Shown here one piece after another: positions 1 to 64,000 of a stretch of 64,000 nucleotides of DNA. Where the stretch lies: NCBI GenBank assembly GCA_963795085.1, contig CAWCFX010000006.1:384001-448000 (forward strand), read 5' to 3'. Positions within the stretch are counted from its first letter, which is position 1. Every line of letters begins with the position of its first letter. The notes under the pieces are model-generated. The model saw nothing but the letters and a program-made list of their open reading frames with translations, ran no database searches and had not been told where the DNA came from. This DNA is from an uncultured Gemmatimonadales bacterium (lineage in GTDB: Bacteria > Gemmatimonadota > Gemmatimonadetes > Gemmatimonadales > GWC2-71-9). The position numbers and the translations under genes were made by a program.

Positions 1-26
1 CCGCCCAGAGAGAGGTAGGCGGCGGT

Positions 27-563
27 CTAGCCGGACCGCGCAGTCTTGAGCAACGCACCCACCAGGCCGTCGTGGTCCAGCCGGCCCGGGTAGCGCTGGC
101 CATTCAAGAATACGGTGGGGGTGCCCTTGACCCCGCTCCGGATCCCGCCCAGCATGTCGGCCCGGACCCGGTCGCGGTGCGCACCGGCGGCCATCTCCCG
201 GTTGAATTGCTTCAGGTCCAGCCTGGCTTTCTTCGCCAGCCGGGAAAAATCCTCCGCCAACTCGCCTCCGGCCTGGTACAACTGGTCCACCATCTCCCAG
301 AACCGGCCCTGGCTGGCGGCGGCCTCCGCCGCTTCGGCGGCCCGTTGTGCGTGGGGGTGACCGGGCAGCGGGAAATGCCGGAAGACCACCCGCAGCGAGT
401 CGCCCAGTTCCCGCGCGATGTCGCTGATGACCGGGTGCGCGAGCGCGCAGTGGGGGCACTGGAAGTCGCCGTACTCCACCAGCGTAAGCGGGGCCTCAGG
501 CCGCCCCCTGGCGTGGTCCCGCGACGAGACCGGCACCACCAGCTCCGGCCCGGCCACCGTCAC
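27..563 (-). CDS. DsbA/thioredoxin-fold oxidoreductase (Thioredoxin_4-like)
   Basis: VEYGDFQCPHC CxxC motif, FRHFPL, GVKGTPT cis-Pro loop. GTG at 563 overlaps the upstream stop (GTGA), so it is preferred over 599. Confidence 0.88.
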   Translation of the reverse strand: MTVAGPELVVPVSSRDHARGRPEAPLTLVEYGDFQCPHCALAHPVISDIARELGDSLRVVFRHFPLPGHPHAQRAAEAAEAAASQGRFWEMVDQLYQAGGELAEDFSRLAKKARLDLKQFNREMAAGAHRDRVRADMLGGIRSGVKGTPTVFLNGQRYPGRLDHDGLVGALLKTARSG

Positions 564-1579
564 GAACCCCTCACCGGCAGTTCGGCGGCGATGACCCATG
601 GGGCGGCCCGGTCATGCAGGGCCTCGACCAGCCCGACCATGGGCAGTTTCTTCCGCGGCTTGACTGAATACTCCAAAACCGTCTGCGACCCGCCCTGGTC
701 CGGGCTGCGGCGCAGCTTGAAGCCCTTGGTGCATTCGCTCAGGACCCGCTCGATCGCGGGCTGCGCCTCCTCCGGGTCCGTCACATAGATCCGGATCCGC
801 TCGGCCCGCTTTTTCGCCCTGACCGGTTCCGGATCTCCTCCACCCAGTGCCAGCAGCGTGGTGTCTGCGGAGGGGTGCCCGGCCGACGCGTCCCCGCCCG
901 CCTCGACGGCGGCCTCCCCGGCTGCCGGCATCGGCATACAGAGCATGCCGAAGGTCCGCTCATGGTCGGCGGTCAAGTCCAGCTTCCAGAGCAGCAGTTC
1001 CAGGGCGCTGAAGAAGAGGGAGAGGAAACTTGCGATCGCGAGCTGGCCCACCCCGGCGGCGAACCCGATGCCGACGGCGGCAAAGATATAGACCGCGTCG
1101 CGGGAGTCTTTCAGATTGTTGCGGAACCGGACGGCGGCCACGATGCCGGCCAGGCTGAACGCCAGCGCCAGGCTGTTCTGCACCACGATGAGAATCGCGG
1201 TGATCACCACCGGCAGCATGATGACCGTCTGGACGAGCGATTGGTCGTACTTGAGGCTGTTGCGGGTCCGCACGTACACGAACGCCACCGGCAGCGCGAG
1301 GAGAAACGCGCCCACCACGGCGGCGGCGCCGGCGGCCAGCGGAGGCAGGGTGCGCAGGAGGGGGGCCAGCAGATGCCCCTGGAGGTCGCCGGGCGCCAGG
1401 TCCTGCGCGGCTTCCATGCCTTTCATGCCGCCGGTGAGCACGATCAGGCCGGCCACGATGACCAGTACGACCAGGTAGTAGAGCGACAGCCGGCCCAGCG
1501 TGGTCCGCCCGACCCGGCGGCCGCCCTCGTTCACTCCCAGCCGCCGGGCCAGGCGCTCGATGCGGGTTGAGTCCGCCAC
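560..1579 (-). CDS. DUF4956-like membrane protein
   Basis: Multiple TM segments; NSLALAFSLAGIVAAVRFRNNLKDSRDAVYIF motif typical of DUF4956. Confidence 0.8.
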   Translation of the reverse strand: MADSTRIERLARRLGVNEGGRRVGRTTLGRLSLYYLVVLVIVAGLIVLTGGMKGMEAAQDLAPGDLQGHLLAPLLRTLPPLAAGAAAVVGAFLLALPVAFVYVRTRNSLKYDQSLVQTVIMLPVVITAILIVVQNSLALAFSLAGIVAAVRFRNNLKDSRDAVYIFAAVGIGFAAGVGQLAIASFLSLFFSALELLLWKLDLTADHERTFGMLCMPMPAAGEAAVEAGGDASAGHPSADTTLLALGGGDPEPVRAKKRAERIRIYVTDPEEAQPAIERVLSECTKGFKLRRSPDQGGSQTVLEYSVKPRKKLPMVGLVEALHDRAAPWVIAAELPVRGS

Positions 1580-1610
1580 TGCTGCCTTCCCTGTGGGATA
1601 GGGTACAGCT

Positions 1611-1810
1611 TAGTGGGAAAGTGGGTCAGGGGGGAAGTGGGACAGTGGGTCAGTGGGTCAGTGGGATCAGTGGGTCAGTGGGTCAGTGGGTCAGTGGGTC
1701 AGTGGGTCAGTGGGTCAGTGGGACAGTGGGTCAGTGGGTCAGTGGGTCAGTGGGGCAAGGGGGCAAGGGGGCCAAGGGGGCAAGGGCGCCAAGGGGGCCA
1801 AGGGGGCAAG
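1611..1810. repeat. Tandem 8-mer (CAGTGGGT)n followed by 9-mer (GGGGCAAGG-like)n
   Basis: Directly visible intergenic tandem units; same 8-mer at 8861 and 14489. Confidence 0.95.
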
Positions 1811-1854
1811 AGTGGCAGCAGCACAGGGGGATACTGGGTCAGGCTGTCAGGGTG

Positions 1855-1935
1855 CTCCCGCCCTGTTCCTACCGCCCTGTTCCTACCGCCCTGTTTCTAC
1901 CGCCCTTCTTACCGCCCAGTTCTCCCGCCCTGTTC
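1855..1935. repeat. 13-14-mer tandem repeat (CTACCGCCCTGTT family)
   Basis: About 5-6 degenerate units immediately after the DUF5916 stop; family recurs at 29271, 29421, 34494, 35498, 39527. Confidence 0.9.
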
Positions 1936-1936
1936 T

Positions 1937-4264
1937 TTACATCCGGAACAGGTAGCTCGCCTTGACGAAGAAGTTGTCGCTGGTGCGGCGGAACTGGTAC
2001 CGGTTGGGGACCAGTTCGTCCTCCAGCCGCTGGCGCGTGCTGCCGTAGCCGGCGAAGAACACGGTGCCCGGATTGGGCCGGTAGCTGAACAGCACGTCGG
2101 CCCGGAACCGGCGCTGCTCCTCCACCTGGGTGGGCTGCCCGTTGATCAGGATGGGAAAGCCGGATCGGGTCGCGTCGCGCAGGGCGTCGGTCCACTGGTC
2201 GGCCCATTCGCCGATGAGGCGGACGAAGAAGGGCCGGGAGACCTGGTACTCCAGCTTGACCCGGGGGATCCGCTGCAGGTCCACCAGGCTTCCGTCGGTC
2301 CGGCGGTTGACCTGCTGGTGCTGGTAGCTGACGTCCAGCCGCAACTGGTCGGTGGGGCGGTAGGTCAGGCCGCCATTGATGATGAACAACTCGCCGGAGG
2401 CCCACTCGAAGAAGTTCTCGTCATATCCATAGAGCGAGAAGGCATTGGCCGAGAACTGCGCGAACTGGGGCGTGCTGAAGGAGGCGACCAGGTCGAAATT
2501 CGGAATATCCCGGGTCTGGGGTCCGGTCCAGGGGACAGACGTCCCGGCCGAGTCCAGCGCATAGCCCCGGTAGATGTCGCCATCGTAGCCGAAGGTTTCG
2601 ATCAGCGCCGCGGCGCTGGCGTTCCAGCCGCCGCGCAGGGTGGCCGCCGTGTTGAAATGCAGCTTGTTATCCAGTGACTCCTGCCCGTGGATGAAGTCCT
2701 GGTACTTCCAGGTGCCGTGCAGCTGCACGTCCTGGGTGACCCGCTCGAAGAAGGACCCGGGCCGCCGGTTCCAGGTCAGCGAGTGCACCACCACCGCGTT
2801 GACGATGTTGCGGCGCCCGATGAACCCGCTCTGGGCCGAGAACTGGTCGCCGATGGCGTTGATGGAGTAGCGCATGCCGAACTTCCGACCGTTCCTGGTA
2901 AAGCGTGCGAACCAGAGGGGGCCGTCGGTGGTCGTGCCGAGGAACCGGGTGCGGCTGCCGGCGACCTGGAACTGCGCCTGGTAGATCCCCCGGAAGACGA
3001 ACCGCCCGTCCAGGCCGAGGACCCGGTTGTAGTTGTCGCCGTCCACCTTGTCGGTATAGACGAGGCCGATCCGGGACCGGGCGCCCACGTCCCGCTGGAG
3101 TCGGAGGATGTTGTAGAGGGGGCGGTCGTCGCCGGTGAAGGAGACGTCCCGATCATCCGCCGCGGAGAGCAGGCCGACGTTGGCGCCGAACGCGGTGCCG
3201 GTCAGCTTCACCGCGCCGAGCGGCTGGACCACCCGCCGGGTATAGATGAGGGAATTGGGCGTATTGAACTGCTCGCTCCCGTCCAGGAAGAAAGGCCGCT
3301 TCTCCGAGAAGAAGAGCGCCTGGCGGGGGTCGAAGGTGACCTGCCCCGCGTCCGACTCGATCTGGGCGAAATCGGGATTAGCCGTGCCGTTCAGGGTCAG
3401 GTTGTTGGTGATGCCCCAGCGGACGTTGCCGCCGATCTCGGGATCCTGCCGGTCGTAGTTCCAGTCGCCGTTGGTCCCCGGGGCCCCGTCCACCCGGGCG
3501 GTCAGCTCAGGCTGGAGGTCGAGCACCAGGCCGCGCCGCAGGCCGGTGAGACCGACGAGGTGACCGGACTGGGAAAGGAAAGACGCGTTGTCCCGGCGGG
3601 CGGGCACCCAGGAGTCTTCGTAGCCGGAGTGCTGCACCCGGCGCACGATATTGATGCCCCAGGCCTGCTCGTTTGCGGCCTGGTAGCGAAGGCTCTTGAA
3701 GGGAATTCTGACCTCGACCTCGTATCCATACGGGGTGAGGCGGCCCTTGGACTGAAAGACGAAGTCGGGGTTGAGGTCGGTGGGATCCCGGGACACGCTG
3801 CCGCCGCCGAAAATACCGGTGGTCCCGGCTCGGCCCGTCTCGACCAGGGCCCCGTCAGCCTGCACCCCGAGCGGGTTGACCATGAACACGGTCGCCTGCC
3901 GGCCGTCGTTGAACGTACCGAGCAGCAGCTGGACATGGTCGTCCGCGAAGATGCGGTCCCGGTCCGCCAGGGTGGCGCGGACGGCGCCGTGCGCCTCAAA
4001 CGCGCGAATGCCGAAGTAGATCGCGCTGGGCGAGTACCAGACCAGGACCTCGGTCGAATCGGACGCAGGGGCGCCATCATTGGGAGCAAACTGGGAGAAG
4101 CCCGTCAGCATTCCGGCCCGGCTCCAGGCCAGCTCGTCCAGTGAGCCGTCGATGGTGACCTCGGCGTCGAACCGGGGAATCTGGACCTCGAGCCGGTTAT
4201 CCCGGCCATGGTACACGGAGATGGTATCCTGCAGGGCCAACTGGGCAACCAGGAGGAGCAGCAT
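1937..4264 (-). CDS. CBM9-like/DUF5916 outer-membrane protein
   Basis: N-terminal IDGSLDELAW CBM9-like motif, EVRIPFKSLRY, NPDFAQIESD, EKRPFFLDG, C-terminal beta-barrel ending FFVKASYLFRM. Confidence 0.85.
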   Translation of the reverse strand: MLLLLVAQLALQDTISVYHGRDNRLEVQIPRFDAEVTIDGSLDELAWSRAGMLTGFSQFAPNDGAPASDSTEVLVWYSPSAIYFGIRAFEAHGAVRATLADRDRIFADDHVQLLLGTFNDGRQATVFMVNPLGVQADGALVETGRAGTTGIFGGGSVSRDPTDLNPDFVFQSKGRLTPYGYEVEVRIPFKSLRYQAANEQAWGINIVRRVQHSGYEDSWVPARRDNASFLSQSGHLVGLTGLRRGLVLDLQPELTARVDGAPGTNGDWNYDRQDPEIGGNVRWGITNNLTLNGTANPDFAQIESDAGQVTFDPRQALFFSEKRPFFLDGSEQFNTPNSLIYTRRVVQPLGAVKLTGTAFGANVGLLSAADDRDVSFTGDDRPLYNILRLQRDVGARSRIGLVYTDKVDGDNYNRVLGLDGRFVFRGIYQAQFQVAGSRTRFLGTTTDGPLWFARFTRNGRKFGMRYSINAIGDQFSAQSGFIGRRNIVNAVVVHSLTWNRRPGSFFERVTQDVQLHGTWKYQDFIHGQESLDNKLHFNTAATLRGGWNASAAALIETFGYDGDIYRGYALDSAGTSVPWTGPQTRDIPNFDLVASFSTPQFAQFSANAFSLYGYDENFFEWASGELFIINGGLTYRPTDQLRLDVSYQHQQVNRRTDGSLVDLQRIPRVKLEYQVSRPFFVRLIGEWADQWTDALRDATRSGFPILINGQPTQVEEQRRFRADVLFSYRPNPGTVFFAGYGSTRQRLEDELVPNRYQFRRTSDNFFVKASYLFRM

Positions 4265-4322
4265 GGAAACACGGGGTCAGGGATATCGACTGGCCAGGGG
4301 CGCCGGCAGTCCTTGGACCGCT

Positions 4323-4349
4323 TACGAACGGGGGCCACACCCGGTTTCG
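4323..4349 (-). promoter_or_regulatory. Candidate ECF-sigma promoter (GAAAC-N17-CGTA)
   Basis: Minus strand reads CGAAAC-17 nt-CGTA about 60 nt upstream of the DUF5916 start. Confidence 0.35.
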
Positions 4350-4458
4350 GGCCGCCGGGATGCGTTTCCATTTCGGCATCCGGCACCCAAATCCTGAATC
4401 CCGGCGGCGGGGCCATGCCCGGGAGTGGCGGACGCGGTTGAGGGGACCGAGGCACCAG

Positions 4459-4560
4459 CCCTCAATCCCCTCAATTCCACAATTCCCTCAATTCCCTCAA
4501 TTCCCTCAATTCCCTCAATTCCCTCAATTCCCTCAATTCCCTCAATTCCCTCAATTCCTA
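4459..4560. repeat. Tandem 9-mer (AATTCCCTC)n
   Basis: About 10 units abutting the stop of 4562..5113; related units at 12460-12562. Confidence 0.95.
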
Positions 4561-4561
4561 A

Positions 4562-5113
4562 TTACCTCCCGATCAACAATCCCAGCTCCCCCACCTTCTT
4601 GTCCAGCAGTTCCACGCTCCGGAGCACCACGTCCAGGGATTCTTCCGGGAAGCCCGACTCCAGGGTGAACGTGAACTCGGCAAAGACATCGTACACGTCG
4701 TCCATGCCCCAGTGGAAGAAGTCGCCGGCATTATTGGCCAGCAGTTTCCGCATCAGGCCGGTGCTGTTGTTGGCGCGGTCCACGTTGATGTAGCGGTCGC
4801 CCGAGATATGGGGGAACACCCGGACGGTCAGCACGTCGTTCCGCCCGACCATCACGATGATCTCCATGCTCTCCGCCTCATTCAGCCCCTCGGTCATGGA
4901 CCCGGAGAAGTTCCATTGATTCGCCTGCGCCTGCTTGAAGTTGACGCCGATCCGCGGCCCGATCGTCCGCAGGGCGGAGCGCACCTTGTCGCGGGTGGCC
5001 TGCCGTTCGGGGCTGTTCTCGTTCTGGGCCCAGGCGACCGAGACCGATGCGGCCAGCGCCAGGGCGGCCAGGGTGCCAGCGGTCTTTCGGGCGAATCGCA
5101 GCGAACTTGCCAC
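4562..5113 (-). CDS. Secreted hypothetical protein (possible YbjN-like fold)
   Basis: Signal peptide ending AWA-Q; GC-biased codon usage; fold is a guess only. Confidence 0.7.
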   Translation of the reverse strand: MASSLRFARKTAGTLAALALAASVSVAWAQNENSPERQATRDKVRSALRTIGPRIGVNFKQAQANQWNFSGSMTEGLNEAESMEIIVMVGRNDVLTVRVFPHISGDRYINVDRANNSTGLMRKLLANNAGDFFHWGMDDVYDVFAEFTFTLESGFPEESLDVVLRSVELLDKKVGELGLLIGR

Positions 5114-5142
5114 AAAGCCTCCTCAGGAATGGGGTGATGACG

Positions 5143-6252
5143 CTACAACCGCTCCTTCTCCTCGACTTCCAGCATGTGCGCCTTGCGGCCGCCCCGGTGG
5201 AGCTCGCCCTGGTGGGCGGCGCCCGTCACCAGCAGGTGGGCCAGGTCCACGGCCCGGTGGACCAGCTCCCGGGCAGCTTCATGAAGTTCAGCGGATTCCC
5301 GCACCACCTGCACGTTTCGCTCCATGTCCTCGGCGCTCCAGCCCCGGGTATGGGCGATGTAGGGAAACTGGGGGAACTGGCACCCGATCTCTCCGAAAAA
5401 CCCCATCATCTGGCCGGCCACCGCCTGGACGTTGTCCTGGCCTCCCACGATGATGAAGCCCGCGACCTTGTTCCTGAGCAGGACCCGGTTGGCGATGGTC
5501 ACCTGGTTCTGCACGCAGTTCATCCGCTCGACCATCTTGTAGTAGAGCGAGCTGGCGTTGCCCCAACGGATCGGCGTGGATACCAGGATGACGTCCCCCC
5601 AGTGCACCACCGCTTCGTAGACCTGGTCCAGCTGGTCGGTGCTGTCCATCTGGGTGATGGAGCAGGGCCAGGTGCAGGCGTGGGCGCTCTTGGAGTAGTA
5701 CCCCTCGCAGTGGCGGAACCGCAGGTCGTTGAGCCGGATGAGTCGTGACTCGACGCCGAGAGAGGTCGCCGCATGGTCGAGGGCCGCTTTCAGCAGGTCG
5801 TCGGAGCCGGAGTAGCGCGGGTTGCCCGCGTCCATGGCGGTCGTCGAAAGGCCCACCACCCGGATGGGGCCCGGGGCCCGATCCACCTTGCGCGCCAGCG
5901 GGTGGGGTTCGTGGGGCCGGCGGCTCCGCCTGGTCTTCGGCTCGAGGTTGACCAGGAGGCGGCCGTTCTCCTGCCGCACCTCGTAGCTGGGCGCGGCATC
6001 GTCCTCGTAGCCCGGCTCGCCCAGGCCGGTCCGGCGGTGGTATTTCCAGTTGTGCCAGGGGCAGACGACATAGTCGCCGTCCATTCTCCCCTCGCCCAGG
6101 GGACCGCCGGCGTGGTTGCAGGTGCCGGAGATGGCTCCCAGTTCCCCGTTCACCCAGGTGATCGCCAGCCGCACCCGGTCGGCCTTGACCGCGGTGATGG
6201 CTTGCCCGGTGAACTGCTCGACCGGGCCGAGGTCGTGCCAGCGATCCGTCAT
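5143..6252 (-). CDS. Rieske [2Fe-2S] + flavodoxin/FMN-reductase fusion
   Basis: CNHAGGPL and VVCPWHNW Rieske ligands; C-terminal WrbA/Isf-like domain (STPIRWG, NKVAGFIIVGG, CEGYYSKSAHACTWPC). Confidence 0.88.
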   Translation of the reverse strand: MTDRWHDLGPVEQFTGQAITAVKADRVRLAITWVNGELGAISGTCNHAGGPLGEGRMDGDYVVCPWHNWKYHRRTGLGEPGYEDDAAPSYEVRQENGRLLVNLEPKTRRSRRPHEPHPLARKVDRAPGPIRVVGLSTTAMDAGNPRYSGSDDLLKAALDHAATSLGVESRLIRLNDLRFRHCEGYYSKSAHACTWPCSITQMDSTDQLDQVYEAVVHWGDVILVSTPIRWGNASSLYYKMVERMNCVQNQVTIANRVLLRNKVAGFIIVGGQDNVQAVAGQMMGFFGEIGCQFPQFPYIAHTRGWSAEDMERNVQVVRESAELHEAARELVHRAVDLAHLLVTGAAHQGELHRGGRKAHMLEVEEKERL

Positions 6253-7082
6253 GGGAGCGCCTCGCAGGCGGCGATGGACTGGCGAAGAAAGGTGTCCACC
6301 AGCACCTGCTGGCGGTCCGCATCAAGGGCCCGGGCGACCTGGCTCCCGGTCAGCACCGCGCCGACCCAGCCGTTGGTATGCCAGGCACCCTGCCCCAGGT
6401 GCGGCAATGGACCCTTCGGATGGGGATATGGCGAGACATAGTAGTAGGGTTCGGCGTAGCTGCCGTCGCCGGGAGAGAGCCCGGCGCCGACGGTCCGGCC
6501 CGGTGCCAGCGTGATCAGGGTGGCGATATCGAAATGGTGGGGCCAGCAGCGCACGGGGGAGGCGTCCCGCCGGGCGGCCGCGATCTCGGCCAGGGCCCGG
6601 GCGGCGCCGTGATAGTAGCGAGCCAGTTCCCGGCCCCGGGTCGCGTGGCCCTGGAAGGCCGCCCCCTCACCGACGGGGTGAGCGGGGATCTCGTAATGGG
6701 TCTGGCCGGCCAGCCGCCCGGGGTCCATGCCGAAATCCGGCATGCGTTCCCGGAGCCAGCGCAGCGCCTGGAGCAGGGTGCGTCCCTCCAGCCGGTACTC
6801 GTCCAGCACGTCCCCCGATTCGCCCAGCAGCATCAGGATCAGGGGGTCCAGCCGCAGGGCGCCTCGAAAGGACGGAGACCCGGGAATGGGGTGGCCGGCG
6901 AGCGCCTGCCCCGGCATCCACTCCAGGTTGGTGTGGCTGTCGTCGGGGGCGGCCGGCAGGTACGCGATCGAAAGGTGCACGACCAGCTGGGCGGCGTGAT
7001 GGGCCTCCAGCCGGGCGTCGGCCAGGCTGGCAGGGTCCAGGCTGCCCACGAGGGGCCATGGCACGGTGGCGTGCATCGGCAT
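6249..7082 (-). CDS. Hypothetical protein, DUF5996-like
   Basis: DDSHTNLEW, CWPHHFDIA, GLSPGDGSYAEPYYYVSPYP motifs; ATGA-coupled to the Rieske gene; start set at MPMHA. Confidence 0.65.
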   Translation of the reverse strand: MPMHATVPWPLVGSLDPASLADARLEAHHAAQLVVHLSIAYLPAAPDDSHTNLEWMPGQALAGHPIPGSPSFRGALRLDPLILMLLGESGDVLDEYRLEGRTLLQALRWLRERMPDFGMDPGRLAGQTHYEIPAHPVGEGAAFQGHATRGRELARYYHGAARALAEIAAARRDASPVRCWPHHFDIATLITLAPGRTVGAGLSPGDGSYAEPYYYVSPYPHPKGPLPHLGQGAWHTNGWVGAVLTGSQVARALDADRQQVLVDTFLRQSIAACEALP

Positions 7083-7224
7083 CGGCTGAGAAAGTGGCAG
7101 GGAGGATCGGCACAAGGTTACAGGAAAATCCCCGATTGCAACAGGGGCCGTACCCATGGGCCCAGTCCCCAAGTACATTCCATCCCATTGCCGGCTCCCG
7201 TCTTCCATAGTGGAGGTTGATCCC

Positions 7225-7755
7225 ATGTCCAGCCTGATGCCGATCAATCTGAAGGGCTTTATCAACGACCATCGCGACCTCCTGAAGCCCCCGGTGGGCA
7301 ACAAGATGGTCTGGCAGAACGCCGAGTTCATGGTGATGGTGGTCGGCGGCCCCAATCAGCGGAAAGACTTTCACATCGAGGACGGCGAGGAGTTCTTCTA
7401 CCAGGTCGAAGGCGATATCGTCCTCCGGATCATCGAGGACGGCAAGGTGCGGGAGATCCCGATCCGGGAAGGCGAGATGTTCCTGCTCCCCGCCGGCATC
7501 CCCCACTCGCCCCAGCGCCCCGCCAACACGGTCGGCCTGGTGATCGAGCGGCAGCGGGTGGAGGGAGAAAAGGACCACCTCCGCTGGTTCTGCGAGAACT
7601 GCGGCGAAGTCCTCCACGATGACGCCTTCCAGCTGGAAGACCTGGGCAAGCAGCTCAAGCCCATTATCGAAAACTTCTACCAGAGCGAGACCCTCCGCAC
7701 CTGCCGGAACTGCGGCCACGTGATGACCGTGCCGGCCCCGGCGGCGAAGAAGTGA
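7225..7755 (+). CDS. nbaC: 3-hydroxyanthranilate 3,4-dioxygenase
   Basis: LKPPVGNK, VGGPNQRKDFH, EEFFYQ, PHSPQRP, and CENC/CRNC rubredoxin-like site; GGAGG SD. Confidence 0.96.
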   Translation: MSSLMPINLKGFINDHRDLLKPPVGNKMVWQNAEFMVMVVGGPNQRKDFHIEDGEEFFYQVEGDIVLRIIEDGKVREIPIREGEMFLLPAGIPHSPQRPANTVGLVIERQRVEGEKDHLRWFCENCGEVLHDDAFQLEDLGKQLKPIIENFYQSETLRTCRNCGHVMTVPAPAAKK

Positions 7756-7763
7756 CGCCCGCC

Positions 7764-7836
7764 ATTTCAGATTGGAGATTTCAGATTTCAGATTGGACCA
7801 CCTTCAGTCTGAAATCTGAAATCTAGAATCTGAAAT
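7764..7836. repeat. Inverted heptamer tandem repeat (TTTCAGA)n...(TCTGAAA)n
   Basis: Two opposing tracts between nbaC and nbaD, able to fold back. Confidence 0.9.
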
Positions 7837-7840
7837 CCCC

Positions 7841-8857
7841 ATGCCCCTGAAGATCGACATCCACACCCACATTCTCCCCCACTCTCTCCCCGACCTGAGA
7901 GAGCGGTTCGGTTATGGGGGATTCATCCAGCTGGAGCACCACGAGCCCTGCCGGGCCCGGATGCTGATCGACGGCAAGTTCTTCCGCGAGATCGGCGACA
8001 ACTGCTGGAACCCGGCCGCCCGGATCGCCGAGTGCGACCAGGACGGCGTCTCGGTGCAGGCGCTGTCCACCGTGCCCGTCATGTTCAGCTACTGGGCCAA
8101 GCCGGAACACGCGCACGATCTCTCCCAGATTCTCAACGACGACATCGCCAGGACGGTCCAGGCGCACCCCCGCCGGTTCGTGGGCCTCGGCACCCTGCCG
8201 ATGCAGGCCCCCGACCTCGCGGTCCGGGAGCTGGAGCGCTGCGTGAAGCAACTGGGCTTTCCCGGGGTCCAGATCGGCAGCCACGTCAACCAGTGGAACC
8301 TCGACGACCCGGTGCTGTTCCCCGTCTTCGAGGCCGCCCAGGAACTGAACGCGGCGGTCTTCGTCCATCCCTGGGACATGATGGGCAAGGAGCGGATGCC
8401 GAAGTACTGGCTGCCCTGGCTGGTCGGCATGCCGGCCGAGACCACGCTGGCCATCTGCTCGGTGATCTTCGGCGGGGTGCTGGAGCGGCTGCCCCGCCTC
8501 AAGATCTGCTTCGCCCACGGCGGCGGGAACTTCGCCGGGACCATCGGCCGCATCGAACACGGTTTCCATTCCCGCCCCGACCTGGTCGCCACCGAGAACC
8601 CGGTCAACCCCCGGGCCTACCTGGGCCGCTTCTACGTGGACTCGCTGGTGCATGACAACGACGCCCTCCGCCAGCTGATCAAGCTCATGTCGCCGGAACG
8701 GATCGCCCTCGGCTCCGACTACCCCTTCCCCCTGGGCGAGCAACCCGCGGGCAAGCTGATCGAGTCCATGTACGACCTGGACGCCGGGGTGCGGGACCGG
8801 CTGCTCGCCGGGACGGCGCTGGAGTTCCTGGGGCTGGAGCGGGAGAGGTTTGAGTGA
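7841..8857 (+). CDS. nbaD: 2-amino-3-carboxymuconate-6-semialdehyde decarboxylase (ACMSD)
   Basis: IDIHTHILP, STVPVMFSYWAK, FVHPWDM, YWLPWLVGMPAET, GSDYPFPLGE. Confidence 0.95.
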   Translation: MPLKIDIHTHILPHSLPDLRERFGYGGFIQLEHHEPCRARMLIDGKFFREIGDNCWNPAARIAECDQDGVSVQALSTVPVMFSYWAKPEHAHDLSQILNDDIARTVQAHPRRFVGLGTLPMQAPDLAVRELERCVKQLGFPGVQIGSHVNQWNLDDPVLFPVFEAAQELNAAVFVHPWDMMGKERMPKYWLPWLVGMPAETTLAICSVIFGGVLERLPRLKICFAHGGGNFAGTIGRIEHGFHSRPDLVATENPVNPRAYLGRFYVDSLVHDNDALRQLIKLMSPERIALGSDYPFPLGEQPAGKLIESMYDLDAGVRDRLLAGTALEFLGLERERFE

Positions 8858-8860
8858 GAA

Positions 8861-8937
8861 CAGTGGGTCAGTGGGTCAGTGGGTCAGTGGGCCAGTGGGT
8901 CAGTGGGCCAGTGGGCCAGGGGGCCAGGGGGTCAGTG
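8861..8937. repeat. Tandem 8-mer (CAGTGGGY)n inside the operon
   Basis: About 9 units fill almost the whole nbaD-kynU spacer. Confidence 0.95.
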
Positions 8938-8941
8938 AGCC

Positions 8942-10207
8942 ATGACTGAAGCTGAAGCCATTGCCATGGACCGCGCCGATCCGCTCGCCGGCTTCCGGGA
9001 CGAGTTCCACCTGCCGCTCCGGCCCGACGGCACCCCGTGGATCTATTTCGTCGGCAACTCGCTGGGGTTGATGCCCCGGGCGGCGCGGGCCATCGTGGAC
9101 CAGGAACTGGACGACTGGGCGGCGCTCGGCGTGGAAGGCCACTTCCACGGGAAGACGCCGTGGTTTTCCTACCACGAAGTGTTCCGGGAGCAGGGGGCCC
9201 GCCTGGTGGGCGCCCGGCCGGGCGAGGTGGTCATGATGAACTCGCTCACGGTGAACCTCCATTTCATGCTGGCCACGTTCTACCAGCCGGCCACGGGCCG
9301 CAGCATCATCCTGGCCGAAGAGGGCGCCTTTCCCTCCGACACCTACGCGCTGGAAACTCACATCCGGCACCGTGGCTTCGACCCGGCGACCAGCCTGCTG
9401 CCGCTCCGGCCCCGGACCGGCGAGACCCTCCTCCGCACCGGGGACATCGAGGCGCTCCTCGAGGAGCGGGGGCAGGAGATCGCGCTGGTGATGCTGGGCG
9501 GGGTGAACTACTACACCGGGCAGCTCCTGGACCTGGGAAGGATTGCCGAGGCGGCCCGGCGGCAGGGGTGCATGGTGGGGTACGACCTCGCCCACGCCGC
9601 CGGCAACGCGCCGCTCTCGCTGCACGACTGGGACGTGGACTTCGCGGTGTGGTGCTCCTACAAGTACCTGAACGCCGGCCCTGGCGCCATCGCCGGGTGC
9701 TTCGTGCATGAACGGCATGGCCACAACCCGAAGCTGCCGCGGCTGGCCGGCTGGTGGGGCAACCCGCCGGACACCCGGTTTCAGATGCACCTGAACGAGC
9801 ACTTCGAGCCCGCGCCCGGGGCCGACGGGTGGCAGGTCAGTAACCCGCCGATCCTGAGCCTGGCGCCGCTCCAGGCCTCCCTCGAGCAATTCGACCGGGC
9901 CGGAATGCCCGCCCTCCGCAGGAAATCGCTGGCCCTGACCGGCTACCTGGCCACCCTGCTCGGCCGGCTTCCCGCCGGCCGCCTGGAGATCATCACGCCG
10001 GCGGACCCGGAGGCCCGCGGCTGCCAACTCTCGCTCCGAGTGCGGGAAGGGGGCCGCGAACTCTTCAATCGGCTGCAGGAAGCCGGCGTGCTCGGTGACT
10101 TCCGGAACCCCGACGTGATCCGGGTCGCCCCGGTGCCCCTGTACAACACCTTCCACGAAGCCTGGCGTTTCGCCGAGATCCTGCGGGACGCGCTCGACCG
10201 CGCATGA
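8942..10207 (+). CDS. kynU: Kynureninase
   Basis: YFVGNSLGLMP, MNSLTVNLH, DLAHAAGN, WCSYKYLNAGPG (PLP Lys), IRVAPVPLYN. Confidence 0.97.
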   Translation: MTEAEAIAMDRADPLAGFRDEFHLPLRPDGTPWIYFVGNSLGLMPRAARAIVDQELDDWAALGVEGHFHGKTPWFSYHEVFREQGARLVGARPGEVVMMNSLTVNLHFMLATFYQPATGRSIILAEEGAFPSDTYALETHIRHRGFDPATSLLPLRPRTGETLLRTGDIEALLEERGQEIALVMLGGVNYYTGQLLDLGRIAEAARRQGCMVGYDLAHAAGNAPLSLHDWDVDFAVWCSYKYLNAGPGAIAGCFVHERHGHNPKLPRLAGWWGNPPDTRFQMHLNEHFEPAPGADGWQVSNPPILSLAPLQASLEQFDRAGMPALRRKSLALTGYLATLLGRLPAGRLEIITPADPEARGCQLSLRVREGGRELFNRLQEAGVLGDFRNPDVIRVAPVPLYNTFHEAWRFAEILRDALDRA

Positions 10208-11526
10208 CCGACGAGGCGACCGGGTTCACCGTGATCGGAGCCGGGCTGGCCGGCTCGCTCATGGCCATCCTGCTGGGCCGGGCCGGCCACCGGGTGCAGA
10301 TCTACGAGCGGCGGCCCGATCCCAGGCTGGCGGGGGCCGAAGGCGGACGCAGCATCAACCTCGCCATCTCGACCCGGGGGCTCCACGCGCTCGACCAGGT
10401 AGGATTGAAAGACGCGGTGCTTGCCAGCGCGGTTCCGATGCGGGGCCGGATGATCCACTCCGCGACCGGCCACCTCACCTATCAGCCCTACGGCGAAGCC
10501 GGCCAGGCGATCAACTCGGTGAGCCGGTCCGGGCTCAACCAGCTGCTGCTCGAGGCGGCCGAACGGGAGACCGGCCAGGGGATTCACTTCGGCCACCGGC
10601 TGGGCGGGCTCGATTTCGACCGCGGCAGCCTCTCCTTCACCGGCCCGGACGGCAATCCCCGCGAGGTGCAGGCCGATGCGATCGTCGGCGCCGACGGCGC
10701 CTTCTCGGCGGTGCGCGGCCAGATGCAGGTCCGCGACCGGTTCAGCTATGCGCAGAGCTATCTCGAGCACGGGTACAAGGAGCTGTACATCCCGCCGGGG
10801 CCCGACGGCAGCTTCCAGATGGAGCCCCACGCGCTCCACATCTGGCCCCGGGGCGGCTACATGATGATCGCGCTGCCCAACCAGGACGGCAGCTTCACCT
10901 GCACGCTCTTCTGGGCATTCGACGGCCCCAACAGCTTCGCGCGGATCCAGAACGAAGGCGACCTGCTGCGGTTCTTCCCGGCCACCTATCCGGACGCGGC
11001 GCCATTGATGCCGACACTGGCGCAGGATTTCTTCGCCAACCCCACCGGCTCGCTGGTCACCATTCGCTGCTCGCCCTGGCACGTGGGCGGCCGCGCGGTG
11101 CTGCTGGGCGATGCGGCCCACGCCCTGGTGCCCTTCTACGGCCAGGGCGCCAACGCCGCCTTCGAGGACTGCGCGGTGCTGGACCGCTGCCTCCGGGACG
11201 CGGGACGCGACCGCGCGAAGGCTTTCGCCGCCTTCGAGCGGGCCCGGAAGGTCCACGCCGAGGCGATCGCGGACCTGGCGCTGGCCAACTTCGTCGAAAT
11301 GCGGGACCACGTCGCCTCGCCGCTCTTCCTCTTCAAGAAGAAGGTGGAGAAGCTCCTGCACCGCCTGGCGCCGAACGGCTTTCTCCCGCTCTACACCATG
11401 GTATCCTTCACCACGATCCCCTACGCCGACGCGGTGAACCGCGCCGCCCGGCAGGACCGCTGGCTCAAGGCGGGAGCCATCCTCGCCGTCCTGGCGCTGG
11501 CCTGGGCGGCCTGGTGCCTTGCCTGA
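10204..11526 (+). CDS. kmo: Kynurenine 3-monooxygenase
   Basis: GAGLAG, GRSINLAIS, HGYKEL, LHIWPRG, GDAAHALVPFYGQGAN, PLYTMVSF. Confidence 0.96.
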   Translation: MTDEATGFTVIGAGLAGSLMAILLGRAGHRVQIYERRPDPRLAGAEGGRSINLAISTRGLHALDQVGLKDAVLASAVPMRGRMIHSATGHLTYQPYGEAGQAINSVSRSGLNQLLLEAAERETGQGIHFGHRLGGLDFDRGSLSFTGPDGNPREVQADAIVGADGAFSAVRGQMQVRDRFSYAQSYLEHGYKELYIPPGPDGSFQMEPHALHIWPRGGYMMIALPNQDGSFTCTLFWAFDGPNSFARIQNEGDLLRFFPATYPDAAPLMPTLAQDFFANPTGSLVTIRCSPWHVGGRAVLLGDAAHALVPFYGQGANAAFEDCAVLDRCLRDAGRDRAKAFAAFERARKVHAEAIADLALANFVEMRDHVASPLFLFKKKVEKLLHRLAPNGFLPLYTMVSFTTIPYADAVNRAARQDRWLKAGAILAVLALAWAAWCLA

Positions 11527-12346
11527 TCATGCCGTTCAGCCGAACCCCGGAGCGCATGCCGTCATGACCCTGACCTACCCGGACTACCTGCAGCTGACCC
11601 GGCTGCTCGACCTGCAGACGCCGCGCTCCGACCCGGCCGAGCATGACGAGATGCTGTTCATCGTCATCCACCAGGTGTACGAGCTGTGGTTCAAGCTGGT
11701 GCTGCATGAACTGGAAAAAGCGCAGCGGGATCTCGAGGCCAATGACCTCTACGGCGCCATCGCCACCTTCAAGCGGGTCCGCACCGTCATGAAGACGCTG
11801 GTCGGCCAGCTCGACATCCTGGAGACCATGACGCCGATGTCCTTCTCGTCCTTCCGGGACCGGCTCGACACGGCGTCCGGCTTCCAGTCGGTGCAGTTCC
11901 GGGAGCTGGAGTTCATCCTGGGGAACAAGAAGGCGCGGGCCCTGGAGATGTTGGAGGAGAATTCCGAGGAGCGGACCCGGCTGGAGCGGCGGTACGGGCA
12001 GCGGACCGTGGTGGACTCGTTCTACCGTTTCCTCGCCCAGCGCGGTGTCACGGTGCCCGGGGCGCTGCTGGAGCGGGATCTCACCCAGCCCAACGAACCC
12101 AGCGAGCCGCTGCAGGAATCGCTCTTCCAGGCCTACCGGACCCAGCCCGACCTGGTGATCCTGCTCGAACTGATGACCGATTTCGACGAAGGCCTGCAGG
12201 AGTGGCGCTACCGGCACGTGAAGCTGGCGGAGCGGACCATCGGCGCCAAGAAGGGGACCGGCGGCTCGGCCGGGGTGGAGTTCCTGAAACAGTCGCTCTT
12301 TCGCCCGGTGTTCCCCGACCTCTGGGCGATAAGGCATAAGATGTAG
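11519..12346 (+). CDS. kynA: Tryptophan 2,3-dioxygenase
   Basis: TYPDYLQL, HDEMLFIVIHQVYELWFK, ASGFQSVQFR, WRYRH, KKGTGGSAG; alternative start 11564. Confidence 0.96.
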   Translation: MPDHAVQPNPGAHAVMTLTYPDYLQLTRLLDLQTPRSDPAEHDEMLFIVIHQVYELWFKLVLHELEKAQRDLEANDLYGAIATFKRVRTVMKTLVGQLDILETMTPMSFSSFRDRLDTASGFQSVQFRELEFILGNKKARALEMLEENSEERTRLERRYGQRTVVDSFYRFLAQRGVTVPGALLERDLTQPNEPSEPLQESLFQAYRTQPDLVILLELMTDFDEGLQEWRYRHVKLAERTIGAKKGTGGSAGVEFLKQSLFRPVFPDLWAIRHKM

Positions 12347-12575
12347 GAATTGAGGAAATGGGGGAATTTGTAATTGAGGGAATGGGGGAATTTGTAATTG
12401 AGGGAATGGGGGAATTTGTAATTGAATCCAATTCCACAATTCCCAATTCCCACATTATAAATTCCAACATTCCCTCAATTCCAACATTCCCTCAATTCCA
12501 ACATTCCCTCAATTCCAACATTCCCTCAATTCCAACATTCCCTCAATTCCAACATTCCCTCAATTACAAATTCAA
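12346..12575. repeat. Inverted composite repeat: three 24-mers facing about six 17-mers (AATTCCAACATTCCCTC)
   Basis: Between convergent kynA and RidA genes; TTGAGGGAATG and CATTCCCTCAA arms are complementary. Confidence 0.92.
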
Positions 12576-12997
12576 ATCGTTGCTATCACCTTGAGTTCGA
12601 TCGCGATCGGCGTCGGCAGCCGGCTCACTTCCACGGTGGTGCGGGCCGGCTGGTTCTCCGCGAAGTATTCGCCGTACAGCCGGTTGTAGAGCGGGAAGTC
12701 GGCCTTCATGTCGGTGAGGAAGCTGGTGACGTCCACGATCCGGTCCCACCCGGAGCCGGCGTCTTCCAGCACCATCCGGATGTTCTCGAACACCGCCCGG
12801 CACTGCACCTCGAAATCATAGGCCGTGATGTTCCCCGCCCCGTCGAGGGTGACACCGGGAATCTCCTTGCTGCCCCGCTTGCGCGGCCCTATGCCGCTCA
12901 CGAAGACCAGGTTGCCCACCTGCTTCGCATGGGGAAAGGGCCCGACCGGCTCGGGCGCCCGGGGGCTCACGATGCTCCTGATGATGGGTTGGGTCAC
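12572..12997 (-). CDS. RidA-family 2-aminomuconate deaminase (probable)
   Basis: APEPVGPFPHA, VSGIGPR, PARTTVEV..LPTPIAIELK; pathway context. Confidence 0.85.
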   Translation of the reverse strand: MTQPIIRSIVSPRAPEPVGPFPHAKQVGNLVFVSGIGPRKRGSKEIPGVTLDGAGNITAYDFEVQCRAVFENIRMVLEDAGSGWDRIVDVTSFLTDMKADFPLYNRLYGEYFAENQPARTTVEVSRLPTPIAIELKVIATI

Positions 12998-13016
12998 GGG
13001 TCACGCCTCGGTGATG

Positions 13017-14471
13017 TCAGGAAGGGCCGAGCGCCACGCAGACGTTCTTGGGCTCGGTAAAGAATCGGATCGCCTCGTCGCCGCCTTCGCGCCCTACGCC
13101 GCTGTTCTTCATCCCGCCGAACGGCACCCGCAGGTCCCGCATCAGCCAGGTGTTGATCCAGATGGTGCCGCAGGCCACCTGCTCCGCCACCCGGTGCGCG
13201 CGGGTGAGATCCCGGGTCCAGAGCGAGGCCGCCAGCCCGTAGTCGCTGTGGTTGGCCAGCGCCACCGCTTCCGCCTCGTCCTGGAAGGGTTGCACCGTGA
13301 CCACCGGGCCGAAGATCTCCTCCCGGTTGGTCCGGCACTCCGGGCCCAGCCCGGTGATGACGGTGGGTGACACAAAGAACCCGTCTCGACACCGCGCCGG
13401 CAGGTGTTCCGGCACGCCGCCCCCGGTGAGCACCGTCCCCCCCTCCTCGCGCGCCAGCGCGATGTAGCGCAGGACCTTGTCCCGGTGCGCCGCGGAGATG
13501 AGGGCGCCCTGCTCGGTGGCCGGGTCCAGGGGATCACCGATCACCAGCCCGCGGGCTCGCGCCACGAACCGGTCGAGAAAGTCCCGGTACACCGACTGCT
13601 CCACCAGGAGCCGGGACCCGCAGAGGCAGATCTGTCCCTGGTTGCTGAAGGTCGAGCGCACCGTGGCGGCGATCGCCTGCTCCAGGTCCGCGTCGCTGAA
13701 GATGATCGTGGGGTTCTTGCCGCCCATTTCCAGGGTAAGCTTCTTGAAGCGGGGCGCGGCGGCCGCGGCGATCTGGGCCCCGGTGGCCGTGCCGCCGGTA
13801 AACGAAATGGTCCGCACCGCCTCGTGCCCGACCAGGGCCGCCCCCGCCTTTGCCCCCAGCCCATGGACGATGTTCAGCACCCCGGGCGGCAGGCCGGCCT
13901 CCTCGCAGATCTCGCCCAGCTTCCACGCCGTCATCGGCGCCAGCTCCGATGGCTTGGCGATGGCGGTGTTCCCGGTCGCGATGGCCGGGGCCACCTTCCA
14001 TGACAACAGGTAGAGCGGCAGGTTCCACGGTGAGATGAGCCCGGCCACCCCCCGCGGGCGCCGTAGGGTGTAGTTGAGCGCCGAGTAGTCGGTGGAGTGG
14101 GCCTGCGACTCGGTGTGAAGAATCGCGGTGGCGAAGAACCGGAAGTTGCTCACCGCCCGGGGAATGTCCATGCGGGCCGCCAGCGTCACCGGCTTGCCGG
14201 TGTCCTGCGACTCCAGCCGGGCCAGCTGGTCCTGGTCCCGCTCAATCAGGTCGGCGATCCTGCCGATAATCCGGGAGCGCTCGGCCGCCGGCAGATGGGA
14301 CCAGGCCGGAAAGGCGCGTTCGGCCGCGAGAGCGGCCCCGTCCACATCGGCGGCCGTGCTGTCCGGGATCTCAGCCAGCGCCTGACCCGTGGCCGGCTCC
14401 AGGTTGGGCAGGTATTCGCCGGTGGCGGGGGGAACCTGGCAACCGTCTATGTAGTTGGTGAGTCTGGCCAT
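13017..14471 (-). CDS. 2-aminomuconate-semialdehyde dehydrogenase (ALDH8-like)
   Basis: ISPWNLPLYLLSWK, LEMGGKNP, NQGQICLCGSR, EEIFGPV; pathway context. Confidence 0.9.
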   Translation of the reverse strand: MARLTNYIDGCQVPPATGEYLPNLEPATGQALAEIPDSTAADVDGAALAAERAFPAWSHLPAAERSRIIGRIADLIERDQDQLARLESQDTGKPVTLAARMDIPRAVSNFRFFATAILHTESQAHSTDYSALNYTLRRPRGVAGLISPWNLPLYLLSWKVAPAIATGNTAIAKPSELAPMTAWKLGEICEEAGLPPGVLNIVHGLGAKAGAALVGHEAVRTISFTGGTATGAQIAAAAAPRFKKLTLEMGGKNPTIIFSDADLEQAIAATVRSTFSNQGQICLCGSRLLVEQSVYRDFLDRFVARARGLVIGDPLDPATEQGALISAAHRDKVLRYIALAREEGGTVLTGGGVPEHLPARCRDGFFVSPTVITGLGPECRTNREEIFGPVVTVQPFQDEAEAVALANHSDYGLAASLWTRDLTRAHRVAEQVACGTIWINTWLMRDLRVPFGGMKNSGVGREGGDEAIRFFTEPKNVCVALGPS

Positions 14472-14488
14472 GGGCAGAAGCTAGGGGG

Positions 14489-14710
14489 TCAGTGGGCCGG
14501 GGGGCCAGTGGGTCAGTGGGACAGGGGGTCAGTGGGTCAGTGGGACAGTGGGACAGTGGGTCAGTGGGTCAGTGGGACGGTGGGACGGTGGGTCAGTGGG
14601 ACGGTGGGACAGTGGGACAGTGGGACGGTGGGACCGTGGGTCAGTGGGACAGTGGGACGGTGGGACAGTGGGTCAGTGGGACAGTGGGTCAGTGGGACGG
14701 TGGGACGGTA
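14489..14710. repeat. Tandem 8-mer (CRGTGGGW)n
   Basis: About 27 units with T/A and A/G variants between divergent genes. Confidence 0.95.
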
Positions 14711-14866
14711 GGATAGGCTGAATCGGACGGCACGTTTCTCCGTACGGCGATATGGCTACATTTATCTCGCCCATCGGGGCCGGGGGTCAACGGGATCAGG
14801 GCCCCCTTCGTATTAGGCAAGTTGCTGGCCGATCGCTATTTACATCGTGACCATCCGGAGTCCTGT

Positions 14867-15709
14867 TTGATTCGTTCGATCAAGCGCAGCGTGGCCAAAC
14901 GCTCCAATCCGCTTCCCCTGTCCTGGCAAAAGCCCTGGACCGGGGCCGCGGCGAGCATGGTGATGCACGGCCTGGTCGTGGCGGTGTTCATCTTCGGCAC
15001 CCGGCAGGGGTCCGAGGTCATGCCGACCGGCACGCCGGTGAACGGGGCCCAGCAGGTCTCGATGGTGTACCTCCCTCCGCCGCCCAACCAGCGCCGGCTC
15101 GAACAGCCGGTGTCGCGTCCCGCGCCGGACGCCGTGCAGGCGCAGGAAGACCAGATGGCGCAGATCCGCGCCCAGGCGCCCGACCTGGCACCGGTGCCCG
15201 AAGACGCCACGCCCGAGCCGGATCCCGCTCCGGAGAAGCCGCCGGAATCCATGGCCTCGATTCCTCCGCCGCCCGCGGCCGAAGAACCCACCATGGAGTC
15301 GGAGGCCAAGCGGCTGTTTGGCCGGCCCCGGCTCAATGCCCAGCCCGACAACTCCGGCCAGATGGGCGCCCGCCTCGGCAACATCTCCGAACGCGACGAA
15401 CAGGCCCGCCGCAGTTGCGTGCCCAAGGCCCGCGATCCCAACGCCCAGATCGAGATGGCGGAGTTGATCGGCCGAGTCTGGTTCGACGAAGCCCACACCC
15501 GGCCCCTGGGCGGCGCGTACCTGCAGATGATCGGCACGCCCTATTCCACCTACAGCGACAACACCGGCCGCTACCGGCTGGTCTTCGACGCGTCGCTGGT
15601 GGACGAGTGCCGCACCCAGTACGTCCGGGTGGTCGCGGCGGGCTACAGCGGCAAGAACCTGGTCCTCGGCCTGGGACCCGGCGTCAACGACATCGTCATG
15701 GGGCGCTGA
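14867..15709 (+). CDS. TonB-like membrane-anchored Pro-rich protein with C-terminal carboxypeptidase-regulatory-like domain
   Basis: SMVMHGLVV TonB-like anchor, Pro-rich linker, YSDNTGRYRL..VVAAGY beta-sandwich; TTG start with GGAG SD (14822 also possible). Confidence 0.6.
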   Translation: MIRSIKRSVAKRSNPLPLSWQKPWTGAAASMVMHGLVVAVFIFGTRQGSEVMPTGTPVNGAQQVSMVYLPPPPNQRRLEQPVSRPAPDAVQAQEDQMAQIRAQAPDLAPVPEDATPEPDPAPEKPPESMASIPPPPAAEEPTMESEAKRLFGRPRLNAQPDNSGQMGARLGNISERDEQARRSCVPKARDPNAQIEMAELIGRVWFDEAHTRPLGGAYLQMIGTPYSTYSDNTGRYRLVFDASLVDECRTQYVRVVAAGYSGKNLVLGLGPGVNDIVMGR

Positions 15710-16796
15710 GCAGGCTCGCGATCGACCCTCCCGGCACCGCCATCCGTCCTTCCCGGTTCATCGTCAGCTCGATGGTATCCTTCCCCGCGCCAAACCACCG
15801 CTCGCTCGGCTCCAGGTCGGACGGATAGGTAAAGAGCGGGAGACTCGCCGCGGCAAGCGCCGCCTGCGATCCGATGCCAGACTCCGGCATCGTCCCGGCC
15901 CACAGGGTGGCGCCATATTCCCGCGCGATTCGATAGATCCGGCACACCTCGGTGAGTCCGCCCACCCGGTGCACCTTGATGTTCCACACCTTCGGGCCGG
16001 CCAGCTCCACGATCTGGCGGGCGGCGCGGGCATCGCGCAGGGTCTCGTCCAGGCAGATCGGCGTGTGCAGCGCCCGGTCCAGCTTGGCATGGCCCAGCAA
16101 CTCGTCCGGCGGGAGCGGCTGCTCGATATAGAGCAGGCCTAGCTCGTCAATGCTGCGGAGCGCCGCCTCGTGCTCCGGCCACTCGTAGGCCCCGTTGGCA
16201 TCCACGGTGAGCGGCAGCCCGGTTCCCCGGAGCGTATCCGTGACCGCCCGCACCGGTTCCAGGTCCCAGCCCGGCGCGATCTTGATCTTGACCCGCCGGT
16301 AGCCCAGGCTCACCGCATCCCTCACCCAGCGGCAGAGCGTTTCAATAGTGCGGTCCTGCGGAATCCCCAGCGCCACCCCGCAGGGGACCGACCCGGCGCA
16401 CGGCTCTCCCAGCCGTTCACTCAGCAGGTCGGCCAGCCCGACCCCGCGGGAGGCCGCTTCCAGGTCCCACGCGGCCGTCTCCAGCGCCGCCCGGGCGAAG
16501 GGATTGCCCCGCACTCCGGTCCGGAGCGCCGCGTCGAGTGCCTCCGGGTTCTCGAACTCGCGGCCGCTGACGCGGGGAATCAGCACCTGCTCCAGCAGGT
16601 GCCGGGCGCCGGCCAGCGTCTCTTCCGAATAGAAGGGCAGCTCAAACGGGGGACACTCGCCGTAGCCGAGCGCGCCGTCCCGGCCGTGGAGCACGACGAT
16701 CAGCGAGCGCCGCACCGCTATCGTACCGCCGCTGATAATGAACGGCTCCACCAGCGGCAGTGACAGCTCGCGCAGCTCCACCCGGTCAATCTTCAT
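15696..16796 (-). CDS. o-succinylbenzoate synthase / N-acylamino acid racemase-like enolase-superfamily enzyme
   Basis: KIKIAPGWD, VDANGAY, YIEQP, ICLDE, NIK, GTMPESGIG; start MKIDRVELRE. Confidence 0.88.
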   Translation of the reverse strand: MKIDRVELRELSLPLVEPFIISGGTIAVRRSLIVVLHGRDGALGYGECPPFELPFYSEETLAGARHLLEQVLIPRVSGREFENPEALDAALRTGVRGNPFARAALETAAWDLEAASRGVGLADLLSERLGEPCAGSVPCGVALGIPQDRTIETLCRWVRDAVSLGYRRVKIKIAPGWDLEPVRAVTDTLRGTGLPLTVDANGAYEWPEHEAALRSIDELGLLYIEQPLPPDELLGHAKLDRALHTPICLDETLRDARAARQIVELAGPKVWNIKVHRVGGLTEVCRIYRIAREYGATLWAGTMPESGIGSQAALAAASLPLFTYPSDLEPSERWFGAGKDTIELTMNREGRMAVPGGSIASLLSAP

Positions 16797-17931
16797 GGGC
16801 CTCCGCGAGGTCGAGGAACCGGAGCACGCCGTCGCGCCGGTGGATGAGTCCTTCGCCCTCGAGATCCAGCATCCCGGCCACCAGTCCGTGCTGGGGATGG
16901 AACACGAGCTGGTGCAGCGCGCGCGCGGTGCGGGACCCCGCGGTGGCCGCGTACTCGCCCAGGGGAAGCTGGAAGAAGGTGTGCAGCTGCACGCTGGCGC
17001 AGCCATGCCGGGCGTAGTCGAGCACCATGCGGCCGGTGTTGATGTTTCCGGTGCCGGCAAGCGGGAGTCCCACCGCCCGGGCCCGCGGGCGCGCCAGCAC
17101 CCGGAGATTCCGGTCGCTCAGGTCCCATCCGCCGTAGGCCACGCCGAGAGCGGGATCGAAGAGCCGGTTGAATACCACGGCGCCCGCGGCTCCACTCGCC
17201 GCGGCGGCCTCCAGCATGCGCAGCTGGAACTCGTCATCGAACCGGGCGTTCATCAGCTTGAGGGCCAGCCTGGTGGACCCGTGCGCGGCGGTGACCAGCC
17301 CCGGCACCTCGCGGATCCAGCGAAGAATCCGCTCCTGCTCGTCCCCCAGCAGGTCGCCGGCCAGGGTGGGCGAGAAATCTTTTTCCAGGAGAAGCGGCTC
17401 GCTCCCCCACGCCGCGGCGATCTGGCCGGTTGTCCACTGGTACTCCTCCTCGCGGAACGGCTCCTCCAGCCGGGGGAGATGGAACTTCACCGACGGCACC
17501 ACCAGCAGCGATCCCGCTCGGGTGAAGTCGCGGCCGACCCGGACCAGCGCGAGGTAGTCCTCCAGCGAGCGGTCCCAGCCCCGCCCCTTCCAGGTCACCG
17601 TCCACCCCGCTCGGCCCGTCGCGGAGAGCCGCGGCTCCACCAGCATCCGGGCCTCGTGAATCGCCCAGGCCACCATGGACTGCGCGCCGCCTTCATCCTC
17701 CGCGATCACCGTCTTGAGCACGGTGTACGCCAGCCCCGCCTCGGCGTCCGCGGCGAGCTGTTCCTCCTTGAGCGAGAGCTGGCCGCTTCCCTTCCCTATC
17801 GGATGGGGGAGCGGGACGCCGAGGTAGGACGCGGTGAGGTCGATCCCGTACTGCTCCCGCACCACCTGGGGCCAGTCGGCGGGAAGACCCTCCCGGAACC
17901 GTTCGAAGTCAGACTTGAGACTGGCGCGCAT
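16786..17931 (-). CDS. Dihydroorotate/dihydropyrimidine dehydrogenase-like FMN protein
   Basis: DLTASYLGVPLPHPIGKGSG, VLKTV, LKL, FNRL, AGTGNI, ASVQLHT. Confidence 0.7.
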   Translation of the reverse strand: MRASLKSDFERFREGLPADWPQVVREQYGIDLTASYLGVPLPHPIGKGSGQLSLKEEQLAADAEAGLAYTVLKTVIAEDEGGAQSMVAWAIHEARMLVEPRLSATGRAGWTVTWKGRGWDRSLEDYLALVRVGRDFTRAGSLLVVPSVKFHLPRLEEPFREEEYQWTTGQIAAAWGSEPLLLEKDFSPTLAGDLLGDEQERILRWIREVPGLVTAAHGSTRLALKLMNARFDDEFQLRMLEAAAASGAAGAVVFNRLFDPALGVAYGGWDLSDRNLRVLARPRARAVGLPLAGTGNINTGRMVLDYARHGCASVQLHTFFQLPLGEYAATAGSRTARALHQLVFHPQHGLVAGMLDLEGEGLIHRRDGVLRFLDLAEAHED

Positions 17932-18785
17932 GCTGCACGGCCGCGATCACGCGGGCCCGGTCGGAATCGGGAAGGGACGGCCCCCACGGGTCATCGCAGG
18001 AGTCGTCGGGGATGATACTCTCGGCGGCGAGGGCCCAGAGCATCCGGCGGATGTATCCCTCCATCGGCTCGGTGAAGGTGGCCTGGGCAAACTCGTCGCA
18101 GACGGCGGAGAGCCGGTGGAAGCGGTCCCAGTCGGCGGCGGCGTGGCTCTGGAGCAGGTCCGCCTGGATGTCGGTGAGGGCGGCGCCCATGCCGATGAGC
18201 GCGGTGGTGGCGCCCATCATGATGGAATAACCCAGGAAGCGGTCTTCCCCGGTGATCAGCCGCTTGCCGGGATGCTTCCGCAGCAGGCCCGCGATCCTCT
18301 GAAACGTCATCACCGAGTCCAGCGTGGCGACCTTGATCCCGGCCACTTCGGGCAGGTCGAGCAGCGCGTCGAGCACCTCGTCGCTGTACGACACTCCCCC
18401 GGCGGCGGCATAGAGATGAAAGACGATCGCCGGGCAGCTCGCGGCCCAGCCGGCGATGATACTCGACCGGGCTGTCGGCCTGGGGGAAGACGAGCAGCGC
18501 ATCGGCGCGGCCCCGCCGGGCCTCGATCGCCATGGTGATGTCCCGGGCGCCGGCGACGATCACCCTGTCTGGAAGCGCCTCGCGCCAGATCTCCAGCACC
18601 AGGCGGCGCTGGTCGGCGCTCAGGTGCGGGCCCCGGCCGGTGTGGGCCCACACCGCCACCCCGGCGACCGGCTGCCCAGCCATCCAGGCCGCGTACTTCC
18701 GGAGCGCCGCCTCGTCAATCGTGTTCCCTCGGAAGGGCACCGGTACGGCGGGAATCAATCCGTCGGGGATGGGCCGCGGCGCCAT
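17909..18785 (-). pseudogene. DHDPS/NAL-family aldolase with +1 frameshift near 18432
   Basis: N-half (GLIPAVPVPF, AHTGRG) and C-half (FHLY, GIKVA, TGED) lie in different frames; CTG CCC G GCG ATC has one extra base; may be an assembly error. Confidence 0.8.
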
Positions 18786-18790
18786 GGGCG

Positions 18791-19576
18791 TCAGCTCCGC
18801 TGGCCGAGGGTGGCCGCGTTGCCGCTTTCGATGGAGGCGCGCTGGGCGTCGGTGAGATCGCTCAGGTCCAGCTTGGCGGGGCCATTCTCTGGCAGCCGGA
18901 GCGGCATGCCGGTGCCGAAGACGAACCGCTCGGCGCCGATGGTGCCGACCAGCGTCTTGAGATGGTCCTCCGGTGGTCCCCAGATCCAGGAGATGTCCCA
19001 CCAGATGCGGCCGGCCTCCTCCGGCGTGGACCCGAAATGCACCTCCTCGATGAACCCGCGATCGGCATGGGTGATGATCATGCGGAGCCGGTGGTGCGCC
19101 CGCACCAGCCCGCGCACCGTGGCGGGCGAGAGATCGGGCGCCACGTCGTTGGGATGGCGCTGCCGCAGGTCCTCCAGCTTCACCGCCATCAGGAGCGGCA
19201 ATCCCATCTCTCCAGACGCCGTCGCCAGGGCGTTCATCGCGGCGCCGGCCGGGTCCATGCCGAGGAAGTTGGGATCGCAGCGCACCGCGGGGGCGCGGTG
19301 GCGGCGCGCCTCGTTCATTACGTCACGCCAGTTGGCCAGCTCCGGCTGCACCGAGGGCACCGGGCGGAACCGGGGTTCCTTCTCCGCCGTCTCGTAGAGC
19401 CAGCCATTGCCCTCGGAAGGGTCCTTCCAGAAGAGGCTGGGCAGGTGGCTCACCCAGGCCTGCGCGATGCCGACCCGGTCCATGTCCGCGAGCACGGCGG
19501 CGGGCGTGGTCCCCGGGACTCGCCGGAAGGGATAGGAGCCGAGGAAGACGTTGACGTCGGTGATGGAGGGAGGCAT
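18791..19576 (-). CDS. Amidohydrolase_2 family protein lacking the HxH motif
   Basis: DVNVFLGSYPF, MDRVGI, IITH, RFVFGTGMP. Confidence 0.8.
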   Translation of the reverse strand: MPPSITDVNVFLGSYPFRRVPGTTPAAVLADMDRVGIAQAWVSHLPSLFWKDPSEGNGWLYETAEKEPRFRPVPSVQPELANWRDVMNEARRHRAPAVRCDPNFLGMDPAGAAMNALATASGEMGLPLLMAVKLEDLRQRHPNDVAPDLSPATVRGLVRAHHRLRMIITHADRGFIEEVHFGSTPEEAGRIWWDISWIWGPPEDHLKTLVGTIGAERFVFGTGMPLRLPENGPAKLDLSDLTDAQRASIESGNAATLGQRS

Positions 19577-20376
19577 CAGTCGAGCGGAAAGGCGTTGGGA
19601 GGAAAGATCCCGGCGGCGTTCCGCCAGCGGATCTGTTCGAGCTGTTCCGGCGTCACCAGCGACTCGAGCCGGCGTAGCTTGGCGAGCCCGGTGCAGAGGG
19701 TGATGTCGGCGCCCCAGAGCAGCCGGTTCGCCCCGACGCTCTCCAGGCACTGTTCCAGCATCCCGCCATCCACCCCGCTGCCTGAGAGATCGATGAACAC
19801 GTTCTCGACGCCGCGCGCGACGTGCAGGGTGTGGATCCAGTCGCCGCCGCCCCCGATGTGGGCCAGGATGAACCGGGTCCGGCTGTGCCGGCCGGCCAGC
19901 TCACAGAGCTCGGCGCCGTCGCTGGCTTCCTGCCCCGGCCAGTCCCGGCGGCGGCGCTGCCAGACGTGGTGCAGGATCGGCGCGCCCCGGTCCGCCGCCA
20001 GCTGGCAGATGGGATCGAGCAGGCGGTCGTTGGCCCGCCGGCTGGCGGCCAGCTTGATGCCGATCATTCCCTGGCCCAGCTTGCGCTCGATTTCCCGCAG
20101 CGCGTGATCGAGGTAGTTGGGATTCACCGCGACGTAGCCCCGCACCCGGTCCCCGTGGGCGGCACAGAGCTTCATCATCTCGTCGTTGCCCAGCTCCACG
20201 TCGGCGGGAGACGGAAAATAGACGGGCGAGGTGAGTCCCCAGCTGCCGAGGATGGACGCGACGTGAATGGTGATGCCGATCCGCTCCCCGGCCTCCATCC
20301 GGCTCCGGTTGCGTTCCTGCCAGTCGCCGCGCGGGGTGCGGGCGTGGTAGAAGTGGGCGTGCACGTCAATCAGCAT
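19576..20376 (-). CDS. Amidohydrolase_2 family metallo-hydrolase
   Basis: IDVHAH, ILHH, ILAHIGGG, DLSGS, LLWGAD. Confidence 0.85.
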   Translation of the reverse strand: MLIDVHAHFYHARTPRGDWQERNRSRMEAGERIGITIHVASILGSWGLTSPVYFPSPADVELGNDEMMKLCAAHGDRVRGYVAVNPNYLDHALREIERKLGQGMIGIKLAASRRANDRLLDPICQLAADRGAPILHHVWQRRRRDWPGQEASDGAELCELAGRHSRTRFILAHIGGGGDWIHTLHVARGVENVFIDLSGSGVDGGMLEQCLESVGANRLLWGADITLCTGLAKLRRLESLVTPEQLEQIRWRNAAGIFPPNAFPLD

Positions 20377-21533
20377 CAGACCATTCCCCCCAGGACTTCG
20401 TCCAGCGTGGAAAGAACGGCGTCAATTTCACCGGGTCCGTGGGCGAGGGAGACGAAATTGTAGGCCGACCGCTTGAACAGCACGCCCCGCTTCGCGCACT
20501 CCCGGGCCGCCTTGAACGAGGCGTCTTCGCTCCGGAACCTGAGATGGCACATCTCGGGGATACCCGCGACGCCGGGCGCGACGGTCGGATACTTCTTCGC
20601 AAGCGATTCGAGCCCTGCCATCAGGCGGGCGCCCGCCTCGCCCAGCCGGCGGGGGACGCCTTCCCGGCGCATGAACCGGATGGTGGCGAGGGCCGCGGCC
20701 AGCGAGGGCATCTCGGTCGCCAGGGTGGAGGAGATCCAGGTGCGCCGGGCGGCCATCATGACCTCGCGGCTCCCGCCTACCGCCGCGATGGGGAACCCGT
20801 TGCCGATCGCCTTGCCCAGCACCATGAGATCGGGATGGACGCCGAACCGCTCCGCCGCACCGCCGATCGCGAGCCGGCACCCGGTCTTGATCTCGTCGAA
20901 GACCAGCACCGCTCCGACTCCGGCGGTCTCCTCGCGGAGCGCGGTGAGCCATTCCATCGAGGGCAGCCGGTCTATCACCGGCTCGATCACGATGGCGGCC
21001 AGCTTGTCGCCGTGCCGGCGTACCTGCTTCCGCAGGTCCTCGATGTTGTCGAACTCGAGGACCCCCAGGGCCGCCATGGTTCCGTCCGGCACGCCGGCGC
21101 CCTGGCTGCACCAGTCCAGCCAGCCATGGTAACCGCACCCCAGCACCATGGTCCGCGCGGTGTGCACCCGGGCGATCCGCACCGCCGCCGCGACCGCTTC
21201 CGCCCCGGTCTTGAGAAAGATCACCTGCTCGATCCAGGGGATGGCGTCGGCCAGTTCTTCGGCCAGCATTTCTTCCAGCTCCGGCGCCAGCGGGCCGACG
21301 ACGCCGGCGGTGATCCCGCCGATGGCGGCCCGGTTCACGTCGGGGTGCCCATATCCCAGCGCGACCGCGCCCAGCGCCATGATGCAGTCCAGGTACGTCC
21401 GCCCCTGGTCATCCCACACCCGGCACCCCTCGGCGCGCATCAGGCGGCCGGGCAGCCCGCTCGGATCGCCGGGGCCGAACAACGCGTCCGGCCGCTTGGA
21501 GCCCGTGGAGGTAACGCCGGGGATGCGGTTCAT
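20376..21533 (-). CDS. Class III aminotransferase (GSA-aminomutase-like)
   Basis: GCRVWDDQG.TYLD, KTGAEA, GYHGW, FDEIKTG, GKAIGNGFP (PLP Lys). Confidence 0.9.
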   Translation of the reverse strand: MNRIPGVTSTGSKRPDALFGPGDPSGLPGRLMRAEGCRVWDDQGRTYLDCIMALGAVALGYGHPDVNRAAIGGITAGVVGPLAPELEEMLAEELADAIPWIEQVIFLKTGAEAVAAAVRIARVHTARTMVLGCGYHGWLDWCSQGAGVPDGTMAALGVLEFDNIEDLRKQVRRHGDKLAAIVIEPVIDRLPSMEWLTALREETAGVGAVLVFDEIKTGCRLAIGGAAERFGVHPDLMVLGKAIGNGFPIAAVGGSREVMMAARRTWISSTLATEMPSLAAALATIRFMRREGVPRRLGEAGARLMAGLESLAKKYPTVAPGVAGIPEMCHLRFRSEDASFKAARECAKRGVLFKRSAYNFVSLAHGPGEIDAVLSTLDEVLGGMV

Positions 21534-24250
21534 GTCGCCAGCCTGAGAAGGCCGAAACGCGCCGGGTCCTGCCGGTCACCCCTGAGATAGACCCAGCCGG
21601 CGCCGCCGCTCCACACCAGCTGCCCGGCGCGGCGCTGGCGGCCGGGGCGCATCTCGTTTACCAGGAGATCGAACTCCAGCGGCACCCGGTCGTCCATGAC
21701 CCACCCGGGCTTGATCGCCAGGGTGACCCGGTAGCCTTCCGGCGTTTCCGCCCAGGCGCCCGTCACCATCGCGGCGTCACCGGCATAGGGCGACGCCAGC
21801 GCCACCCGGACATCGCCGGAGCCGGGGTCGGGTATCACCAGGAAGCCGAGTACCCGGTCGTCCTGCTTGAGGTAGAGCTGCAGCCCATCGCTGTGAATGT
21901 CGTCCACCTCGTTGTCGAGGCCCAGGGGAGCACTGGTGGCGGCACGGAGAACGATGTCCTCCTTCTTCACCTCGGCCAAGAGAAAGAGATCGTCGTCGCA
22001 CCAGTTGACCCAGGCGGTCGCCGAGAAGTAGTCGGCATCGGCGTAGGGCTCCTCGCTCCGGCGGTACTGGAGCTCGGTATCGAGGGTGATCGGCTCCGAG
22101 AGGTCGAACCCTTCGTCCGACCCGTCCAGGGCCGGCGGCTCGCTGACCCAGGCCGCGGTGGCGGCGGGCCGGTCCGTCCCGGGACGGGTGAAGATGGGCT
22201 CCGGCTCCAGCATCCGCCGCTGGACGCCGGCCAGCTTGATCACCGTGTCGCCCCGCTCGACCTGCCAGCCCTCGAGCAGCGGCGTATGCCGGTCGGTGCC
22301 GCCATGTTCAACGGTAACGACATCGCCCTCGAGGGACAGCCCCGTGATCCGCGCATCGGGCGAGGTGTCGATCACCGTCACCATCCGGCTGGAGGCCGCG
22401 GTCGCCCGCGCCAGGTAGAAGACCTGCTCGCCGGTGCCGGGGGGACCGGGAGCCCGGGCCCGGAGCAGGTCCCCGTCGAACCGGAGATGCAGGCGGCAGC
22501 CCCGGCCACCGGCAGCGGACCGGATGATGAATCCTCCCGCCGTCTCCGGGATGAACTGCTCGGCCTCCCGCACGAACTCGCCGGCCACGCTGTCGGCGGC
22601 GATCCGTTCCCAGCGGCCCGGCGTCTCCACCATGCTCTCGCCGGCCAGGTGCCACGGAAGATCCAGCCGGTGGGTCATGGTGTCGGAGTAGGTGAGGATA
22701 TCGAGCAGATATTCGGGACCCGCCACGACGGTCCGGTCGAACTCGCGGAAGCGTCCCCGCATCCAGCCCCAGTCCCCTTCCTGCTGGAACATCTCGCAGT
22801 CACCGCCTTCATAGGGCTGCGAGTGGCCGTCCAGCAGGGGAGCGTTGTGCGCGAGGGTCGAGCGGTACCAGAAGAGATCGGGGCTGACGTAGCTGCCGGT
22901 GCCGAAGTCGGGAAGCCAGTGCACCCCGCCGGCATGCAGGGCCAGGTGCAGCCGGTCGGGGTGGCCATGCCCGCCTCCCGGCTTGCCGCACTCGAGGCTG
23001 GCGTAGCGGTCGCCCTGGCGCAGGATCGCCAGGCCCTGGGTGGGAAAGTGCCGGCCCGATGGCGTCCACGGTTCGCTCGCCTGCAGCTCCGCCGGCATGA
23101 AGAGCAGCGACCACCAGGAGTGATCGCCGCGTCCCCGGTGCACCGGCGCCGTCTCTCCCGCCTCGTGCAGGTAGGACTCCAGCGGCAGCGCGGGTTGCGC
23201 GGGCGCCTGGTAGAGCGCCGCCAGCCACGATTCCAGCGCACCCGGCTCCCCGCCGCCCAGCAGCCCGCGTCCCACCTCCCACGTCTCCAGGTGCATCGGC
23301 TGCGCCAGGGAGACGCCGAAGCGGGAGTCTTTCCGGGCGGGGAAAGTGAAGTCGGGCAGCGCGGTGAGGGCGGGCGCCAGGAGCGCCGCGCGCAAATGAC
23401 CGGCGACGTCCTCGTCCTCCAGCAGGTGGGCGCCGAGGGAGGCTGCCCAGCCGAGTCCGGTGAGGAGGCCGCGCAGCGCGAAGAGATGGTAGTTCTCTCC
23501 CTCGTACCAGGTGCCGTCGTCCCCGAACCCGTCGGCCAGGTGTCCCATCAGTCCGGTGCGCTCTTCTATGGAAGAGCGGGCCAGGTCTTCATCACCGAAC
23601 CAGGCGGCGATCGCGGTGAGCGCGGCGGCGTGCCAGGTCTGCCGGTTGGAGAGCCCCTCGTTGAAGTCGCCGATCACGCTGGCCGCCTCGTCCGCGATGG
23701 CATCCACGGTGGCGGAGAGGTCCTCGGGCATCCGGTCCGATTCCCGGAGCAGCGTCGCGGCGGCCAGGTAGTTGAGGATCCAGAGCGACTCGAGGTAGGT
23801 AGAGAAGAAGAGGTGGGTGGGGCCCAGCACGTTGTCGCGGTTGGGGAGCTCGAAGTAGAGCGGCTGATAGGCGCCCAGGATCCGGGCCGCCTGTTCTCCC
23901 GCGGCGTCGTGGTTTGCCAGCGCGGCCACAGTGGCGAGGTGGGCGGCCCGCTCGCTCAGCCAGAGATGCTGGAACTTGGCCCAGTGCCGGTCGTGGCGCT
24001 CCCCCCGGACCATCTCGCCGCAGGAAGGGCACCGGTGCGCATCGGGCGACCAGGGGTCGAAGGCCAGCGCCGTCCCGTCTTTGGGGCAGGTGCCGCCATC
24101 CCTGGAGAGGAGCGCCTTTACCTTCGGCACCGGCGGCATCTTCTTGAGCACCGGCTCCGCCCGCTCCACCAGCCGCTGCTGCAGCGCCTGCAGGTCGGGC
24201 GACGCCGCGATCAGCACGCGCCGCTCCTCCAGCTGTTCCCGGGTCACCAT
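21530..24250 (-). CDS. Heparinase II/III-like lyase with C-terminal CBM9-like domain
   Basis: SNRQTW, WYEGENYH, GHGHPDRL, WYRSTLAHN; C-terminal PPALDG..DGLQLY; no signal peptide. Confidence 0.8.
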   Translation of the reverse strand: MVTREQLEERRVLIAASPDLQALQQRLVERAEPVLKKMPPVPKVKALLSRDGGTCPKDGTALAFDPWSPDAHRCPSCGEMVRGERHDRHWAKFQHLWLSERAAHLATVAALANHDAAGEQAARILGAYQPLYFELPNRDNVLGPTHLFFSTYLESLWILNYLAAATLLRESDRMPEDLSATVDAIADEAASVIGDFNEGLSNRQTWHAAALTAIAAWFGDEDLARSSIEERTGLMGHLADGFGDDGTWYEGENYHLFALRGLLTGLGWAASLGAHLLEDEDVAGHLRAALLAPALTALPDFTFPARKDSRFGVSLAQPMHLETWEVGRGLLGGGEPGALESWLAALYQAPAQPALPLESYLHEAGETAPVHRGRGDHSWWSLLFMPAELQASEPWTPSGRHFPTQGLAILRQGDRYASLECGKPGGGHGHPDRLHLALHAGGVHWLPDFGTGSYVSPDLFWYRSTLAHNAPLLDGHSQPYEGGDCEMFQQEGDWGWMRGRFREFDRTVVAGPEYLLDILTYSDTMTHRLDLPWHLAGESMVETPGRWERIAADSVAGEFVREAEQFIPETAGGFIIRSAAGGRGCRLHLRFDGDLLRARAPGPPGTGEQVFYLARATAASSRMVTVIDTSPDARITGLSLEGDVVTVEHGGTDRHTPLLEGWQVERGDTVIKLAGVQRRMLEPEPIFTRPGTDRPAATAAWVSEPPALDGSDEGFDLSEPITLDTELQYRRSEEPYADADYFSATAWVNWCDDDLFLLAEVKKEDIVLRAATSAPLGLDNEVDDIHSDGLQLYLKQDDRVLGFLVIPDPGSGDVRVALASPYAGDAAMVTGAWAETPEGYRVTLAIKPGWVMDDRVPLEFDLLVNEMRPGRQRRAGQLVWSGGAGWVYLRGDRQDPARFGLLRLAT

Positions 24251-25257
24251 GCGCGGACACCCGCCGGCGAGAAGGTCACCGGCAGCACCCGGGCTCCTTC
24301 CGCCCGCGCCGCTTCGGCGACCTCCTCCGGCCGCTCCTTCGCGAGGAAGAACATGCATCCGCCCGCCCCGGCGCCCGCCGCCTTGCCGCCGAACACGCCC
24401 GCCGCCCCGACCACCTGCTCCAGCCGAGCCATGGATTCGGTACGCATCCCCGGGTCGAGCCGGCACTGGTGGGCCCAGTTCTCGCTCAGCAGCGTGCCCA
24501 CCCGCGCCGGATCCCCAGCGCGGAGCGCCTCCGCCATCCGGGCCGCGACGTCTTTCATGCCATGAAACGCATCCACGATGTATCGCTCTCCCCGTTCATA
24601 GCCCTGGATGACCCGGCTGATCATCCGTCCCGAGATGCGCGAGGTGCCGGTGTAGCAGAGCACGGTGTGCCGCTCGAGGAATTCCAGGAACCCGGTATCG
24701 AGATCGAGCCGCTCCGTCTCTACCGCCGGGTCCCGAAAGGTAATCCGGCGAAACCCGCCCAACGCCGCCGCCCACTGGTCCTGTTTGCCTCCCGGCATGC
24801 CCGCTTCCACCACCTCCAGCCGCCACGCCGCCTCGGCGACATCCTCCAGGGCCACCTCCTGCCCGGCCGCCCGGCTCAGCGCGCTCACCAGCGCCACGTC
24901 CAGTGCGCCGGAACTGCCGAGCCCGGAGCCGGCCGGCGCGTCCGAGCGGGTCACGACCGTGGCGTTCGTCACCGGGTACATCCGCACGGCGGTCTGCAGC
25001 AGCGGCAAGTCGCCGCTGGACGTCAGGGCACTCACGCCGTCCACTCTGACTTCCTGGCCCAGGTCCTCCGAGCGGAGCAGCAGGCCCTTTCCGCCCCGCG
25101 TCACCGTCACGTGGGCGGAGAGACCGATGGCGGCATTCACCACCAGCCCGCCTTCACGGGCGGAGAAGGGAGGCACATCGGTCCACCCGCCGGCAAAGTC
25201 CAGCCGGAGCGGTGCGGCGGCGTGCCAGACCCGGGGCGCGGCGTTCCTGTCAGTCAT
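24244..25257 (-). CDS. GHMP kinase (HddA/fucokinase-like sugar kinase)
   Basis: APLRLDFAGGWTD, PAGSGLGSSG, GGKQDQ, GKAAGAGAGG. Confidence 0.9.
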   Translation of the reverse strand: MTDRNAAPRVWHAAAPLRLDFAGGWTDVPPFSAREGGLVVNAAIGLSAHVTVTRGGKGLLLRSEDLGQEVRVDGVSALTSSGDLPLLQTAVRMYPVTNATVVTRSDAPAGSGLGSSGALDVALVSALSRAAGQEVALEDVAEAAWRLEVVEAGMPGGKQDQWAAALGGFRRITFRDPAVETERLDLDTGFLEFLERHTVLCYTGTSRISGRMISRVIQGYERGERYIVDAFHGMKDVAARMAEALRAGDPARVGTLLSENWAHQCRLDPGMRTESMARLEQVVGAAGVFGGKAAGAGAGGCMFFLAKERPEEVAEAARAEGARVLPVTFSPAGVRAW

Positions 25258-26701
25258 GGCCCGCCGTCCACCGGGTGACGGTGGCCAGCTCGCCGCGCAG
25301 GTCCATTCGCACGTTCCGGACTCTGCGGTTCATCCCCTGGACTCCTCGCGCATGATATAGGAAGGCCACCGGCACCGACCGGGCGAATTCCTGCTGGGCC
25401 AGGGCGGGGTCGGCCGGGATGGCGATGCCGGCGAGATCGGCCAGTTGCCGCAGGTGGCCCAGCCCCAGGTCGCCGGCGGTGCCCAGCACCGCGGCCTGGA
25501 AGTCGGGGCGGCGGCTGTTGACCCGGTCGAGAAAGGCGGTCAGCTCCATCTGCCGGATGGTGATCCGGACTCCTACTGTCGCCAGCTGGGCCTGGATCAT
25601 CTGTTCCAGCGCCGCCTCGCCGCTTCCCACCGTGAGCAGCTCGATCGCGATCTCCCGGCCCGCCAGCGCGGCGCGGGCCGAATCGAGCTGCACCGGAGCC
25701 GGGGGTATCGCAAGATACCCGGGGACATCGGGGGGCACCGGCCCGGTGGCCACGGTGCCGAATCCATAGATATAGCCATCCACGATCTGCTGCCGGTCCA
25801 TGGCCTGGCCGATGGCCCGCCGCACCCGCTCATCGTTGAAGGGAGCGACGCGGGTGTTGAACACCACCCCGTAGGTGAAGAGCAGCGGGTAGGAGAGGAC
25901 GTCCAGTTCCGGGTTCTCTCTCACGAACGACGCGTGGGCCGGCTGGATGCCCGCGAAGTCCAGCTCGCCCGAGGCGAGCGCCGCCAGCTTGGTGGTGGGT
26001 TCATCCACCACCGCGATGACCAGCCGCGCCAGCCGCGGCGGGCCGCCCAGCTCGGCGGGAAAGTCCGGGTTGGCCTCGAACACCCAGCGGCGGTTGGTCT
26101 CGTGCCGCACGAACCGGAAGGGGCCGTTCCCCACCGGCCGGTCATTCCAGCCGGCGGAGCGGATCCGGGCGAGATCCACCGTGTCCAGCAGGTGCGCCGG
26201 CAGGATGGCGAGATCGGTCAGCACGTCGGGCACGCCGGGCTGGGGCGCGGTGAACCGCAGCACCAGCGTCGAGTCGTCGGTGGCATCGGCTCGGGCGAGC
26301 GTGGCAAGATCGGAGAGCCGGGGATAGCCGGTGACCGGGTCCCGGGCGGCGTTCAGCGTCCAGGCCGCGTCCCCCGCGGTGGTGGGGACGCCGTCGTGCC
26401 AGCGAAGCGTCGTGTGGAGGTGGAAGGTGAGCGTGGTTGAATCGGCGGACCACGCCAGGCTGCGCGCCAGGTAGGGCTCGATGGCGAGCGTGGAGTCGCG
26501 GCGGACCAGCGTGGTGAGCAGCACGTAGCGCTGCACCTGCCGGGCCAGCGGATGCACGGTGATGAGCGGGTTGGCGCTCTGCAGGTCGGCGCCGGAGGCG
26601 AACATCACGGTGGCGCCCCGACGGTCGGCGGGGCGGCCGCAGGCGGCGAGGCAGGCGACGAGGGCCAGGAGGCGGGGGGCGGTGAGTCTCACGTGAGACA
26701 A
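25250..26701 (-). CDS. ABC transporter family 5 substrate-binding lipoprotein
   Basis: LAAC lipobox, WHDGVPTTAGD, PVGNGPF, PFNDERVRRAI; start 26701 or 26692. Confidence 0.9.
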   Translation of the reverse strand: MSHVRLTAPRLLALVACLAACGRPADRRGATVMFASGADLQSANPLITVHPLARQVQRYVLLTTLVRRDSTLAIEPYLARSLAWSADSTTLTFHLHTTLRWHDGVPTTAGDAAWTLNAARDPVTGYPRLSDLATLARADATDDSTLVLRFTAPQPGVPDVLTDLAILPAHLLDTVDLARIRSAGWNDRPVGNGPFRFVRHETNRRWVFEANPDFPAELGGPPRLARLVIAVVDEPTTKLAALASGELDFAGIQPAHASFVRENPELDVLSYPLLFTYGVVFNTRVAPFNDERVRRAIGQAMDRQQIVDGYIYGFGTVATGPVPPDVPGYLAIPPAPVQLDSARAALAGREIAIELLTVGSGEAALEQMIQAQLATVGVRITIRQMELTAFLDRVNSRRPDFQAAVLGTAGDLGLGHLRQLADLAGIAIPADPALAQQEFARSVPVAFLYHARGVQGMNRRVRNVRMDLRGELATVTRWTAGHD

Positions 26702-26729
26702 ATACTATTACATCGCTAGATTGTTTCCC

Positions 26730-27704
26730 ATGCTTCGCCATCTTGCCCGGCGGCTGGTGGTGGGCCTCGCCATCGTGGCCGGCGTGGTCACCCTGACCTT
26801 CTTTCTCCTGCGGCTGGCGCCGGGGGACCCGGTGGAGCAGCTGCTGGGTCCGGCCGCCACCGCCGACCAGGTCGAGGCCCAGCGCCGCGCACTGGGGTTC
26901 GACCGGCCCCTCGCGGTGCAGTACCTGGCCTGGATGGGCCGCTTCGTGCGGGGCGACTGGGGCACCAGCGTCGCCACCGGGCGGTCGGTCGCCGGCATGC
27001 TGGCCGAAGCGTGGCCCGCCACCGCCGTCCTGGTGGTCCTCTCGCTCCTGGCCAGCTATCTCCTCGGCATCCTGGTCGGCGTGGTCCAGGCGGGCACCCG
27101 CTCCCGCCGGCTGGACACCACCCTCTCCGTCACCACCGTCACCCTCTTCGCCATGCCGGGCTACTGGCTCGGCCTCATGCTGGTGATGGTGTTCACCTAC
27201 TGGCTCGGCGTGCTCCCCGCGTTCGGCGCCGAGGGGCTGGATGCCGACTTCCTGTCGGGGTGGGACCGGCTGGCCGACCGGCTGAGCCACCTCGCGCTGC
27301 CGCTGGCCACGCTCACCCTGGTCGGCATCGGCGGGGTCGCGCGGTTCGTGCGGGGCGCGATGCTGGACGTGAAGCAGTCGGCGTTCGTCACGGTGGCACG
27401 GGCGAAGGGCGTGGGCGAGCGGGCCATCAACCTCCGCCACGTACTGGGCAACGCGCTCATCCCGGTCGTCACCCTGCTGGGTCTCTCCCTGCCGGCGCTC
27501 TTCTCCGGCGCGGTGTTCATCGAGGCCATCTTCGCCTGGCCGGGCGTGGGGCGGATCCTGGTCGAGGCGGTGCGGGGGCGGGACTACCCGGTGGTCATGG
27601 CGGCCACCAGTGTCAGCGCCATGCTCGTCGTGATCGGCAACCTGCTGGCGGACTGGCTGGCCACGCGGGTGGACCCGAGGCTCCGGAGCGCCCATGGCGA
27701 CTAG
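26730..27704 (+). CDS. ABC transporter permease (OppB/DppB-like)
   Basis: LAPGDP, GDWGTS, ARAKG...RHVLGNA, RDYPVV. Confidence 0.92.
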   Translation: MLRHLARRLVVGLAIVAGVVTLTFFLLRLAPGDPVEQLLGPAATADQVEAQRRALGFDRPLAVQYLAWMGRFVRGDWGTSVATGRSVAGMLAEAWPATAVLVVLSLLASYLLGILVGVVQAGTRSRRLDTTLSVTTVTLFAMPGYWLGLMLVMVFTYWLGVLPAFGAEGLDADFLSGWDRLADRLSHLALPLATLTLVGIGGVARFVRGAMLDVKQSAFVTVARAKGVGERAINLRHVLGNALIPVVTLLGLSLPALFSGAVFIEAIFAWPGVGRILVEAVRGRDYPVVMAATSVSAMLVVIGNLLADWLATRVDPRLRSAHGD

Positions 27705-28563
27705 CGCCATTCCGCTCCGCCGGCCCTGGGCGGGCGGGCTCCTGGCCGACGGCCGCGCGCGGTTCGGCCTCGCCGTGCTCGGCCTGGTCGTGCTCACCGC
27801 GCTGTTTGCTCCGCTCCTCTCCACCGGCGACCCCAACGCCCAGGTGAACGTCGTGGCCACCCGGTTCCTGGCGCCGTTCGCCACCGACCTCAACGGCGTG
27901 TTCCATCTATTGGGCACCGACCGGTTCGGGCGGGACGTGTGGAGCCGGCTGCTCTACGGCGGGCGGATCTCGCTGGCGGTCGGTGTGCTCGCCATGGCGA
28001 TCTCGGTGGCGCTGGGCCTGCTGGCCGGCGCGATGGCGGGGGTCTTTCAGCGCCGGCTCGGTGCCGGCGTCATGGGATTCACCGACTTTGCGCTCGCCCT
28101 GCCCCGGGTCGTGCTGCTGCTGCTGCTCACCGCCCTCTGGCCGCCCAGCGCGGTGCTGGTGGTGCTGGTGCTGGGGTTCACCGGGTGGATGAGCATCGCG
28201 CGGCTGGTCTATGGCGAGACCCGGGCGCTGGTGGCGCGACCGTTCGTCGAAGGCGCCTACGCGCTGGGCGCCCGGCGGTTCCGGGTGCTGTTCCACCACG
28301 TGGTGCCCAACGTGCTCACCCCGGTCATCGCGGCCGCGGCGCTGGGGGTGGGCAACGCCATCATGCTGGAGGCGGGGCTCTCGTTCCTCGGCCTCGGCGT
28401 CCAGCCGCCGGCGGCCTCCTGGGGCAACATGATCGCGTCGGGGCGGGACACCCTGGTGAACGCGCCCTGGGTGGCGGCGGCGCCGGGGGTGATGCTGGTG
28501 CTGGTGGTGGTGGCGTTGACCCTGCTGGGGGACGCGATTCAGCAGAGGCTCAGTAAGCAGTAA
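27694..28563 (+). CDS. ABC transporter permease (OppC/DppC-like)
   Basis: HLLGTDRFGRD, FVEGAYALG, EAGLSFLGLG, SWGNMI. Confidence 0.92.
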   Translation: MATSAIPLRRPWAGGLLADGRARFGLAVLGLVVLTALFAPLLSTGDPNAQVNVVATRFLAPFATDLNGVFHLLGTDRFGRDVWSRLLYGGRISLAVGVLAMAISVALGLLAGAMAGVFQRRLGAGVMGFTDFALALPRVVLLLLLTALWPPSAVLVVLVLGFTGWMSIARLVYGETRALVARPFVEGAYALGARRFRVLFHHVVPNVLTPVIAAAALGVGNAIMLEAGLSFLGLGVQPPAASWGNMIASGRDTLVNAPWVAAAPGVMLVLVVVALTLLGDAIQQRLSKQ

Positions 28564-28745
28564 GAAGTGAGACGTAAGAGGTAAGAGGGATGCCAGTGAG
28601 AAGTGAGCCGTACGAAGTGAGGGGGACTGGCGGTAACATTGGGTGTTGTTCCCTCTGAGGCCGAGAAGACAGGGGCTTCGTAGATCGCCCAGCGCTGACC
28701 TGTTCACCTCTTACTGCTTGCTGCTTACTGCTCACGTTCATGGCT
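28551..28745. repeat. Degenerate inverted heptamer repeat (AGTAAGC/AGTGAGA)n...(CTTACTG)n
   Basis: Opposing tracts at 28551-28620 and 28708-28745; the first contains the permease stop. Confidence 0.75.
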
Positions 28746-28838
28746 CTCGGTTGTCATTCGCCGTTCGCGGTTTTAGCATGCGAGGGTCGGGGCTTCACCT
28801 TGTGAGCCCGGACTTCCCGAGTGCACGGAGGAGAGAGC

Positions 28839-29123
28839 ATGGATCTGGGTGTCCTGATTCCCATCGTTTCCATTGCGCTTGGCATTCCCGCGGGGGTCGC
28901 CTTCATGGCCCTGGCGATGAACCATGCGCGGAAGACGCAGGAAATGAAACTGCGGGAGAAAGAGCTCGACAAGGGTGGGGACCTGGGTCCGGTGGTGGAT
29001 GCGCTGAGCCACGACCTCCACGAGACCCGGGTGCAGGTGGCGGAACTGCAGGAACGCCTCGATTTCGCGGAGCGTATGCTTACCGCCGGGAGACCGCCGG
29101 AGACTGGCCGTGCGATGCAGTGA
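28839..29123 (+). CDS. Small membrane-anchored coiled-coil protein
   Basis: GGAGG SD; N-terminal TM; VAELQERLDFAERML heptad. Confidence 0.8.
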   Translation: MDLGVLIPIVSIALGIPAGVAFMALAMNHARKTQEMKLREKELDKGGDLGPVVDALSHDLHETRVQVAELQERLDFAERMLTAGRPPETGRAMQ

Positions 29124-29124
29124 C

Positions 29125-29204
29125 AGGGCAGGCTGAAGCCTGCGACCGCAGGAAGTCTCTCAGGGCCGTCGGCCGTACTGTCACTGAAGCGACAGTAGAA
29201 TTCC
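29125..29204 (+). repeat. REP-like double-hairpin element copy 1 (CAGGCTGAAGCCTG...GTCRCTGAAGCGAC)
   Basis: About 80 nt, duplicated at 29334; partial copies at 32975 and 47146(-). Confidence 0.85.
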
Positions 29205-29333
29205 AATCGGCGGCGGGTCAATAATCACGAAGGCACGAACGAGACGTCGGAAAGCGCGACAATTGACGGCCTTACCGCCCTGTCTTACCGCCCCGATCTA
29301 CCGCCATGTTCTACCGCCTGGCACCAATGTGAG

Positions 29334-29413
29334 AGGACAGGCTAAAGCCTGCGACCGCAGGAAGTCCTTTAGGGCCCTCGGCTGTACTGTCGCTGAAGCG
29401 ACAGCATGAATCC
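29334..29413 (+). repeat. REP-like double-hairpin element copy 2
   Basis: CAGGCTAAAGCCTG and CTGTCGCTGAAGCGACAG hairpins. Confidence 0.85.
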
Positions 29414-29420
29414 GAGCGGG

Positions 29421-29525
29421 ACCGCCCTGTTCTACCGCCCTGTTCTACCGCCCTGTTCTACCGCCCTGTTCTACCGCCCTGTTCGTCTTACCGCCCTGTT
29501 CTACCGCCCTTTTCTACCGCCCTGT
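29421..29525. repeat. 13-mer tandem repeat (CTACCGCCCTGTT)n; also 29271-29320
   Basis: About 8 units; the last one supplies the stop of the AAA_33 gene. Confidence 0.93.
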
Positions 29526-29978
29526 CAGTTCCTCGGCGTCCGGCCGCTCGAAGCTGGCCGACCACTGCGCCAGGTCGGCCGCGCTGACATCGAACGTGTC
29601 CTTTGAGCGCGCCCTGGCCCGCGCGGCCAGCCGGGCGGCGAGGACCTCGGGGGCGGCATCCACGAAATGCACCACGCTGCCCGCGCCAAGGGCCGCGGCG
29701 CGGGCGCGGTAGTCCTCCCGCTCGGCCCGGGACCAGAACCCGAAATCCAGGATCACGTCCACGCCCAGTTCCAGCGTGCGCCGGGCCAACTGCCAGAGCG
29801 CCCGCTCGACCGGATCCCGCGCCGCGTCCAGCTCGTCCCTGGCCGGCGAAGGACCGAGCACCGCAGTGATCCACTCGTCCGGGGAGAGCCGGAGCGCGGG
29901 GAGAGAGGCTTCCAGCTCCCGGGCCCGGGTGGTCTTCCCCGCGCCGGGCAGGCCGACCATGAGGTGGAGGGTGGGCAT
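29514..29978 (-). CDS. AAA_33-type P-loop kinase
   Basis: GLPGAGKTT, SPDEW, VILDFGFWSRAER, FERP. Confidence 0.88.
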   Translation of the reverse strand: MPTLHLMVGLPGAGKTTRARELEASLPALRLSPDEWITAVLGPSPARDELDAARDPVERALWQLARRTLELGVDVILDFGFWSRAEREDYRARAAALGAGSVVHFVDAAPEVLAARLAARARARSKDTFDVSAADLAQWSASFERPDAEELTGR

Positions 29979-30060
29979 ATATCAAGAGTAAAACAGTAAG
30001 CGGCGCGACGTGAGCGGGGGGCGGGTGTCGGGCGTCGGCGCTGGAGACCAGCGGGGGGGT

Positions 30061-30089
30061 CTGGCGGAAACAGCCGGCGGGGGCATACT
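30061..30089 (+). promoter_or_regulatory. sigma70-type promoter module CTGGCG-N17-CATACT, copy 1
   Basis: Exact 17-nt spacer; repeated at 31307 and 42768, -10 half at 44380. Confidence 0.6.
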
Positions 30090-30139
30090 GGTGAAGACAG
30101 CCGGACAAGCAGCCTCACACCCACCTAGAAGGGATACCG

Positions 30140-30577
30140 ATGTCACGGACTCCAGCTTACCTCACAATACTGCTTCTAACCGTCGTCAGCACCGGGTGTT
30201 TCCACGCCACCATTGAGACGGGAGCGACCCCTTCAACTACCGTGATTCGGAAGGGCTTTGCGTCCGGCTGGATCTATGGACTCGTGCCGCCCAGCACCGT
30301 GTCGACAGCCAACCAGTGCCCCAACGGGGTCGCCCGTGTCGAAACCCAACTCAGCTTCGTGAATCAGCTCGTCGGTTTCCTGACCCTTGGCATCTACACG
30401 CCCATGGAGATCGTGGTGACCTGCGCCGCCTCGGGCTCGGCGTCCGCCAATGCTCCCGGCGAGGCCGAGGTCGTCGAGTTCGACGCAGGATCACCGGGCG
30501 GCCTCACGGAAGCCCTCGCCCTGGCGATCACCCGGTCACACGACGAAGCCCGGGCCATCTACATCCGGGCCAGGTAG
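30140..30577 (+). CDS. Bor/Iss-family lipoprotein with C-terminal extension
   Basis: STGC lipobox; C..VETQLSFVNQLVGFLTLGIYTPMEIVVTC closely resembles the lambda Bor C-terminus. Confidence 0.85.
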   Translation: MSRTPAYLTILLLTVVSTGCFHATIETGATPSTTVIRKGFASGWIYGLVPPSTVSTANQCPNGVARVETQLSFVNQLVGFLTLGIYTPMEIVVTCAASGSASANAPGEAEVVEFDAGSPGGLTEALALAITRSHDEARAIYIRAR

Positions 30578-30804
30578 CCGGATCAGCGCGCGCAGCTTCA
30601 GCCACTCGTTGCCGGCCGGAACGGAGCGGCCGTCGCCTTCGACACCCGGCGAACGGTGGTGCAATGGCGGGTCCACGGGCGACCTGCAGTTCGCGACCTG
30701 TGGAGCGGGACGGCCACCCTGGCAGGAATCAGCAAGCCCGAGGGGCAATAGGACGACGACGGGGCATCCTCACCGCGGAGATGTCACGGAGCCAGGCGGG
30801 GACG

Positions 30805-31252
30805 CAGTTCCCCCGCGTCCGGCGGCTCGAAGGCGGCGACCACCGGGCCGGTCGGCTCGCGCTGACATCGAACGTGTCCTTGGGGCGCGTCGTGGCCCGC
30901 TCGACCAGGCGGACGGCAGTACCTCGGGGGCCGTGTCCACAAATGCACCACGCTGCCGGCGCCGAGGGCCGCGGCGCGGGCGCGGTAATCCTCTGCTCCA
31001 CCCGGGACCAGAACCCGAAATCGAGAATCACGTCGAGCCCCACCTCCAGGGTGCGTTTGGGGATCTCCCAGAGCATCCGTTCGACCGGATCCGCGCCGCG
31101 TCCAGCTCGTCTCTGGCCGGCGAAGGACCGAGCACCGCCGTGATCCACTCGTCCGGGGTGAGCCGGAGCGCGGGGAGAGAGGCTTCCAGCTCCCGGGCCC
31201 GGGTGGTCTTCCCCACGCCGGGCAGGCCGACCATGAGGTGGAGGGTGGGCAT
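30805..31252 (-). pseudogene. Degenerate second copy of the AAA_33 kinase gene
   Basis: Near-identical DNA to 29524-29978 with several indels (about 31092, 30992, 30935). Confidence 0.9.
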
Positions 31253-31306
31253 GTAGGAAAATAGCGGGGAGGGTTGGGGGTGGGGGCCGGGATGGAGGAG
31301 GGGGGT

Positions 31307-31335
31307 CTGGCGGAAATGGTTGGTGGAGGCATACT
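31307..31335 (+). promoter_or_regulatory. Promoter module CTGGCG-N17-CATACT, copy 2
   Basis: Same boxes and spacing as copy 1, different spacer sequence. Confidence 0.6.
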
Positions 31336-31503
31336 GGTAGGGGCGGTTTGAACAGCAGGACAAGCCCAGTTAGACACACTCCGAAAGGCCTCATGCGGCT
31401 CACGGCAGTTTATCTCACCAGGCTCCTTATGAACGGTGACCCGTGCCAACCGTGCACTTGCATCGTTCCGAATGATCCTTGAGCGCTGAGCGAAGCCGAC
31501 GTA

Positions 31504-32445
31504 GTGTTCGAGGGCACCGTTCTGTGGCGCCGCACTTCAATCCTCGAGGGCAAGGACACTGTGGGGGGCAGGCTTCAGACGAGCCTCGATCCCGCCAAGG
31601 TGCCGGCCGGCGCGCAGCGGGCCACGCCGCTGCCGGCACGGGGCCACTATCAGCATCAACGCCATTTCCGCACCGAAACCGATGCCGCCTCCGGCCTTAC
31701 CCGGGTATCGGTGACCACCCATCCGGGCCGCTACTTCCTCTGGATCCAGCGGCCCCGCCTCACGTTCTTCTTTACCTACCCCACCGCACAGCCCGCCGAG
31801 GCTCCCGGGTTTATCTCCCTCGTCTACCGGACGCAGACGCCGCAGAACTTCGATATGCCGCTCCGGGTCTTCGCCGACCTCGTGGCCTGTTCGGCCGTGG
31901 CCCTCGACGTTGGCGGGATCCGGGTGGATTTCGCCCCGGATCAACTCGAAGCGCTGCAGGCCCTGGGAAGCCGTCTGACGACAGTGAGCAGTGAACAGTG
32001 GGCCAACTATCTCTTTATCGGATTCCCAACCAAGAGGGCCAAGGTAAGTCCGTCCATCAAGAATGTTTCGCCGGACCTTGTCAGGCATATCGGCTCAGGG
32101 GCGAAAGACGGCCAATATCCACTTATTGGCCGCAATCCGCTCACACATGTCGCAATTGGCTTTGATCAACAAGCATCCATAACTGAGCAGGGCATTCGCC
32201 CCATTCCTAGTCCCGGCGGCGCAAGTGGTACTGGATTATGGCGTGTCACGATAAGGCCAGCTTTGCTGGGTGGCCCCTCGGCATGGTTGGTTGCGATCTT
32301 TACCGACCACCTTGAGCAGGAGAATCTACTGGTTGGCACGCGAATCATCTATCATTTTGCACTAATTCGTGATCGCTGGCCAGATTTCCGTTCAATTGTG
32401 CCTTCGATTCCCTATGGCATACGTTTCCAAGTACCAAACCCGTAA
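31504..32445 (+). CDS. Probably chimeric ORF: GC-rich hypothetical N-half plus lower-GC trypsin-like protease fragment
   Basis: Composition shift near 31990; PSPGGASGTGLW..LVAI motif in the C-half. Confidence 0.5.
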   Translation: MFEGTVLWRRTSILEGKDTVGGRLQTSLDPAKVPAGAQRATPLPARGHYQHQRHFRTETDAASGLTRVSVTTHPGRYFLWIQRPRLTFFFTYPTAQPAEAPGFISLVYRTQTPQNFDMPLRVFADLVACSAVALDVGGIRVDFAPDQLEALQALGSRLTTVSSEQWANYLFIGFPTKRAKVSPSIKNVSPDLVRHIGSGAKDGQYPLIGRNPLTHVAIGFDQQASITEQGIRPIPSPGGASGTGLWRVTIRPALLGGPSAWLVAIFTDHLEQENLLVGTRIIYHFALIRDRWPDFRSIVPSIPYGIRFQVPNP

Positions 32446-32452
32446 GGTGGTG

Positions 32453-32550
32453 GCCCAACACGCGCTTGGAGTGGCCATTCGCGCCCGGCTAACCGAGGGT
32501 CGCCACCATACGCTGAGCGCGGGTTGCCGCTCAAGCGCAAACCGTTCGGG
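32453..32550 (+). mobile_element. attC-like integron cassette recombination site
   Basis: GCCCAAC (RYYYAAC) 7 nt after a stop; GCGCTTGGAG pairs with CTCAAGCGC leaving one extrahelical base; ends GTTCGGG. Confidence 0.75.
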
Positions 32551-32609
32551 TGCAACCGGCCGCTCCAGCTGACCTTGCGAGCAGGCAAGGCTTTTCCCAC
32601 CTTTGACCC

Positions 32610-32841
32610 ATGCCGACCCAACCACCGTTCGATTATCATGAGCTCTATGTTGCTGAGCGATCGGAAACTTGTCGAGGACCTCTGGGATTCGATAGCCCAG
32701 GATGCTGAGCTCGACACCGTTCCCCTAGGTGAGGATGACAAGCGGCTTCTGGACGAACGGTTGGCCGAGCATGAGCGAGATCCCGATCGCGGCTCGACCT
32801 GGGAAGAGGTAAAAGCTCGTATCCTGAAACGCGGCACTTGA
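32610..32841 (+). pseudogene. Addiction-module antitoxin (TIGR02574-like), frameshifted
   Basis: MPTQPPFDYHELYVAER, then +1 shift to LVEDLWDSIA...RLAEHERDPDRGSTWEEVKARI. Confidence 0.8.
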
Positions 32842-32855
32842 TGTCGCGTTTTTAG

Positions 32856-32935
32856 TGTCTATAAGGATGTTCGCCGAGCTCGTGTCCGGCGCTTCCCTAC
32901 GCCGTCTTCTACTTTACACGTGAGGACCTTACCAA
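32856..32935 (+). pseudogene. RelE/ParE toxin remnant
   Basis: Reads YKDVRRARVRRFP/YAVFYF across a 1-nt deletion, directly after the antitoxin; N-terminus missing. Confidence 0.7.
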
Positions 32936-33275
32936 CGTCATCGCTAGCACACATGTCCGTCGTCACCCCACGCGCTGGGAATCGCGTCGCTAGGACAGGC
33001 TGAAGCCTGCGAGGCATCGGCGACTTTTGAGGTCTGGCATCGGCGACCTTTGAGGTCTGGGAGTCGCTGCCGCGGTAAGTACCAGCTAGCCGTAAGCAGT
33101 CGGCCGGATGTGGCGCCCTGGAGCCCCTGCCCCCGGTTGGGACCAAACGGCATCGCCTGGTACAAGCCTGACCGCCCATCTATCCAATTGCCGCCGGGAG
33201 GCGGCCACGCTGGAAACCACCGGCTGGTGCCCTCCGTCCTGCCACTCCATGACCCCTGCCCCATCGCACCACCCA

Positions 33276-34475
33276 ATGACTGACACGGCCCGTCGGCCTG
33301 CCCTCGCCGCCCTGCTGGCGTGTCTTGCCCTGATACCCGGCACCCTGCCGGCGCAGTCCGCGTTCCCATTCAAGGCGCCTTTCGGTCCCTACACCCCGGG
33401 CTTTGCGGCGGCGACGCTGGACGATTCGACGCGGACGTTCGGCGTCCCGCCCACTGATGCAGCCGCTGTGAGCGTCGGCCCGGCCGTGCGGCGGCTGCAG
33501 GTGAGCACCTGGTATCCGGGCGCGGGCCAGGGTGGCTCAGCGATGCGGTATCGCGACTATGCCGGGCTGTTCGTGGCACCCAACCATGTGCCGAGCGGGG
33601 CCGCAGCCGACGCCGATGTGGCGACCCGGGCCTTCGTGGCGACGATGGGGCCCAGCGTCAACCTCGCCGACCCGCGAGTGCAGCGCGAACTCGATGCACC
33701 GGTGCGCGCGCGCCGAGGGGCGCCGCACGCTTCCGGCCGGTTCCCCGTCATCGTCTATGCGCCCAGCTTCAACCAGCCGGGCTTCGAGAACGACGTGCTC
33801 TTCGAGTATCTGGCGAGCGTCGGCTATGTCGTGCTGGCCAGTCCGTCGTTCGGGGCCGCCGGTGGGATGACGGCCGACCTGGCCGGCCTCGAGGCCCAGG
33901 CCGCCGACATCGAAGCGCTGATGGCCTATGCCCGGACCCTCGCCTTCGCGGACCCTTCCCGCATGGCCGTGATGGGCGCCAGCTGGGGCGGCATGGCGAA
34001 CGTGCTGGCGGCCGCCCGCCACCCGGCCATCGGCGCCGTCATCTGCCTCGAAGGATCCATCGGCTATTTCTACGGGCCGCTGCTGAGTACCGTGCCGTCG
34101 TTCGATGTGACGGCCTACCGGACCCCCAGCCTCTTCTTCTCCCAGGTGCGCGACGCCGTGAGCCCCGGCGAGGACTCCACCTTCGCGTTCTTCGACGCCC
34201 TCGGCCCGGTCCCGGCCTACGACATCACGATCCCCGTGCTCCGCCACATGAACTACGGGGCCCAGTTCAACCGCCTGTTCCCCCGGGCGGCGAGACCGTT
34301 CAATGCCGACCGCGCGGCGGTGGGACCGGCCTACGAGCTGATGGCCGGCTACGTGCGCACGTTTCTCGACGCATATCTCCGACAGAACCCGGCTGCCCAC
34401 GCCGCGATCGCGCAGTGGCCCGCGGTGCACGGTCAGCCCGGCGACGGCGTGATCATCCGGCGGAAAGGGATGTAG
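33276..34475 (+). CDS. Secreted alpha/beta hydrolase (dienelactone hydrolase/PAF-AH-like)
   Basis: Signal peptide, STWYPG, FPVIVY, GASWGG nucleophile elbow, RHMNY; start 33249 or 33276. Confidence 0.82.
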   Translation: MTDTARRPALAALLACLALIPGTLPAQSAFPFKAPFGPYTPGFAAATLDDSTRTFGVPPTDAAAVSVGPAVRRLQVSTWYPGAGQGGSAMRYRDYAGLFVAPNHVPSGAAADADVATRAFVATMGPSVNLADPRVQRELDAPVRARRGAPHASGRFPVIVYAPSFNQPGFENDVLFEYLASVGYVVLASPSFGAAGGMTADLAGLEAQAADIEALMAYARTLAFADPSRMAVMGASWGGMANVLAAARHPAIGAVICLEGSIGYFYGPLLSTVPSFDVTAYRTPSLFFSQVRDAVSPGEDSTFAFFDALGPVPAYDITIPVLRHMNYGAQFNRLFPRAARPFNADRAAVGPAYELMAGYVRTFLDAYLRQNPAAHAAIAQWPAVHGQPGDGVIIRRKGM

Positions 34476-34493
34476 GGGACACTTTCACCGAGC

Positions 34494-35432
34494 TTACCGC
34501 CCTATCCCACCGCCCTCTTCTCCCGTGCTCACATACCGCAATCCCGAATCCACGGCCAGCGTGGCAACCATCGCTCCGGGGCCCTGCTCGGCCGCGACGC
34601 GGAGCGCCGCCACGACGTTGGCTCCGGTCGAGGGTCCCGCGAAGATGCCTTCCTCCCGCGCCAGCCGGCGGGTCATTGCCCTGGCCTCCGCCGTGGATAC
34701 GCCCTCGATCCGGGTGACAAGATCCGGCTGCCAGAGCGGCGGCACGAACCCGACGCCGATGCCCTCGATCTGGTGTCCGCCCGGCGGGCCGCCGGAGAGC
34801 ACCGCCGATTCGGCCGGCTCCACCGCGGCGATGGCGATCCCGCGATCGTGCCGCCAGAGCACCTCGGTCACCCCGTGAATGGAGTGGCCGGTGCTGACCG
34901 ACTGCACGAAGGCCGTCACCTTGCCGGCGGTCGCTTCCCAGATCTCCTCGCCCAGGGGGTGGTAGCCGGCGATGGCGTCCCGGTTGTTCAGCTGGTCGCA
35001 GTACCAGTGCCCGGGCGCCCGGGCGATCTCCCGGGCGTGGCCGAGCATCTCGCGAACCAGTTCCCGGGTGATCTGCTGCCGGTCGCTCGGCACCTCGGTG
35101 ACGACCGCGCCGAAGGCTTCCATCATGTGCCGCTTCTCGCGGGCAAAGGCGTCGGAGTACACGATGCGGATGGTATGGCCCAGCGCGGCGGCCACGAAGG
35201 CGAGCGAGATCCCGGTGGTGCCCATGGTCGCCTCGACCACGGTGCCACCCGGCGGCAGCCGCCCGTCGCGCACGGCCGCCTGCACGGCGGCCAGCGCCAT
35301 CCGGTCCTTCATGCTGCCGGTCGGGTTGGCCGATTCCAGCTTCACCACCATCCGGGCCGAGCCGGCGGGCACCACGCGGTGCAACTCCACCAGGGGCGTG
35401 CGGCCAATAGCGGACAGGATGTCGAGGGACAT
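34494..35432 (-). CDS. Cysteine synthase family PLP enzyme
   Basis: IGRTPLV, KLESANPTGSMKDR, HQIEGIG, LAREEG, DSGLRY. Confidence 0.9.
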   Translation of the reverse strand: MSLDILSAIGRTPLVELHRVVPAGSARMVVKLESANPTGSMKDRMALAAVQAAVRDGRLPPGGTVVEATMGTTGISLAFVAAALGHTIRIVYSDAFAREKRHMMEAFGAVVTEVPSDRQQITRELVREMLGHAREIARAPGHWYCDQLNNRDAIAGYHPLGEEIWEATAGKVTAFVQSVSTGHSIHGVTEVLWRHDRGIAIAAVEPAESAVLSGGPPGGHQIEGIGVGFVPPLWQPDLVTRIEGVSTAEARAMTRRLAREEGIFAGPSTGANVVAALRVAAEQGPGAMVATLAVDSGLRYVSTGEEGGGIGR

Positions 35433-35497
35433 GCCGAAAATGTAGCCGGGAGCCCTGCCCCGGGCCCCCTCCTCCAGGGGGAAACCACGAGACTTTA

Positions 35498-35546
35498 TCT
35501 ACCGCCTTATTCTACCGTCTTGTCCTACCGCCCTGTCTTACCGCCC
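35498..35546. repeat. CTACCGCC-family tandem repeat
   Basis: 4 degenerate units; the last contains the stop of 35538..36368. Confidence 0.8.
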
Positions 35547-36368
35547 GGCTAGATCTCCCACCCGGATCCCTCTCCGCATCCCCATCTCCACGTGCACCAT
35601 CCCCGACCCCGGGTCGGTGATCAGGCAGTAGAGCACATAATCTCCCGCCACCAAATCCACCGGCAGGTACGCCGTCTGCCCCGGGCTCATCCGCGCCACC
35701 CCGGCTATCGCCTTCGCGATCTTGCCTGGCTTCTCCGCCTCCACCCAGTCCTCCATGGTGCGGCCCGGCTCGAGCCGGGCGAGCACAAGGTGATGCAGCT
35801 GGGCCCCCACGTTCTCCACCCGCACCAGCTGCGGCCCGGCCGGCCACGTCGCCGGTCCGGCGAACGCGAAGTCCGCCAGCCGCACCTGGGCGCCGGTGGT
35901 ATCGGGTCCCGAGTCTCCGGCGGCATCGGCCGCCCGCACCACCACTCGCTTCACCTCGCCGGTGAAGGCGTGCCGATGACCATCGGCTCCCCGCCGGACG
36001 CAGGCAAGCAGGTGCTCGCCCGGGTCCAGCCGCAGCACGACCGCTCCCGTGTCCCCCACCTCGGGTCCGCCCAGCGCCGGCGCCGTCGTCGTGGGGGCGG
36101 TGTCCAGCTCGGCGAGGAACCCGTCGAGGCCACTCCCCGCGCCAGAAGGAGGGAGCCGGAAGAGGACCAGGATGTGCCCCGCCCCGTCTTCCAGGACCTC
36201 AAGCCGGGTCCATCCCGCGGCCACGCTATCGGGCGCGCTCACCGTGCCGCCCCCGACCGTGGCCACCAGCCGCGGCATCGCCGGCCGATCGGGGGCGTCA
36301 CGCGCATCGCAGCCGGCCAGCAGGATCACCACGAGGAGAGATCGAGGCCGGAGAATCGTTTCGATCAT
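35538..36368 (-). CDS. Lipoprotein with two cupredoxin-like repeats
   Basis: LAGC lipobox; H...LLACV..HRHAFTGE and HHLVL...YCLITDP...HVEMGM (type-1 Cu-like H/C/H/M). Confidence 0.65.
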   Translation of the reverse strand: MIETILRPRSLLVVILLAGCDARDAPDRPAMPRLVATVGGGTVSAPDSVAAGWTRLEVLEDGAGHILVLFRLPPSGAGSGLDGFLAELDTAPTTTAPALGGPEVGDTGAVVLRLDPGEHLLACVRRGADGHRHAFTGEVKRVVVRAADAAGDSGPDTTGAQVRLADFAFAGPATWPAGPQLVRVENVGAQLHHLVLARLEPGRTMEDWVEAEKPGKIAKAIAGVARMSPGQTAYLPVDLVAGDYVLYCLITDPGSGMVHVEMGMRRGIRVGDLAGR

Positions 36369-36811
36369 GGGAATGGGCTCGAGCTGTCGGGCTGCATCCG
36401 GGAGAAGGGGAACCCGTTGCACCCGGTCCGCGGCGTGTCCGGTCGGGCAACGCTCGCCGACTCGGCGGCCTCGGCGCTCTCCGCCTGGTAGGCGCTGTAG
36501 CAGTAGGCCCACTGCCAGGGCAGCATCCCGTCGAGCGGTATCCAGTCTATCCGGGTCCAGAGCCCGCCATCGGCCGGGTTCGCCGGATCGTTCATCGCCA
36601 CGAGGAAACGCCGAACCGGATCCCAGAGCACAATGTGGTAGCGCGTGTTCGGATGCTGGACCCACTCGGCGGCCGTGATCGTGTAGCGGTTCCCGTAGTC
36701 GTCGGCAAAGGTGCCCAGCAGGGCGGAGGGCGGAGCGGCTCCGGGCACGGGCGACCGGGCAGCACAGCCGAGGACGGCCAGCGCCAGGAGGAGTAGCGAG
36801 TAGCGGAGCAT
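36365..36811 (-). CDS. Hypothetical lipoprotein
   Basis: VLGC lipobox; GTFADDYG, WTRIDW, GCNGFPFSRM; ATGA-coupled to the next gene. Confidence 0.75.
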   Translation of the reverse strand: MLRYSLLLLALAVLGCAARSPVPGAAPPSALLGTFADDYGNRYTITAAEWVQHPNTRYHIVLWDPVRRFLVAMNDPANPADGGLWTRIDWIPLDGMLPWQWAYCYSAYQAESAEAAESASVARPDTPRTGCNGFPFSRMQPDSSSPFP

Positions 36812-36862
36812 ACCGGAATCTAGCGTGAGCCCGTTTCGAGGGCGCATCCCAAGTGCCAGCCC

Positions 36863-37215
36863 CACGGTGGGGCGCTCCCATTGACTCACCTCGAGCTTCG
36901 AGGCGAATTAGCGCACACGGTGGGGCATTACCAATCACCTCAACTCGAGCTTCGAGGCGCTTTAACGCACACGGTGGGGCATTACCATCACATCACCTCG
37001 AGCTTCGAGGCGCTTTAACGCAGAGAGCGCCGAGTGGAACTACAAGTCCGCAGAAACAAGGATCGTTTCAGTACTCTTAGAATGAGATTGCTTCCGCGGT
37101 TCTCGCTGTTGCTTCTGCGCTCTCTGCGTTAAAGCGCCTCGGAACGTGCGTCCACGGCAATCCCAACGCCCAACCAAGCGCCTCGGAGTGCGAATCCAAG
37201 ACCATCACAACGCCC
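36863..37215. repeat. Palindromic MITE/REP-like element copy 1 (25-bp IR, 37006-37141) with triplicated 53-54 nt left flank
   Basis: CGAGGCGCTTTAACGCAGAGAGCGC and its perfect reverse complement. Confidence 0.9.
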
Positions 37216-37386
37216 AGTCAGGATGCCTGGGACCCCGGGTCAGGAAACCCCTGACAGGGTCTTGATCCCCTTCCCCGATTGGTTCAGTTCCTTGAGGACA
37301 TGTCGAGACCGGGACCCCTGGTTCGACGTGGATTGTGGGAGCCGGAAAGGCCGGCCCCATGTACCCTGTTCCGAAGGAGCGACATC

Positions 37387-37815
37387 ATGCGAGTCATGGT
37401 CTTGGTGAAGGCCGACCAGAATATCGAGGCGGGCGGGCTGCCCGACCAGAAGATGCTGGCCGATATGAACCGGTACAACGAGGAGCTGGTGAAGGCGGGA
37501 ATCATGCTGGATGGCGAAGGACTCCAACCGAGTTCCAAGGGCAAGCGGGTCCGGTTTTCCAAGTCGGGCACGACCGTCACGGACGGCCCCTTCGCCGAGA
37601 CCAAGGAGCTGGTGGCCGGGTTCTGGATGTGGCGGGTCAAGTCGATGGAGGAGGCGGTGAACTGGCTCAAGCGCGCTCCGTTCAGCGACGGCGCCGAGCT
37701 GGAGATCCGGCCCGTCTTCGAGGCCGATGATTTCGGCGCCGAGTTCACCCCCGAACTCAGGGAGCAGGAGGACCGGATCCGGGCCGGGGCCGAGGCGCTC
37801 AAGCACGCGACCTGA
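37387..37815 (+). CDS. YciI/DGPF-domain protein
   Basis: DGEGLQPSSKG.RV, DGPFAETKELVAGFW, EIRPV; AGGAG SD. Confidence 0.93.
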   Translation: MRVMVLVKADQNIEAGGLPDQKMLADMNRYNEELVKAGIMLDGEGLQPSSKGKRVRFSKSGTTVTDGPFAETKELVAGFWMWRVKSMEEAVNWLKRAPFSDGAELEIRPVFEADDFGAEFTPELREQEDRIRAGAEALKHAT

Positions 37816-37954
37816 TCCCACCATCTGACCCATGCCATCCCGGCGGGTTTCCCCGGGCGCCCGCCATTGCCGGCGGGCCCCGTGGCTGGCTCCCGCCCAG
37901 TCCTGCCGCCCAGCCTTGTCTTAGCGCCTGGCTCTATCGACCTTTGAGCCCCAC

Positions 37955-39547
37955 GTGCCCGATACCCGCCTGATTCTCCCGCCCGCCGGCAGCTCCTCGC
38001 CGCCCACCGGCGGACGGGTACGCGAGATCCCCGAAGACCTGCTCCGGGAAGCCGCCAACCGGCTCCGGCTGAGCGCCCTGATCGGCGTGGTGCTCTGGCT
38101 GGTCGGCCTGACCCTCGACCATCTCGCCCGCCAGGCGCTGGAGCCGGACAACCCGGCCTGGCGGCAGCTCCACGCGGGCGACGCGGTAGCGGCGGTCGGG
38201 ATCCTCACCTCGCTCGGTTTCTATCTCTACGCCCGGTACTCCCGCCGGCCCCCGCGGTTCATGCTGGACCTGGGGCTGGTCTATCTCGTCCTGACCTCGT
38301 TCTCGCTGGCGATTATCGCCCACGTGGGGTCCGGCGTGCATACCGCGACGATCCAGCCCACCTTCAGCTGGGTCGCCTCCCTGGTGCTGATCTTCGCCGC
38401 GATCATTCCCAACCCGCCCGGGAAGACCCTGGTGGCCGGCCTCATCGCCGTCTCCATGAACCCGGTGGCCATGCTCATTGCCCGGGCCCAGGGCGCGTGG
38501 GACTTCGAGCCGGGCAGCCACGCCTTCCTGATGCACTATCCCGACTACATCATGGTGGGCGTGTCGGTCGTCATCTCCCGGGTGGTGACCCGGCTGGGCC
38601 AGCAGGTGGGCAAGGCGCGCGAGCTGGGGAGTTACCGGGTGGGCGAACTGCTCGGCAAGGGAGGCATGGGCGAGGTCTATCACGCGACTCACCGGATGCT
38701 GGCCCGGCCCGCGGCCATCAAGCTGATCCGGGCCGGGATGCTCGGCGGCGGCGACCCCGAAGCGCTGCGACTCGCCCTCCGGCGGTTTCGCCGGGAGGCC
38801 GAGGTGGCGGCGAGCCTCCGGTCTCCCCACACGGTCGAGCTGTATGACTTCGGCGCGACCGAAGACCAGAGCCTCTACTACGTCATGGAGTTGCTCGACG
38901 GGCTGGACCTGGAGGCGCTGGTCCGGATGCACGGCGCCCAGCCCGCCAACCGGGTCGTCCACATCCTGCGCCAGGCCTGCGAATCGCTGGAAGAGGCGCA
39001 CGCCCGCGGCCTGGTGCATCGCGACATCAAGCCGGCCAACATCCACCTGGGCCGAATGGGGCTGCGGCACGACTTCGTCAAGGTGCTCGACTTCGGACTG
39101 GTGAAATCCATCGCGGACGCCGCGGCGGGTGGCGACCAGGAGCACTCGCTGGGGACGGGGATGGGACAGGCGGCGGGCACCCCCGCCTACATGGCGCCGG
39201 AGACCGCGCTGGGTGAAGCGGTGGATGCCCGGACCGATCTCTACGCCCTCGGCTGCGTCGCCTATTACCTGCTCACCGGCACGGTGGTCTTCGAGGCCGC
39301 GACCTCGCTGCAGGCGGTGGCCCGGCATATCAACGACCCGCCGGTCCCACCCTCCGAGCGGCTGGGTGCCCCGCTCCCGGCCGGCCTGGATGCGCTCGTC
39401 CTGGCCCTCCTGGCCAAGCGCCCGGAGAACCGGCCCGGCGACGCGGCCGAGGTGGCGCGACGGCTGGAGGCGGTGGAGGTGGAGCGATGGGGGGAGACCC
39501 AGGCGGCCGCCTGGTGGACAGAACTTGGCGGTAAAACGGGGCGGTAG
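37955..39547 (+). CDS. Membrane-anchored Hanks-type Ser/Thr kinase
   Basis: N-terminal TMs; GKGGMGEVY, AIK, HRDIKPAN, DFG, GTPAYMAPE. Confidence 0.93.
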   Translation: MPDTRLILPPAGSSSPPTGGRVREIPEDLLREAANRLRLSALIGVVLWLVGLTLDHLARQALEPDNPAWRQLHAGDAVAAVGILTSLGFYLYARYSRRPPRFMLDLGLVYLVLTSFSLAIIAHVGSGVHTATIQPTFSWVASLVLIFAAIIPNPPGKTLVAGLIAVSMNPVAMLIARAQGAWDFEPGSHAFLMHYPDYIMVGVSVVISRVVTRLGQQVGKARELGSYRVGELLGKGGMGEVYHATHRMLARPAAIKLIRAGMLGGGDPEALRLALRRFRREAEVAASLRSPHTVELYDFGATEDQSLYYVMELLDGLDLEALVRMHGAQPANRVVHILRQACESLEEAHARGLVHRDIKPANIHLGRMGLRHDFVKVLDFGLVKSIADAAAGGDQEHSLGTGMGQAAGTPAYMAPETALGEAVDARTDLYALGCVAYYLLTGTVVFEAATSLQAVARHINDPPVPPSERLGAPLPAGLDALVLALLAKRPENRPGDAAEVARRLEAVEVERWGETQAAAWWTELGGKTGR

Positions 39548-39576
39548 GACTGGGCGGTAGTGACTGGGCGGTAGGG
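39527..39576. repeat. GGGCGGTAG tandem repeat (reverse CTACCGCCC family)
   Basis: 4 units; the second supplies the kinase stop. Confidence 0.85.
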
Positions 39577-39610
39577 CTGGACCACGCACATTCGGAAAGG
39601 TGTAGAGCGC

Positions 39611-39988
39611 ATGCGACTCAAGACCATCTTCACCCTCGCCGCCATCTACCTGGCGGTCCTCGGACTCGGCTTCATGCTGGTCCCCCGGCAGATCGGGGTC
39701 GGCGCCGTGCCTCTGGATCCCTCCCCGGCGCTGGTTGCCTATCTCCGGCTGTTCGGCGGACCCTTCCTCGGTATCGCGGTGTTGAACTGGCTGGCCCGGA
39801 GGGAAGCCCCCTCCACCGCGCTCACCGCCATCGTGCTGGCCAACGCGGTCGGGTTCGGGTGCGTGGCGGCCATGGACGTCTGGGGCGTCTTCGGCGGCAC
39901 CGCGCGCCCGATCGCGAAAGTGTTCCTGGTGATCCACGCGGGTCTTGCTGCCGCGTTCATCCTGGCATGGCGGAGTCGGCGGGCATAG
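39611..39988 (+). CDS. Four-TM hypothetical membrane protein
   Basis: Hydrophobic helices, GC codon bias. Confidence 0.75.
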   Translation: MRLKTIFTLAAIYLAVLGLGFMLVPRQIGVGAVPLDPSPALVAYLRLFGGPFLGIAVLNWLARREAPSTALTAIVLANAVGFGCVAAMDVWGVFGGTARPIAKVFLVIHAGLAAAFILAWRSRRA

Positions 39989-40130
39989 AGGGCGGGCAGA
40001 AAGGGACAGGCGTACCAGGCGGGCGGGAGGAGCGAGTTGTTGTCCGCCCCGTTCGTCCGCCTTTTTCGTCCGCCCTGTATGCCCGCCCCTTTCGCCCGCG
40101 CTTCATACCCGCGCAATCAAAAGGTCTATC

Positions 40131-40562
40131 ATGGCACTGCTGGTCGGCGTACTGCTTGGCGTGGCGGTCGGGCTCCTGGGGACCGTGAGCGGCATGGACC
40201 GGGACCGGGCGTTCTACCCCGTCGCCACGATCGTCATCGCGTCCTACTACGCGCTCTTCGCGGTGATGGGCGGAACCTCGCGGGCGCTCGCGGTGGAGAT
40301 GCTGATCGGCCTGGTCTTCCTGGTTGCCGCGGTCTGGGGCTTCAAGTCCTCCCTCTGGATCGTGGTGGCGGCCATGGCGGGGCATGGTCTCATGGATGCC
40401 GTGCACGGCAGCCTCGTGGCCAATGACGGCGTCCCGGTTTGGTGGCCGCTGTTCTGCGGGTCTATCGATATCACCCTCGCGGCTTACCTCGGCGTGGTAC
40501 TCTGGAGACAGAGGCACCGGGCAGCGGGACCAGGCGGTATGAGTTCCGTTCCCACCGGCTGA
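40131..40562 (+). CDS. Membrane protein (DUF6010-like)
   Basis: DRDRAFY, IASYYALFA, HGLMDAVH, GVPVWWPLFC. Confidence 0.75.
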   Translation: MALLVGVLLGVAVGLLGTVSGMDRDRAFYPVATIVIASYYALFAVMGGTSRALAVEMLIGLVFLVAAVWGFKSSLWIVVAAMAGHGLMDAVHGSLVANDGVPVWWPLFCGSIDITLAAYLGVVLWRQRHRAAGPGGMSSVPTG

Positions 40563-40566
40563 CGGC

Positions 40567-40962
40567 ATGCACACCGCCGCCCGGCTCGTCGTGGTGCTCG
40601 TCGGTTGTTATCTCCTCGCCCTGGGGCTCGTGGCGTGGATGGCGCCGGCACGGGCCGAGCGATTTCTCGGCGGATTCGCCGGGTCGGCACGTGCGCACTA
40701 CCTGGAGCTGTCGCTCCGCCTCGTCGCCGGCTGGGCCGTCCTCGCCTCCGCTCCCCACATGCTGTTCCCCGGGTTCTTTACTCTCTTCGGCTGGGTGCTC
40801 CTCCTCACCACCGCCGGACTCTTCGCCATACCGTGGCGGCTGCACCGGCGCTTCGCCGAGTGGGGTGTCCCCCGGGCCATGCGACACCTGAAGCTGGTGG
40901 CGGTTGCTTCGTTCGCGCTTGGGGGGTTGATCATCGCGTGCCTCGTTGCCGGCAGGGGCTGA
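40567..40962 (+). CDS. Hypothetical membrane protein
   Basis: FAGSARAHYLE, PWRLHRRFA; 4 TMs. Confidence 0.75.
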   Translation: MHTAARLVVVLVGCYLLALGLVAWMAPARAERFLGGFAGSARAHYLELSLRLVAGWAVLASAPHMLFPGFFTLFGWVLLLTTAGLFAIPWRLHRRFAEWGVPRAMRHLKLVAVASFALGGLIIACLVAGRG

Positions 40963-41064
40963 AGTACCGCCTCCCCTGGCAAGCCGGCCGGCCATGTCCC
41001 TCAGCGGAGTCTAGTCCATGGGCGTCAAGGGAACCCACCTCCATCTTGGCGGCCAGGCAGATGC

Positions 41065-41340
41065 GCACATGGGGCGTTCCCATTGCCTCACCTCGACCTT
41101 CGAGGCGCATTAACGCAGAGAGCACCGAGTGTAACTACGAGTCCGCAGAAACTGGGATCGTTTCAGTTCATTATGACTTTGTTTCCGCGTCCTCTTGGTC
41201 CTTCTGCGCCCTCTGCGTTAAAGCGCCTCGGAACGCGAATCCACGACAATCCCAGCGCCCGCCAGAGCGTTACAGCGCCCCGAGCCCGAATCCACGACCA
41301 TTTCAACGCCCACGCCAAGCCTTACAGCGCCCTCGAGCCG
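41065..41340. repeat. Palindromic MITE/REP-like element copy 2 (IR 41101-41230)
   Basis: Arms, interior and both flanks homologous to copy 1. Confidence 0.9.
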
Positions 41341-41344
41341 GACC

Positions 41345-41761
41345 TTCAACCCTTCTGTCCCCAGGCTCTACCCTGATGTGACACCGTTCCAAGGTGTCCT
41401 CCTTTTGATTCAGTCCCGGCTGCCGCGGGGGTGAACCCCATTGCCGGCCGCTCCAAGGTGACTGGCCGCCCGGATCGAGCCTCCTCTACCCCGCGTACAA
41501 CCCGCCTGCCGGGAGCTTCAACCCGATTGTCCGGCGAGTCCAAACTTCCTGCCGGGGGGTCCGAGCCTCCTGGCCGGGTGCTTCGAGCCGGCCACCCCAC
41601 CTTCCAACCCTGCATGCCGGCTGGTTCGACCCTGTTGTCCCGGGGGTTCCACCTGCCTGCCGGGTGGTTCCACCCACGTGAGGGCCGGTTCCACCCTGCT
41701 GACTCACCACTTCCACCCTGCTGCCGGGTGGTCCAACCCGACTCGATGCGTCCTCCAACGG
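41345..41761 (+). repeat. Phased degenerate array: 20 cores (TYCVASCC-like) at 21-22 nt spacing
   Basis: Cores at 41345, 41366, 41387, 41409, 41431, 41452, 41474, 41496, 41517, 41539, 41560, 41582, 41603, 41625, 41647, 41668, 41689, 41711, 41732, 41754. Confidence 0.8.
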
Positions 41762-42005
41762 GAGCGCCTGTGTCCTCCCGTGGGGATGGTTCGCTGTCCG
41801 TGCGGCCGGGCCGCGGGGTGCGATGAAACCGTTTGCACTGCCCTCCCCTGGACGCATGATATCTCGCGGCCGCGCAACTGGTTGAGCGCGGGTGCTGAGC
41901 ATCGGGCCGCGGGCCTCGGCCGGGAGGCTCGAGTGGTCTGGCACGCCGGTTCCGTTGGGGGGCATCCATCGCGGGATTCATCATGACCACTCACAGGAGC
42001 GTCGT

Positions 42006-42854
42006 ATGAAGCGCATCGTTCGTCGTAAACTGGAGATGGTGAGCCGGGTGCGGGAGTTCTGCCGGAGTCATCCGATCGATATCGACGGCTACATCGAGGC
42101 GATGGCCCGGCTGGAGGACCGGATGGCGCGGGCGGAGGCGCTGGCGGTGCTGCAGGGGACCGGGTTCCTTCACCAGAGCGGCAGCACCCGGTCCAAGGCG
42201 GTGATCCGGGAGGAGATCCGGGAGCGGCACCTGCGCCACCTGGTGCGGATCGCCCGCGGCGCGGCGGGCGACGTCATGGCGATCACCTGCCGGTTCCGCC
42301 TGCCGAAGAAGGGCATCAACGGGCAAGCCTTCGCCTCCGAAGCCCGGGCGATGCTGGGCCAGGCGGCGGAGTACCGGGCGCTGTTCATCAAGGACGGCAT
42401 GCCGCCGACGTTCATCGAAGACATCCATAAGCTGCTGGCCGAGTACGAGGGAGCGGTGACGGGGCAGTATGAAGGGACGGCGTGGCACGTGGGAGCGGTG
42501 GCGGAGCTGCCTGCCCTGGCGCGGGAGCTGTGCCAGCTGGTGAAACGGCTGGACGCGATCAACCAGATGCGGTTCCAGCACGACGCGGGACTCCTGGGGG
42601 CCTGGGACGCGGCTCGGCGGGTGTCGTGGCCGGGGGCGGGGGCGAAGGCGGTGGTGGAGGTGGCGGCGGAGGAGGCAGGAGAGGTGATGGAGGTGGCGGG
42701 AGAGGTAATGGAGGTGGCGGGAGAGGTGGTGGAGGGAGAGGGTCTGGGGCTGGTGGCGTTGGGGGGGCTGGCGGAGTTCCTATCCAGGGGCATACTGGTA
42801 GGGCAACGGCGACTCGTGAGCAATCCCTCGTTGGTCAGAAACCTTACATCTTAG
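42006..42854 (+). CDS. All-helical hypothetical protein with 7-aa repeat tail
   Basis: AGGAG SD; amphipathic helices ending LLGAWDAARRV; tail EVAGEVM repeats (21 nt). Confidence 0.8.
   Translation: MKRIVRRKLEMVSRVREFCRSHPIDIDGYIEAMARLEDRMARAEALAVLQGTGFLHQSGSTRSKAVIREEIRERHLRHLVRIARGAAGDVMAITCRFRLPKKGINGQAFASEARAMLGQAAEYRALFIKDGMPPTFIEDIHKLLAEYEGAVTGQYEGTAWHVGAVAELPALARELCQLVKRLDAINQMRFQHDAGLLGAWDAARRVSWPGAGAKAVVEVAAEEAGEVMEVAGEVMEVAGEVVEGEGLGLVALGGLAEFLSRGILVGQRRLVSNPSLVRNLTS
42768..42796 (+). promoter_or_regulatory. Promoter module CTGGCG-N17-CATACT, copy 3
   Basis: Exact boxes and spacing, upstream of the + strand cassette-like run. Confidence 0.6.
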
Positions 42855-42865
42855 CGGGGGTTACA

Positions 42866-43462
42866 ATGCGTGCCCTGGGGATCACCCTGCTGCTGAGTTC
42901 ATTGTCTTCTCTTCTGGCGGCGCAAACCACATCGAGCGCACGCGAGTTCAAGCCCAGCTCCTGCGCCGCCGCCGATAGCGCCCTGGGACGGCCGATCTCC
43001 AAGCCCCGCCAACCGATCCAGGGGATGTATTCCCGGGCAACCGGAGAGTCCATGGTGTTCTCAGCCGACCCCTGGGCCTACAATGCCTCGCGTCCCCTCC
43101 GTGCGGTCTGGGTAACCACGAAGTTCGCCGGTGACGGGCCGGAGGCAATGCCCATCCTGGGCTTCCAGGTGCGCCTTGAGGATACGTTGCTGAGGGTCGG
43201 CCCGGATGCCCGGCTGAGCCTCCAGTTCGACAGTGCCGCCGCCCAGGTCATCGGGGAAATGCAGGGACAGCGCTTTGGTTCTGGGCGCAAGATCGACCAG
43301 GTGCTGACGATCGGGCTCACCGGGCCGGAGTCACGGCAACTGGCCGCTGCGTACCGGGTCCGGGGCATGATCGGGGAACTCGCTTTCGAGGTTCCTGAAC
43401 GGGCCCTGGAGGGCATTCGGGCCGTCTACGTCGCGGGGGCATGTGGAGTAAGGCTCCGGTAG
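42866..43462 (+). CDS. Secreted hypothetical protein
   Basis: Signal peptide MRALGITLLL..LAA-Q. Confidence 0.7.
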   Translation: MRALGITLLLSSLSSLLAAQTTSSAREFKPSSCAAADSALGRPISKPRQPIQGMYSRATGESMVFSADPWAYNASRPLRAVWVTTKFAGDGPEAMPILGFQVRLEDTLLRVGPDARLSLQFDSAAAQVIGEMQGQRFGSGRKIDQVLTIGLTGPESRQLAAAYRVRGMIGELAFEVPERALEGIRAVYVAGACGVRLR

Positions 43463-43577
43463 CATTCTGCCGCCTGGCACGACGATCGATCATGATCAGC
43501 GCGGTTGCCGCTCAAACAAGCTTTCCGACACTCGCATCGATCGACCGCTGGCAAGTGGACACGACTAGTGAGATTCT

Positions 43578-43964
43578 ATGAGATACCGCAGACCGTCTTC
43601 CACACATCCCGCCTTGCTCCTGTTCGCCATGCTGACGCTACTCAATTGCTCGGGAGGCACCGCTGACCCAACCAATGATCCCCTGCTGGATCCGGTACTC
43701 AATGGTGCCTGGGTGGATGGCATACAGTCCGGCCCGGTAAAGATTTACATAACCGAGTTCACGTTCAGCAACGGGCGTTTCGAGTGGACGTTTGACGGCG
43801 ACCTCCAGCAGAGAGGCGAGTATGACACTCGCGATGGGATTCTCACGGTTACCATTCACAATAACTACGGCTCACCGCAACGCACGCTGGGCGACTACAG
43901 CAGACCTTACGCCATTACCGGCCATACTCTCACGTGGGGCGGGTGGCAGTTCACAAAGCATTAG
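43578..43964 (+). CDS. Lipoprotein, lipocalin-like beta protein
   Basis: LLNC lipobox, LNGAW, GEYDT; lower GC than flanks. Confidence 0.7.
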   Translation: MRYRRPSSTHPALLLFAMLTLLNCSGGTADPTNDPLLDPVLNGAWVDGIQSGPVKIYITEFTFSNGRFEWTFDGDLQQRGEYDTRDGILTVTIHNNYGSPQRTLGDYSRPYAITGHTLTWGGWQFTKH

Positions 43965-44057
43965 CTGATCTCCAAAAAGCAATCAACGCGTTCGGCTACC
44001 CGGTGAACGCCACCCGCGTGCTGAGCGTGGATTATCGCACGGGCGCAAACCGTTATG
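43965..44057 (+). mobile_element. Degenerate attC-like site
   Basis: GTGCTGAGCG...GCGCAAACCGTTATGA right half shared with the 32453 site. Confidence 0.5.
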
Positions 44058-44085
44058 ACGCGCCTTCACAGTCTTCAAGTAACCT

Positions 44086-44310
44086 ATGGCTCCCGACACG
44101 ACCTGGCAGCAGGGTATCCTGTGGGCCATAGGCGCCGTGATTCTTGTGGCGGCCTGGCTCATGATGGAAGGTGCCGGCGATATTGCGGAAGAGATCGCGA
44201 ACCCTTCAAGGGATGACACACCGTGGTCGACGGTCAGGCCACGAGTGATCCTGGCATACTTTCTCGTCGCCGCGGTCGGGGTCGGCATTTTCCTTCTGCC
44301 CGGTGGTTGA
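44086..44310 (+). CDS. Small two-TM protein
   Basis: Two hydrophobic helices; follows the attC-like site. Confidence 0.55.
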   Translation: MAPDTTWQQGILWAIGAVILVAAWLMMEGAGDIAEEIANPSRDDTPWSTVRPRVILAYFLVAAVGVGIFLLPGG

Positions 44311-44451
44311 TGTCAGGTCCCAGCTAGTCCCACGGCTGGGGTTGAGCCGGCGGGTCTATCCGGAAACGGCCGGGGGAGGCATACTGGGGTGGACCGTCAA
44401 GAACCGATACGGCCATGCGCTCGCCAGGCCACTACTACGGGTGTCGCTGTC

Positions 44452-44928
44452 ATGCCGGAGTTGCGGAGTCCACTCTCGCCGGACGAATGCTCCCGCCGCC
44501 TGGTGGCCCGGGCGGGCGAGGCCCAGTTGTACCGGGGGGAAGTTCTGCCGCATGACACTCGGATGCTGGCCCGGGTATCTGGCCGTCGGTTCCAATTATG
44601 GCGTTACGCGGGGCTGCGGAATGCGTTCGGCTATCGCTTCCATGGTCACCTGGTTCCGGTCAACGGTGCCACCGCGATCCGCGGGACCGTTCGTCTCGGC
44701 CTGAGTGCGATACTGCTGCTCGCACTCCTCCCGGCGTGGGTCATCGGCCTGTCAAGCCGGAGTCCGCAGCTTCGTTCGATTGAACTCGTGGAACTTCGCG
44801 TGGCCCTGCTCTGGGGGATTGGTGTCGTCCTGATTGGAACGGTGCAAGCCATCGCCGCCCATCGGTTCGCGGATCCCTTCCTGGCCTTTTTGAGGAATAC
44901 GCTCGAGGCGACGGTCACGCACCGGTAG
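44452..44928 (+). CDS. Hypothetical membrane protein
   Basis: RNAF..F.G.L motif plus two TMs; preceded by GGAGGCATACTGG module at 44375. Confidence 0.65.
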   Translation: MPELRSPLSPDECSRRLVARAGEAQLYRGEVLPHDTRMLARVSGRRFQLWRYAGLRNAFGYRFHGHLVPVNGATAIRGTVRLGLSAILLLALLPAWVIGLSSRSPQLRSIELVELRVALLWGIGVVLIGTVQAIAAHRFADPFLAFLRNTLEATVTHR

Positions 44929-45005
44929 CAGCCGGACATCGATTGAAGTAGTACACAGTCACCAGCCACCCGAGCATTCCCGCGGTCATTCGCCCTTTGG
45001 TTCTC

Positions 45006-45317
45006 ATGCCGCACAGCGTACATGCACGGTCTCTCGGAACCCGGGTCATGCAGGGGTTGGGCCTCGCCCTGCTCCTGGTGGTGTTCCGCATGGGCGCGGG
45101 TCTGCTTGCCGCGTCCATTCGCTGGAACGAGGTGATAATGGTGGGAGCCGCCGCCTCACTGGGCGGAGTCCTGGGTGGCGCAACGTTCTACGCGACCGAC
45201 GGCTGGCGAATCGCGGGAGGATGGCGCCGGACGCTGGCCAACGTCCTTTCGCTGCTGGCCTACTGCGCCGGTGCAGGCGGCGCCATTCTTCTTCTCCCGC
45301 CACCAGAGAGCTTGTGA
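45006..45317 (+). CDS. Small membrane protein
   Basis: Three TM segments. Confidence 0.6.
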   Translation: MPHSVHARSLGTRVMQGLGLALLLVVFRMGAGLLAASIRWNEVIMVGAAASLGGVLGGATFYATDGWRIAGGWRRTLANVLSLLAYCAGAGGAILLLPPPESL

Positions 45318-45806
45318 GCGCTCGGCAATGGAGCGCATGGGTGCTGGCCGCTTCCCTGGGCTGTTTCGGGTGCGGCATCGGCCGCACGGACGCCTGCCGA
45401 GCCCATCTACCGCTACATCAACGTCCTGGACGGCACCGAGATCCGCCTGGGTGAACCGTTCGACCATCGCGCGCTGGCCAAGGCTCTCGATGATACGAGC
45501 TATACCCTCATGCCGGGCACCTTTAGCGGCGGGGGAACGGTCTCGATCGTCGTCCGCACGGACACCGCCTCCGTCGTCCGGTCCATGACTTTCATCTACG
45601 ACGGCTCCGAGACGGTGGACACGAAGGTCGCCAGCTACACTGCCAGCCTGGGAAGGCCGGCGACGGAGCGGGACGACCGCTCCGGCCGGTCCACGTATGT
45701 CTGGGAGGATTCGACCACGCGGTTCGAGCTGGTCTCCTCGCCTCTGAGCACGCCCGGCCTGTGGTCCCGTCTCCTGGACCGGCCCGGCCGGGGAGAACAG
45801 TTCTGA
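45314..45806 (+). pseudogene. Lipoprotein-like hypothetical gene, +1 frameshift near 45374
   Basis: GTG start with signal ..LGCFGC; removing one G joins it to ASAARTPAEPIYRY...WEDSTTRFEL. Confidence 0.6.
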
Positions 45807-45849
45807 CGCGGGTGGTGTGCGGGCGGCAGAATCCCTTCACCCACGGCAT

Positions 45850-45983
45850 CGAGGCGCATTAACGCAGAGGGCACAGGTAACGCACCAGGTCCTGTCTGAT
45901 GAGGTGAAAAGTGCTTTTACAACAACCAGCTGTTTCTGCGGTCTCGTGGTTCACTTCCGCGTTCTCTGCGTTAATGCGCCTCG
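45850..45983. repeat. Palindromic MITE/REP-like element copy 3 (inverted)
   Basis: Perfect 20-bp IR CGAGGCGCATTAACGCAGAG; interior CCGCAGAAAC on the minus strand. Confidence 0.9.
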
Positions 45984-46090
45984 GTGCCGACACCCACGAC
46001 TATGCCCACGCCCACAACTCTTCACCGGAGGTCGTGAGCCCCGAGTCGCCGGGTTGCGGCGGTTTCACCAGACACGGGAGAACCCCAGGA

Positions 46091-46930
46091 ATGACGCTAC
46101 GCCTCCTCCTCCTCCTCACCCTCGGACTGGCCGGCACCATTGCCGGCCCACTCCAGAGTCAGCAGTTGCGGCCCCAGCCGCCGAGCCTGCCCGGCTTGTC
46201 CCTGCCCCTCGCGCTCGGACTCGGGGATGCCGTTTGGGTGGCGCCGGTGCCCCGGTGGAGAATCACCGCGCTCGGCGCGCTCCTGGCGGCGGCGCCGGCC
46301 CGGGACAGCGCTGACGTCGCCTGCCCGATGCCGGTGCAGCGGCTCCGGCCCTCGATTGACGACGGCATGCCCGTCCTCAAAGGCGACTCGACCACTGCCC
46401 CCGCGGCGACTCGGTCGCTGGCGATGCCGTCCTGTGACAATCCCCTCTTCGAACGAAGGGCAGCCCCACCCCATGAGCCTCCTCTCCCGACTCCCCCGCG
46501 TCCTGGTCCTCGGCCTGCTGGGAGTGCCGGTTTCCCTGTCGGCGCAGACCCGGATAGACATCGGACCCAGCGTCGGGCTCTACCTGCCCCTCCGCTCGTA
46601 CGTCGGCCCGGGGTCCTCGTTTTTCCCTCCCTTCAGCGAGAGCAGCGAGTGGACCCAACGGAACGCCCTCGCCGTGGGGGCCCATGCCGCCATGTGGCTG
46701 GGCCGCCGGTGGGGCGTCGCCGCGAGCTACAATTACGCCGGAAGCGACGTGAGCAACCCCGCCGCGGGCGGCATGCCGGGCGGCCGGCTGGACGGCTCGG
46801 TCCAGGTCCTGACCGCCGAGCTGCAGGCCCGCCTCGGAAACACCGATCGCCCCTTTCAGCTGGTCTTCACCGGCGGGGCCGCCTATATCACCCGGAGTGG
46901 AGACGCCTTCGCCCAGGTGGATGGCCATGA
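46091..46930 (+). CDS. Secreted hypothetical protein (CPMPV..MPV..CDNPLF); true end probably near 46470
   Basis: Signal peptide; frame runs on into the next gene, suggesting a lost stop. Confidence 0.4.
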   Translation: MTLRLLLLLTLGLAGTIAGPLQSQQLRPQPPSLPGLSLPLALGLGDAVWVAPVPRWRITALGALLAAAPARDSADVACPMPVQRLRPSIDDGMPVLKGDSTTAPAATRSLAMPSCDNPLFERRAAPPHEPPLPTPPRPGPRPAGSAGFPVGADPDRHRTQRRALPAPPLVRRPGVLVFPSLQREQRVDPTERPRRGGPCRHVAGPPVGRRRELQLRRKRREQPRRGRHAGRPAGRLGPGPDRRAAGPPRKHRSPLSAGLHRRGRLYHPEWRRLRPGGWP

Positions 46931-47111
46931 CGCGGTAGGCGCCGTCCTCGGCCTGGCGTCGCGGCGGGAGCTGGGATCCCGCTGGGTGGCCACCGGGAGC
47001 GTCCGGGTGCTGATCTACTCCCTGGAGTTGCGCGACGAGGCCATGACCTACGAGGCGTCCACCCAGGCCGACATGCTGGGACAGGTCACCATCGCCTACC
47101 GAGTCTTTTAG
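46473..47111 (+). CDS. Outer-membrane beta-barrel protein
   Basis: Signal LSA-Q, alternating beta strands, C-terminal IAYRVF. Confidence 0.75.
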   Translation: MSLLSRLPRVLVLGLLGVPVSLSAQTRIDIGPSVGLYLPLRSYVGPGSSFFPPFSESSEWTQRNALAVGAHAAMWLGRRWGVAASYNYAGSDVSNPAAGGMPGGRLDGSVQVLTAELQARLGNTDRPFQLVFTGGAAYITRSGDAFAQVDGHDAVGAVLGLASRRELGSRWVATGSVRVLIYSLELRDEAMTYEASTQADMLGQVTIAYRVF

Positions 47112-47145
47112 GTGGCCGGCCGGTTTCCGCCCTGATCTCCCATCC

Positions 47146-47207
47146 CGTCGCTTCAGCGACCGTCCTGCCGAGGGCAGGCTTCAGCCTGTCCTCTCGCGCG
47201 ATCCCAG
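47146..47207 (-). repeat. REP-like double-hairpin element (internally deleted copy)
   Basis: Reverse complement GAGAGGACAGGCTGAAGCCTGC..CCCTCGGC..GTCGCTGAAGCGAC. Confidence 0.8.
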
Positions 47208-47360
47208 GGCTGAGCGGACAGTGGACCCTGGGTGGCGGAGCGGCATGGACGGTAGGGACCAGGCGGAACGGGGATGAAACGTCATCCCAGGTGGCACCGA
47301 TGGACGGCGGTATGCCGGTAGCCTGGAGTCAGCCCTTCCCCGGTTTCGTTGAGAGGTGAC

Positions 47361-47687
47361 ATGAGAGCTGTACTCATCATCCTGGCCGTTATCTGGATTG
47401 TCTATCTCGTGGTGAGCCGGACCAGGCCTGGTCCTCCCGGCTCCCCTGGGGAACTGCGACGTATTGAGGAGAGGATGGCTGCGGTCCAGCAACGGGTAAA
47501 GAGCATCCAGGAGAATGATCTGACCACTCCAGATGCCCTCCGCCGTAAACTGGAGGACATGAAGGTATTGAAACGAGTGTTCGAGGAAGATCCCGCGGCC
47601 TTTGCCGAACATCCGGACGTACTCAAGCGATTCGAGGATGACTTCGCCCGGTTGCAAGCGACCGTTGATTCACACAATGGTGCCTGA
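47361..47687 (+). CDS. Membrane-anchored coiled-coil hypothetical protein
   Basis: GAGGT SD, N-terminal TM. Confidence 0.65.
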   Translation: MRAVLIILAVIWIVYLVVSRTRPGPPGSPGELRRIEERMAAVQQRVKSIQENDLTTPDALRRKLEDMKVLKRVFEEDPAAFAEHPDVLKRFEDDFARLQATVDSHNGA

Positions 47688-48099
47688 CACGCGCCTGGAA
47701 CGGGCAACCGTCGGCGCGCAACCAGGGACCGGGTTGCGAGCACGCCCTTGGCTCGGGACCGTTTGCTGCCTTGCGTTGGTACTGAGTGCCTGTGCGGGTC
47801 AACCGCTCACGGTCCCGATCCCTCCGGCGGGCGCACATGCGGCGAGGCAGGACCTCGAGGTCTGGCAAGGGGCGCGGGCGACTACCCTCCACGGGGTAGT
47901 CGTGACGTCGGACAGCTTGAGCGGAGTGCCGGTCAGACAGCCTCCCTCATGCGATTCGTGCCGCATACCCATTCCCCTGGCGGCGATTGACTCGGTTCGC
48001 GAGGTAAGCATTGACAGGGCCGCGCTCGGCACCATGGGTCTGGTGGCAGGCTTTGCCGCCCTGACGCTCCTGGCCTGGCACGCGAGCGCGGGCGATTGA
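47677..48099 (+). CDS. Hypothetical lipoprotein with CDSC motif
   Basis: LSAC lipobox, DSLSGVP..CDSCR, IDSVR. Confidence 0.6.
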   Translation: MVPDTRLERATVGAQPGTGLRARPWLGTVCCLALVLSACAGQPLTVPIPPAGAHAARQDLEVWQGARATTLHGVVVTSDSLSGVPVRQPPSCDSCRIPIPLAAIDSVREVSIDRAALGTMGLVAGFAALTLLAWHASAGD

Positions 48100-48193
48100 C
48101 CTCTGCACGCGTGTGGGGCGGCCCTGCGCGCCGGGCCATCCGCTGGACGCCGGTTATGCTGAGCGCGGTTGCCGCTCACGTCCTCCGTTCAGG
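48100..48193 (+). mobile_element. Degenerate attC-like site
   Basis: TGCTGAGCGCGGTTGCCGCTCA motif, fold-back with CGTGTGGGGCGGC, ends GTTCAGG. Confidence 0.55.
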
Positions 48194-48218
48194 TGGCTTT
48201 CTCACTCCCCGCACACTG

Positions 48219-48684
48219 GTGTCGAAGACACCGATCATCTTCAGCACTACCCACCGCGTCCAGTTCTCGGAACTCGATCCCTATAACCACGTCGGCACGG
48301 GGCGATTTGCCACGTACTTCGTCGACCACCGCATGAAGGGGCTCAGCCAGCACATCGGCTGGGATGCCGCCACTCTCATCAATCTCCCGTTCGCGGTGTG
48401 GGTTCGCCGGCTGGAGATCGATTTCGTCCGGCCGGTCTCCGCCGACCGGGAGTTTACGATAACCTCCTTCGTGCGTGAGTTTCGGGGGCCGGACGCCTTC
48501 ATCGAGTGCACCATGACGGACACGACGGGCAAGACGCTGTCCCGCGCCCTGATGATCGTGGCATGCGTCCGACAAGGCTACCAACCGCGCCATGGAGTGG
48601 CCGGGGCGGTACCTCCAGGAGCGCGCCGGCCGGCATTCGCCTCGATCACGGCCGGCGTCGCCCTCGGCATGCTCTCGGCCCTGA
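48219..48684 (+). pseudogene. Hot-dog acyl-CoA thioesterase, +1 frameshift near 48570
   Basis: RVQFSELDPYNHV; GTC C GAC restores CVDKATNRAMEWP. Confidence 0.75.
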
Positions 48685-48793
48685 CCCCGGGCAATGCCCT
48701 TGGCGTCCCGGTGGGAACTCCCCAGGTTCATCGCGCACTCCCACCCGTCCTTCCCGGCGCTCCGAAACTCATCAGACAGCGATCGCGTAGGCG

Positions 48794-50240
48794 ATGACAC
48801 CTTTCCGGGGTTCACCGAGGAGACGAGTTTCGCTTCTCACGCTTGGCTGCCTTTGCCTCACGGCCTGCGGGCCGGCTTCGCTGGGCGCCCAGGACGCCGG
48901 GACGCGGGACACGACGATCCGGGTTCACTCCCGCGCGCTGGGAGAAGAGCGGGTCGTGGACATCGCATTGCCCCGGCACTACGCCTCAGGCACCGAGCGC
49001 TATCCGGTGATCGTGGTGCTCGACGCAGAGTTCCAGCACGACATCGCCGCCGCCGCGGCCCGGTTCTACGCCTCCGCGTCCATGGTGCCATCCGCCATCG
49101 TGGTCGGCGTGCGCAACACCCAGCGCATGCGCGACCTGGCGCCGGTGCCGGGCTTCACGCCACCTCCGCAAATCGCCGGGGCGAACGGCGGCGCCGACCG
49201 GTTGATCGCCTTTCTCGCCGACGAGCTGCTCCTCCGGATCGACTGCGCGTACCGGACCGTGCCCATGCGGGTGCTGATCGGCCACTCGCTGGGCGGCTTG
49301 TTCGCGCTCCACGCCCTGGCCACCCGGCCAGCCCTCTTCACCGGGTACGTCGTCATGGAGCCGGCCATCTGGTGGAACCAGGAGCGGGAGTGGCGCACCG
49401 CCCGCGAGGCCCTGGGCCAGCCCGACGCGCGGCGCGCGCGGGTCATGCTGGTGAACACGCCGCGCATGGCCGTGGACACGACGCGCTAAGGGCGGAGACG
49501 CACCCATGGTGCGGCTCCTGGCGGTAACCGGCGAGACGCACGAGAGCATGGCGGCTCCGGGGATGCTGCTGGCCTTGCGCACGCTGTTCGCCGATTTCCG
49601 CCCCTCCGACTGGAAACCGGGGACCCGGCCGGTCGCGATGCTGGAACGCTACGATTCGCTGGCGGGACGCGTGGGGTACGCCGTGCCGATCCCCCTCCCC
49701 GCGTACGAGGCAACGATTCGCATGTCGATCCACGCCCGTCACTTCGACGACGCCGAGCGCATGCTGCCGAGGATGGAGCGCGCCTTCGGGGTGGCGGCCG
49801 GGCGGGAGTTGCGTGAGCTGCTGGCGGCGGAGCGCGCCACCCCGCTGTCGCCGGCGTTCGTCGCGCTGGAGATTCCCGCGAGGCGGCCCACGGCGGCGCA
49901 GGCGGCCCCGTTCCTCGGCCGCTGGCAGAAGACCGGCTCCGGCGGCGGGCACGAGATCGTGGTTCGTCCCTCGGGCGACACGATCGTGGTGCACAGCCGC
50001 GTCCAGCTGCCGGACGGGAGCTGGGACGAGGGTGACCAGTATGTCATCCAGGTGACGCCGGCGGGAAAGCTGGAGTGGGGACTGCCCTGGTTCCGCGGCC
50101 TGGCCGCGTTGCTGGTCCAGGTCGGGGAGATGCTCCCCGACGGGACCATGCGGGTTACCCGCCAGCCGCGGGGCTGGGTCCCACGCGGGCCCGGGGGCGA
50201 GACGAACAGCACGGAGACCTTTCGCCGGGTCGAGGGCTGA
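48794..50240 (+). pseudogene. IroE/Fes-like esterase with C-terminal extension, split at 49487-49490
   Basis: RYPVIVVLD, RMRDL, GHSLGG; TAA plus frameshift; continues as 49506..50240 (THESM). Confidence 0.8.
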
Positions 50241-50448
50241 TCATCCCCAGCCGGCGCAGCCGCGCCCGTCGCTCGACCGGGACCCCGCGGGGCTCTCGCC
50301 GGTCCAGTTCCTTACCGCGTGCAGCAGGCTGGAGGTCGGCTCGGCAGCTGGCCATCTGCCGTGCCGTCTGCCCCACCCGCCCCGGCGTCATCCCCATTCG
50401 TCCCGCCGTCGTTGTCGCCAGCCCCCGGCGACCCCTATGCTGCCCGGC

Positions 50449-51687
50449 ATGAAAACACTCACCGTTCTCCTCGCCGCCCTCCTCGCCGCTTTCCTCGTTG
50501 GCCTGTTCGGCGCCCGCCTGTTCGGCGCCGGCCCGAGCGCCGTGGAACCGCGCCACCATGAAGACGCCGTGTCGGCCATCTTGCGGGTGCTCGACTCGGT
50601 CCCCCTGGTCGCCATCATGGAAGACCACCTGCTGGCCGAGGAAGGCGAGCTGTACCAGCGCCTGCTGCGCGATCCCCGGGCGCCGGGGCGGATCAACGAT
50701 GTGATTGTCGAACTGGGGAATCAGCTGCACCAGCCGCTGGCCGACCGCTCCGTGGGCTGGACGGCCGGGCCGCCGGTGCCGGCAGATTCCCTGGGCATGA
50801 TCTGGGAGGACAACACCCAGGCCGGGCTGGTGACGATGTACGCCCCCATGTACCCGGCGATTCTCGACGCGGTGCGCGAGGCGAACGCGCGGGTGCCGCC
50901 GGCCCGGCGTATGCGCGTGCTGCTGGGCGATCCCCCGGTGAACTGGCGCACGGTCACCCGTGATCAGCTCTGGGACGCGCACAAGCAGAGGGGGAACTTC
51001 ATGCGCGCGCTGGCGCGGGACTCGGTAGTGGCACGCGGTCGGCGCGGCGTGCTCATCGCGGGCGGGTCGCACCTGATGCGCAGCCCTCACACGGCTCACC
51101 CACCCGGCTCCCGCCGCGATGCGCAGTGGGGATCGCTCGGGGATAGCGTCTTTGTGGTCGACGTCCACGTGGGCTTCGGCGCCCCGCTGGCTGCCCTCGA
51201 ACCGTTCATGGACTCGCTGCCTCGGTTCGCACTGCTGCGAAGCGCCGGCCCGATTCTCCGGGACCTCCTCGTCAACGACGTCCTGGCGGCCACCCCCGCG
51301 AGCGACGGAAGTGTTCCCCCGTCGGCGACACCGCCGGCGGCAATGCGGTTGCGGGATGAGGGCGTACGGTTGTCAGAGGTGATAGACGGCTATGTCTACC
51401 TGGGCCCGTTCCGCTCGCTGACCATGTCCCGGCCCGACGTGCAGCGCCTGCGCCGCGAGCCGGCCCGCCTGCGCGAGTTCCAGAGAAGGATGTGCCTGAT
51501 CACCGGGCGTCCGGTCGACACCACCCGGGTCTTCGCCGCCGATACCACTCGTCTCTTCTTTCCCACCGGCGGGCGCCCCAGCCGGGTCGCGTTTGTGCCC
51601 ATCCGGGAGGCGCAGCGGGACGAGCGGGCCCCGCCGCCACCCCTTCCGCCGGAACTGCCCGAACCCTGTCGCTCTCTGCTTCACTAG
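50449..51687 (+). CDS. Secreted ChaN/EreA-fold-like hypothetical protein
   Basis: LVAIMEDH, VIVELGN, LIAGGSHL, DGYVYLGP. Confidence 0.7.
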   Translation: MKTLTVLLAALLAAFLVGLFGARLFGAGPSAVEPRHHEDAVSAILRVLDSVPLVAIMEDHLLAEEGELYQRLLRDPRAPGRINDVIVELGNQLHQPLADRSVGWTAGPPVPADSLGMIWEDNTQAGLVTMYAPMYPAILDAVREANARVPPARRMRVLLGDPPVNWRTVTRDQLWDAHKQRGNFMRALARDSVVARGRRGVLIAGGSHLMRSPHTAHPPGSRRDAQWGSLGDSVFVVDVHVGFGAPLAALEPFMDSLPRFALLRSAGPILRDLLVNDVLAATPASDGSVPPSATPPAAMRLRDEGVRLSEVIDGYVYLGPFRSLTMSRPDVQRLRREPARLREFQRRMCLITGRPVDTTRVFAADTTRLFFPTGGRPSRVAFVPIREAQRDERAPPPPLPPELPEPCRSLLH

Positions 51688-51907
51688 CGGGAAGGCGGTC
51701 GGCGCGGGACCAGATCTGATCCTACGGGGCATCAATCCACCCTCCGTGTGCCGCACCGAGCGGTATAGCACGCCAGGCCGCCGAGGTGTACGACCACTGG
51801 TCACCGGATGCGGTCTGGTTCCTCCGCACGGGGCTGGGCAGACACGATTGGGGTCGACACGCCCACTACGGTCGCTTTCTGGAGCTCGTAGCGAATGACC
51901 GTCTCAG

Positions 51908-52138
51908 ATGACCTGGCTGACCGGCTCGCCTGGCACCTACGGTGACGAGACAGTCGTTGAGGTAGAGCTTCGCCCGGGGGACGGCGGCACCTTCCTTCGA
52001 CTCACCCACCCGGGCTTCAGCACCGAGCAAGCGTGCAAGGGCCACGAGACCAACTGGCCCGCCGCGTTGGAGGCGCTGGACGCGGCTCTGAGGAATAGGG
52101 CATGGGCCCGCTGCGGTGGCAGGTGGGGTCGGAGCTGA
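51908..52138 (+). pseudogene. SRPBCC/AHSA1 C-terminal fragment
   Basis: MTW..ETVVEVEL..GGTFLRLTH.GF..HETNW..L; N-half absent. Confidence 0.7.
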
Positions 52139-52311
52139 CCGGCAGGGGGCGGGCTGCCTGTCGGGACGGCTGTTCCGCTCCCGACGGAGCCTCATGGGCG
52201 TTGCGCGCGGCCGCGTTCGCCCGGTCCCGCGGGAACGTTGACCATCACGAAGACTGTTCGTCGCGTCGAACGCTGATCCTCCGCGCTCCACCGCACCGTC
52301 CCGGTCCACCC

Positions 52312-54969
52312 CTACCCCGTGTTCCGCATCCCCGCCGCAATCCCGTTCACCGTCACCAGGAAGGCATCGCGCAGGCCCGGGTCGTCCCCATCCTGCCGCA
52401 GCCGCGCCAGCAATTCGACCTGGACCAGGTTGATCGGGTCCACGTACGGGTTCCGGACCTCGATCGACCGGCGCAGGACCGGGTTGTCGGCCAGCAGGTG
52501 CGCCGCCTCCATCACCTCCAGCACGGCGCCGATCGTGTCCTCCAGGCTGGCGCGCAGCGCGTCTCCCAGTCCCCGCAACTCCGCCGGCACCAGCTCGGCG
52601 TCGTAGTGGGCCGCGATCTCCGGCGAGGCCTTCGCCAGGACCATCGTCACCAGGTCCAGCGTGGAACGGAAGAACGGCCACTCCCGGTACATCGTCCGCA
52701 GCTCCTCCAGCTCGCCGCGCGCCATGGCGGACCGTAACGCGTCGCCCACGCCGAGCCAGGCGGGCAGCATCAGCCGGGTCTGGGTCCACGCGAAGATCCA
52801 GGGAATGGCCCGGAGCGACTCGACCCCGGTGCCGGGGCGGCGGCGCGCCGGCCGGCTGCCGATCTTGAGCTGGCCCAGCTCCACCTCCGGGGTGGCCAGC
52901 CGGAAGTACTCGAGGAACTCGGGCGACTCGTAGACCATTCGCCGGTAGGCGGTCCGCGATTCGTCCGCCAGGGTGTCCATCAGCGTCCGCCAGCGCGGCG
53001 CGGCGGGCACCCCCGGCAGGAGGGTGGCCTCGAGCACCGCGGTGGTGTACAGCTCCAGCGTCCGCTCCGCGATGGCCGGCAGGCTGAACTTGGAGTCGAT
53101 CATCTCGCCCTGCTCGGTGACCCGGAGCGCGCCGTCCACCGAGCCGGGCGGCTGCGACTGGATCGCCAGGTGGGTCGGCCCGCCCCCCCGCCCCACCGAT
53201 CCACCCCGCCCGTGGAACAAGGTCACCCGCACGCCATGCGCCTGGCACACCGCGACCACCCGCTCCTGCGCGGTGTACAGCGCCCATGCCGCCGCCAGCC
53301 GGCCGCCGTCCTTGGCCGAGTCGGAGTAGCCGATCATCACCTCCTGGTGATCGCCGATGCGGCGGCGGTACCAGGGGATCCGGAACAGCCGGTCCAGGCA
53401 GTCGGCGGCACCCTGCAGGTCGGCCACGGTCTCGAACAGCGGTACCACCCGGCAGCGAGGCTCTACCTCCGCGGCCGCCTGGAGCAGCTCCACGGCCAGG
53501 ATATCGGAAGGCTCGCTGGCCATGGAGATGACGTAGGCGCCGAGCGAGCCCGGGGGAAGCCCGGCGGCGACCCGCATCGTCTCGAGCACGTCGGCCACCT
53601 CCCCGTCCCACCCGTCTGTCCTGGCCATGGCCCCGCGGGCCAGCGGGGCATCCCCTTCCAGCTCCTCGAGGATGAACGCCTGCCGCTCCTCTTCTGGAAG
53701 ATCGTCATATGAGCGCCCGGCGCGTCGGGCGATCGCCTCGAGCGCCGCGGTGTGCCGACCGGCTTCCTGTCGCAGGTCGAGGCGGGCCAGCGTCAGTCCA
53801 AAACAGGGAATTCGGCGCAGCAGGTCCAGCAGCCTGCCCCGCGCCAGGATCCCCGCTCCCGTCTCCTCCAGCGAGCGGAAACAGAGCCGGAGCGGTTCCG
53901 CCAGCTCCTCCGGGTCGGTATAGATCTGGTCACTCGGCTGGAGCGGAGCGGGACGATCCAGCAACCCCTCGATATGGAGACGGGTGCGCTCCAGCCGGTC
54001 GGCGACGCCCCGCAGCAGGGCCCGGTAGGGCTCGGCCGCATTCCCGACCCGGGACATAAGCTCCGGGCTCGCCGTGCTCATGGACAGCTCGGCGCGAAGT
54101 TCGGCCACTTCCCGGTGGTAGAGATCGGCCGCCATCCAGCGAGCGAGGAGCACGGCGCGGAAGGTGATGTCCGGCGTGACATTGGGGTTCCCGTCGCGGT
54201 CGCCGCCCATCCAGGAGCCAAAGCGAATCGGGGCGATGCCCTCGGGCAACCGCTGGCCGGTGGCGGCATGCAGCGCGGCGTCCAGGGCGCGCAGGTGGCG
54301 CGGAATCGCGTCCCACAGGGTCTGCTCGAACGCGACCATGCTGGCGCGGACCTCGTCGAGCGGCGAGGGCTGCTCGTGCTGGACTTCATCGGTCAGCCAG
54401 ATCGCAGCGATCTCCTCCTCCAGGCGGCGGGTCAGCTCCTCCCGCTCCGGCCCCGTGAGATCGGGCCGGTCGCCCAGCGCCAGCAGGTCGGCGATACTGC
54501 GCTGCTTCTGCCGCAGGGTGCGGCGGACCACCTCGGTGGGATGGGCGGTCAGGACCAGCTCGATGCGCTGGTTGACGACCCGTTCCACGAGGGTGGCGGG
54601 CGGGATGCCTGCCGCGCGGAGCCGGGCGAGGCTGTCGGCAAAGGAGGCGCGCTGGGGCGGTGCCTCGGGATCGCGCTGGTAGTCGCGGCGCCGGCGGATC
54701 CGGTGGTGCTGTTCCGCGATGTTCGCCAGGCCCAGGAAGTGGGCGAAGGCGCGGGCCACCGTCATGGCCTGGTCGGTGGAAAGCGCTTCCAGCGCCCGGC
54801 GCAGGGTGTCAAAGCGGGCCTCGCCGCCCCGCACCTGCTTCGACAGCGCGCGGATGCGTTCGACCGCGTCGAACAGGTCATCGCCTTCCTGGCGCCGGAG
54901 GGTGTCGCCCAGCAGCGCGCCGAGCACGCGCACGTCATCCTGGAGGGGCTGGTGGGGATCCGAGGGCAT
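52312..54969 (-). CDS. ppc: Phosphoenolpyruvate carboxylase
   Basis: VLTAHPT, WMGGDRDGNP, QEVMIGYSDSAKDGG, FHGRGGSVGRGGGP, LRAIPW, C-terminal MRNTG. Confidence 0.98.
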   Translation of the reverse strand: MPSDPHQPLQDDVRVLGALLGDTLRRQEGDDLFDAVERIRALSKQVRGGEARFDTLRRALEALSTDQAMTVARAFAHFLGLANIAEQHHRIRRRRDYQRDPEAPPQRASFADSLARLRAAGIPPATLVERVVNQRIELVLTAHPTEVVRRTLRQKQRSIADLLALGDRPDLTGPEREELTRRLEEEIAAIWLTDEVQHEQPSPLDEVRASMVAFEQTLWDAIPRHLRALDAALHAATGQRLPEGIAPIRFGSWMGGDRDGNPNVTPDITFRAVLLARWMAADLYHREVAELRAELSMSTASPELMSRVGNAAEPYRALLRGVADRLERTRLHIEGLLDRPAPLQPSDQIYTDPEELAEPLRLCFRSLEETGAGILARGRLLDLLRRIPCFGLTLARLDLRQEAGRHTAALEAIARRAGRSYDDLPEEERQAFILEELEGDAPLARGAMARTDGWDGEVADVLETMRVAAGLPPGSLGAYVISMASEPSDILAVELLQAAAEVEPRCRVVPLFETVADLQGAADCLDRLFRIPWYRRRIGDHQEVMIGYSDSAKDGGRLAAAWALYTAQERVVAVCQAHGVRVTLFHGRGGSVGRGGGPTHLAIQSQPPGSVDGALRVTEQGEMIDSKFSLPAIAERTLELYTTAVLEATLLPGVPAAPRWRTLMDTLADESRTAYRRMVYESPEFLEYFRLATPEVELGQLKIGSRPARRRPGTGVESLRAIPWIFAWTQTRLMLPAWLGVGDALRSAMARGELEELRTMYREWPFFRSTLDLVTMVLAKASPEIAAHYDAELVPAELRGLGDALRASLEDTIGAVLEVMEAAHLLADNPVLRRSIEVRNPYVDPINLVQVELLARLRQDGDDPGLRDAFLVTVNGIAAGMRNTG

Positions 54970-55241
54970 GGGCTCAATATATGGCCACAGCAAAGGAAGT
55001 AAGGTGGAGTCTGGTCACCGACGCCCGGCCAGCCACACCTGGTGGCGATGCCAACGGGACCTGGAATCCGTGCCAGCGGCGGGATTATCCGGAGAGTCGT
55101 GGCACTCCCCCAGGAACGCCTGCAGTCGGTGATGCCCCGCCGCGGCGATGCCCTACACATCGTGCTCGGGACACGTCGCTAAACCCCAGCCCGGCGACCG
55201 GCATCATATCGTCGAGCGAACGTAACCTGGAGGTTTGATCG

Positions 55242-56129
55242 ATGCTCAACAGAATCCGGATATGTATTCTCGGCCTGACCATCGTGGGGGCCCTGTTGCC
55301 GGCGACACGGGCGATGGCCCATCCCGGCTCGGCAATCGTCGTCGACCGACTGGGCCAGGTCTGGTTCCTCGATACCGGCGCGGGCCTCTGGAAGATCGAC
55401 ACGCACGGCGTGCTGACCCATGTCGGAGGCGATCGCTTCCATTGGATGGCGCTCGACCAGGACAATCGTTTCCGTGGTGCCACCCTGCCCCGCGACATCA
55501 CGCTGGTGGGAACGAGTCCATCCCTGCTCATCGCCAGCGATTACCCGGTCGCGATGGGCCGGGATGGCAGCCTGTATTATCCCTCGCGCGCGCCGGACGG
55601 CCGCGTGCGGATCATGCGGACGCTGCCGGCCGGACGGCCGGCGGTGGTCGCCACGCTGCCGGCCACGACGGCCGGTGGCACACCGCTCCAGTGGCTCAAC
55701 GGCCTCACCGGCGGCGCCGATGGGCATCTGTATTTCACGGAGAACAACGCCATTCGGCGGGTCACGATGGACGGCCGGGTGCAGACCGTCGTGAGCGACC
55801 TCAAGGTCCCGGGCTGCGCCGCCATTCCGGGGAATACACCGAAGGACGGTCTCTTTCTCCGGGGCTTGAGCGTGGACTCGGCGGGCGTGATCTACGTGGC
55901 GGCGAGCGGCTGCGGTGCCGTGCTCACGATCACGCCGGAAGGGCGCGTAACCACCCTCGTCCAGCTCGAGGCCCCCTGGAGTCCGACCGCCCTCGCGCGC
56001 TTCGGTTCGGATATCTACGTGCTCGAATACCTGCATACCGAGAAGGAAGACCGGCGGGCGTGGATACCGCGGGTGAGAAGAGTCTCAGGGGATGGCACGT
56101 CGGTCGTGATTGCGCGAGTCGCCCGATAG
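55242..56129 (+). CDS. Secreted NHL/beta-propeller protein
   Basis: Signal AMA-HPG; repeated DG.LYF and GLSVD..G.IYVA blades. Confidence 0.8.
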   Translation: MLNRIRICILGLTIVGALLPATRAMAHPGSAIVVDRLGQVWFLDTGAGLWKIDTHGVLTHVGGDRFHWMALDQDNRFRGATLPRDITLVGTSPSLLIASDYPVAMGRDGSLYYPSRAPDGRVRIMRTLPAGRPAVVATLPATTAGGTPLQWLNGLTGGADGHLYFTENNAIRRVTMDGRVQTVVSDLKVPGCAAIPGNTPKDGLFLRGLSVDSAGVIYVAASGCGAVLTITPEGRVTTLVQLEAPWSPTALARFGSDIYVLEYLHTEKEDRRAWIPRVRRVSGDGTSVVIARVAR

Positions 56130-56328
56130 GCCTCCGGCGGGTTGCCCCGGCATACCCCCGCGCCCGCCGCGAACGCACTGATCGTCAGGCGGCCCTTCGT
56201 CGTGGAGCCCTCCACCTTCGACGCCCTCCACATTCGACTCGTCCCCACCAGTCGCTTGAGAATGCGGGCCCACCGAGGTACCATCTGGTAGCATCCACTC
56301 TTAAGCCAGTCACCCGTCCGGAGGTCCC

Positions 56329-56670
56329 ATGCCCCGAATCGCAGGCATGCTCACTGACAAGGAGCGCGCCGCCCTGGCACCCAAGCCGCGCGCGTACCTG
56401 GCAGACGCCGAGCGACGCGCGCGTACGGCCGCATCCCTGTTCGACCTTGGCATCGCCCGCGGGCTGTTGCTCGCGCTGGTCAAGGAGGGGGTGATTACCA
56501 CCTCGGCGTATGATCGCATGTTCAAGCGCATCTTCGCCAAGGTGAAGCCGCGGCTGCGAGAGGAGATCCGGTCGGTGCCCAAGGCGCGCCTTACCGGGGC
56601 CCTGACCGTCCCCGCGGCGCCGCGCACGCGCCGGAGACAGCGGCGCAAGGCGAAGGCGAAACGCGCCTAG
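56329..56670 (+). CDS. Small basic helical hypothetical protein
   Basis: GGAGG SD; Arg/Lys-rich tail. Confidence 0.6.
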   Translation: MPRIAGMLTDKERAALAPKPRAYLADAERRARTAASLFDLGIARGLLLALVKEGVITTSAYDRMFKRIFAKVKPRLREEIRSVPKARLTGALTVPAAPRTRRRQRRKAKAKRA

Positions 56671-56825
56671 CGCGTTCATGGCGGCCTGGCCGGTCGGGTT
56701 CCCGGCCGCCGCGCCCGCAGGTTCATGCGCACAGTTGAACCCGGAAAGACATTTCTCCCGGCAGGAACGACAGGGGCTGCCCGCCACGCGCGTGGAGCGG
56801 TCAACCGCGCCCAGAACAGGAGAGT

Positions 56826-57274
56826 ATGCGTCCCTATCGCGTCATGGCCGGTCTGCTTGCCGCAGGCCTGACTGGGGGTGTGGTGACTCGACCGGCCCGA
56901 CCGTCCCAACACTGGGTGACCTGCTGGGAACCTGGGACCTTACCGCCCTCGTCCTGACCACCCACGAACCGACCCCACGCACCCGCGATCGCGTCGCTGA
57001 TGGCACCCAAACTCAGGTGCTGACCGTTACCGCAGGCGGCCACTTTGATCTCTATGCGTGCGTTCCCGATGTGCTTTGTGCTCATCTGCCCGGGACCCTG
57101 ACCATTGCCGGGGATAGTATCCATTTTGCCTATACACACGAGGGACCCTTTACTGAACGAGTCCGCCTCAGCGGCGCCAAGCTGACGCTCGATAGTGAAG
57201 GTCCTGGATATTTCCTGGCTACGGATGCCACTACTCAGCTGCTCTCGACCCGGCGGGTGTTTACAAGGCAGTAG
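56826..57274 (+). pseudogene. Lipocalin-like lipoprotein, frameshift in G5 run near 56874
   Basis: AGGAG SD; MRPYRVMAGLLAAGL joins GCGDSTGP..LLGTWDL across the shift. Confidence 0.7.
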
Positions 57275-57360
57275 CAGGCAGCGGACAACCGCGCCCGGTG
57301 ACCCGCGGAACACCGCCACGTGCTGAGCGCGGTCGCCGCGCAAGCGCACAACCGTTAGAC
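57275..57360 (+). mobile_element. Degenerate attC-like site
   Basis: GTGCTGAGCGCGGTCGCCGCGCAAGCGCACAACCGTTAGAC; GTTRRRY 17 nt before the next ATG. Confidence 0.6.
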
Positions 57361-57377
57361 CTGCACCCGAGGCCCCT

Positions 57378-57890
57378 ATGCATTTGCCAATCTGGGTGAT
57401 CGCAGCCGTGCTGGTTCTCTTTGGTGTCATGGCTGCGTGGCTTGGCCTCATTCTCGCCGGCCGCAATCCCCTGCCTTTTCCGGACGTCGGCTCGCGCATC
57501 TTTACCGCCGCGACACCGGCCGCCAAGGACACCATCGTCGCCCTCCTCGCCCAGTACGGCGTTCGCGAGCGCTTTCAGATGAACACGACTGGCGTGCTGC
57601 GATCGCTCATGTATGACGGCACCATTATTAATTGTCCGGACCCGGAAGTGACCCGACGCCTCGGGTCGCCGAAAGCGAGCATTGGCCTCGTGTCGCCGGA
57701 CCCTGCGACGAGCGCCGCGCAGGCCGCGGAGTTCCTGCGGCAACACGGCCTGGAAGCCGAGGTAGTGCTCGACGCCGAACCGGACTTGCCGATCGCGTTC
57801 GTGACGACGAACGCCTTTACCGGCACGGTATTGAATTTCCGCAAGCACGCCATTCACATGCCGCGGCCCGCGGGAGCGGGTGGAAAGTAG
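57378..57890 (+). CDS. Membrane-anchored hypothetical protein (cassette-like)
   Basis: N-terminal TM; flanked by GTTAGAC and GTTAGCC. Confidence 0.7.
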   Translation: MHLPIWVIAAVLVLFGVMAAWLGLILAGRNPLPFPDVGSRIFTAATPAAKDTIVALLAQYGVRERFQMNTTGVLRSLMYDGTIINCPDPEVTRRLGSPKASIGLVSPDPATSAAQAAEFLRQHGLEAEVVLDAEPDLPIAFVTTNAFTGTVLNFRKHAIHMPRPAGAGGK

Positions 57891-57971
57891 AGTTCTTCAA
57901 CGATCGTGATTTCCGTTCGGGCTGCCAGCGACGGGGCCGGCACGAACTTCGTTAGCCCACCCATGTAGCGA

Positions 57972-58008
57972 CTGCGGAACCCGCAGCCGCAGACTGCTGA
58001 ATCCGCAG
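57972..58008. promoter_or_regulatory. Tandem palindromic activator sites (CTGCGG-N3-CCGCAG), 22 nt apart
   Basis: Perfect palindrome 57972-57986; one-mismatch copy 57994-58008. Confidence 0.7.
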
Positions 58009-58060
58009 GCGGTCACCCCTCGTGGCCTGCCAAGATACTGTCATTAATGGCCTTGGGTCA

Positions 58061-58075
58061 TGGCACCCCCCTTGC
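58061..58075 (+). promoter_or_regulatory. sigma54 -24/-12 promoter
   Basis: TGGCAC-CCCCC-TTGC, GG-N10-GC. Confidence 0.8.
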
Positions 58076-58128
58076 CTTAACAGGAGTCGGCGCACCAACG
58101 GCCGACGACTCGATCAGGGGGCAAGGTC

Positions 58129-59409
58129 ATGAAACGGATCATTCTCGCAACCACAGCGCTCGGCATTGCGGCCGCGGCCGGATTCGGGTTTCTCGCCGGC
58201 GGCTCCGGCGGGGCGCTTACCTACCGTACCACTGCGATCACCCGCGGCAATGTCGAGAGCACCATCAGCACCACCGGCACTCTGGGCGCGGTCAACACCG
58301 TCCAGGTCGGCACCCAGATTTCGGGTCAGGTGTCCGGGCTCTATGCCGACTTCAACGATCGGGTGAAGAAGGGTCAGTTGCTGGCCCGGCTCGACCCCAC
58401 CCTGCTGCAACAGTCGGTGCAGCAGGCCCAGGCCGACGTGGAGCGATCCAGCGCCGAGGTACGCCAGCGGGAATACGCCATGGGCCAGGCTACCGCCCTG
58501 TACCAGATCCAGGGCATCACCGAGACCGAGTATCGCACGGGCGAGTACGATCTCGCGGTCTCAAGGGCTAACCTGAAGTCGGCCGAAAGTGGCCTCGAGC
58601 GGGCCCGGCAGAACCTGCAGTACACCTCCGTGCATTCCCCGGTGGACGGTGTGGTCATCGAACGCACCGTGTCGGTGGGGCAGACGGTGGCGGCGAGTCT
58701 CTCGGCACCGCAGCTGTTCCTCATCGCTGAGGACCTATCCCACATGGAGATCCTGGCCTCGGTGGACGAGAGTGACATCGGCCAGATCAAGGAAGGCCAG
58801 TCGGTGCGGTTCACGGTCCAGGCCTACGCCAACCGGACCTTTGCCGGCACCGTACGCCAGGTGCGGATGCAATCCGAGACCACGGAAGGCGTGGTGAACT
58901 ACACCGTGGTCATCGCGGTCGCGAACCCCGACGCCGCGCTGCTGCCCGGGATGACCGCGACGGTGAGCTTCGAGCTGGCACAGGCCATCGACGTCCTTCG
59001 GGTGCCCAACGCCGCGCTTCGCTTTCGTCCCACCGACGCCATGCTTGCGGCGGTGCCGCAGCCCGCCGGGGACTCGACCCCTCCGGCGACCGAGACGACC
59101 GATGCGACTGTGCGCGTGCGCCTGGCCAGCACCGGCGCAACGGGCGGTGCCCAGGCCGGCAGCCTGGCGCAAGGACGCGGGAGCGTCACCCAGCTCTGGT
59201 ACCTGGACGAACAGGGCGTGGCGCGGGTGGCCCGGGTTCGGGTGGGCCTGTCCGACGGTCAAATGACCCAGATCGCCGGCCCCGATCTTCGCGAAGGATT
59301 ACAGGTCATCACCAGTGTCACCACCGGCGCGGACGGCACCACGGCCACCGCGAGCCCGTTCTCGGGCGCCGCACCGTCGGGCGGTCCACCCGTTCCGGGA
59401 GGGTTCTAG
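58129..59409 (+). CDS. MacA-like periplasmic adaptor
   Basis: VQVGTQISG, SPVDGVVI, GQTVAASL, VDESDIG, LLPGMTA. Confidence 0.93.
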   Translation: MKRIILATTALGIAAAAGFGFLAGGSGGALTYRTTAITRGNVESTISTTGTLGAVNTVQVGTQISGQVSGLYADFNDRVKKGQLLARLDPTLLQQSVQQAQADVERSSAEVRQREYAMGQATALYQIQGITETEYRTGEYDLAVSRANLKSAESGLERARQNLQYTSVHSPVDGVVIERTVSVGQTVAASLSAPQLFLIAEDLSHMEILASVDESDIGQIKEGQSVRFTVQAYANRTFAGTVRQVRMQSETTEGVVNYTVVIAVANPDAALLPGMTATVSFELAQAIDVLRVPNAALRFRPTDAMLAAVPQPAGDSTPPATETTDATVRVRLASTGATGGAQAGSLAQGRGSVTQLWYLDEQGVARVARVRVGLSDGQMTQIAGPDLREGLQVITSVTTGADGTTATASPFSGAAPSGGPPVPGGF

Positions 59410-59410
59410 G

Positions 59411-60166
<756 letters not shown>

Positions 60167-60168
60167 CC

Positions 60169-61386
60169 ATGAAAGCGACTCGACTGATCGATATCGCCAC
60201 CCGGAGCATCCTGAAGAACAAGCTGCGGGCACTGCTCACCATGCTCGGGATCATCATCGGCGTGGGCGCGGTGGTGGTGATGGTGGCCATCGGCCAGGGC
60301 GCCAGCGCCCAGATCCAGCAACAGATCGACAACCTGGGCTCCAACATGATCGTGATCGTCCCGGGCGCCTCCAGTGCCGGGGGAGTGAGCCAGGGTGCGG
60401 GGACGGCCAACCGGCTGACCCTGGAGGACGCCGAGACGCTCGACCGGGAGAGTGTGCTGCTCACTGCCGTCTCGCCGGTCATCGCCACCTTCAGCCAGGT
60501 CGTGGGTGGCCAGGGCAACTGGCGGAGCCAGATCTACGGGGTTTCCACCGACTACACCACCATCAGGGACTGGGGCGTCAGTTCCGGCCGATTCTTCGAC
60601 GATGCCGATCTCCGATCGATGCGCAAGGTCGCCGTCCTCGGCAAGACCGTGGCCGACAACCTGTTTCCCGACCAGGACCCGGTCGGGGCGCAGGTTCGGA
60701 TTCGCAACGTGCCCTTCGACGTGATCGGAGTCCTGGCGGGAAAGGGGCAGACGGCGCAAGGCGCCGATCAGGACGACGTCATCCTGGCCCCGTATACCAC
60801 GGTCCAGACCCGTCTGTCCGGCCGGAGCTTCATCCCCCAGATCCTGGGCAGCACCGCGGCACCCGAGGATATCGCCGCGGCGCAGGACGAGGCCCGGGCC
60901 ATCCTGCGGGAGACCCACAAGCTGCCCAGCTACGAGGCCGACGACTTCACGGTGAAGAACCAGAACGACCTGGCCGACGCCGCGCAGGGCAGCACGGAGG
61001 TCATGACCCTGCTCCTGGCGGCGATCGCCTCGATTTCGCTGCTGGTGGGCGGCATCGGGATCATGAACATCATGCTGGTGTCGGTCACCGAGCGGACCCG
61101 GGAGATCGGGATCCGCATGGCCATCGGCGCGCGCGGGTCCGACGTGCTGGTCCAGTTCCTGGTCGAGAGCATCGTGCTGAGCGCGATCGGCGGCGCGCTG
61201 GGAGTGGGACTGGGCTACGCGTCGGCCGCGGTAGTCCAGCGGCTTACCGGCTGGAGTACCGCCATCGCGCCCGGGGTGGTGGCGATCGCTATCGGGTTCG
61301 CCGCGGTGGTGGGAATCTTCTTCGGGTTCTACCCGGCGCGAAGAGCTGCGGCGCTGGATCCCATCCAGGCGCTCCGGTACGAGTAG
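60169..61386 (+). CDS. MacB-type ABC permease
   Basis: LTMLGIIIGV, VGGIGIMNIMLVSVTERTREIGIR, ALRYE. Confidence 0.95.
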   Translation: MKATRLIDIATRSILKNKLRALLTMLGIIIGVGAVVVMVAIGQGASAQIQQQIDNLGSNMIVIVPGASSAGGVSQGAGTANRLTLEDAETLDRESVLLTAVSPVIATFSQVVGGQGNWRSQIYGVSTDYTTIRDWGVSSGRFFDDADLRSMRKVAVLGKTVADNLFPDQDPVGAQVRIRNVPFDVIGVLAGKGQTAQGADQDDVILAPYTTVQTRLSGRSFIPQILGSTAAPEDIAAAQDEARAILRETHKLPSYEADDFTVKNQNDLADAAQGSTEVMTLLLAAIASISLLVGGIGIMNIMLVSVTERTREIGIRMAIGARGSDVLVQFLVESIVLSAIGGALGVGLGYASAAVVQRLTGWSTAIAPGVVAIAIGFAAVVGIFFGFYPARRAAALDPIQALRYE

Positions 61387-61388
61387 CC

Positions 61389-62672
61389 ATGCCGGCCTTA
61401 TATTCGCTCATGCCGTCTCGCCGCTACCGCTGGGCCCGATGGGGCTGGCTGGCCACGACCGTTGCGCTGGGCGCGGCCCTCGTGATCTCGGCCTGGATCG
61501 CCCGTGAGCGAGCCGCGGGTGCGGCCGATACCCTGAACCGGGGTCAGGCCGGGGTCTGGCTCGAGTCGGTGCGCCACGTGCTGCGCGAAGCGGAGATGCC
61601 CGTGGGTTCGGGAGCGCTCGATTCGCTGTTCGGCGCGTTGCGTGACGCCGGCGTCGAAGGGATCTCGCTCTTCGATTCTTCCGGAGCCCTGGCGGTGCAG
61701 GCCGGCATCCCGGTCGTGGCCCCGCGATCGGTGCCGGACAGCACCGGGCCGGGGCCGGTGACGATGGTGGACCAGGGCAACCGCATCACGCTGGTGGGCC
61801 CCGCCCTGGGAGGCCGGCCTGGTGACGAGGAGGGTGGCCGCAGCCGGCGTCGTCCGTTCCTGGTCGTCATGGAGTTCACGCCGGTCGCCGCGCACCAGCT
61901 GGTGGAGGACGCCACTCGCCGGTTCTGGCTGTCCTCGCTGGTCGCCGCAGCCTTGTTAGGTGCCGCCCTGGTGTTCTGGCGCCTCATCACGCTCCATGAA
62001 GTTGCCGAACGCCGCTACCGCCAGCAGGAGCAACTCAGCAAGCTGGGCGAGATGTCGGCGGTGCTGGCTCACGAGATCCGCAATCCACTCGCATCACTCA
62101 AGGGCCACGCCCAATTGCTCACGGAACGGCTGGGAGACGGCAGTGCCGAGGGCAACAAGGCGCGGCTGGTGGTGCGAGAAGCCGAGCGCCTGGAGGCGAT
62201 CACCAACGACCTGCTGGGGTTCGCCCGATCCGGTCCAATCGCGATCGAGCCTGCCGACCCGATGACGCTGCTGCGGTCGTGCGCGGATGAGGTGGCGCCC
62301 GGTGGGTTCATCCTGCCGGAGGGCGGGGCGCCGGATACATGGCCCCTCGATTCCCACCGCATGCGGCGGGCGCTGGTCAACATTCTGCGCAACGCCCGCC
62401 AGGCCTCGCCGGAACACACCCGGCCGGAAGCGTCGGTACGAATCGAGCACGGCCGCCTGGTGTTCGCCGTTCGGGACTACGGTCCGGGGATTCCCGCCGG
62501 AGATGAGCGGCGCATCTTCGAGCCGTTCTACACCACCCGGACCTCCGGGACCGGGCTGGGCCTCGCCGTCGCCGCGCGGGTGGCGGAGATGCACGACGGA
62601 GAGGTCCGGGTCCGGAATCATCCCGAGGGCGGCGCGGTGTTCTCCATCGCGATCCCCAGGGGCCTGGGCTGA
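61389..62672 (+). CDS. Sensor histidine kinase
   Basis: Two TMs; AHEIRNPL, NILRNA, DYGPG, FEPFYTT, GTGLGL. Confidence 0.93.
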   Translation: MPALYSLMPSRRYRWARWGWLATTVALGAALVISAWIARERAAGAADTLNRGQAGVWLESVRHVLREAEMPVGSGALDSLFGALRDAGVEGISLFDSSGALAVQAGIPVVAPRSVPDSTGPGPVTMVDQGNRITLVGPALGGRPGDEEGGRSRRRPFLVVMEFTPVAAHQLVEDATRRFWLSSLVAAALLGAALVFWRLITLHEVAERRYRQQEQLSKLGEMSAVLAHEIRNPLASLKGHAQLLTERLGDGSAEGNKARLVVREAERLEAITNDLLGFARSGPIAIEPADPMTLLRSCADEVAPGGFILPEGGAPDTWPLDSHRMRRALVNILRNARQASPEHTRPEASVRIEHGRLVFAVRDYGPGIPAGDERRIFEPFYTTRTSGTGLGLAVAARVAEMHDGEVRVRNHPEGGAVFSIAIPRGLG

Positions 62673-62678
62673 GCTCCC

Positions 62679-63959
62679 ATGGCACGAGTCCTGGTGGTGG
62701 ACGACGAAGTCGGGCTGCGGACGTTCATCGCCGAGGCCCTCGAGGGCGACGGCCACGTCGTGTCGCAGGCGGCTGACGGCGCCGAGGCGCTGAGCCAGCT
62801 CGCGCAGGCGGCCTTCGACCTGTTGATCACCGACCTCCGGATGCCCAACGTCGATGGCATGATCCTCCTCCGGCAAGCCCGGGCCGAGCAGCCCGGGATG
62901 GAAGCGATCGTCATGACGGCGCACGGCTCCGTGGATTCTGCGGTCGAAGCGATGAAACTCGGCGCCATCGACTATCTGGAGAAGCCGGTCAAGAGCCCGG
63001 CGGCCCTGCGGGCATTGGTCGCGCGGTCGCTGGAGCGCCAGGGAACCGAAACCCGGGGGGACATGGGGCCCGGCCGAGCCGCGACGGTCTCCCCGGCGGG
63101 GGCCTTCCGGCAATTCACCGCCGCCCTGGCAGACCGGTACGTCATTCAGCGCGAAATCGGCCAGGGTGGGACGGCCACCGTCTACCTGGCTTGGGACCCG
63201 CGCCACGGACGCCAGGTGGCCATCAAGGTCCCCCGCCCTGAACTCGCCGGGATGCTGGGGATCGAGCGGTTCCTGCGCGAGATCGCGATCGTGGCGCGCC
63301 TCACGCATCCGCATATCCTGCCGCTGGTGGATTCCGGCGAGGCGGCGGGTACCTTGTACTATATTATGCCCTATGCCGGCGGCGGGTCGCTACGGGAGTG
63401 GCTGGGCCGACACGCGGTTCCACCGATTCACGTGGCACTGCGACTTGCCAGTCAGGTTGGTGCGGCGCTGGACTACGCCCACCGGCAGGGCTTCGTCCAT
63501 CGAGACATCAAGCCGGAAAACATCCTGTTCACCGATGGCTGGCCCCTCGTCGCGGATTTCGGCATCGCCCGCGCCATCACGATGGCGGCAGGCGATTCCC
63601 TGACGGCCATCGGCGTGACCCTGGGAACCCCGGAATACATGAGTCCTGAGCAGGTGGCCGGTGATCGCTCACTGGATGGCCGGAGCGACGAATACAGCCT
63701 GGCCGTGGTCGTGTTCGAAATGCTTACCGGCGCCGTGCCGTTCGCGGGCGTCAGTGCCCGCGCCACCATGGGACGGCACCTGACGGAGGCTCCGCCGCGG
63801 CTCGGGACCCGCCGGCCGGATATCCCCGAAGTGCTCGAGCAAACGATGAGCCGGGCGCTGGCCAAGAACCCGGCGGATCGCTTTCCGACGATGGCGGCAT
63901 TCGTCGACGCCCTGGGCGCCACATCCGCGATTTCCCTCGCCACCTCCGGGTCGTCCTAG
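62679..63959 (+). CDS. Receiver domain fused to Hanks Ser/Thr kinase
   Basis: VVDDE, DLRMP, TAHG, KP; then GQGGTATVY, HRDIKPEN, DFG, GTPEYMSPE. Confidence 0.9.
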   Translation: MARVLVVDDEVGLRTFIAEALEGDGHVVSQAADGAEALSQLAQAAFDLLITDLRMPNVDGMILLRQARAEQPGMEAIVMTAHGSVDSAVEAMKLGAIDYLEKPVKSPAALRALVARSLERQGTETRGDMGPGRAATVSPAGAFRQFTAALADRYVIQREIGQGGTATVYLAWDPRHGRQVAIKVPRPELAGMLGIERFLREIAIVARLTHPHILPLVDSGEAAGTLYYIMPYAGGGSLREWLGRHAVPPIHVALRLASQVGAALDYAHRQGFVHRDIKPENILFTDGWPLVADFGIARAITMAAGDSLTAIGVTLGTPEYMSPEQVAGDRSLDGRSDEYSLAVVVFEMLTGAVPFAGVSARATMGRHLTEAPPRLGTRRPDIPEVLEQTMSRALAKNPADRFPTMAAFVDALGATSAISLATSGSS

Positions 63960-63963
63960 AACG

Positions 63964-64000
63964 ATGGCGACAATCCTGGTGGCCGAGGACGAACCCGGAC
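63964..64000 (+). CDS. Response regulator N-terminus (truncated by the window edge)
   Basis: MATILVAEDEPG. Confidence 0.7.
   Translation, partial: MATILVAEDEPG

Follow-up and report, generated by a model that had tools for sequence, protein, structure and literature searches.

A cluster in a soil Gemmatimonadales bacterium comprises nine genes on the minus strand (15696-26701) and a divergent pair of Dpp-type permease genes (26730-28563), and the analysis confirmed that these genes are real. The cluster probably (at an estimated probability of about 0.55) imports an alpha-mannoside-containing, probably uronate-bearing oligosaccharide or glycoconjugate and degrades it in the cytoplasm. Gene families, gene order, joint phyletic occurrence and the exclusion of housekeeping roles are shown by the data, and from these we infer the substrate and the chemical steps. 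A preliminary description of the window, i.e., of the whole stretch of 64,000 nucleotides that was analysed, had likewise proposed import and breakdown, including a deacylation. The lyase-like first enzyme and the sugar-1-kinase-like kinase fit this proposal. Deacylation, on the other hand, has no basis, because both amidohydrolases belong to PF04909 (ACMSD/lactonase-type) rather than to the acylases and the second of them, AH2, lacks the HxH motif. An N-acylated or glyco-amino-acid substrate, as suggested in that description, is possible.

Organization of the cluster and its transport genes

The minus-strand genes are backed by codon-position GC (GC3 0.83-0.95) and by Pfam and NCBIfam scans. 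Start and stop codons overlap along them, and the junctions are either overlaps of 1-23 nt or a gap of 5 nt. Nine overlapping or abutting genes with divergent uptake had been described before, and the scans and GC3 bear out this arrangement along with the named families. The name of the DHODH-like protein is weak, since it matched no Pfam family at E≤1. A kynurenine-pathway cluster forms the left flank. Inspection of the flanks agreed with the earlier statement that men, dap, pyr and hem genes are absent from the vicinity.

Table 1 Features of the cluster, listed from the permease end
Feature	Coordinates	Strand	Evidence
PERC, DppC/OppC-type ABC permease	27694..28563	+	PF00528 99.7 bits
PERB, DppB/OppB-type ABC permease	26730..27704	+	PF00528 128.8 bits, PF19300 47 bits
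Divergent intergenic region, AT-rich, 28 nt	26702..26729		sequence reading
SBP, family-5 solute-binding lipoprotein (peptide/nickel/opine/oligosaccharide type)	25250..26701	-	PF00496 (SBP_bac_5) 226 bits
GHMP kinase, HddA/WcbL/fucokinase (sugar anomeric kinase) branch	24244..25257	-	PF00288 + PF08544
HEP, 906-aa cytoplasmic lyase-like protein	21530..24250	-	PF07940 50.3 bits, PF05426 22.3 bits (cut-off 22.2)
AT, class III PLP aminotransferase/aminomutase-like	20376..21533	-	PF00202 163.4 bits
AH1, PF04909 (Amidohydro_2) amidohydrolase	19576..20376	-	86.5 bits
AH2, divergent PF04909 paralogue	18791..19576	-	37.1 bits
DHDPS/NAL-family class I aldolase-like, frameshifted	17909..18785	-	GC3 + tblastn; intact relative PF00701
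DHODH-like putative FMN TIM-barrel oxidoreductase	16786..17931	-	weak call, NF005741 23.7 bits vs cut-off 303
NSAR/OSBS-subfamily enolase-superfamily enzyme	15696..16796	-	TIGR01928 236 bits, cut-off 200.65

The N-terminus of SBP (...LLALVACLAACGRP) comprises a signal peptide and a lipobox-like LAAC. SBP reaches no NCBIfam equivalog, the top model being NikA with 90.6 bits against a cut-off of 393. PERC scores 232 bits on NF045476 (Opp4C), under the cut-off of 350, and according to the synteny comparison it adjoins PERB in the relatives as well. The start codon of PERB is either ATG 26730 or TTG 26721, and the divergent gap grows to 37 nt if SBP starts at GTG 26692. At either length, the region is too short to hold leaders for both directions, and a search of 26702..26729 for a sigma-70 consensus found none. 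For SBP and PERB we infer leaderless translation starts. No ABC ATPase gene adjoins the cluster; the only oligo_HPY-type ATPase pair of the genome belongs to a complete Dpp operon at a distance of about 165 kb.

Conservation, modularity and a linked alpha-mannosidase

Within the sampled genomes the cluster is confined to the order Gemmatimonadales, where its gene order is kept at 92 loci, 80 of them at 50-70% identity and 12 diverged, with a HEP identity of 33-40%. The preliminary description had offered loss of gene order in relatives as its own refutation test; the order is conserved, and this test therefore does not refute it. Its treatment of the nine genes as one indivisible unit did not hold, because the kinase is absent from 8 of the 86 loci having both SBP and HEP (present in 78, missing in one family of carriers) and the last three genes occur in only 36 of the 54 loci with room for them. 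The cluster is modular, with a core of transporter, HEP, AT, AH1, AH2 and a GH38 alpha-mannosidase.

All phyletic counts refer to the same fixed set of 151 sampled Gemmatimonadota genomes, which are related and hence not independent samples. HEP is encoded in 75 of them and AH1 in 76, namely the HEP-positive ones and a single further genome (G090). GH38 occurs in the 75 HEP-positive genomes, which span three Gemmatimonadales families, and 8 further, distant copies exist in another family, f10; four of the 75 matches, at 33-34% identity, are weak and remote from HEP. Across the 151 genomes the co-occurrence of the three genes is almost perfect, and 30 genomes from the same two families as carriers lack all three. 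The DHODH-like protein was found in 35/151 genomes, every one HEP-positive, and the trio formed by the last three genes is restricted to core-positive genomes (35/75).

The strongest clue to the substrate is the GH38 alpha-mannosidase, which lies outside the window, 66 kb from the cluster in the host genome. It was present inside the retrieved DNA at 58 of the 92 loci, convergent to PERC at a distance of 9-2377 nt in 40 loci and directly after the OSBS gene on the operon strand in 17; of the loci with at least 3.5 kb on each side, only 2 are without it. The domain begins at residue 6, which leaves no room for a signal peptide. GH38 of the relatives matches NF007331 over residues 2-823 of 887 (E=2.8e-111), and in this match and in the missing signal peptide it resembles the cytoplasmic MngB-type GH38 of E. 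coli, a mannosylglycerate hydrolase. It differs from MngB in staying below the cut-off (373 versus 1138 bits) and in the lack of a PTS and a glycerate kinase.

Further genes accompany the cluster in relatives. A TrmJ-type methylase is interleaved between HEP and AT in 37/82 loci, Yip1, PilZ and EF-P are also interleaved, and in the diverged loci the cluster is succeeded by an alternative-complex-III operon. With such unrelated genes in between, part of the synteny may be inherited genome order. An amine oxidase of the MSOX/N-methyltryptophan-oxidase type is present in 9/54 loci (414.7 bits versus a cut-off of 257 in locus L067), and single loci are flanked by further glycan genes, a GH29 fucosidase or a NagB+PIG-L fusion.

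Predicted functions of the enzymes

HEP consists of an N-terminal Cys3His cluster, an alginate-lyase-type N domain, Hepar_II_III_C and a CBM9-like C-terminal domain; no signal peptide was detected, and PF06452 is precomputed on many of its homologues. C55, C74, C77, N253-Y254-H255, H428, H430, D432 and H468 are invariant. Homologues from Clostridia (28% identity) have the same domain order, with a GH92 alpha-mannosidase 6 kb away. With the exolytic oligo-uronate lyases of PL17 and PL15 (solved PL17 alginate lyases 7bjt and 4nei) HEP shares the order toroid to Hepar_II_III_C, the lack of a signal peptide and the conserved His/Asp and Asn-Tyr-His motifs. Similarity to the solved PL17 lyases is, however, marginal (E=7e-4 to 5e-3), and the Cys3His cluster and the C-terminal domain of about 200 residues are extra. 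Judged by sequence, HEP is a putative PL15/PL17-like lyase. The kinase (NF049969 136.9 bits, cut-off 600) has 3k85 (E=7e-41) and 4usk (E=1.3e-34) as closest PDB entries and appears similar to manno-heptose and fucose anomeric kinases. AT scores 179 bits on the hemL equivalog (cut-off 527), and among solved structures it is closest to GSAM (2e7u, E=2.7e-47) and to two aminoglycoside C-6' aminotransferases (7lld, 9au3).

AH1 matches ACMSD structures at the profile level (E=3.4e-7), and its metal-ligand set is intact: D4, H6, H8, K108, H137, H164, H173 and D224 are invariant in 37 sequences. In AH2, which aligns with AH1 in hhalign at 90.8% probability and 23% identity, D7/N9 take the place of the HxH metal ligands. 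The two are predicted to form a heterodimer, with a complex-model score of 0.92 against 0.00 for the best control; 116/157 solved complexes and 2/215 mismatched pairs attained this score. Model runs agreed in at least 95% of the contacts, with a partner pLDDT of at least 93. ACMSD is a homodimer, and likeness to solved homodimers of the PF04909 family may have caused this pass.

In this assembly the DHDPS-like gene carries a 1-base frameshift at about 18432-18439, one extra base in CCCGGCG. GC3 changes frame within the gene, tblastn with intact relatives splits the match into an HSP in frame -2 and another in frame -3 with their junction at 18432-18439, and a single frame is kept in 37 of the 38 relatives having both halves. 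An intact relative reaches 37.5 bits on PF00701 (cut-off 22.1). For the DHODH-like protein, profile-to-PDB comparison gave E=0.05-0.09; its atlas neighbours are Gemmatimonadota clusters with PF01180 on 11-19% of the members, and its best 120 public homologues are mostly labelled 'hypothetical protein'. This family is almost confined to Gemmatimonadota. The enolase matches 3mwc with 283 bits and also the N-acylamino acid racemases 2zc8 and 1r0m. It conserves K161/K163, D189, E214, D239, K263 and R266 (5fjr chain numbering, by alignment), the last being the racemase specificity determinant in NSAR (PMC12006748). Like the NSAR/OSBS subfamily (Amycolatopsis NSAR, Deinococcus/Thermus N-acylamino acid racemases; PMC12006748), it thus scores above the family cut-off and retains all catalytic and specificity residues. 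In that work NSAR forms a D-amino-acid conversion operon with a succinyltransferase and a hydrolase, whereas the enolase studied here belongs neither to such an operon nor to a men operon and closes a glycan-type cluster.

Alternative explanations and a proposed route

Family-5 solute-binding proteins also bind peptides, nickel and opines, which counts against a glycan as substrate, and the amine oxidase of relatives and the NSAR-type enolase suggest N-substituted amino acids rather than a glycan. A sugar N- or O-joined to an amino acid, i.e., a glyco-amino acid, glycopeptide, Amadori or opine-like compound, is a possible though rather unlikely substrate. The peptide-type importer would take it up, GH38, HEP and the kinase would act on the sugar, and AT, the amine oxidase of some relatives, the NSAR-type racemase and the DHDPS-like protein on the N-substituted amino-acid part. 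A parallel exists in hydroxyproline and D-amino-acid routes, where a racemase works together with an oxidase of the DAO family and a deaminase of the DHDPS family. SBP and permeases of the peptide/opine type, an enolase with every NSAR catalytic residue, the MSOX/MTOX-like oxidase and the operon shared by AT and the DHDPS-like gene agree with such a substrate. Yet the oxidase is found neither in the window nor in most loci, the NSAR plus DHDPS-like module is dispensable (missing in 31/31 sampled genomes of family f2 and in 5 'short' genomes), and the cluster lacks a peptidase, a glycosylasparaginase and the known NSAR partners acyltransferase and M20 hydrolase (PMC12006748). It is doubtful, too, that two or three unrelated modules (importer+HEP; AT+AH1+AH2; DHDPS+DHODH+OSBS) are merely adjacent through conserved Gemmatimonadales genome order. 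TrmJ between HEP and AT, Yip1, EF-P and PilZ at other borders, the alternative-complex-III operon after diverged loci and the separate gain and loss of modules would be understandable in this case. What argues against it is the joint presence of HEP, AH1 and GH38 in 75 of 75/76 carriers and their joint absence elsewhere, a third module never present without the first, a GH38 that shifts position but remains linked, variable flanks, and overlapping or abutting genes at every junction in the window.

It is very unlikely that the cluster makes or recycles an envelope glycan of the cell, with the importer salvaging fragments, the anomeric kinase leading to an NDP-sugar, AT to an amino sugar and HEP trimming or epimerising the polymer. 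The closest solved kinases (3k85, 4n3o, 4usk), deposited as D-glycero-D-manno-heptose phosphate kinases or putative sugar kinases, presumably act in capsule heptose biosynthesis, aminoglycoside biosynthetic enzymes are among the nearest AT structures, and TrmJ, lgt, ACIII and other core genes surround the cluster. But none of the loci scanned contains a nucleotidyltransferase, glycosyltransferase, flippase or polymerase, the kinase is dispensable, and GH38 and the importer favour breakdown. Housekeeping roles as menC, dapA, pyrD and hemL, the names automatic annotation would give, are effectively refuted, even though the enolase passes TIGR01928 (o-succinylbenzoate synthase) as the sole genome copy above the cut-off. 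The best MenB match reaches only 170.6 of the required 342.7 bits and no DapA family match exists, absences that refer to an assembly with 6.6% of the genome unassembled. A canonical DHO_dh is encoded elsewhere (C1:931466), as is a better HemL candidate (C6:149217, 350.6 versus 175.4 bits). The cluster genes stay far under the cut-offs of the hemL, dapA and pyrD equivalogs, and the DHODH-like gene is missing in 116/151 genomes. The preliminary description had already held the default names to be probably wrong and had named grouping with characterised housekeeping orthologues as evidence against itself; none of the four genes is the housekeeping one.

For the favoured reading, breakdown of an imported alpha-mannoside-containing compound, partial precedents exist. 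KdgD is a member of the DHDPS family. In Agrobacterium tumefaciens, the oxidative pathway for D-galacturonate/D-glucuronate (Udh, Gli, Gci, KdgD, KGSA dehydrogenase; PMC6353982) employs an amidohydrolase (Gli), an enolase (Gci) and KdgD in series to process an acid derived from a uronate, and the same superfamilies are represented in the cluster. The cluster differs in that it has no uronate dehydrogenase, its enolase is of the NSAR/OSBS subfamily and not Gci, no named lactone isomerase matches AH1 or AH2, and the score of the DHDPS-like protein does not exceed 26 bits with any model of NCBIfam. GH88, KduI/KduD, KdgK and uronate dehydrogenase were not seen in the loci scanned. Xanthan-oligosaccharide use by lyase, ABC uptake and intracellular signal-peptide-less GH38/GH92 is a documented layout (Microbacterium sp. 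XT11, Ruminococcaceae R.UCG13, Bacteroides intestinalis; reviewed in PMC10881899), and the same three roles are genetically linked in our cluster. As described there, xanthan loci use PL8 lyases, GH88, GH3 or GH94, together with SBPs of the family-1 sugar type. The cluster contains none of these, and HEP is PL15/PL17-like and cytoplasmic; the aminotransferase, the amidohydrolase pair and the DHDPS/DHODH/NSAR genes have no counterpart in the loci of that description.

The route most likely fits no described pathway. The compound would be imported by the SBP lipoprotein and PERB/PERC, powered by the single DppD/DppF pair encoded elsewhere in the genome, and cleaved in the cytoplasm by HEP, possibly through beta-elimination at a 4-O-substituted uronate, while the CBM9-like domain may hold the sugar end. 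The signal-peptide-less GH38 would remove alpha-mannose, and the HddA-like kinase, where present, could place a phosphate on C1 of the released manno-configured sugar. A leftover carbonyl- or amine-bearing fragment may then be converted by the GSAM/GenB-like PLP enzyme and the AH1:AH2 heterodimer, in which one subunit would be catalytic and the other degenerate. Roughly half of the carriers have the add-on trio, which would move the product further towards pyruvate-type central metabolites, with the DHDPS-like protein as Schiff-base lyase, the DHODH-like one as flavoprotein and the enolase of NSAR/OSBS type as racemase or dehydratase.

Gene layout and conservation in relatives

The genome under study, of which the window covers C6:384001-448000, comprises 3.89 Mb, is 93.4% complete and encodes every protein of the cluster in a single copy. 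As the GC content of the window is about 69%, raw ORF lists are crowded, and real reading frames were told apart from shadow frames by their third-position GC. The preliminary description of an uncharacterised catabolic operon of nine minus-strand genes with two divergently oriented permease genes proved correct, because the families, the overlapping or abutting junctions (overlaps of 1 to 23 nt or a gap of 5 nt) and the divergent permeases were all confirmed. The peptide-type ABC uptake system proposed along with it stands as far as the solute-binding protein (SBP) and the two permeases (PERB and PERC) are concerned. An ABC ATPase gene next to the permease genes was found neither in the window, where the ORFs beside PERC were scanned, nor in the loci examined from relatives, and the five components of a complete Opp/Dpp importer (SBP, two permeases, two ATPases) are thus not encoded together. 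The sole two oligo_HPY-type ATPases of the genome reside in another, complete Dpp operon (contig C6, 240-246 kb). The divergence between the SBP and permease genes spans just 28-37 AT-rich bases in this 69%-GC genome. No consensus promoter was found in this gap, and judged from its length the transcripts on both sides would have to be leaderless or begin within the neighbouring gene. A promoter and terminator scan of the window did not exceed the shuffled expectation, and tRNA and Rfam scans of the window returned no matches.

Features of the cluster and its surroundings (positions in the window unless a contig is given)
Feature	Position	Strand	Description
Kynurenine pathway cluster	7090-14471		3-hydroxyanthranilate dioxygenase, ACMSD-type amidohydrolase, kynureninase, FAD monooxygenase, tryptophan 2,3-dioxygenase, RidA, aldehyde dehydrogenase
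Aldehyde dehydrogenase	13017-14471		Last of the kynurenine genes listed
Convergent gene	14717-15709	plus	Family unassigned; weak CarboxypepD_reg-like match
Nine-gene series	26701 to 15696	minus	SBP, GHMP kinase (KIN), HEP, aminotransferase (AT), amidohydrolases AH1 and AH2, DHDPS-like, DHODH-like, NSAR/OSBS enolase (OSBS)
SBP		minus	Family-5 solute-binding lipoprotein; PF00496, 226 bits
HEP		minus	906 aa; Alginate_lyase and Hepar_II_III_C matches; without signal peptide
DHODH-like gene		minus	Faint dihydroorotate-dehydrogenase-like signal only
Enolase-superfamily gene		minus	Over the TIGR01928 cut-off
PERB, PERC		plus	Two Dpp/Opp-type permease genes, divergent from the SBP gene
SBP/permease gap	26692-26730		AT-rich
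Stretch between PERC and GH38	28563-64000, on to C6:478569		About 66 kb
Left end of this stretch	28.6-33.1 kb		Compositionally odd, poor coding signal
AAA_33 kinase gene	29514-29978		Within 28.6-33.1 kb
Lambda Bor-like lipoprotein gene	30140-30577		Within 28.6-33.1 kb

To the left, the nine genes adjoin a complete-looking kynurenine pathway cluster, which is not kept beside them in relatives. Its aldehyde dehydrogenase was considered as a further member of the cluster and rejected; it belongs with the kynurenine genes and does not lie beside the cluster in relatives. The convergent gene next to OSBS also adjoins OSBS in two relatives (L004 and L009). Nothing related was found on the right flank of the cluster within the window.

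A scan of one genome per species yielded 587 stretches with a relative of HEP, the lyase-like protein, from which the best 80 loci were kept, all of them from Gemmatimonadota. According to tblastn with the window proteins these best 80 loci share the order PERC-PERB and, divergently, SBP-KIN-HEP-AT-AH1-AH2-DHDPS-DHODH-OSBS, and the core is retained in 12 further diverged loci with HEP identities of 33-40%. The possibility, raised in the preliminary description, that gene order is not kept in relatives was therefore not borne out. The kinase gene lies between those for SBP and HEP in 78 of 86 loci (out of 92), and the trio of DHDPS-like, DHODH-like and OSBS genes is complete in 36 of the 54 loci that extend 4.5 kb or more beyond AH2. 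Between HEP and AT, 37 of 82 loci carry a gene for a TrmJ-type RNA methylase (TIGR00050, 177 bits versus a cut-off of 167). Such tRNA 2'-O-methyltransferase genes are found, for example, at L030:12784-13527 and L081:9517-10410, and the homologue of the studied genome is located on another contig (C1:823101-823880). Since genes for TrmJ, Yip1, EF-P and PilZ are interleaved and an ACIII operon lies next door, we caution that some of the synteny probably reflects inherited genome order. In single relatives, genes related to glycans or lipid head groups occur beside the cluster, encoding a NagB+PIG-L fusion, a GH29 alpha-L-fucosidase and a glycerophosphodiester phosphodiesterase (L012:3396-5249; L045:191-1792; L066:3643-4542).

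An alpha-mannosidase partner and the phyletic pattern

A gene for a GH38 alpha-mannosidase was present within the fetched DNA in 58 of the 92 loci. It converges on PERC at a distance of 9-2377 nt in 40 loci; in 17 it lies behind OSBS (-12 to 964 nt), on the same strand as the operon, and in one behind AH2. Of the loci with 3.5 kb or more of sequence on each side, just two are without it. The protein resembles MngB-type cytoplasmic enzymes (NF007331, 373 bits, under the cut-off), and since its catalytic domain begins as early as residue 6, a signal peptide would not fit in front of it. In relatives such as L009, a DUF58-TPR-GH38 block adjoins PERC. The same block sits 66 kb to the right in the genome studied here and still points towards PERC, so that about 66 kb of DNA have come between PERC and GH38 by insertion or rearrangement. 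The left end of this stretch is compositionally odd (Table).

The phyletic distribution was assessed in 151 Gemmatimonadota genomes, including the window's own genome and an unpublished one (G062), each searched four times at E<=1e-30; leaving out the latter shifts each count by one, and related genomes are not independent. HEP was detected in 75 of the 151 genomes, namely in 54 of 71 in family f1, 18 of 31 in f2, both members of f3 and none of the 46 in nine other families. AH1 occurred in these 75 genomes and in one more (G090). GH38 matched HEP's 75 genomes within f1-f3, four of these matches being weak and unlinked, and eight distant copies were found in family f10. The DHODH-like protein was restricted to 35 of the 151 genomes, all of them HEP-positive, with none among the 31 of f2, and five genomes in which the locus stops after AH2 likewise gave no match. 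The short form of the cluster is carried by complete single-contig genomes of the sample (G072, G108, G141). The core clearly consists of the importer, HEP, AT, AH1, AH2 and GH38, the kinase is optional and the trio is an add-on that never occurs alone.

Properties of the encoded enzymes

By its domains, an alginate-lyase-type N-terminal domain (PF05426, 22.3 bits, barely over the cut-off of 22.2) followed by Hepar_II_III_C (PF07940, 50.3 bits versus a cut-off of 24), HEP is predicted to be a lyase of the heparinase II/III, PL15 or PL17 type. Solved PL17 lyases were matched at E=7e-4 to 5e-3 only. In 32 aligned sequences with identities down to 34%, residues C55, C74, C77, N253-Y254-H255, H428, H430, D432 and H468 are invariant, and H72 is present in at least 90%. 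A library clustered at 50% identity holds 1823 relatives at E<=0.001, 304 of them at E<=1e-30. One distant cluster of this library (28% identity) comes from Clostridia. Homologues on clostridial contigs from activated sludge and digesters have the same domain order, CBM9_1 included (PF16889 and PF06452 in the homologue analyzed), and are encoded near genes for a GH92 alpha-mannosidase, GlpA/GlpB-like proteins, an FGGY kinase and an esterase. A second phylum therefore also has the lyase-like protein beside an alpha-mannosidase, this one of another family, and the clostridial genes may form a utilisation locus of their own, for a related substrate. In the two clostridial loci (L097:738-21246 and L096), a GLMA/GH42-like protein and an FAD-linked oxidase are also encoded, and the esterase is acetyl-esterase-like.

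The kinase is a GHMP kinase by both Pfam domains and is closest to manno-heptose phosphate kinases and fucokinase; it scored 136.9 bits against the NCBIfam cut-off of 600 for HddA, the D-glycero-D-manno-heptose 7-phosphate kinase. AT is closest to GSAM, followed by aminoglycoside C-6' aminotransferases. A pairing of the kinase with a class-III phospho-lyase was dropped, as the nearest relatives give no support for it.

AH1 carries the residues expected of a metal-dependent PF04909 amidohydrolase (HxH, His, His, Asp), the putative ligands H6, H8, H137, H173 and D224 all being invariant, and also retains K108. AH2, a distant paralogue (hhalign 90.8%, 23% identity), has D7 and N9 where HxH is expected. 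In sequence and profile searches of the PDB, AH1 gave weak matches, the best one to ACMSD (E=3.4e-7), and nothing was found for AH2 under E=0.3. Nearly all Atlas look-alikes of AH2 fall into Gemmatimonadota clusters. A structural model of the AH1:AH2 complex scored 0.92, a value that 116 of 157 solved complexes and 2 of 215 mismatched pairs attained; the best of its three controls scored 0.00. Contact agreement between runs was at least 95% and the pLDDT of the partners at least 93. The model supports, but does not show, that AH1 binds AH2, and likeness to solved homodimers of the PF04909 family may explain its passing. ACMSD is a homodimer.

In the DHDPS-like gene the GC3 signal switches frame between about 18500 and 18400. 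Alignment with intact relatives yields two HSPs that meet at 18432-18439, with one extra base in CCCGGCG, and the gene is in one frame in 37 of the 38 relatives with both halves. The frameshift is either an assembly error or a fresh mutation. Three public metagenome runs contain small shares of the stretch (0.07-0.13 of the sampled words), and their contigs leave 18414-19423 uncovered; RNA data sets were not among the runs listed. Because of the frameshift, the N-terminal frame remains below the PF00701 cut-off (18.4 versus 22.1 bits), whereas the intact relative in L077 reaches 37.5 bits (positions 4-273 of 289). No NCBIfam equivalog exceeded 26 bits. For the DHODH-like protein, no Pfam match, PF01180 included, was obtained at E<=1, NF005741 scored 23.7 bits versus a cut-off of 303, and its profile aligned with solved DHODHs in their C-terminal part (E=0.05-0.09). 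Its Atlas neighbours are nearly all Gemmatimonadota clusters with PF01180 on just 11-19% of members, and Gemmatimonadota also dominate among the matches listed in a public homologue search. We regard the apparent likeness to DHODH as a lead.

The enolase exceeds the NSAR/OSBS cut-off (TIGR01928, 236 versus 200.65 bits) as the only copy in the genome to do so. Among solved structures it is matched best by 3mwc (283 bits) and by the N-acylamino acid racemases of Thermus, Deinococcus and Amycolatopsis; the next-best sugar-acid model, L-talarate/galactarate dehydratase, scored 79 bits versus 500. When aligned with chain 5fjr_A, K161/K163, D189, E214, D239, K263 and R266 are all identical. The protein thus has the KxK motif, the three metal-binding acids, the second catalytic lysine and the second-shell R266. 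Roles for K163, K263 and R266, the last as racemase specificity determinant, are given in PMC12006748.

The suspicion that the default names menC, dapA, pyrD and hemL are wrong was confirmed. The enolase was rejected as a physiological o-succinylbenzoate synthase (MenC), which would operate with MenB of the classical menaquinone pathway: the best MenB-family match in the 93.4% complete genome reached 170.6 bits versus a cut-off of 342.7. No DapA-family match (TIGR00674) was present in the genome at E<=0.001. Together these two results suggest that the organism may make lysine by a non-DAP route and menaquinone by a non-classical one. A canonical DHO_dh gene at C1:931466 was the sole match in a genome scan with PF01180. 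AT was rejected as HemL (179 bits versus the TIGR00713 cut-off of 527.3); a HemL candidate at C6:149217 scored far better in the genome scan (350.6 versus 175.4 bits). The enolase was likewise rejected as the NSAR of a D-amino-acid conversion operon, since genes for the accompanying N-succinyltransferase and N-succinyl-amino-acid hydrolase were found neither in the window nor in the relatives' loci scanned.

Substrate, pathway and significance

The cluster is real, order-wide, modular, uncharacterised and catabolic. The best-supported reading is that it serves the import and cytoplasmic breakdown of an oligosaccharide or glycoconjugate that would contain alpha-mannoside and probably bear uronate, every chemical step being inferred. 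The main rival is a glyco-amino-acid or an opine-like compound as the substrate. It would be favoured by an importer of the peptide/opine type, by an enolase of the NSAR type and by the FAD amine oxidase (sarcosine/N-methyltryptophan oxidase type) that some loci (9 of 54) encode. Catabolism of a hydantoin or pyrimidine-like ring was dropped because AH1 belongs to PF04909 and is not of the hydantoinase type.

Returning to the alpha-mannoside-containing oligosaccharide, the closest known layout in logic is that for xanthan-oligosaccharide use, with a lyase, ABC uptake and an intracellular GH38 or GH92, as described in PMC10881899. For the later steps, the oxidative uronate pathway with the amidohydrolase Gli, the enolase Gci and KdgD is closest by superfamilies (PMC6353982). 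The cluster is a member of neither system. It has no NAD-dependent dehydrogenase in the operon that could act as the uronate dehydrogenase of the oxidative pathway, and its enolase falls into NSAR/OSBS, unlike the cycloisomerase Gci. Nor does the context of the enolase match either of the two NSAR/OSBS contexts described in PMC12006748. The cluster's kind, a utilisation locus combining an ABC importer with an intracellular lyase or glycosidase, is known, while the downstream enzyme set fits no described pathway. In the library searched, no paper unites heparinase, GHMP kinase, aminotransferase and amidohydrolase, and none of the papers listed there as joining Gemmatimonadetes, GH38 and polysaccharide lyase concerns this cluster.

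For the fragment that remains after the cytoplasmic lyase-like cleavage, a route not yet described can be proposed, which we consider unlikely to hold as a whole, at perhaps one chance in five. The glutamate-semialdehyde-aminomutase-like PLP enzyme would shift an amino group on, or add one to, a sugar-derived aldehyde or amino-aldose, and a heterodimeric amidohydrolase with one catalytic and one degenerate subunit would handle a nitrogen-containing or cyclic intermediate. The DHDPS-like lyase, the DHODH-like flavoprotein and the NSAR/OSBS enzyme, present in half of the carriers, would also act on that intermediate. If true, the latter two would be the first enzymes of the DHODH-like family and the NSAR/OSBS subfamily to act on a carbohydrate-derived substrate, in place of KduI/KduD/KdgK-type steps.

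Gemmatimonadales are abundant in soil, have few cultured members, and little is known about their physiology. The cluster is found in about 70% of the sampled genomes of the order (74 of 104, the window's own genome left out), and at least five of its proteins lack a match to a named equivalog. Single-copy and without named counterparts for these proteins, it marks a substrate important to its carriers and a pathway to whose genes annotation pipelines give the wrong names menC, dapA, pyrD and hemL. Once the pathway is solved, thousands of database entries would be corrected and new reactions assigned to the NSAR/OSBS, PF04909 and DHODH-like families, and it could become clear which plant, fungal or bacterial glycan Gemmatimonadales consume in soil.

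Follow-up and report, generated by a model that had tools for sequence, protein, structure and literature searches.

The locus and its periodic array

The window, a stretch of 64,000 nucleotides from an uncultured Gemmatimonadales bacterium, contains a tandem array followed by a gene coding for a 282-aa protein, with smaller elements at the array edges and ahead of the gene. The features listed below are all on the plus strand:

41345..41775 (+): tandem array of about 20 units of 21/22 nt, with a 43-nt higher-order repeat (autocorrelation, 21.5-nt layout).
41380..41408 (+): hairpin GACACC-N7-GGTGTC with a T-rich tail at the distal array edge, including the distal GTGTCCTC half-site at 41394-41401 (terminator-like scan, one found and 1.1 expected by chance).
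41748..41777 (+): two direct GTCCTC half-sites 22 nt apart, GCGTCCTC at 41748 and GTGTCCTC at 41770, at the proximal array edge (motif search).
41939..41953 (+): sigma-54-type -24/-12 element TGGCACGCCGGTTCC, with the GG present and a -12 that reads TTCC, not TTGC (pattern search).
41995..41999 (+): ribosome-binding site AGGAG, 6 nt 5' of the ATG (sequence reading).
42006..42854 (+): gene of the 282-aa protein, whose residues 1-215 place it in a large unnamed family with members of ~230 aa and whose tail is lineage-specific (homologue searches, alignments).
42668..42735 (+): coding 21-nt repeat of 3.2 copies with 89% matches, encoding EVAGEVM three times (tandem-repeat search, translation).

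The 21/22-nt periodicity from 41345 onward, noticed in a preliminary description of this DNA, is real and lies where it had been placed. In the base autocorrelation over 41345-41775, lag 43 scores 0.46 (z=8.2-8.6) and lags 21 and 22 both score 0.42 (z=6.0), with 0.44-0.46 at lags 64/65; this is significant against 500 dinucleotide shuffles, whose best z had its 99th percentile at 3.5. As lag 43 is the strongest, the unit of the array is a 21+22 nt higher-order repeat, and this explains the mixed spacing seen before. Regarding the 20 cores initially counted, all 20 phase positions are readable in a 21.5-nt layout, from 41345 to 41753, but the core pattern then used, T[TC]C[ACG]A[ACG]CC, fits only 10 distinct positions (11 starts, two of them overlapping). 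The core can be written as G[GC]TYCNAVCC plus a CTGCCGG-type block, the array being C-rich on the sense strand of the gene. The linkers, in turn, had been called highly variable, which does not hold, as 9 of the 20 units share a CTGCCGG/GCCGG-type block. The well-kept part of the array comprises about 13 units (41474-41760), the first seven units being weak, and Tandem Repeats Finder picked up the array only in fragments.

The array is non-coding. The GC content by codon position is flat over the ORFs crossing it (0.69/0.68/0.66 and 0.70/0.69/0.69), while GC1/2/3 of the gene at 42006..42854 is 0.72/0.45/0.87; moreover, no Pfam family was found in the array ORFs, and the mixed 21/22 spacing shifts the frame, bearing out the view that the constraint is on the nucleic acid rather than on a peptide. 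For these reasons, and because the array of another copy (L006) has a period of 43 nt, it is scarcely credible that the array encodes a protein heptad repeat on either strand (21 nt being seven codons), even though frames are open through it, as in the minus-strand ORF 41346-41990, and the 21-nt periodicity of two further regions of the genome does stem from coding heptads within large genes. The variant of the earlier idea in which a protein binds the RNA of the array is without support, because a conserved promoter lies 3' of the array and folding of the array RNA on both strands gave no structure signal relative to shuffles (z=-1.3 and +0.65). In Rfam, the region 36000-47000 gave only two chance miRNA matches at E<=1.

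A protein family with upstream arrays

The gene was initially regarded as an orphan, but its first ~215 residues match a large family, for which a profile search returned 5,299 cluster representatives at E<=0.001. Of 101 genomes sampled from the same taxonomic family, 16 have matches to these residues. In a sample of the phylum, the protein family occurs in 52 of 125 genomes of one taxonomic family (f1), in 5 of 69 of a second (f2) and in none of 106 genomes from ten others, a tally that counts one unpublished genome (G138). It is multi-copy in Gemmatimonadales, and one source assigns a member to this order. The genome of the window (G000) holds six family matches, with five full-length modules on three large contigs, and a second genome (G086) holds 12 matches, 10 of them full-length, with the protein identity between module copies going down to 25-40%. 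A metagenome scan with the window protein gave no locus, and a second metagenome scan gave three.

Members are about 230 aa long, GGAGG-type sites precede the aligned ATG in the relatives, and 110 of the 149 top representatives end in AA, mostly as ..PAA. C-terminal tails of the AA type, such as those of the ssrA and CtrA types, are degradation tails, and by analogy the ..PAA ending suggests controlled proteolysis. The window protein and its 98% twin (P0003) possess a longer tail with three EVAGEVM heptads and lack the AA end; the 21-nt repeats previously reported in the tail of the gene are real and correspond to these heptads, thus being coding. Comparison of the family with Pfam, NCBIfam and PHROG revealed no relative and no recognisable DNA-binding family, and PDB sequence searches with 16- and 81-member profiles gave nothing below E=0.08. 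As for structure, the neighbours of the ESM Atlas model of a relative (P0005; pLDDT 0.79, pTM 0.55) are all either members of its own family or generic helical bundles, and the resemblance of this predicted fold to LemA (TM 0.45/0.62) may be taken as a lead only.

The pairing of array and gene recurs in most relatives across genera. When periodicity was scanned across the whole 3.9-Mb genome of the window, controlling for codon periodicity, 13 strong ~21-nt arrays were detected, and all five full-length paralogues (5/5) carry one directly upstream. The 13 include the two coding heptad regions mentioned above, a 63-nt palindromic repeat and about five "orphan" arrays without a family gene alongside; the family profile found no further member beside any array. 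A lenient detector, which also fires on coding DNA, called a ~21-nt-period stretch in every 1.5-kb upstream flank of 14 additional copies (nine in G086, the rest in four other genomes), ten of these stretches being within ~770 nt of the start with periods of 20.9-21.5. With a strict periodicity score, 9 of 16 upstream flanks of held-out relatives were positive versus 0 of 15 downstream. In a wider set, a lenient caller without matched control called an array in 38 of 47 modules, and in all these counts the copies from related genomes are not independent of each other. At 19 loci, no neighbouring gene is conserved beside the module. Thus, the proposal that array and gene form one two-part unit, and that homologous genes would have periodic flanks, is upheld by the paralogues and the held-out relatives alike. 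At the level of synteny, a genome of the same genus (G065) gave only paralogous kinase-type matches, and no DNA orthologue of a G086 module was found in five same-genus genomes.

The sequence of the arrays behaves differently from their layout. The unit consensus differs for every array, even within one genome, and, across 377 pairs, the similarity of the arrays hardly tracks the identity of the proteins (r=0.10). Similar units are kept by none but the closest pairs, such as L010 and L053, with a protein identity of 81% and an array similarity of 0.53; for the window copy and L072, at 56% protein identity, the array similarity is 0.27 versus a background of 0.29. Consequently, a single sequence-specific regulator cannot read all arrays, as each has its own unit sequence. 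What is kept across the copies is a period of 20.7-21.65, a location at about -100 to -700 relative to the start, and the strand polarity, with C exceeding G on the sense strand of the gene in 30 of 36 arrays, although this count is no true probability because the copies are related. A curvature-type A/T signal is not general, because the 10.5-bp A/T harmonic outweighs the other components in just 8 of 26 arrays.

The only array of the same genome that is similar in sequence to that of the window is a paralogous one on contig C2 (~15410-14950), which aligns with the window array over its whole length. The identity is 0.476 in register and 0.44-0.45 when shifted by one or two units; therefore, both arrays are of the same type, with a weak unit-by-unit orthology. 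This C2 copy is a truncated module, without promoter and gene.

The sigma-54-type promoter and the edge sites

The preliminary description had placed a sigma-70 promoter (TTGCAC-N16-CATGAT) at 41833-41860, which fails a consensus scan, as 0 sites were found in 40900-43000; the family has a sigma-54-type -24/-12 element instead. The sigma-54 consensus is TGGCAC-N5-TTGC, with GG at -24 and GC at -12. In 21 of 31 copies, the pattern TGGCA[CT]-N5-[ACT][TC]GC lies no more than 220 nt from the start, usually at -120 to -160, versus 0.003 expected per copy, and GG-N10-GC variants are present in a further four (TGGCCC in three, CGGCAC in one); genome-wide, the strict pattern has 104 matches (105 with overlapping count). 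With a slightly looser pattern, 12 of 16 held-out copies were positive versus one match in the downstream controls, and the word TGGCA[CT] lies at -60 to -135 in 13 of 14 further copies. The genome of the window encodes rpoN (PF04552 at C2:375987, 215 bits) and enhancer-binding activators (twelve strong PF00158 matches), and no activator gene was found next to the modules in this genome or in G086.

Regarding the window copy itself, its element lies 67 nt before the ATG, versus about 120-135 nt in most relatives, and may not be a working sigma-54 promoter, because its -12 element reads TTCC. With the GC at -12 lost, the leader short and the PAA tail replaced, this copy reads as an atypical and divergent member of the family, possibly in decay.

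A second shared element lies mostly at the distal edge of the arrays. The commonest non-trivial 8-mer of the upstream regions is GAGGACAC/GTGTCCTC, and the motif GTGTCC[TA]C was seen 60 times in 39 kb of upstream DNA, versus 2.9 expected (~20-fold), being present in 27 of 47 modules. It forms inverted pairs in 19 of the 47, some of them clear palindromes AGTGTCCTC-N4-GAGGACACT, and gathers in clusters of up to eight sites. The palindrome-to-promoter distance is 317-513 bp in 11 of the 17 cases measured, and its helical phase loses significance once the number of helical repeats tried, eight, is taken into account (best p=0.015). Across the whole genome of the window, the motif is not enriched (293 seen, 293 expected), the modules of this genome have few copies, and its three motif clusters, followed as a lead to the regulator, were not informative. 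In the window copy, the half-sites are all single and there is one everted hairpin, and by eye a GTCCTC pair with the same 22-nt spacing as at its proximal edge is found in L072, L073 and the C2 copy. The idea that the arrays are simple rows of the edge motif was discarded, because GTCC is only 1.4-fold enriched in them (132 seen versus 92 expected).

Possible roles of the array

The array probably serves as upstream control DNA within a self-contained module, of which (soil) Gemmatimonadales genomes have many copies, acting as an enhancer or looping region for a sigma-54 promoter. The module architecture and its recurrence are established, and so is the conservation of period, position and polarity while the unit sequence is not kept. 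From its distal end, the module is composed of GTGTCCTC-type sites, which form the palindromes in many copies, then the tandem array, 200-700 bp long and built of 21-22 bp units, a -24/-12 promoter of the sigma-54 type, a leader and a ribosome-binding site, and lastly the gene of the ~230-aa protein, which normally ends in ..PAA. Transcription of the module would need sigma-54 and an unlinked enhancer-binding activator, and the array would have grown by tandem duplication of a unit of two helical turns. As the units gained or lost amount to two helical turns, a factor bound along the array or at its far edge would keep one DNA face relative to the promoter as units come and go. Thus, the array might be an architectural scaffold or a multi-site docking track, setting the access of the activator to the promoter.

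The proposed layout resembles that of known sigma-54 enhancers, such as those of NtrC at glnAp2, NorR at norV and PspF at pspA, which combine a -24/-12 promoter with distal, often palindromic upstream sites and activate at a distance by DNA looping. NorR at norV reportedly has three sites. The known enhancers have 2-3 sites in ~100-200 bp, whereas 10-30 two-turn units extend over 200-700 bp in the present modules, and in addition the unit sequence changes from copy to copy and the candidate activator is unlinked. The interval of known sigma-54 enhancers tolerates whole-turn changes, since, in one study, indels of 10-11 bp were predicted and found to be tolerated and those of 5-6 bp were not (PMC4740811); therefore, units of 21 bp could come and go with the geometry intact. 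Contingency loci, such as the nadA TAAA tract of Neisseria, have in common a tract between the upstream site and the promoter that could tune expression by its copy number. Unlike such tracts, the units of the arrays are long (21 bp) and mostly degenerate, so that slippage should be rare. Copy-number variation was not seen, four DNA sequencing runs having yielded just short contigs at low depth, with none reaching across the array, and no RNA run containing the locus was listed.

The same tolerance of helical-repeat indels (PMC4740811) also fits an array without function, in which whole-turn duplications would be the sole change of length tolerated by the sigma-54 enhancer-promoter interval. 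The unconstrained unit sequence, the 21+22 higher-order structure in the window and the six 43-nt units of L006, 97% alike and thus possibly a recent expansion, are all in keeping with such a tolerated satellite. What makes it improbable is that most copies, in different genera, have retained an upstream array several hundred bp long despite the low protein identity of 25-40%, and with a consistent strand polarity, while useless DNA is usually lost from bacterial genomes. This persistence across genera, together with the polarity, favours a function of the array. Among functional alternatives to the enhancer reading, each ~230-aa product might bind its own array cooperatively, for autoregulation or as a storage track, with a private unit for each paralogue. 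The array and the gene are inherited together with no other gene conserved beside them, paralogues within one genome have different units and would each need a reader of their own, and very close pairs such as L010/L053 keep similar units. This self-binding is nevertheless unlikely, as the searches linked the protein neither to a DNA-binding family nor to a relative of solved structure, the arrays fail to track protein identity over the 377 pairs and are no more alike than background between the window copy and L072, and arrays without a gene exist, as the C2 copy illustrates; the module protein is a conceivable binder as the only paralogue-specific factor. It is similarly a rather doubtful, if conceivable, reading that the arrays are tracks for a protein filament in register with the helix, formed by the putatively helical product of the module or by a nucleoid protein of the phylum, which would nucleate at the GTGTCCTC edge sites, spread in 21-bp steps to the sigma-54 promoter and gate the enhancer-promoter looping.

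The preliminary description had also drawn on iterons and parC-type centromeres. The window array does consist of phased direct repeats within the 17-22 bp range of iterons, and plasmid iterons with rep (R6K gamma ori, pPS10, F and RK2) have phased direct repeats of ~22 bp just 5' of a gene whose product could bind them, on one DNA face, while centromeres (sopC of F, with 12 x 43 bp, and parC of R1) are long phased arrays, the 43-nt period being equal to the sopC unit length. Both analogies fail on context. The modules are present in 5-12 copies per genome, dispersed over large chromosomal contigs; no Rep, ParA or ParB family was found in or beside the module (Pfam on neighbouring ORFs, 19 loci), nor were origin features found at it; and a sigma-54 promoter at a fixed distance, between array and gene, is not a known feature of such systems. 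An iteron origin or partition centromere of a plasmid-like or integrated element is accordingly very improbable. Equally remote is a link to integrons, in which the repeats would be IntI binding or recombination sites and the module a cassette. The C2 array starts ~60 nt past the stop of the single integron integrase of the genome (TIGR02249, 375 bits versus a cut-off of 265; C2:15552-16487), and an attC-like palindrome (..TTAACGC .. GCGTTAA..) lies at 41080-41340, just upstream of the array. The integron core consensus is RYYYAAC/GTTRRRY, which some cores reading GTTCAAC fit. Against this, the integrase is beside only one of ~10 arrays of the genome, none being found on the contig of the window (C6), and the array next to it is precisely the truncated one; other arrays have quite different cores, the attC-like palindrome is a dispersed repeat with ~25 matches, and no second site that would close a cassette was found, by the core consensus, just 3' of the gene.

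Returning to the enhancer reading, sigma-54 promoters serve in bacteria as the model of distant, enhancer-like control, and their known examples have two or three activator sites. Literature searches found no description of arrays such as those reported here, a conserved layout in which tens of two-turn repeats separate the edge sites from the promoter, in front of an unannotated family with thousands of members. If the filament reading were true, up to a dozen paralogous modules per genome would each have a private control by repeat number, in a bacterial enhancer architecture without described counterpart. If the layout is functional, it would be a natural system for studying how transcription is set by the looping DNA, through its length, phase and occupancy, and also how a multigene family is switched. 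For the family itself, a likely sigma-54 regulon, a shared cis motif and the C-terminal ..PAA tail provide the first handles on these uncharacterised proteins.

Modules in a second genome

In G086, another genome carrying genes of the family, the locus L006 (G086:C1:315790-319410) presents six 43-nt units at -685 to -470 from the gene. As these units are 97% identical, their sequences are a sign of a very recent expansion, and they are followed by GAGTGTCCTC sites, three direct and one inverted. The locus L036 of the same genome (G086:C4:145900-150000) has a tandem pair of family genes 1.1 kb apart, with the array and the sigma-54-type promoter located before the first gene only; the second is therefore probably co-transcribed with it.

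Arrays lacking an adjoining family gene

Intergenic 21-22 nt arrays without an adjoining family gene are also present in G000, the window's own genome:

G000:C3:379600-380060, array
G000:C1:876560-876960, array
G000:C1:1345870-1346230, array

One of the three bears TTCAAC cores, as in the window's array, and one is formed by the C4-type unit in reverse complement. A further copy lies at L002, beside the sole integron integrase of this genome (TIGR02249, 375 bits):

G000:C2:13682-16744, locus L002
C2:15552-16487, intI
~C2:15410-14950, array

This truncated paralogue of the window's array begins ~60 nt past the intI stop, possesses neither promoter nor gene, and abuts a convergent AraC-type gene.

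Regarding the array edges, the palindrome CCTCATTGTGAGG is contained in each of the nine 64-nt units at G000:C1:426990-427560, while the C4 array bears it on its proximal side, at the edge (C4:6725-6790), and C1:1345830 has it in reversed form; this palindrome may be the G000 version of the edge motif.

Palindromes and tandem repeats of the window

A long attC-like or REP-like palindrome, reading ..CTTCGAGGCGC.TTAACGCAGAGAG .. CTCTGCGTTAAAGCGCCTCGGAAC.., occurs in the window at:

36863-37216
41080-41340
~45850-46013

This palindrome has ~25 matches genome-wide, and its arms are themselves tandem repeats of 52-53 nt units. Intergenic short-unit tandem arrays are also numerous in the window (1612-1754, 4459-4558, 8861-8942, 12348-12573, 14486-14706 and 29421-29525), their units including 8-mers (AGTGGGTC x18, GGGACAGT x28), a 9-mer (CCCTCAATT x11), and 13- and 17-mers.

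Within window positions 28600-33100 and 42860-48800, ORFs with the genome's usual codon bias are scarce (GC3 filter) and small ORFs lacking a Pfam family are present; these regions may be foreign or fast-evolving DNA.
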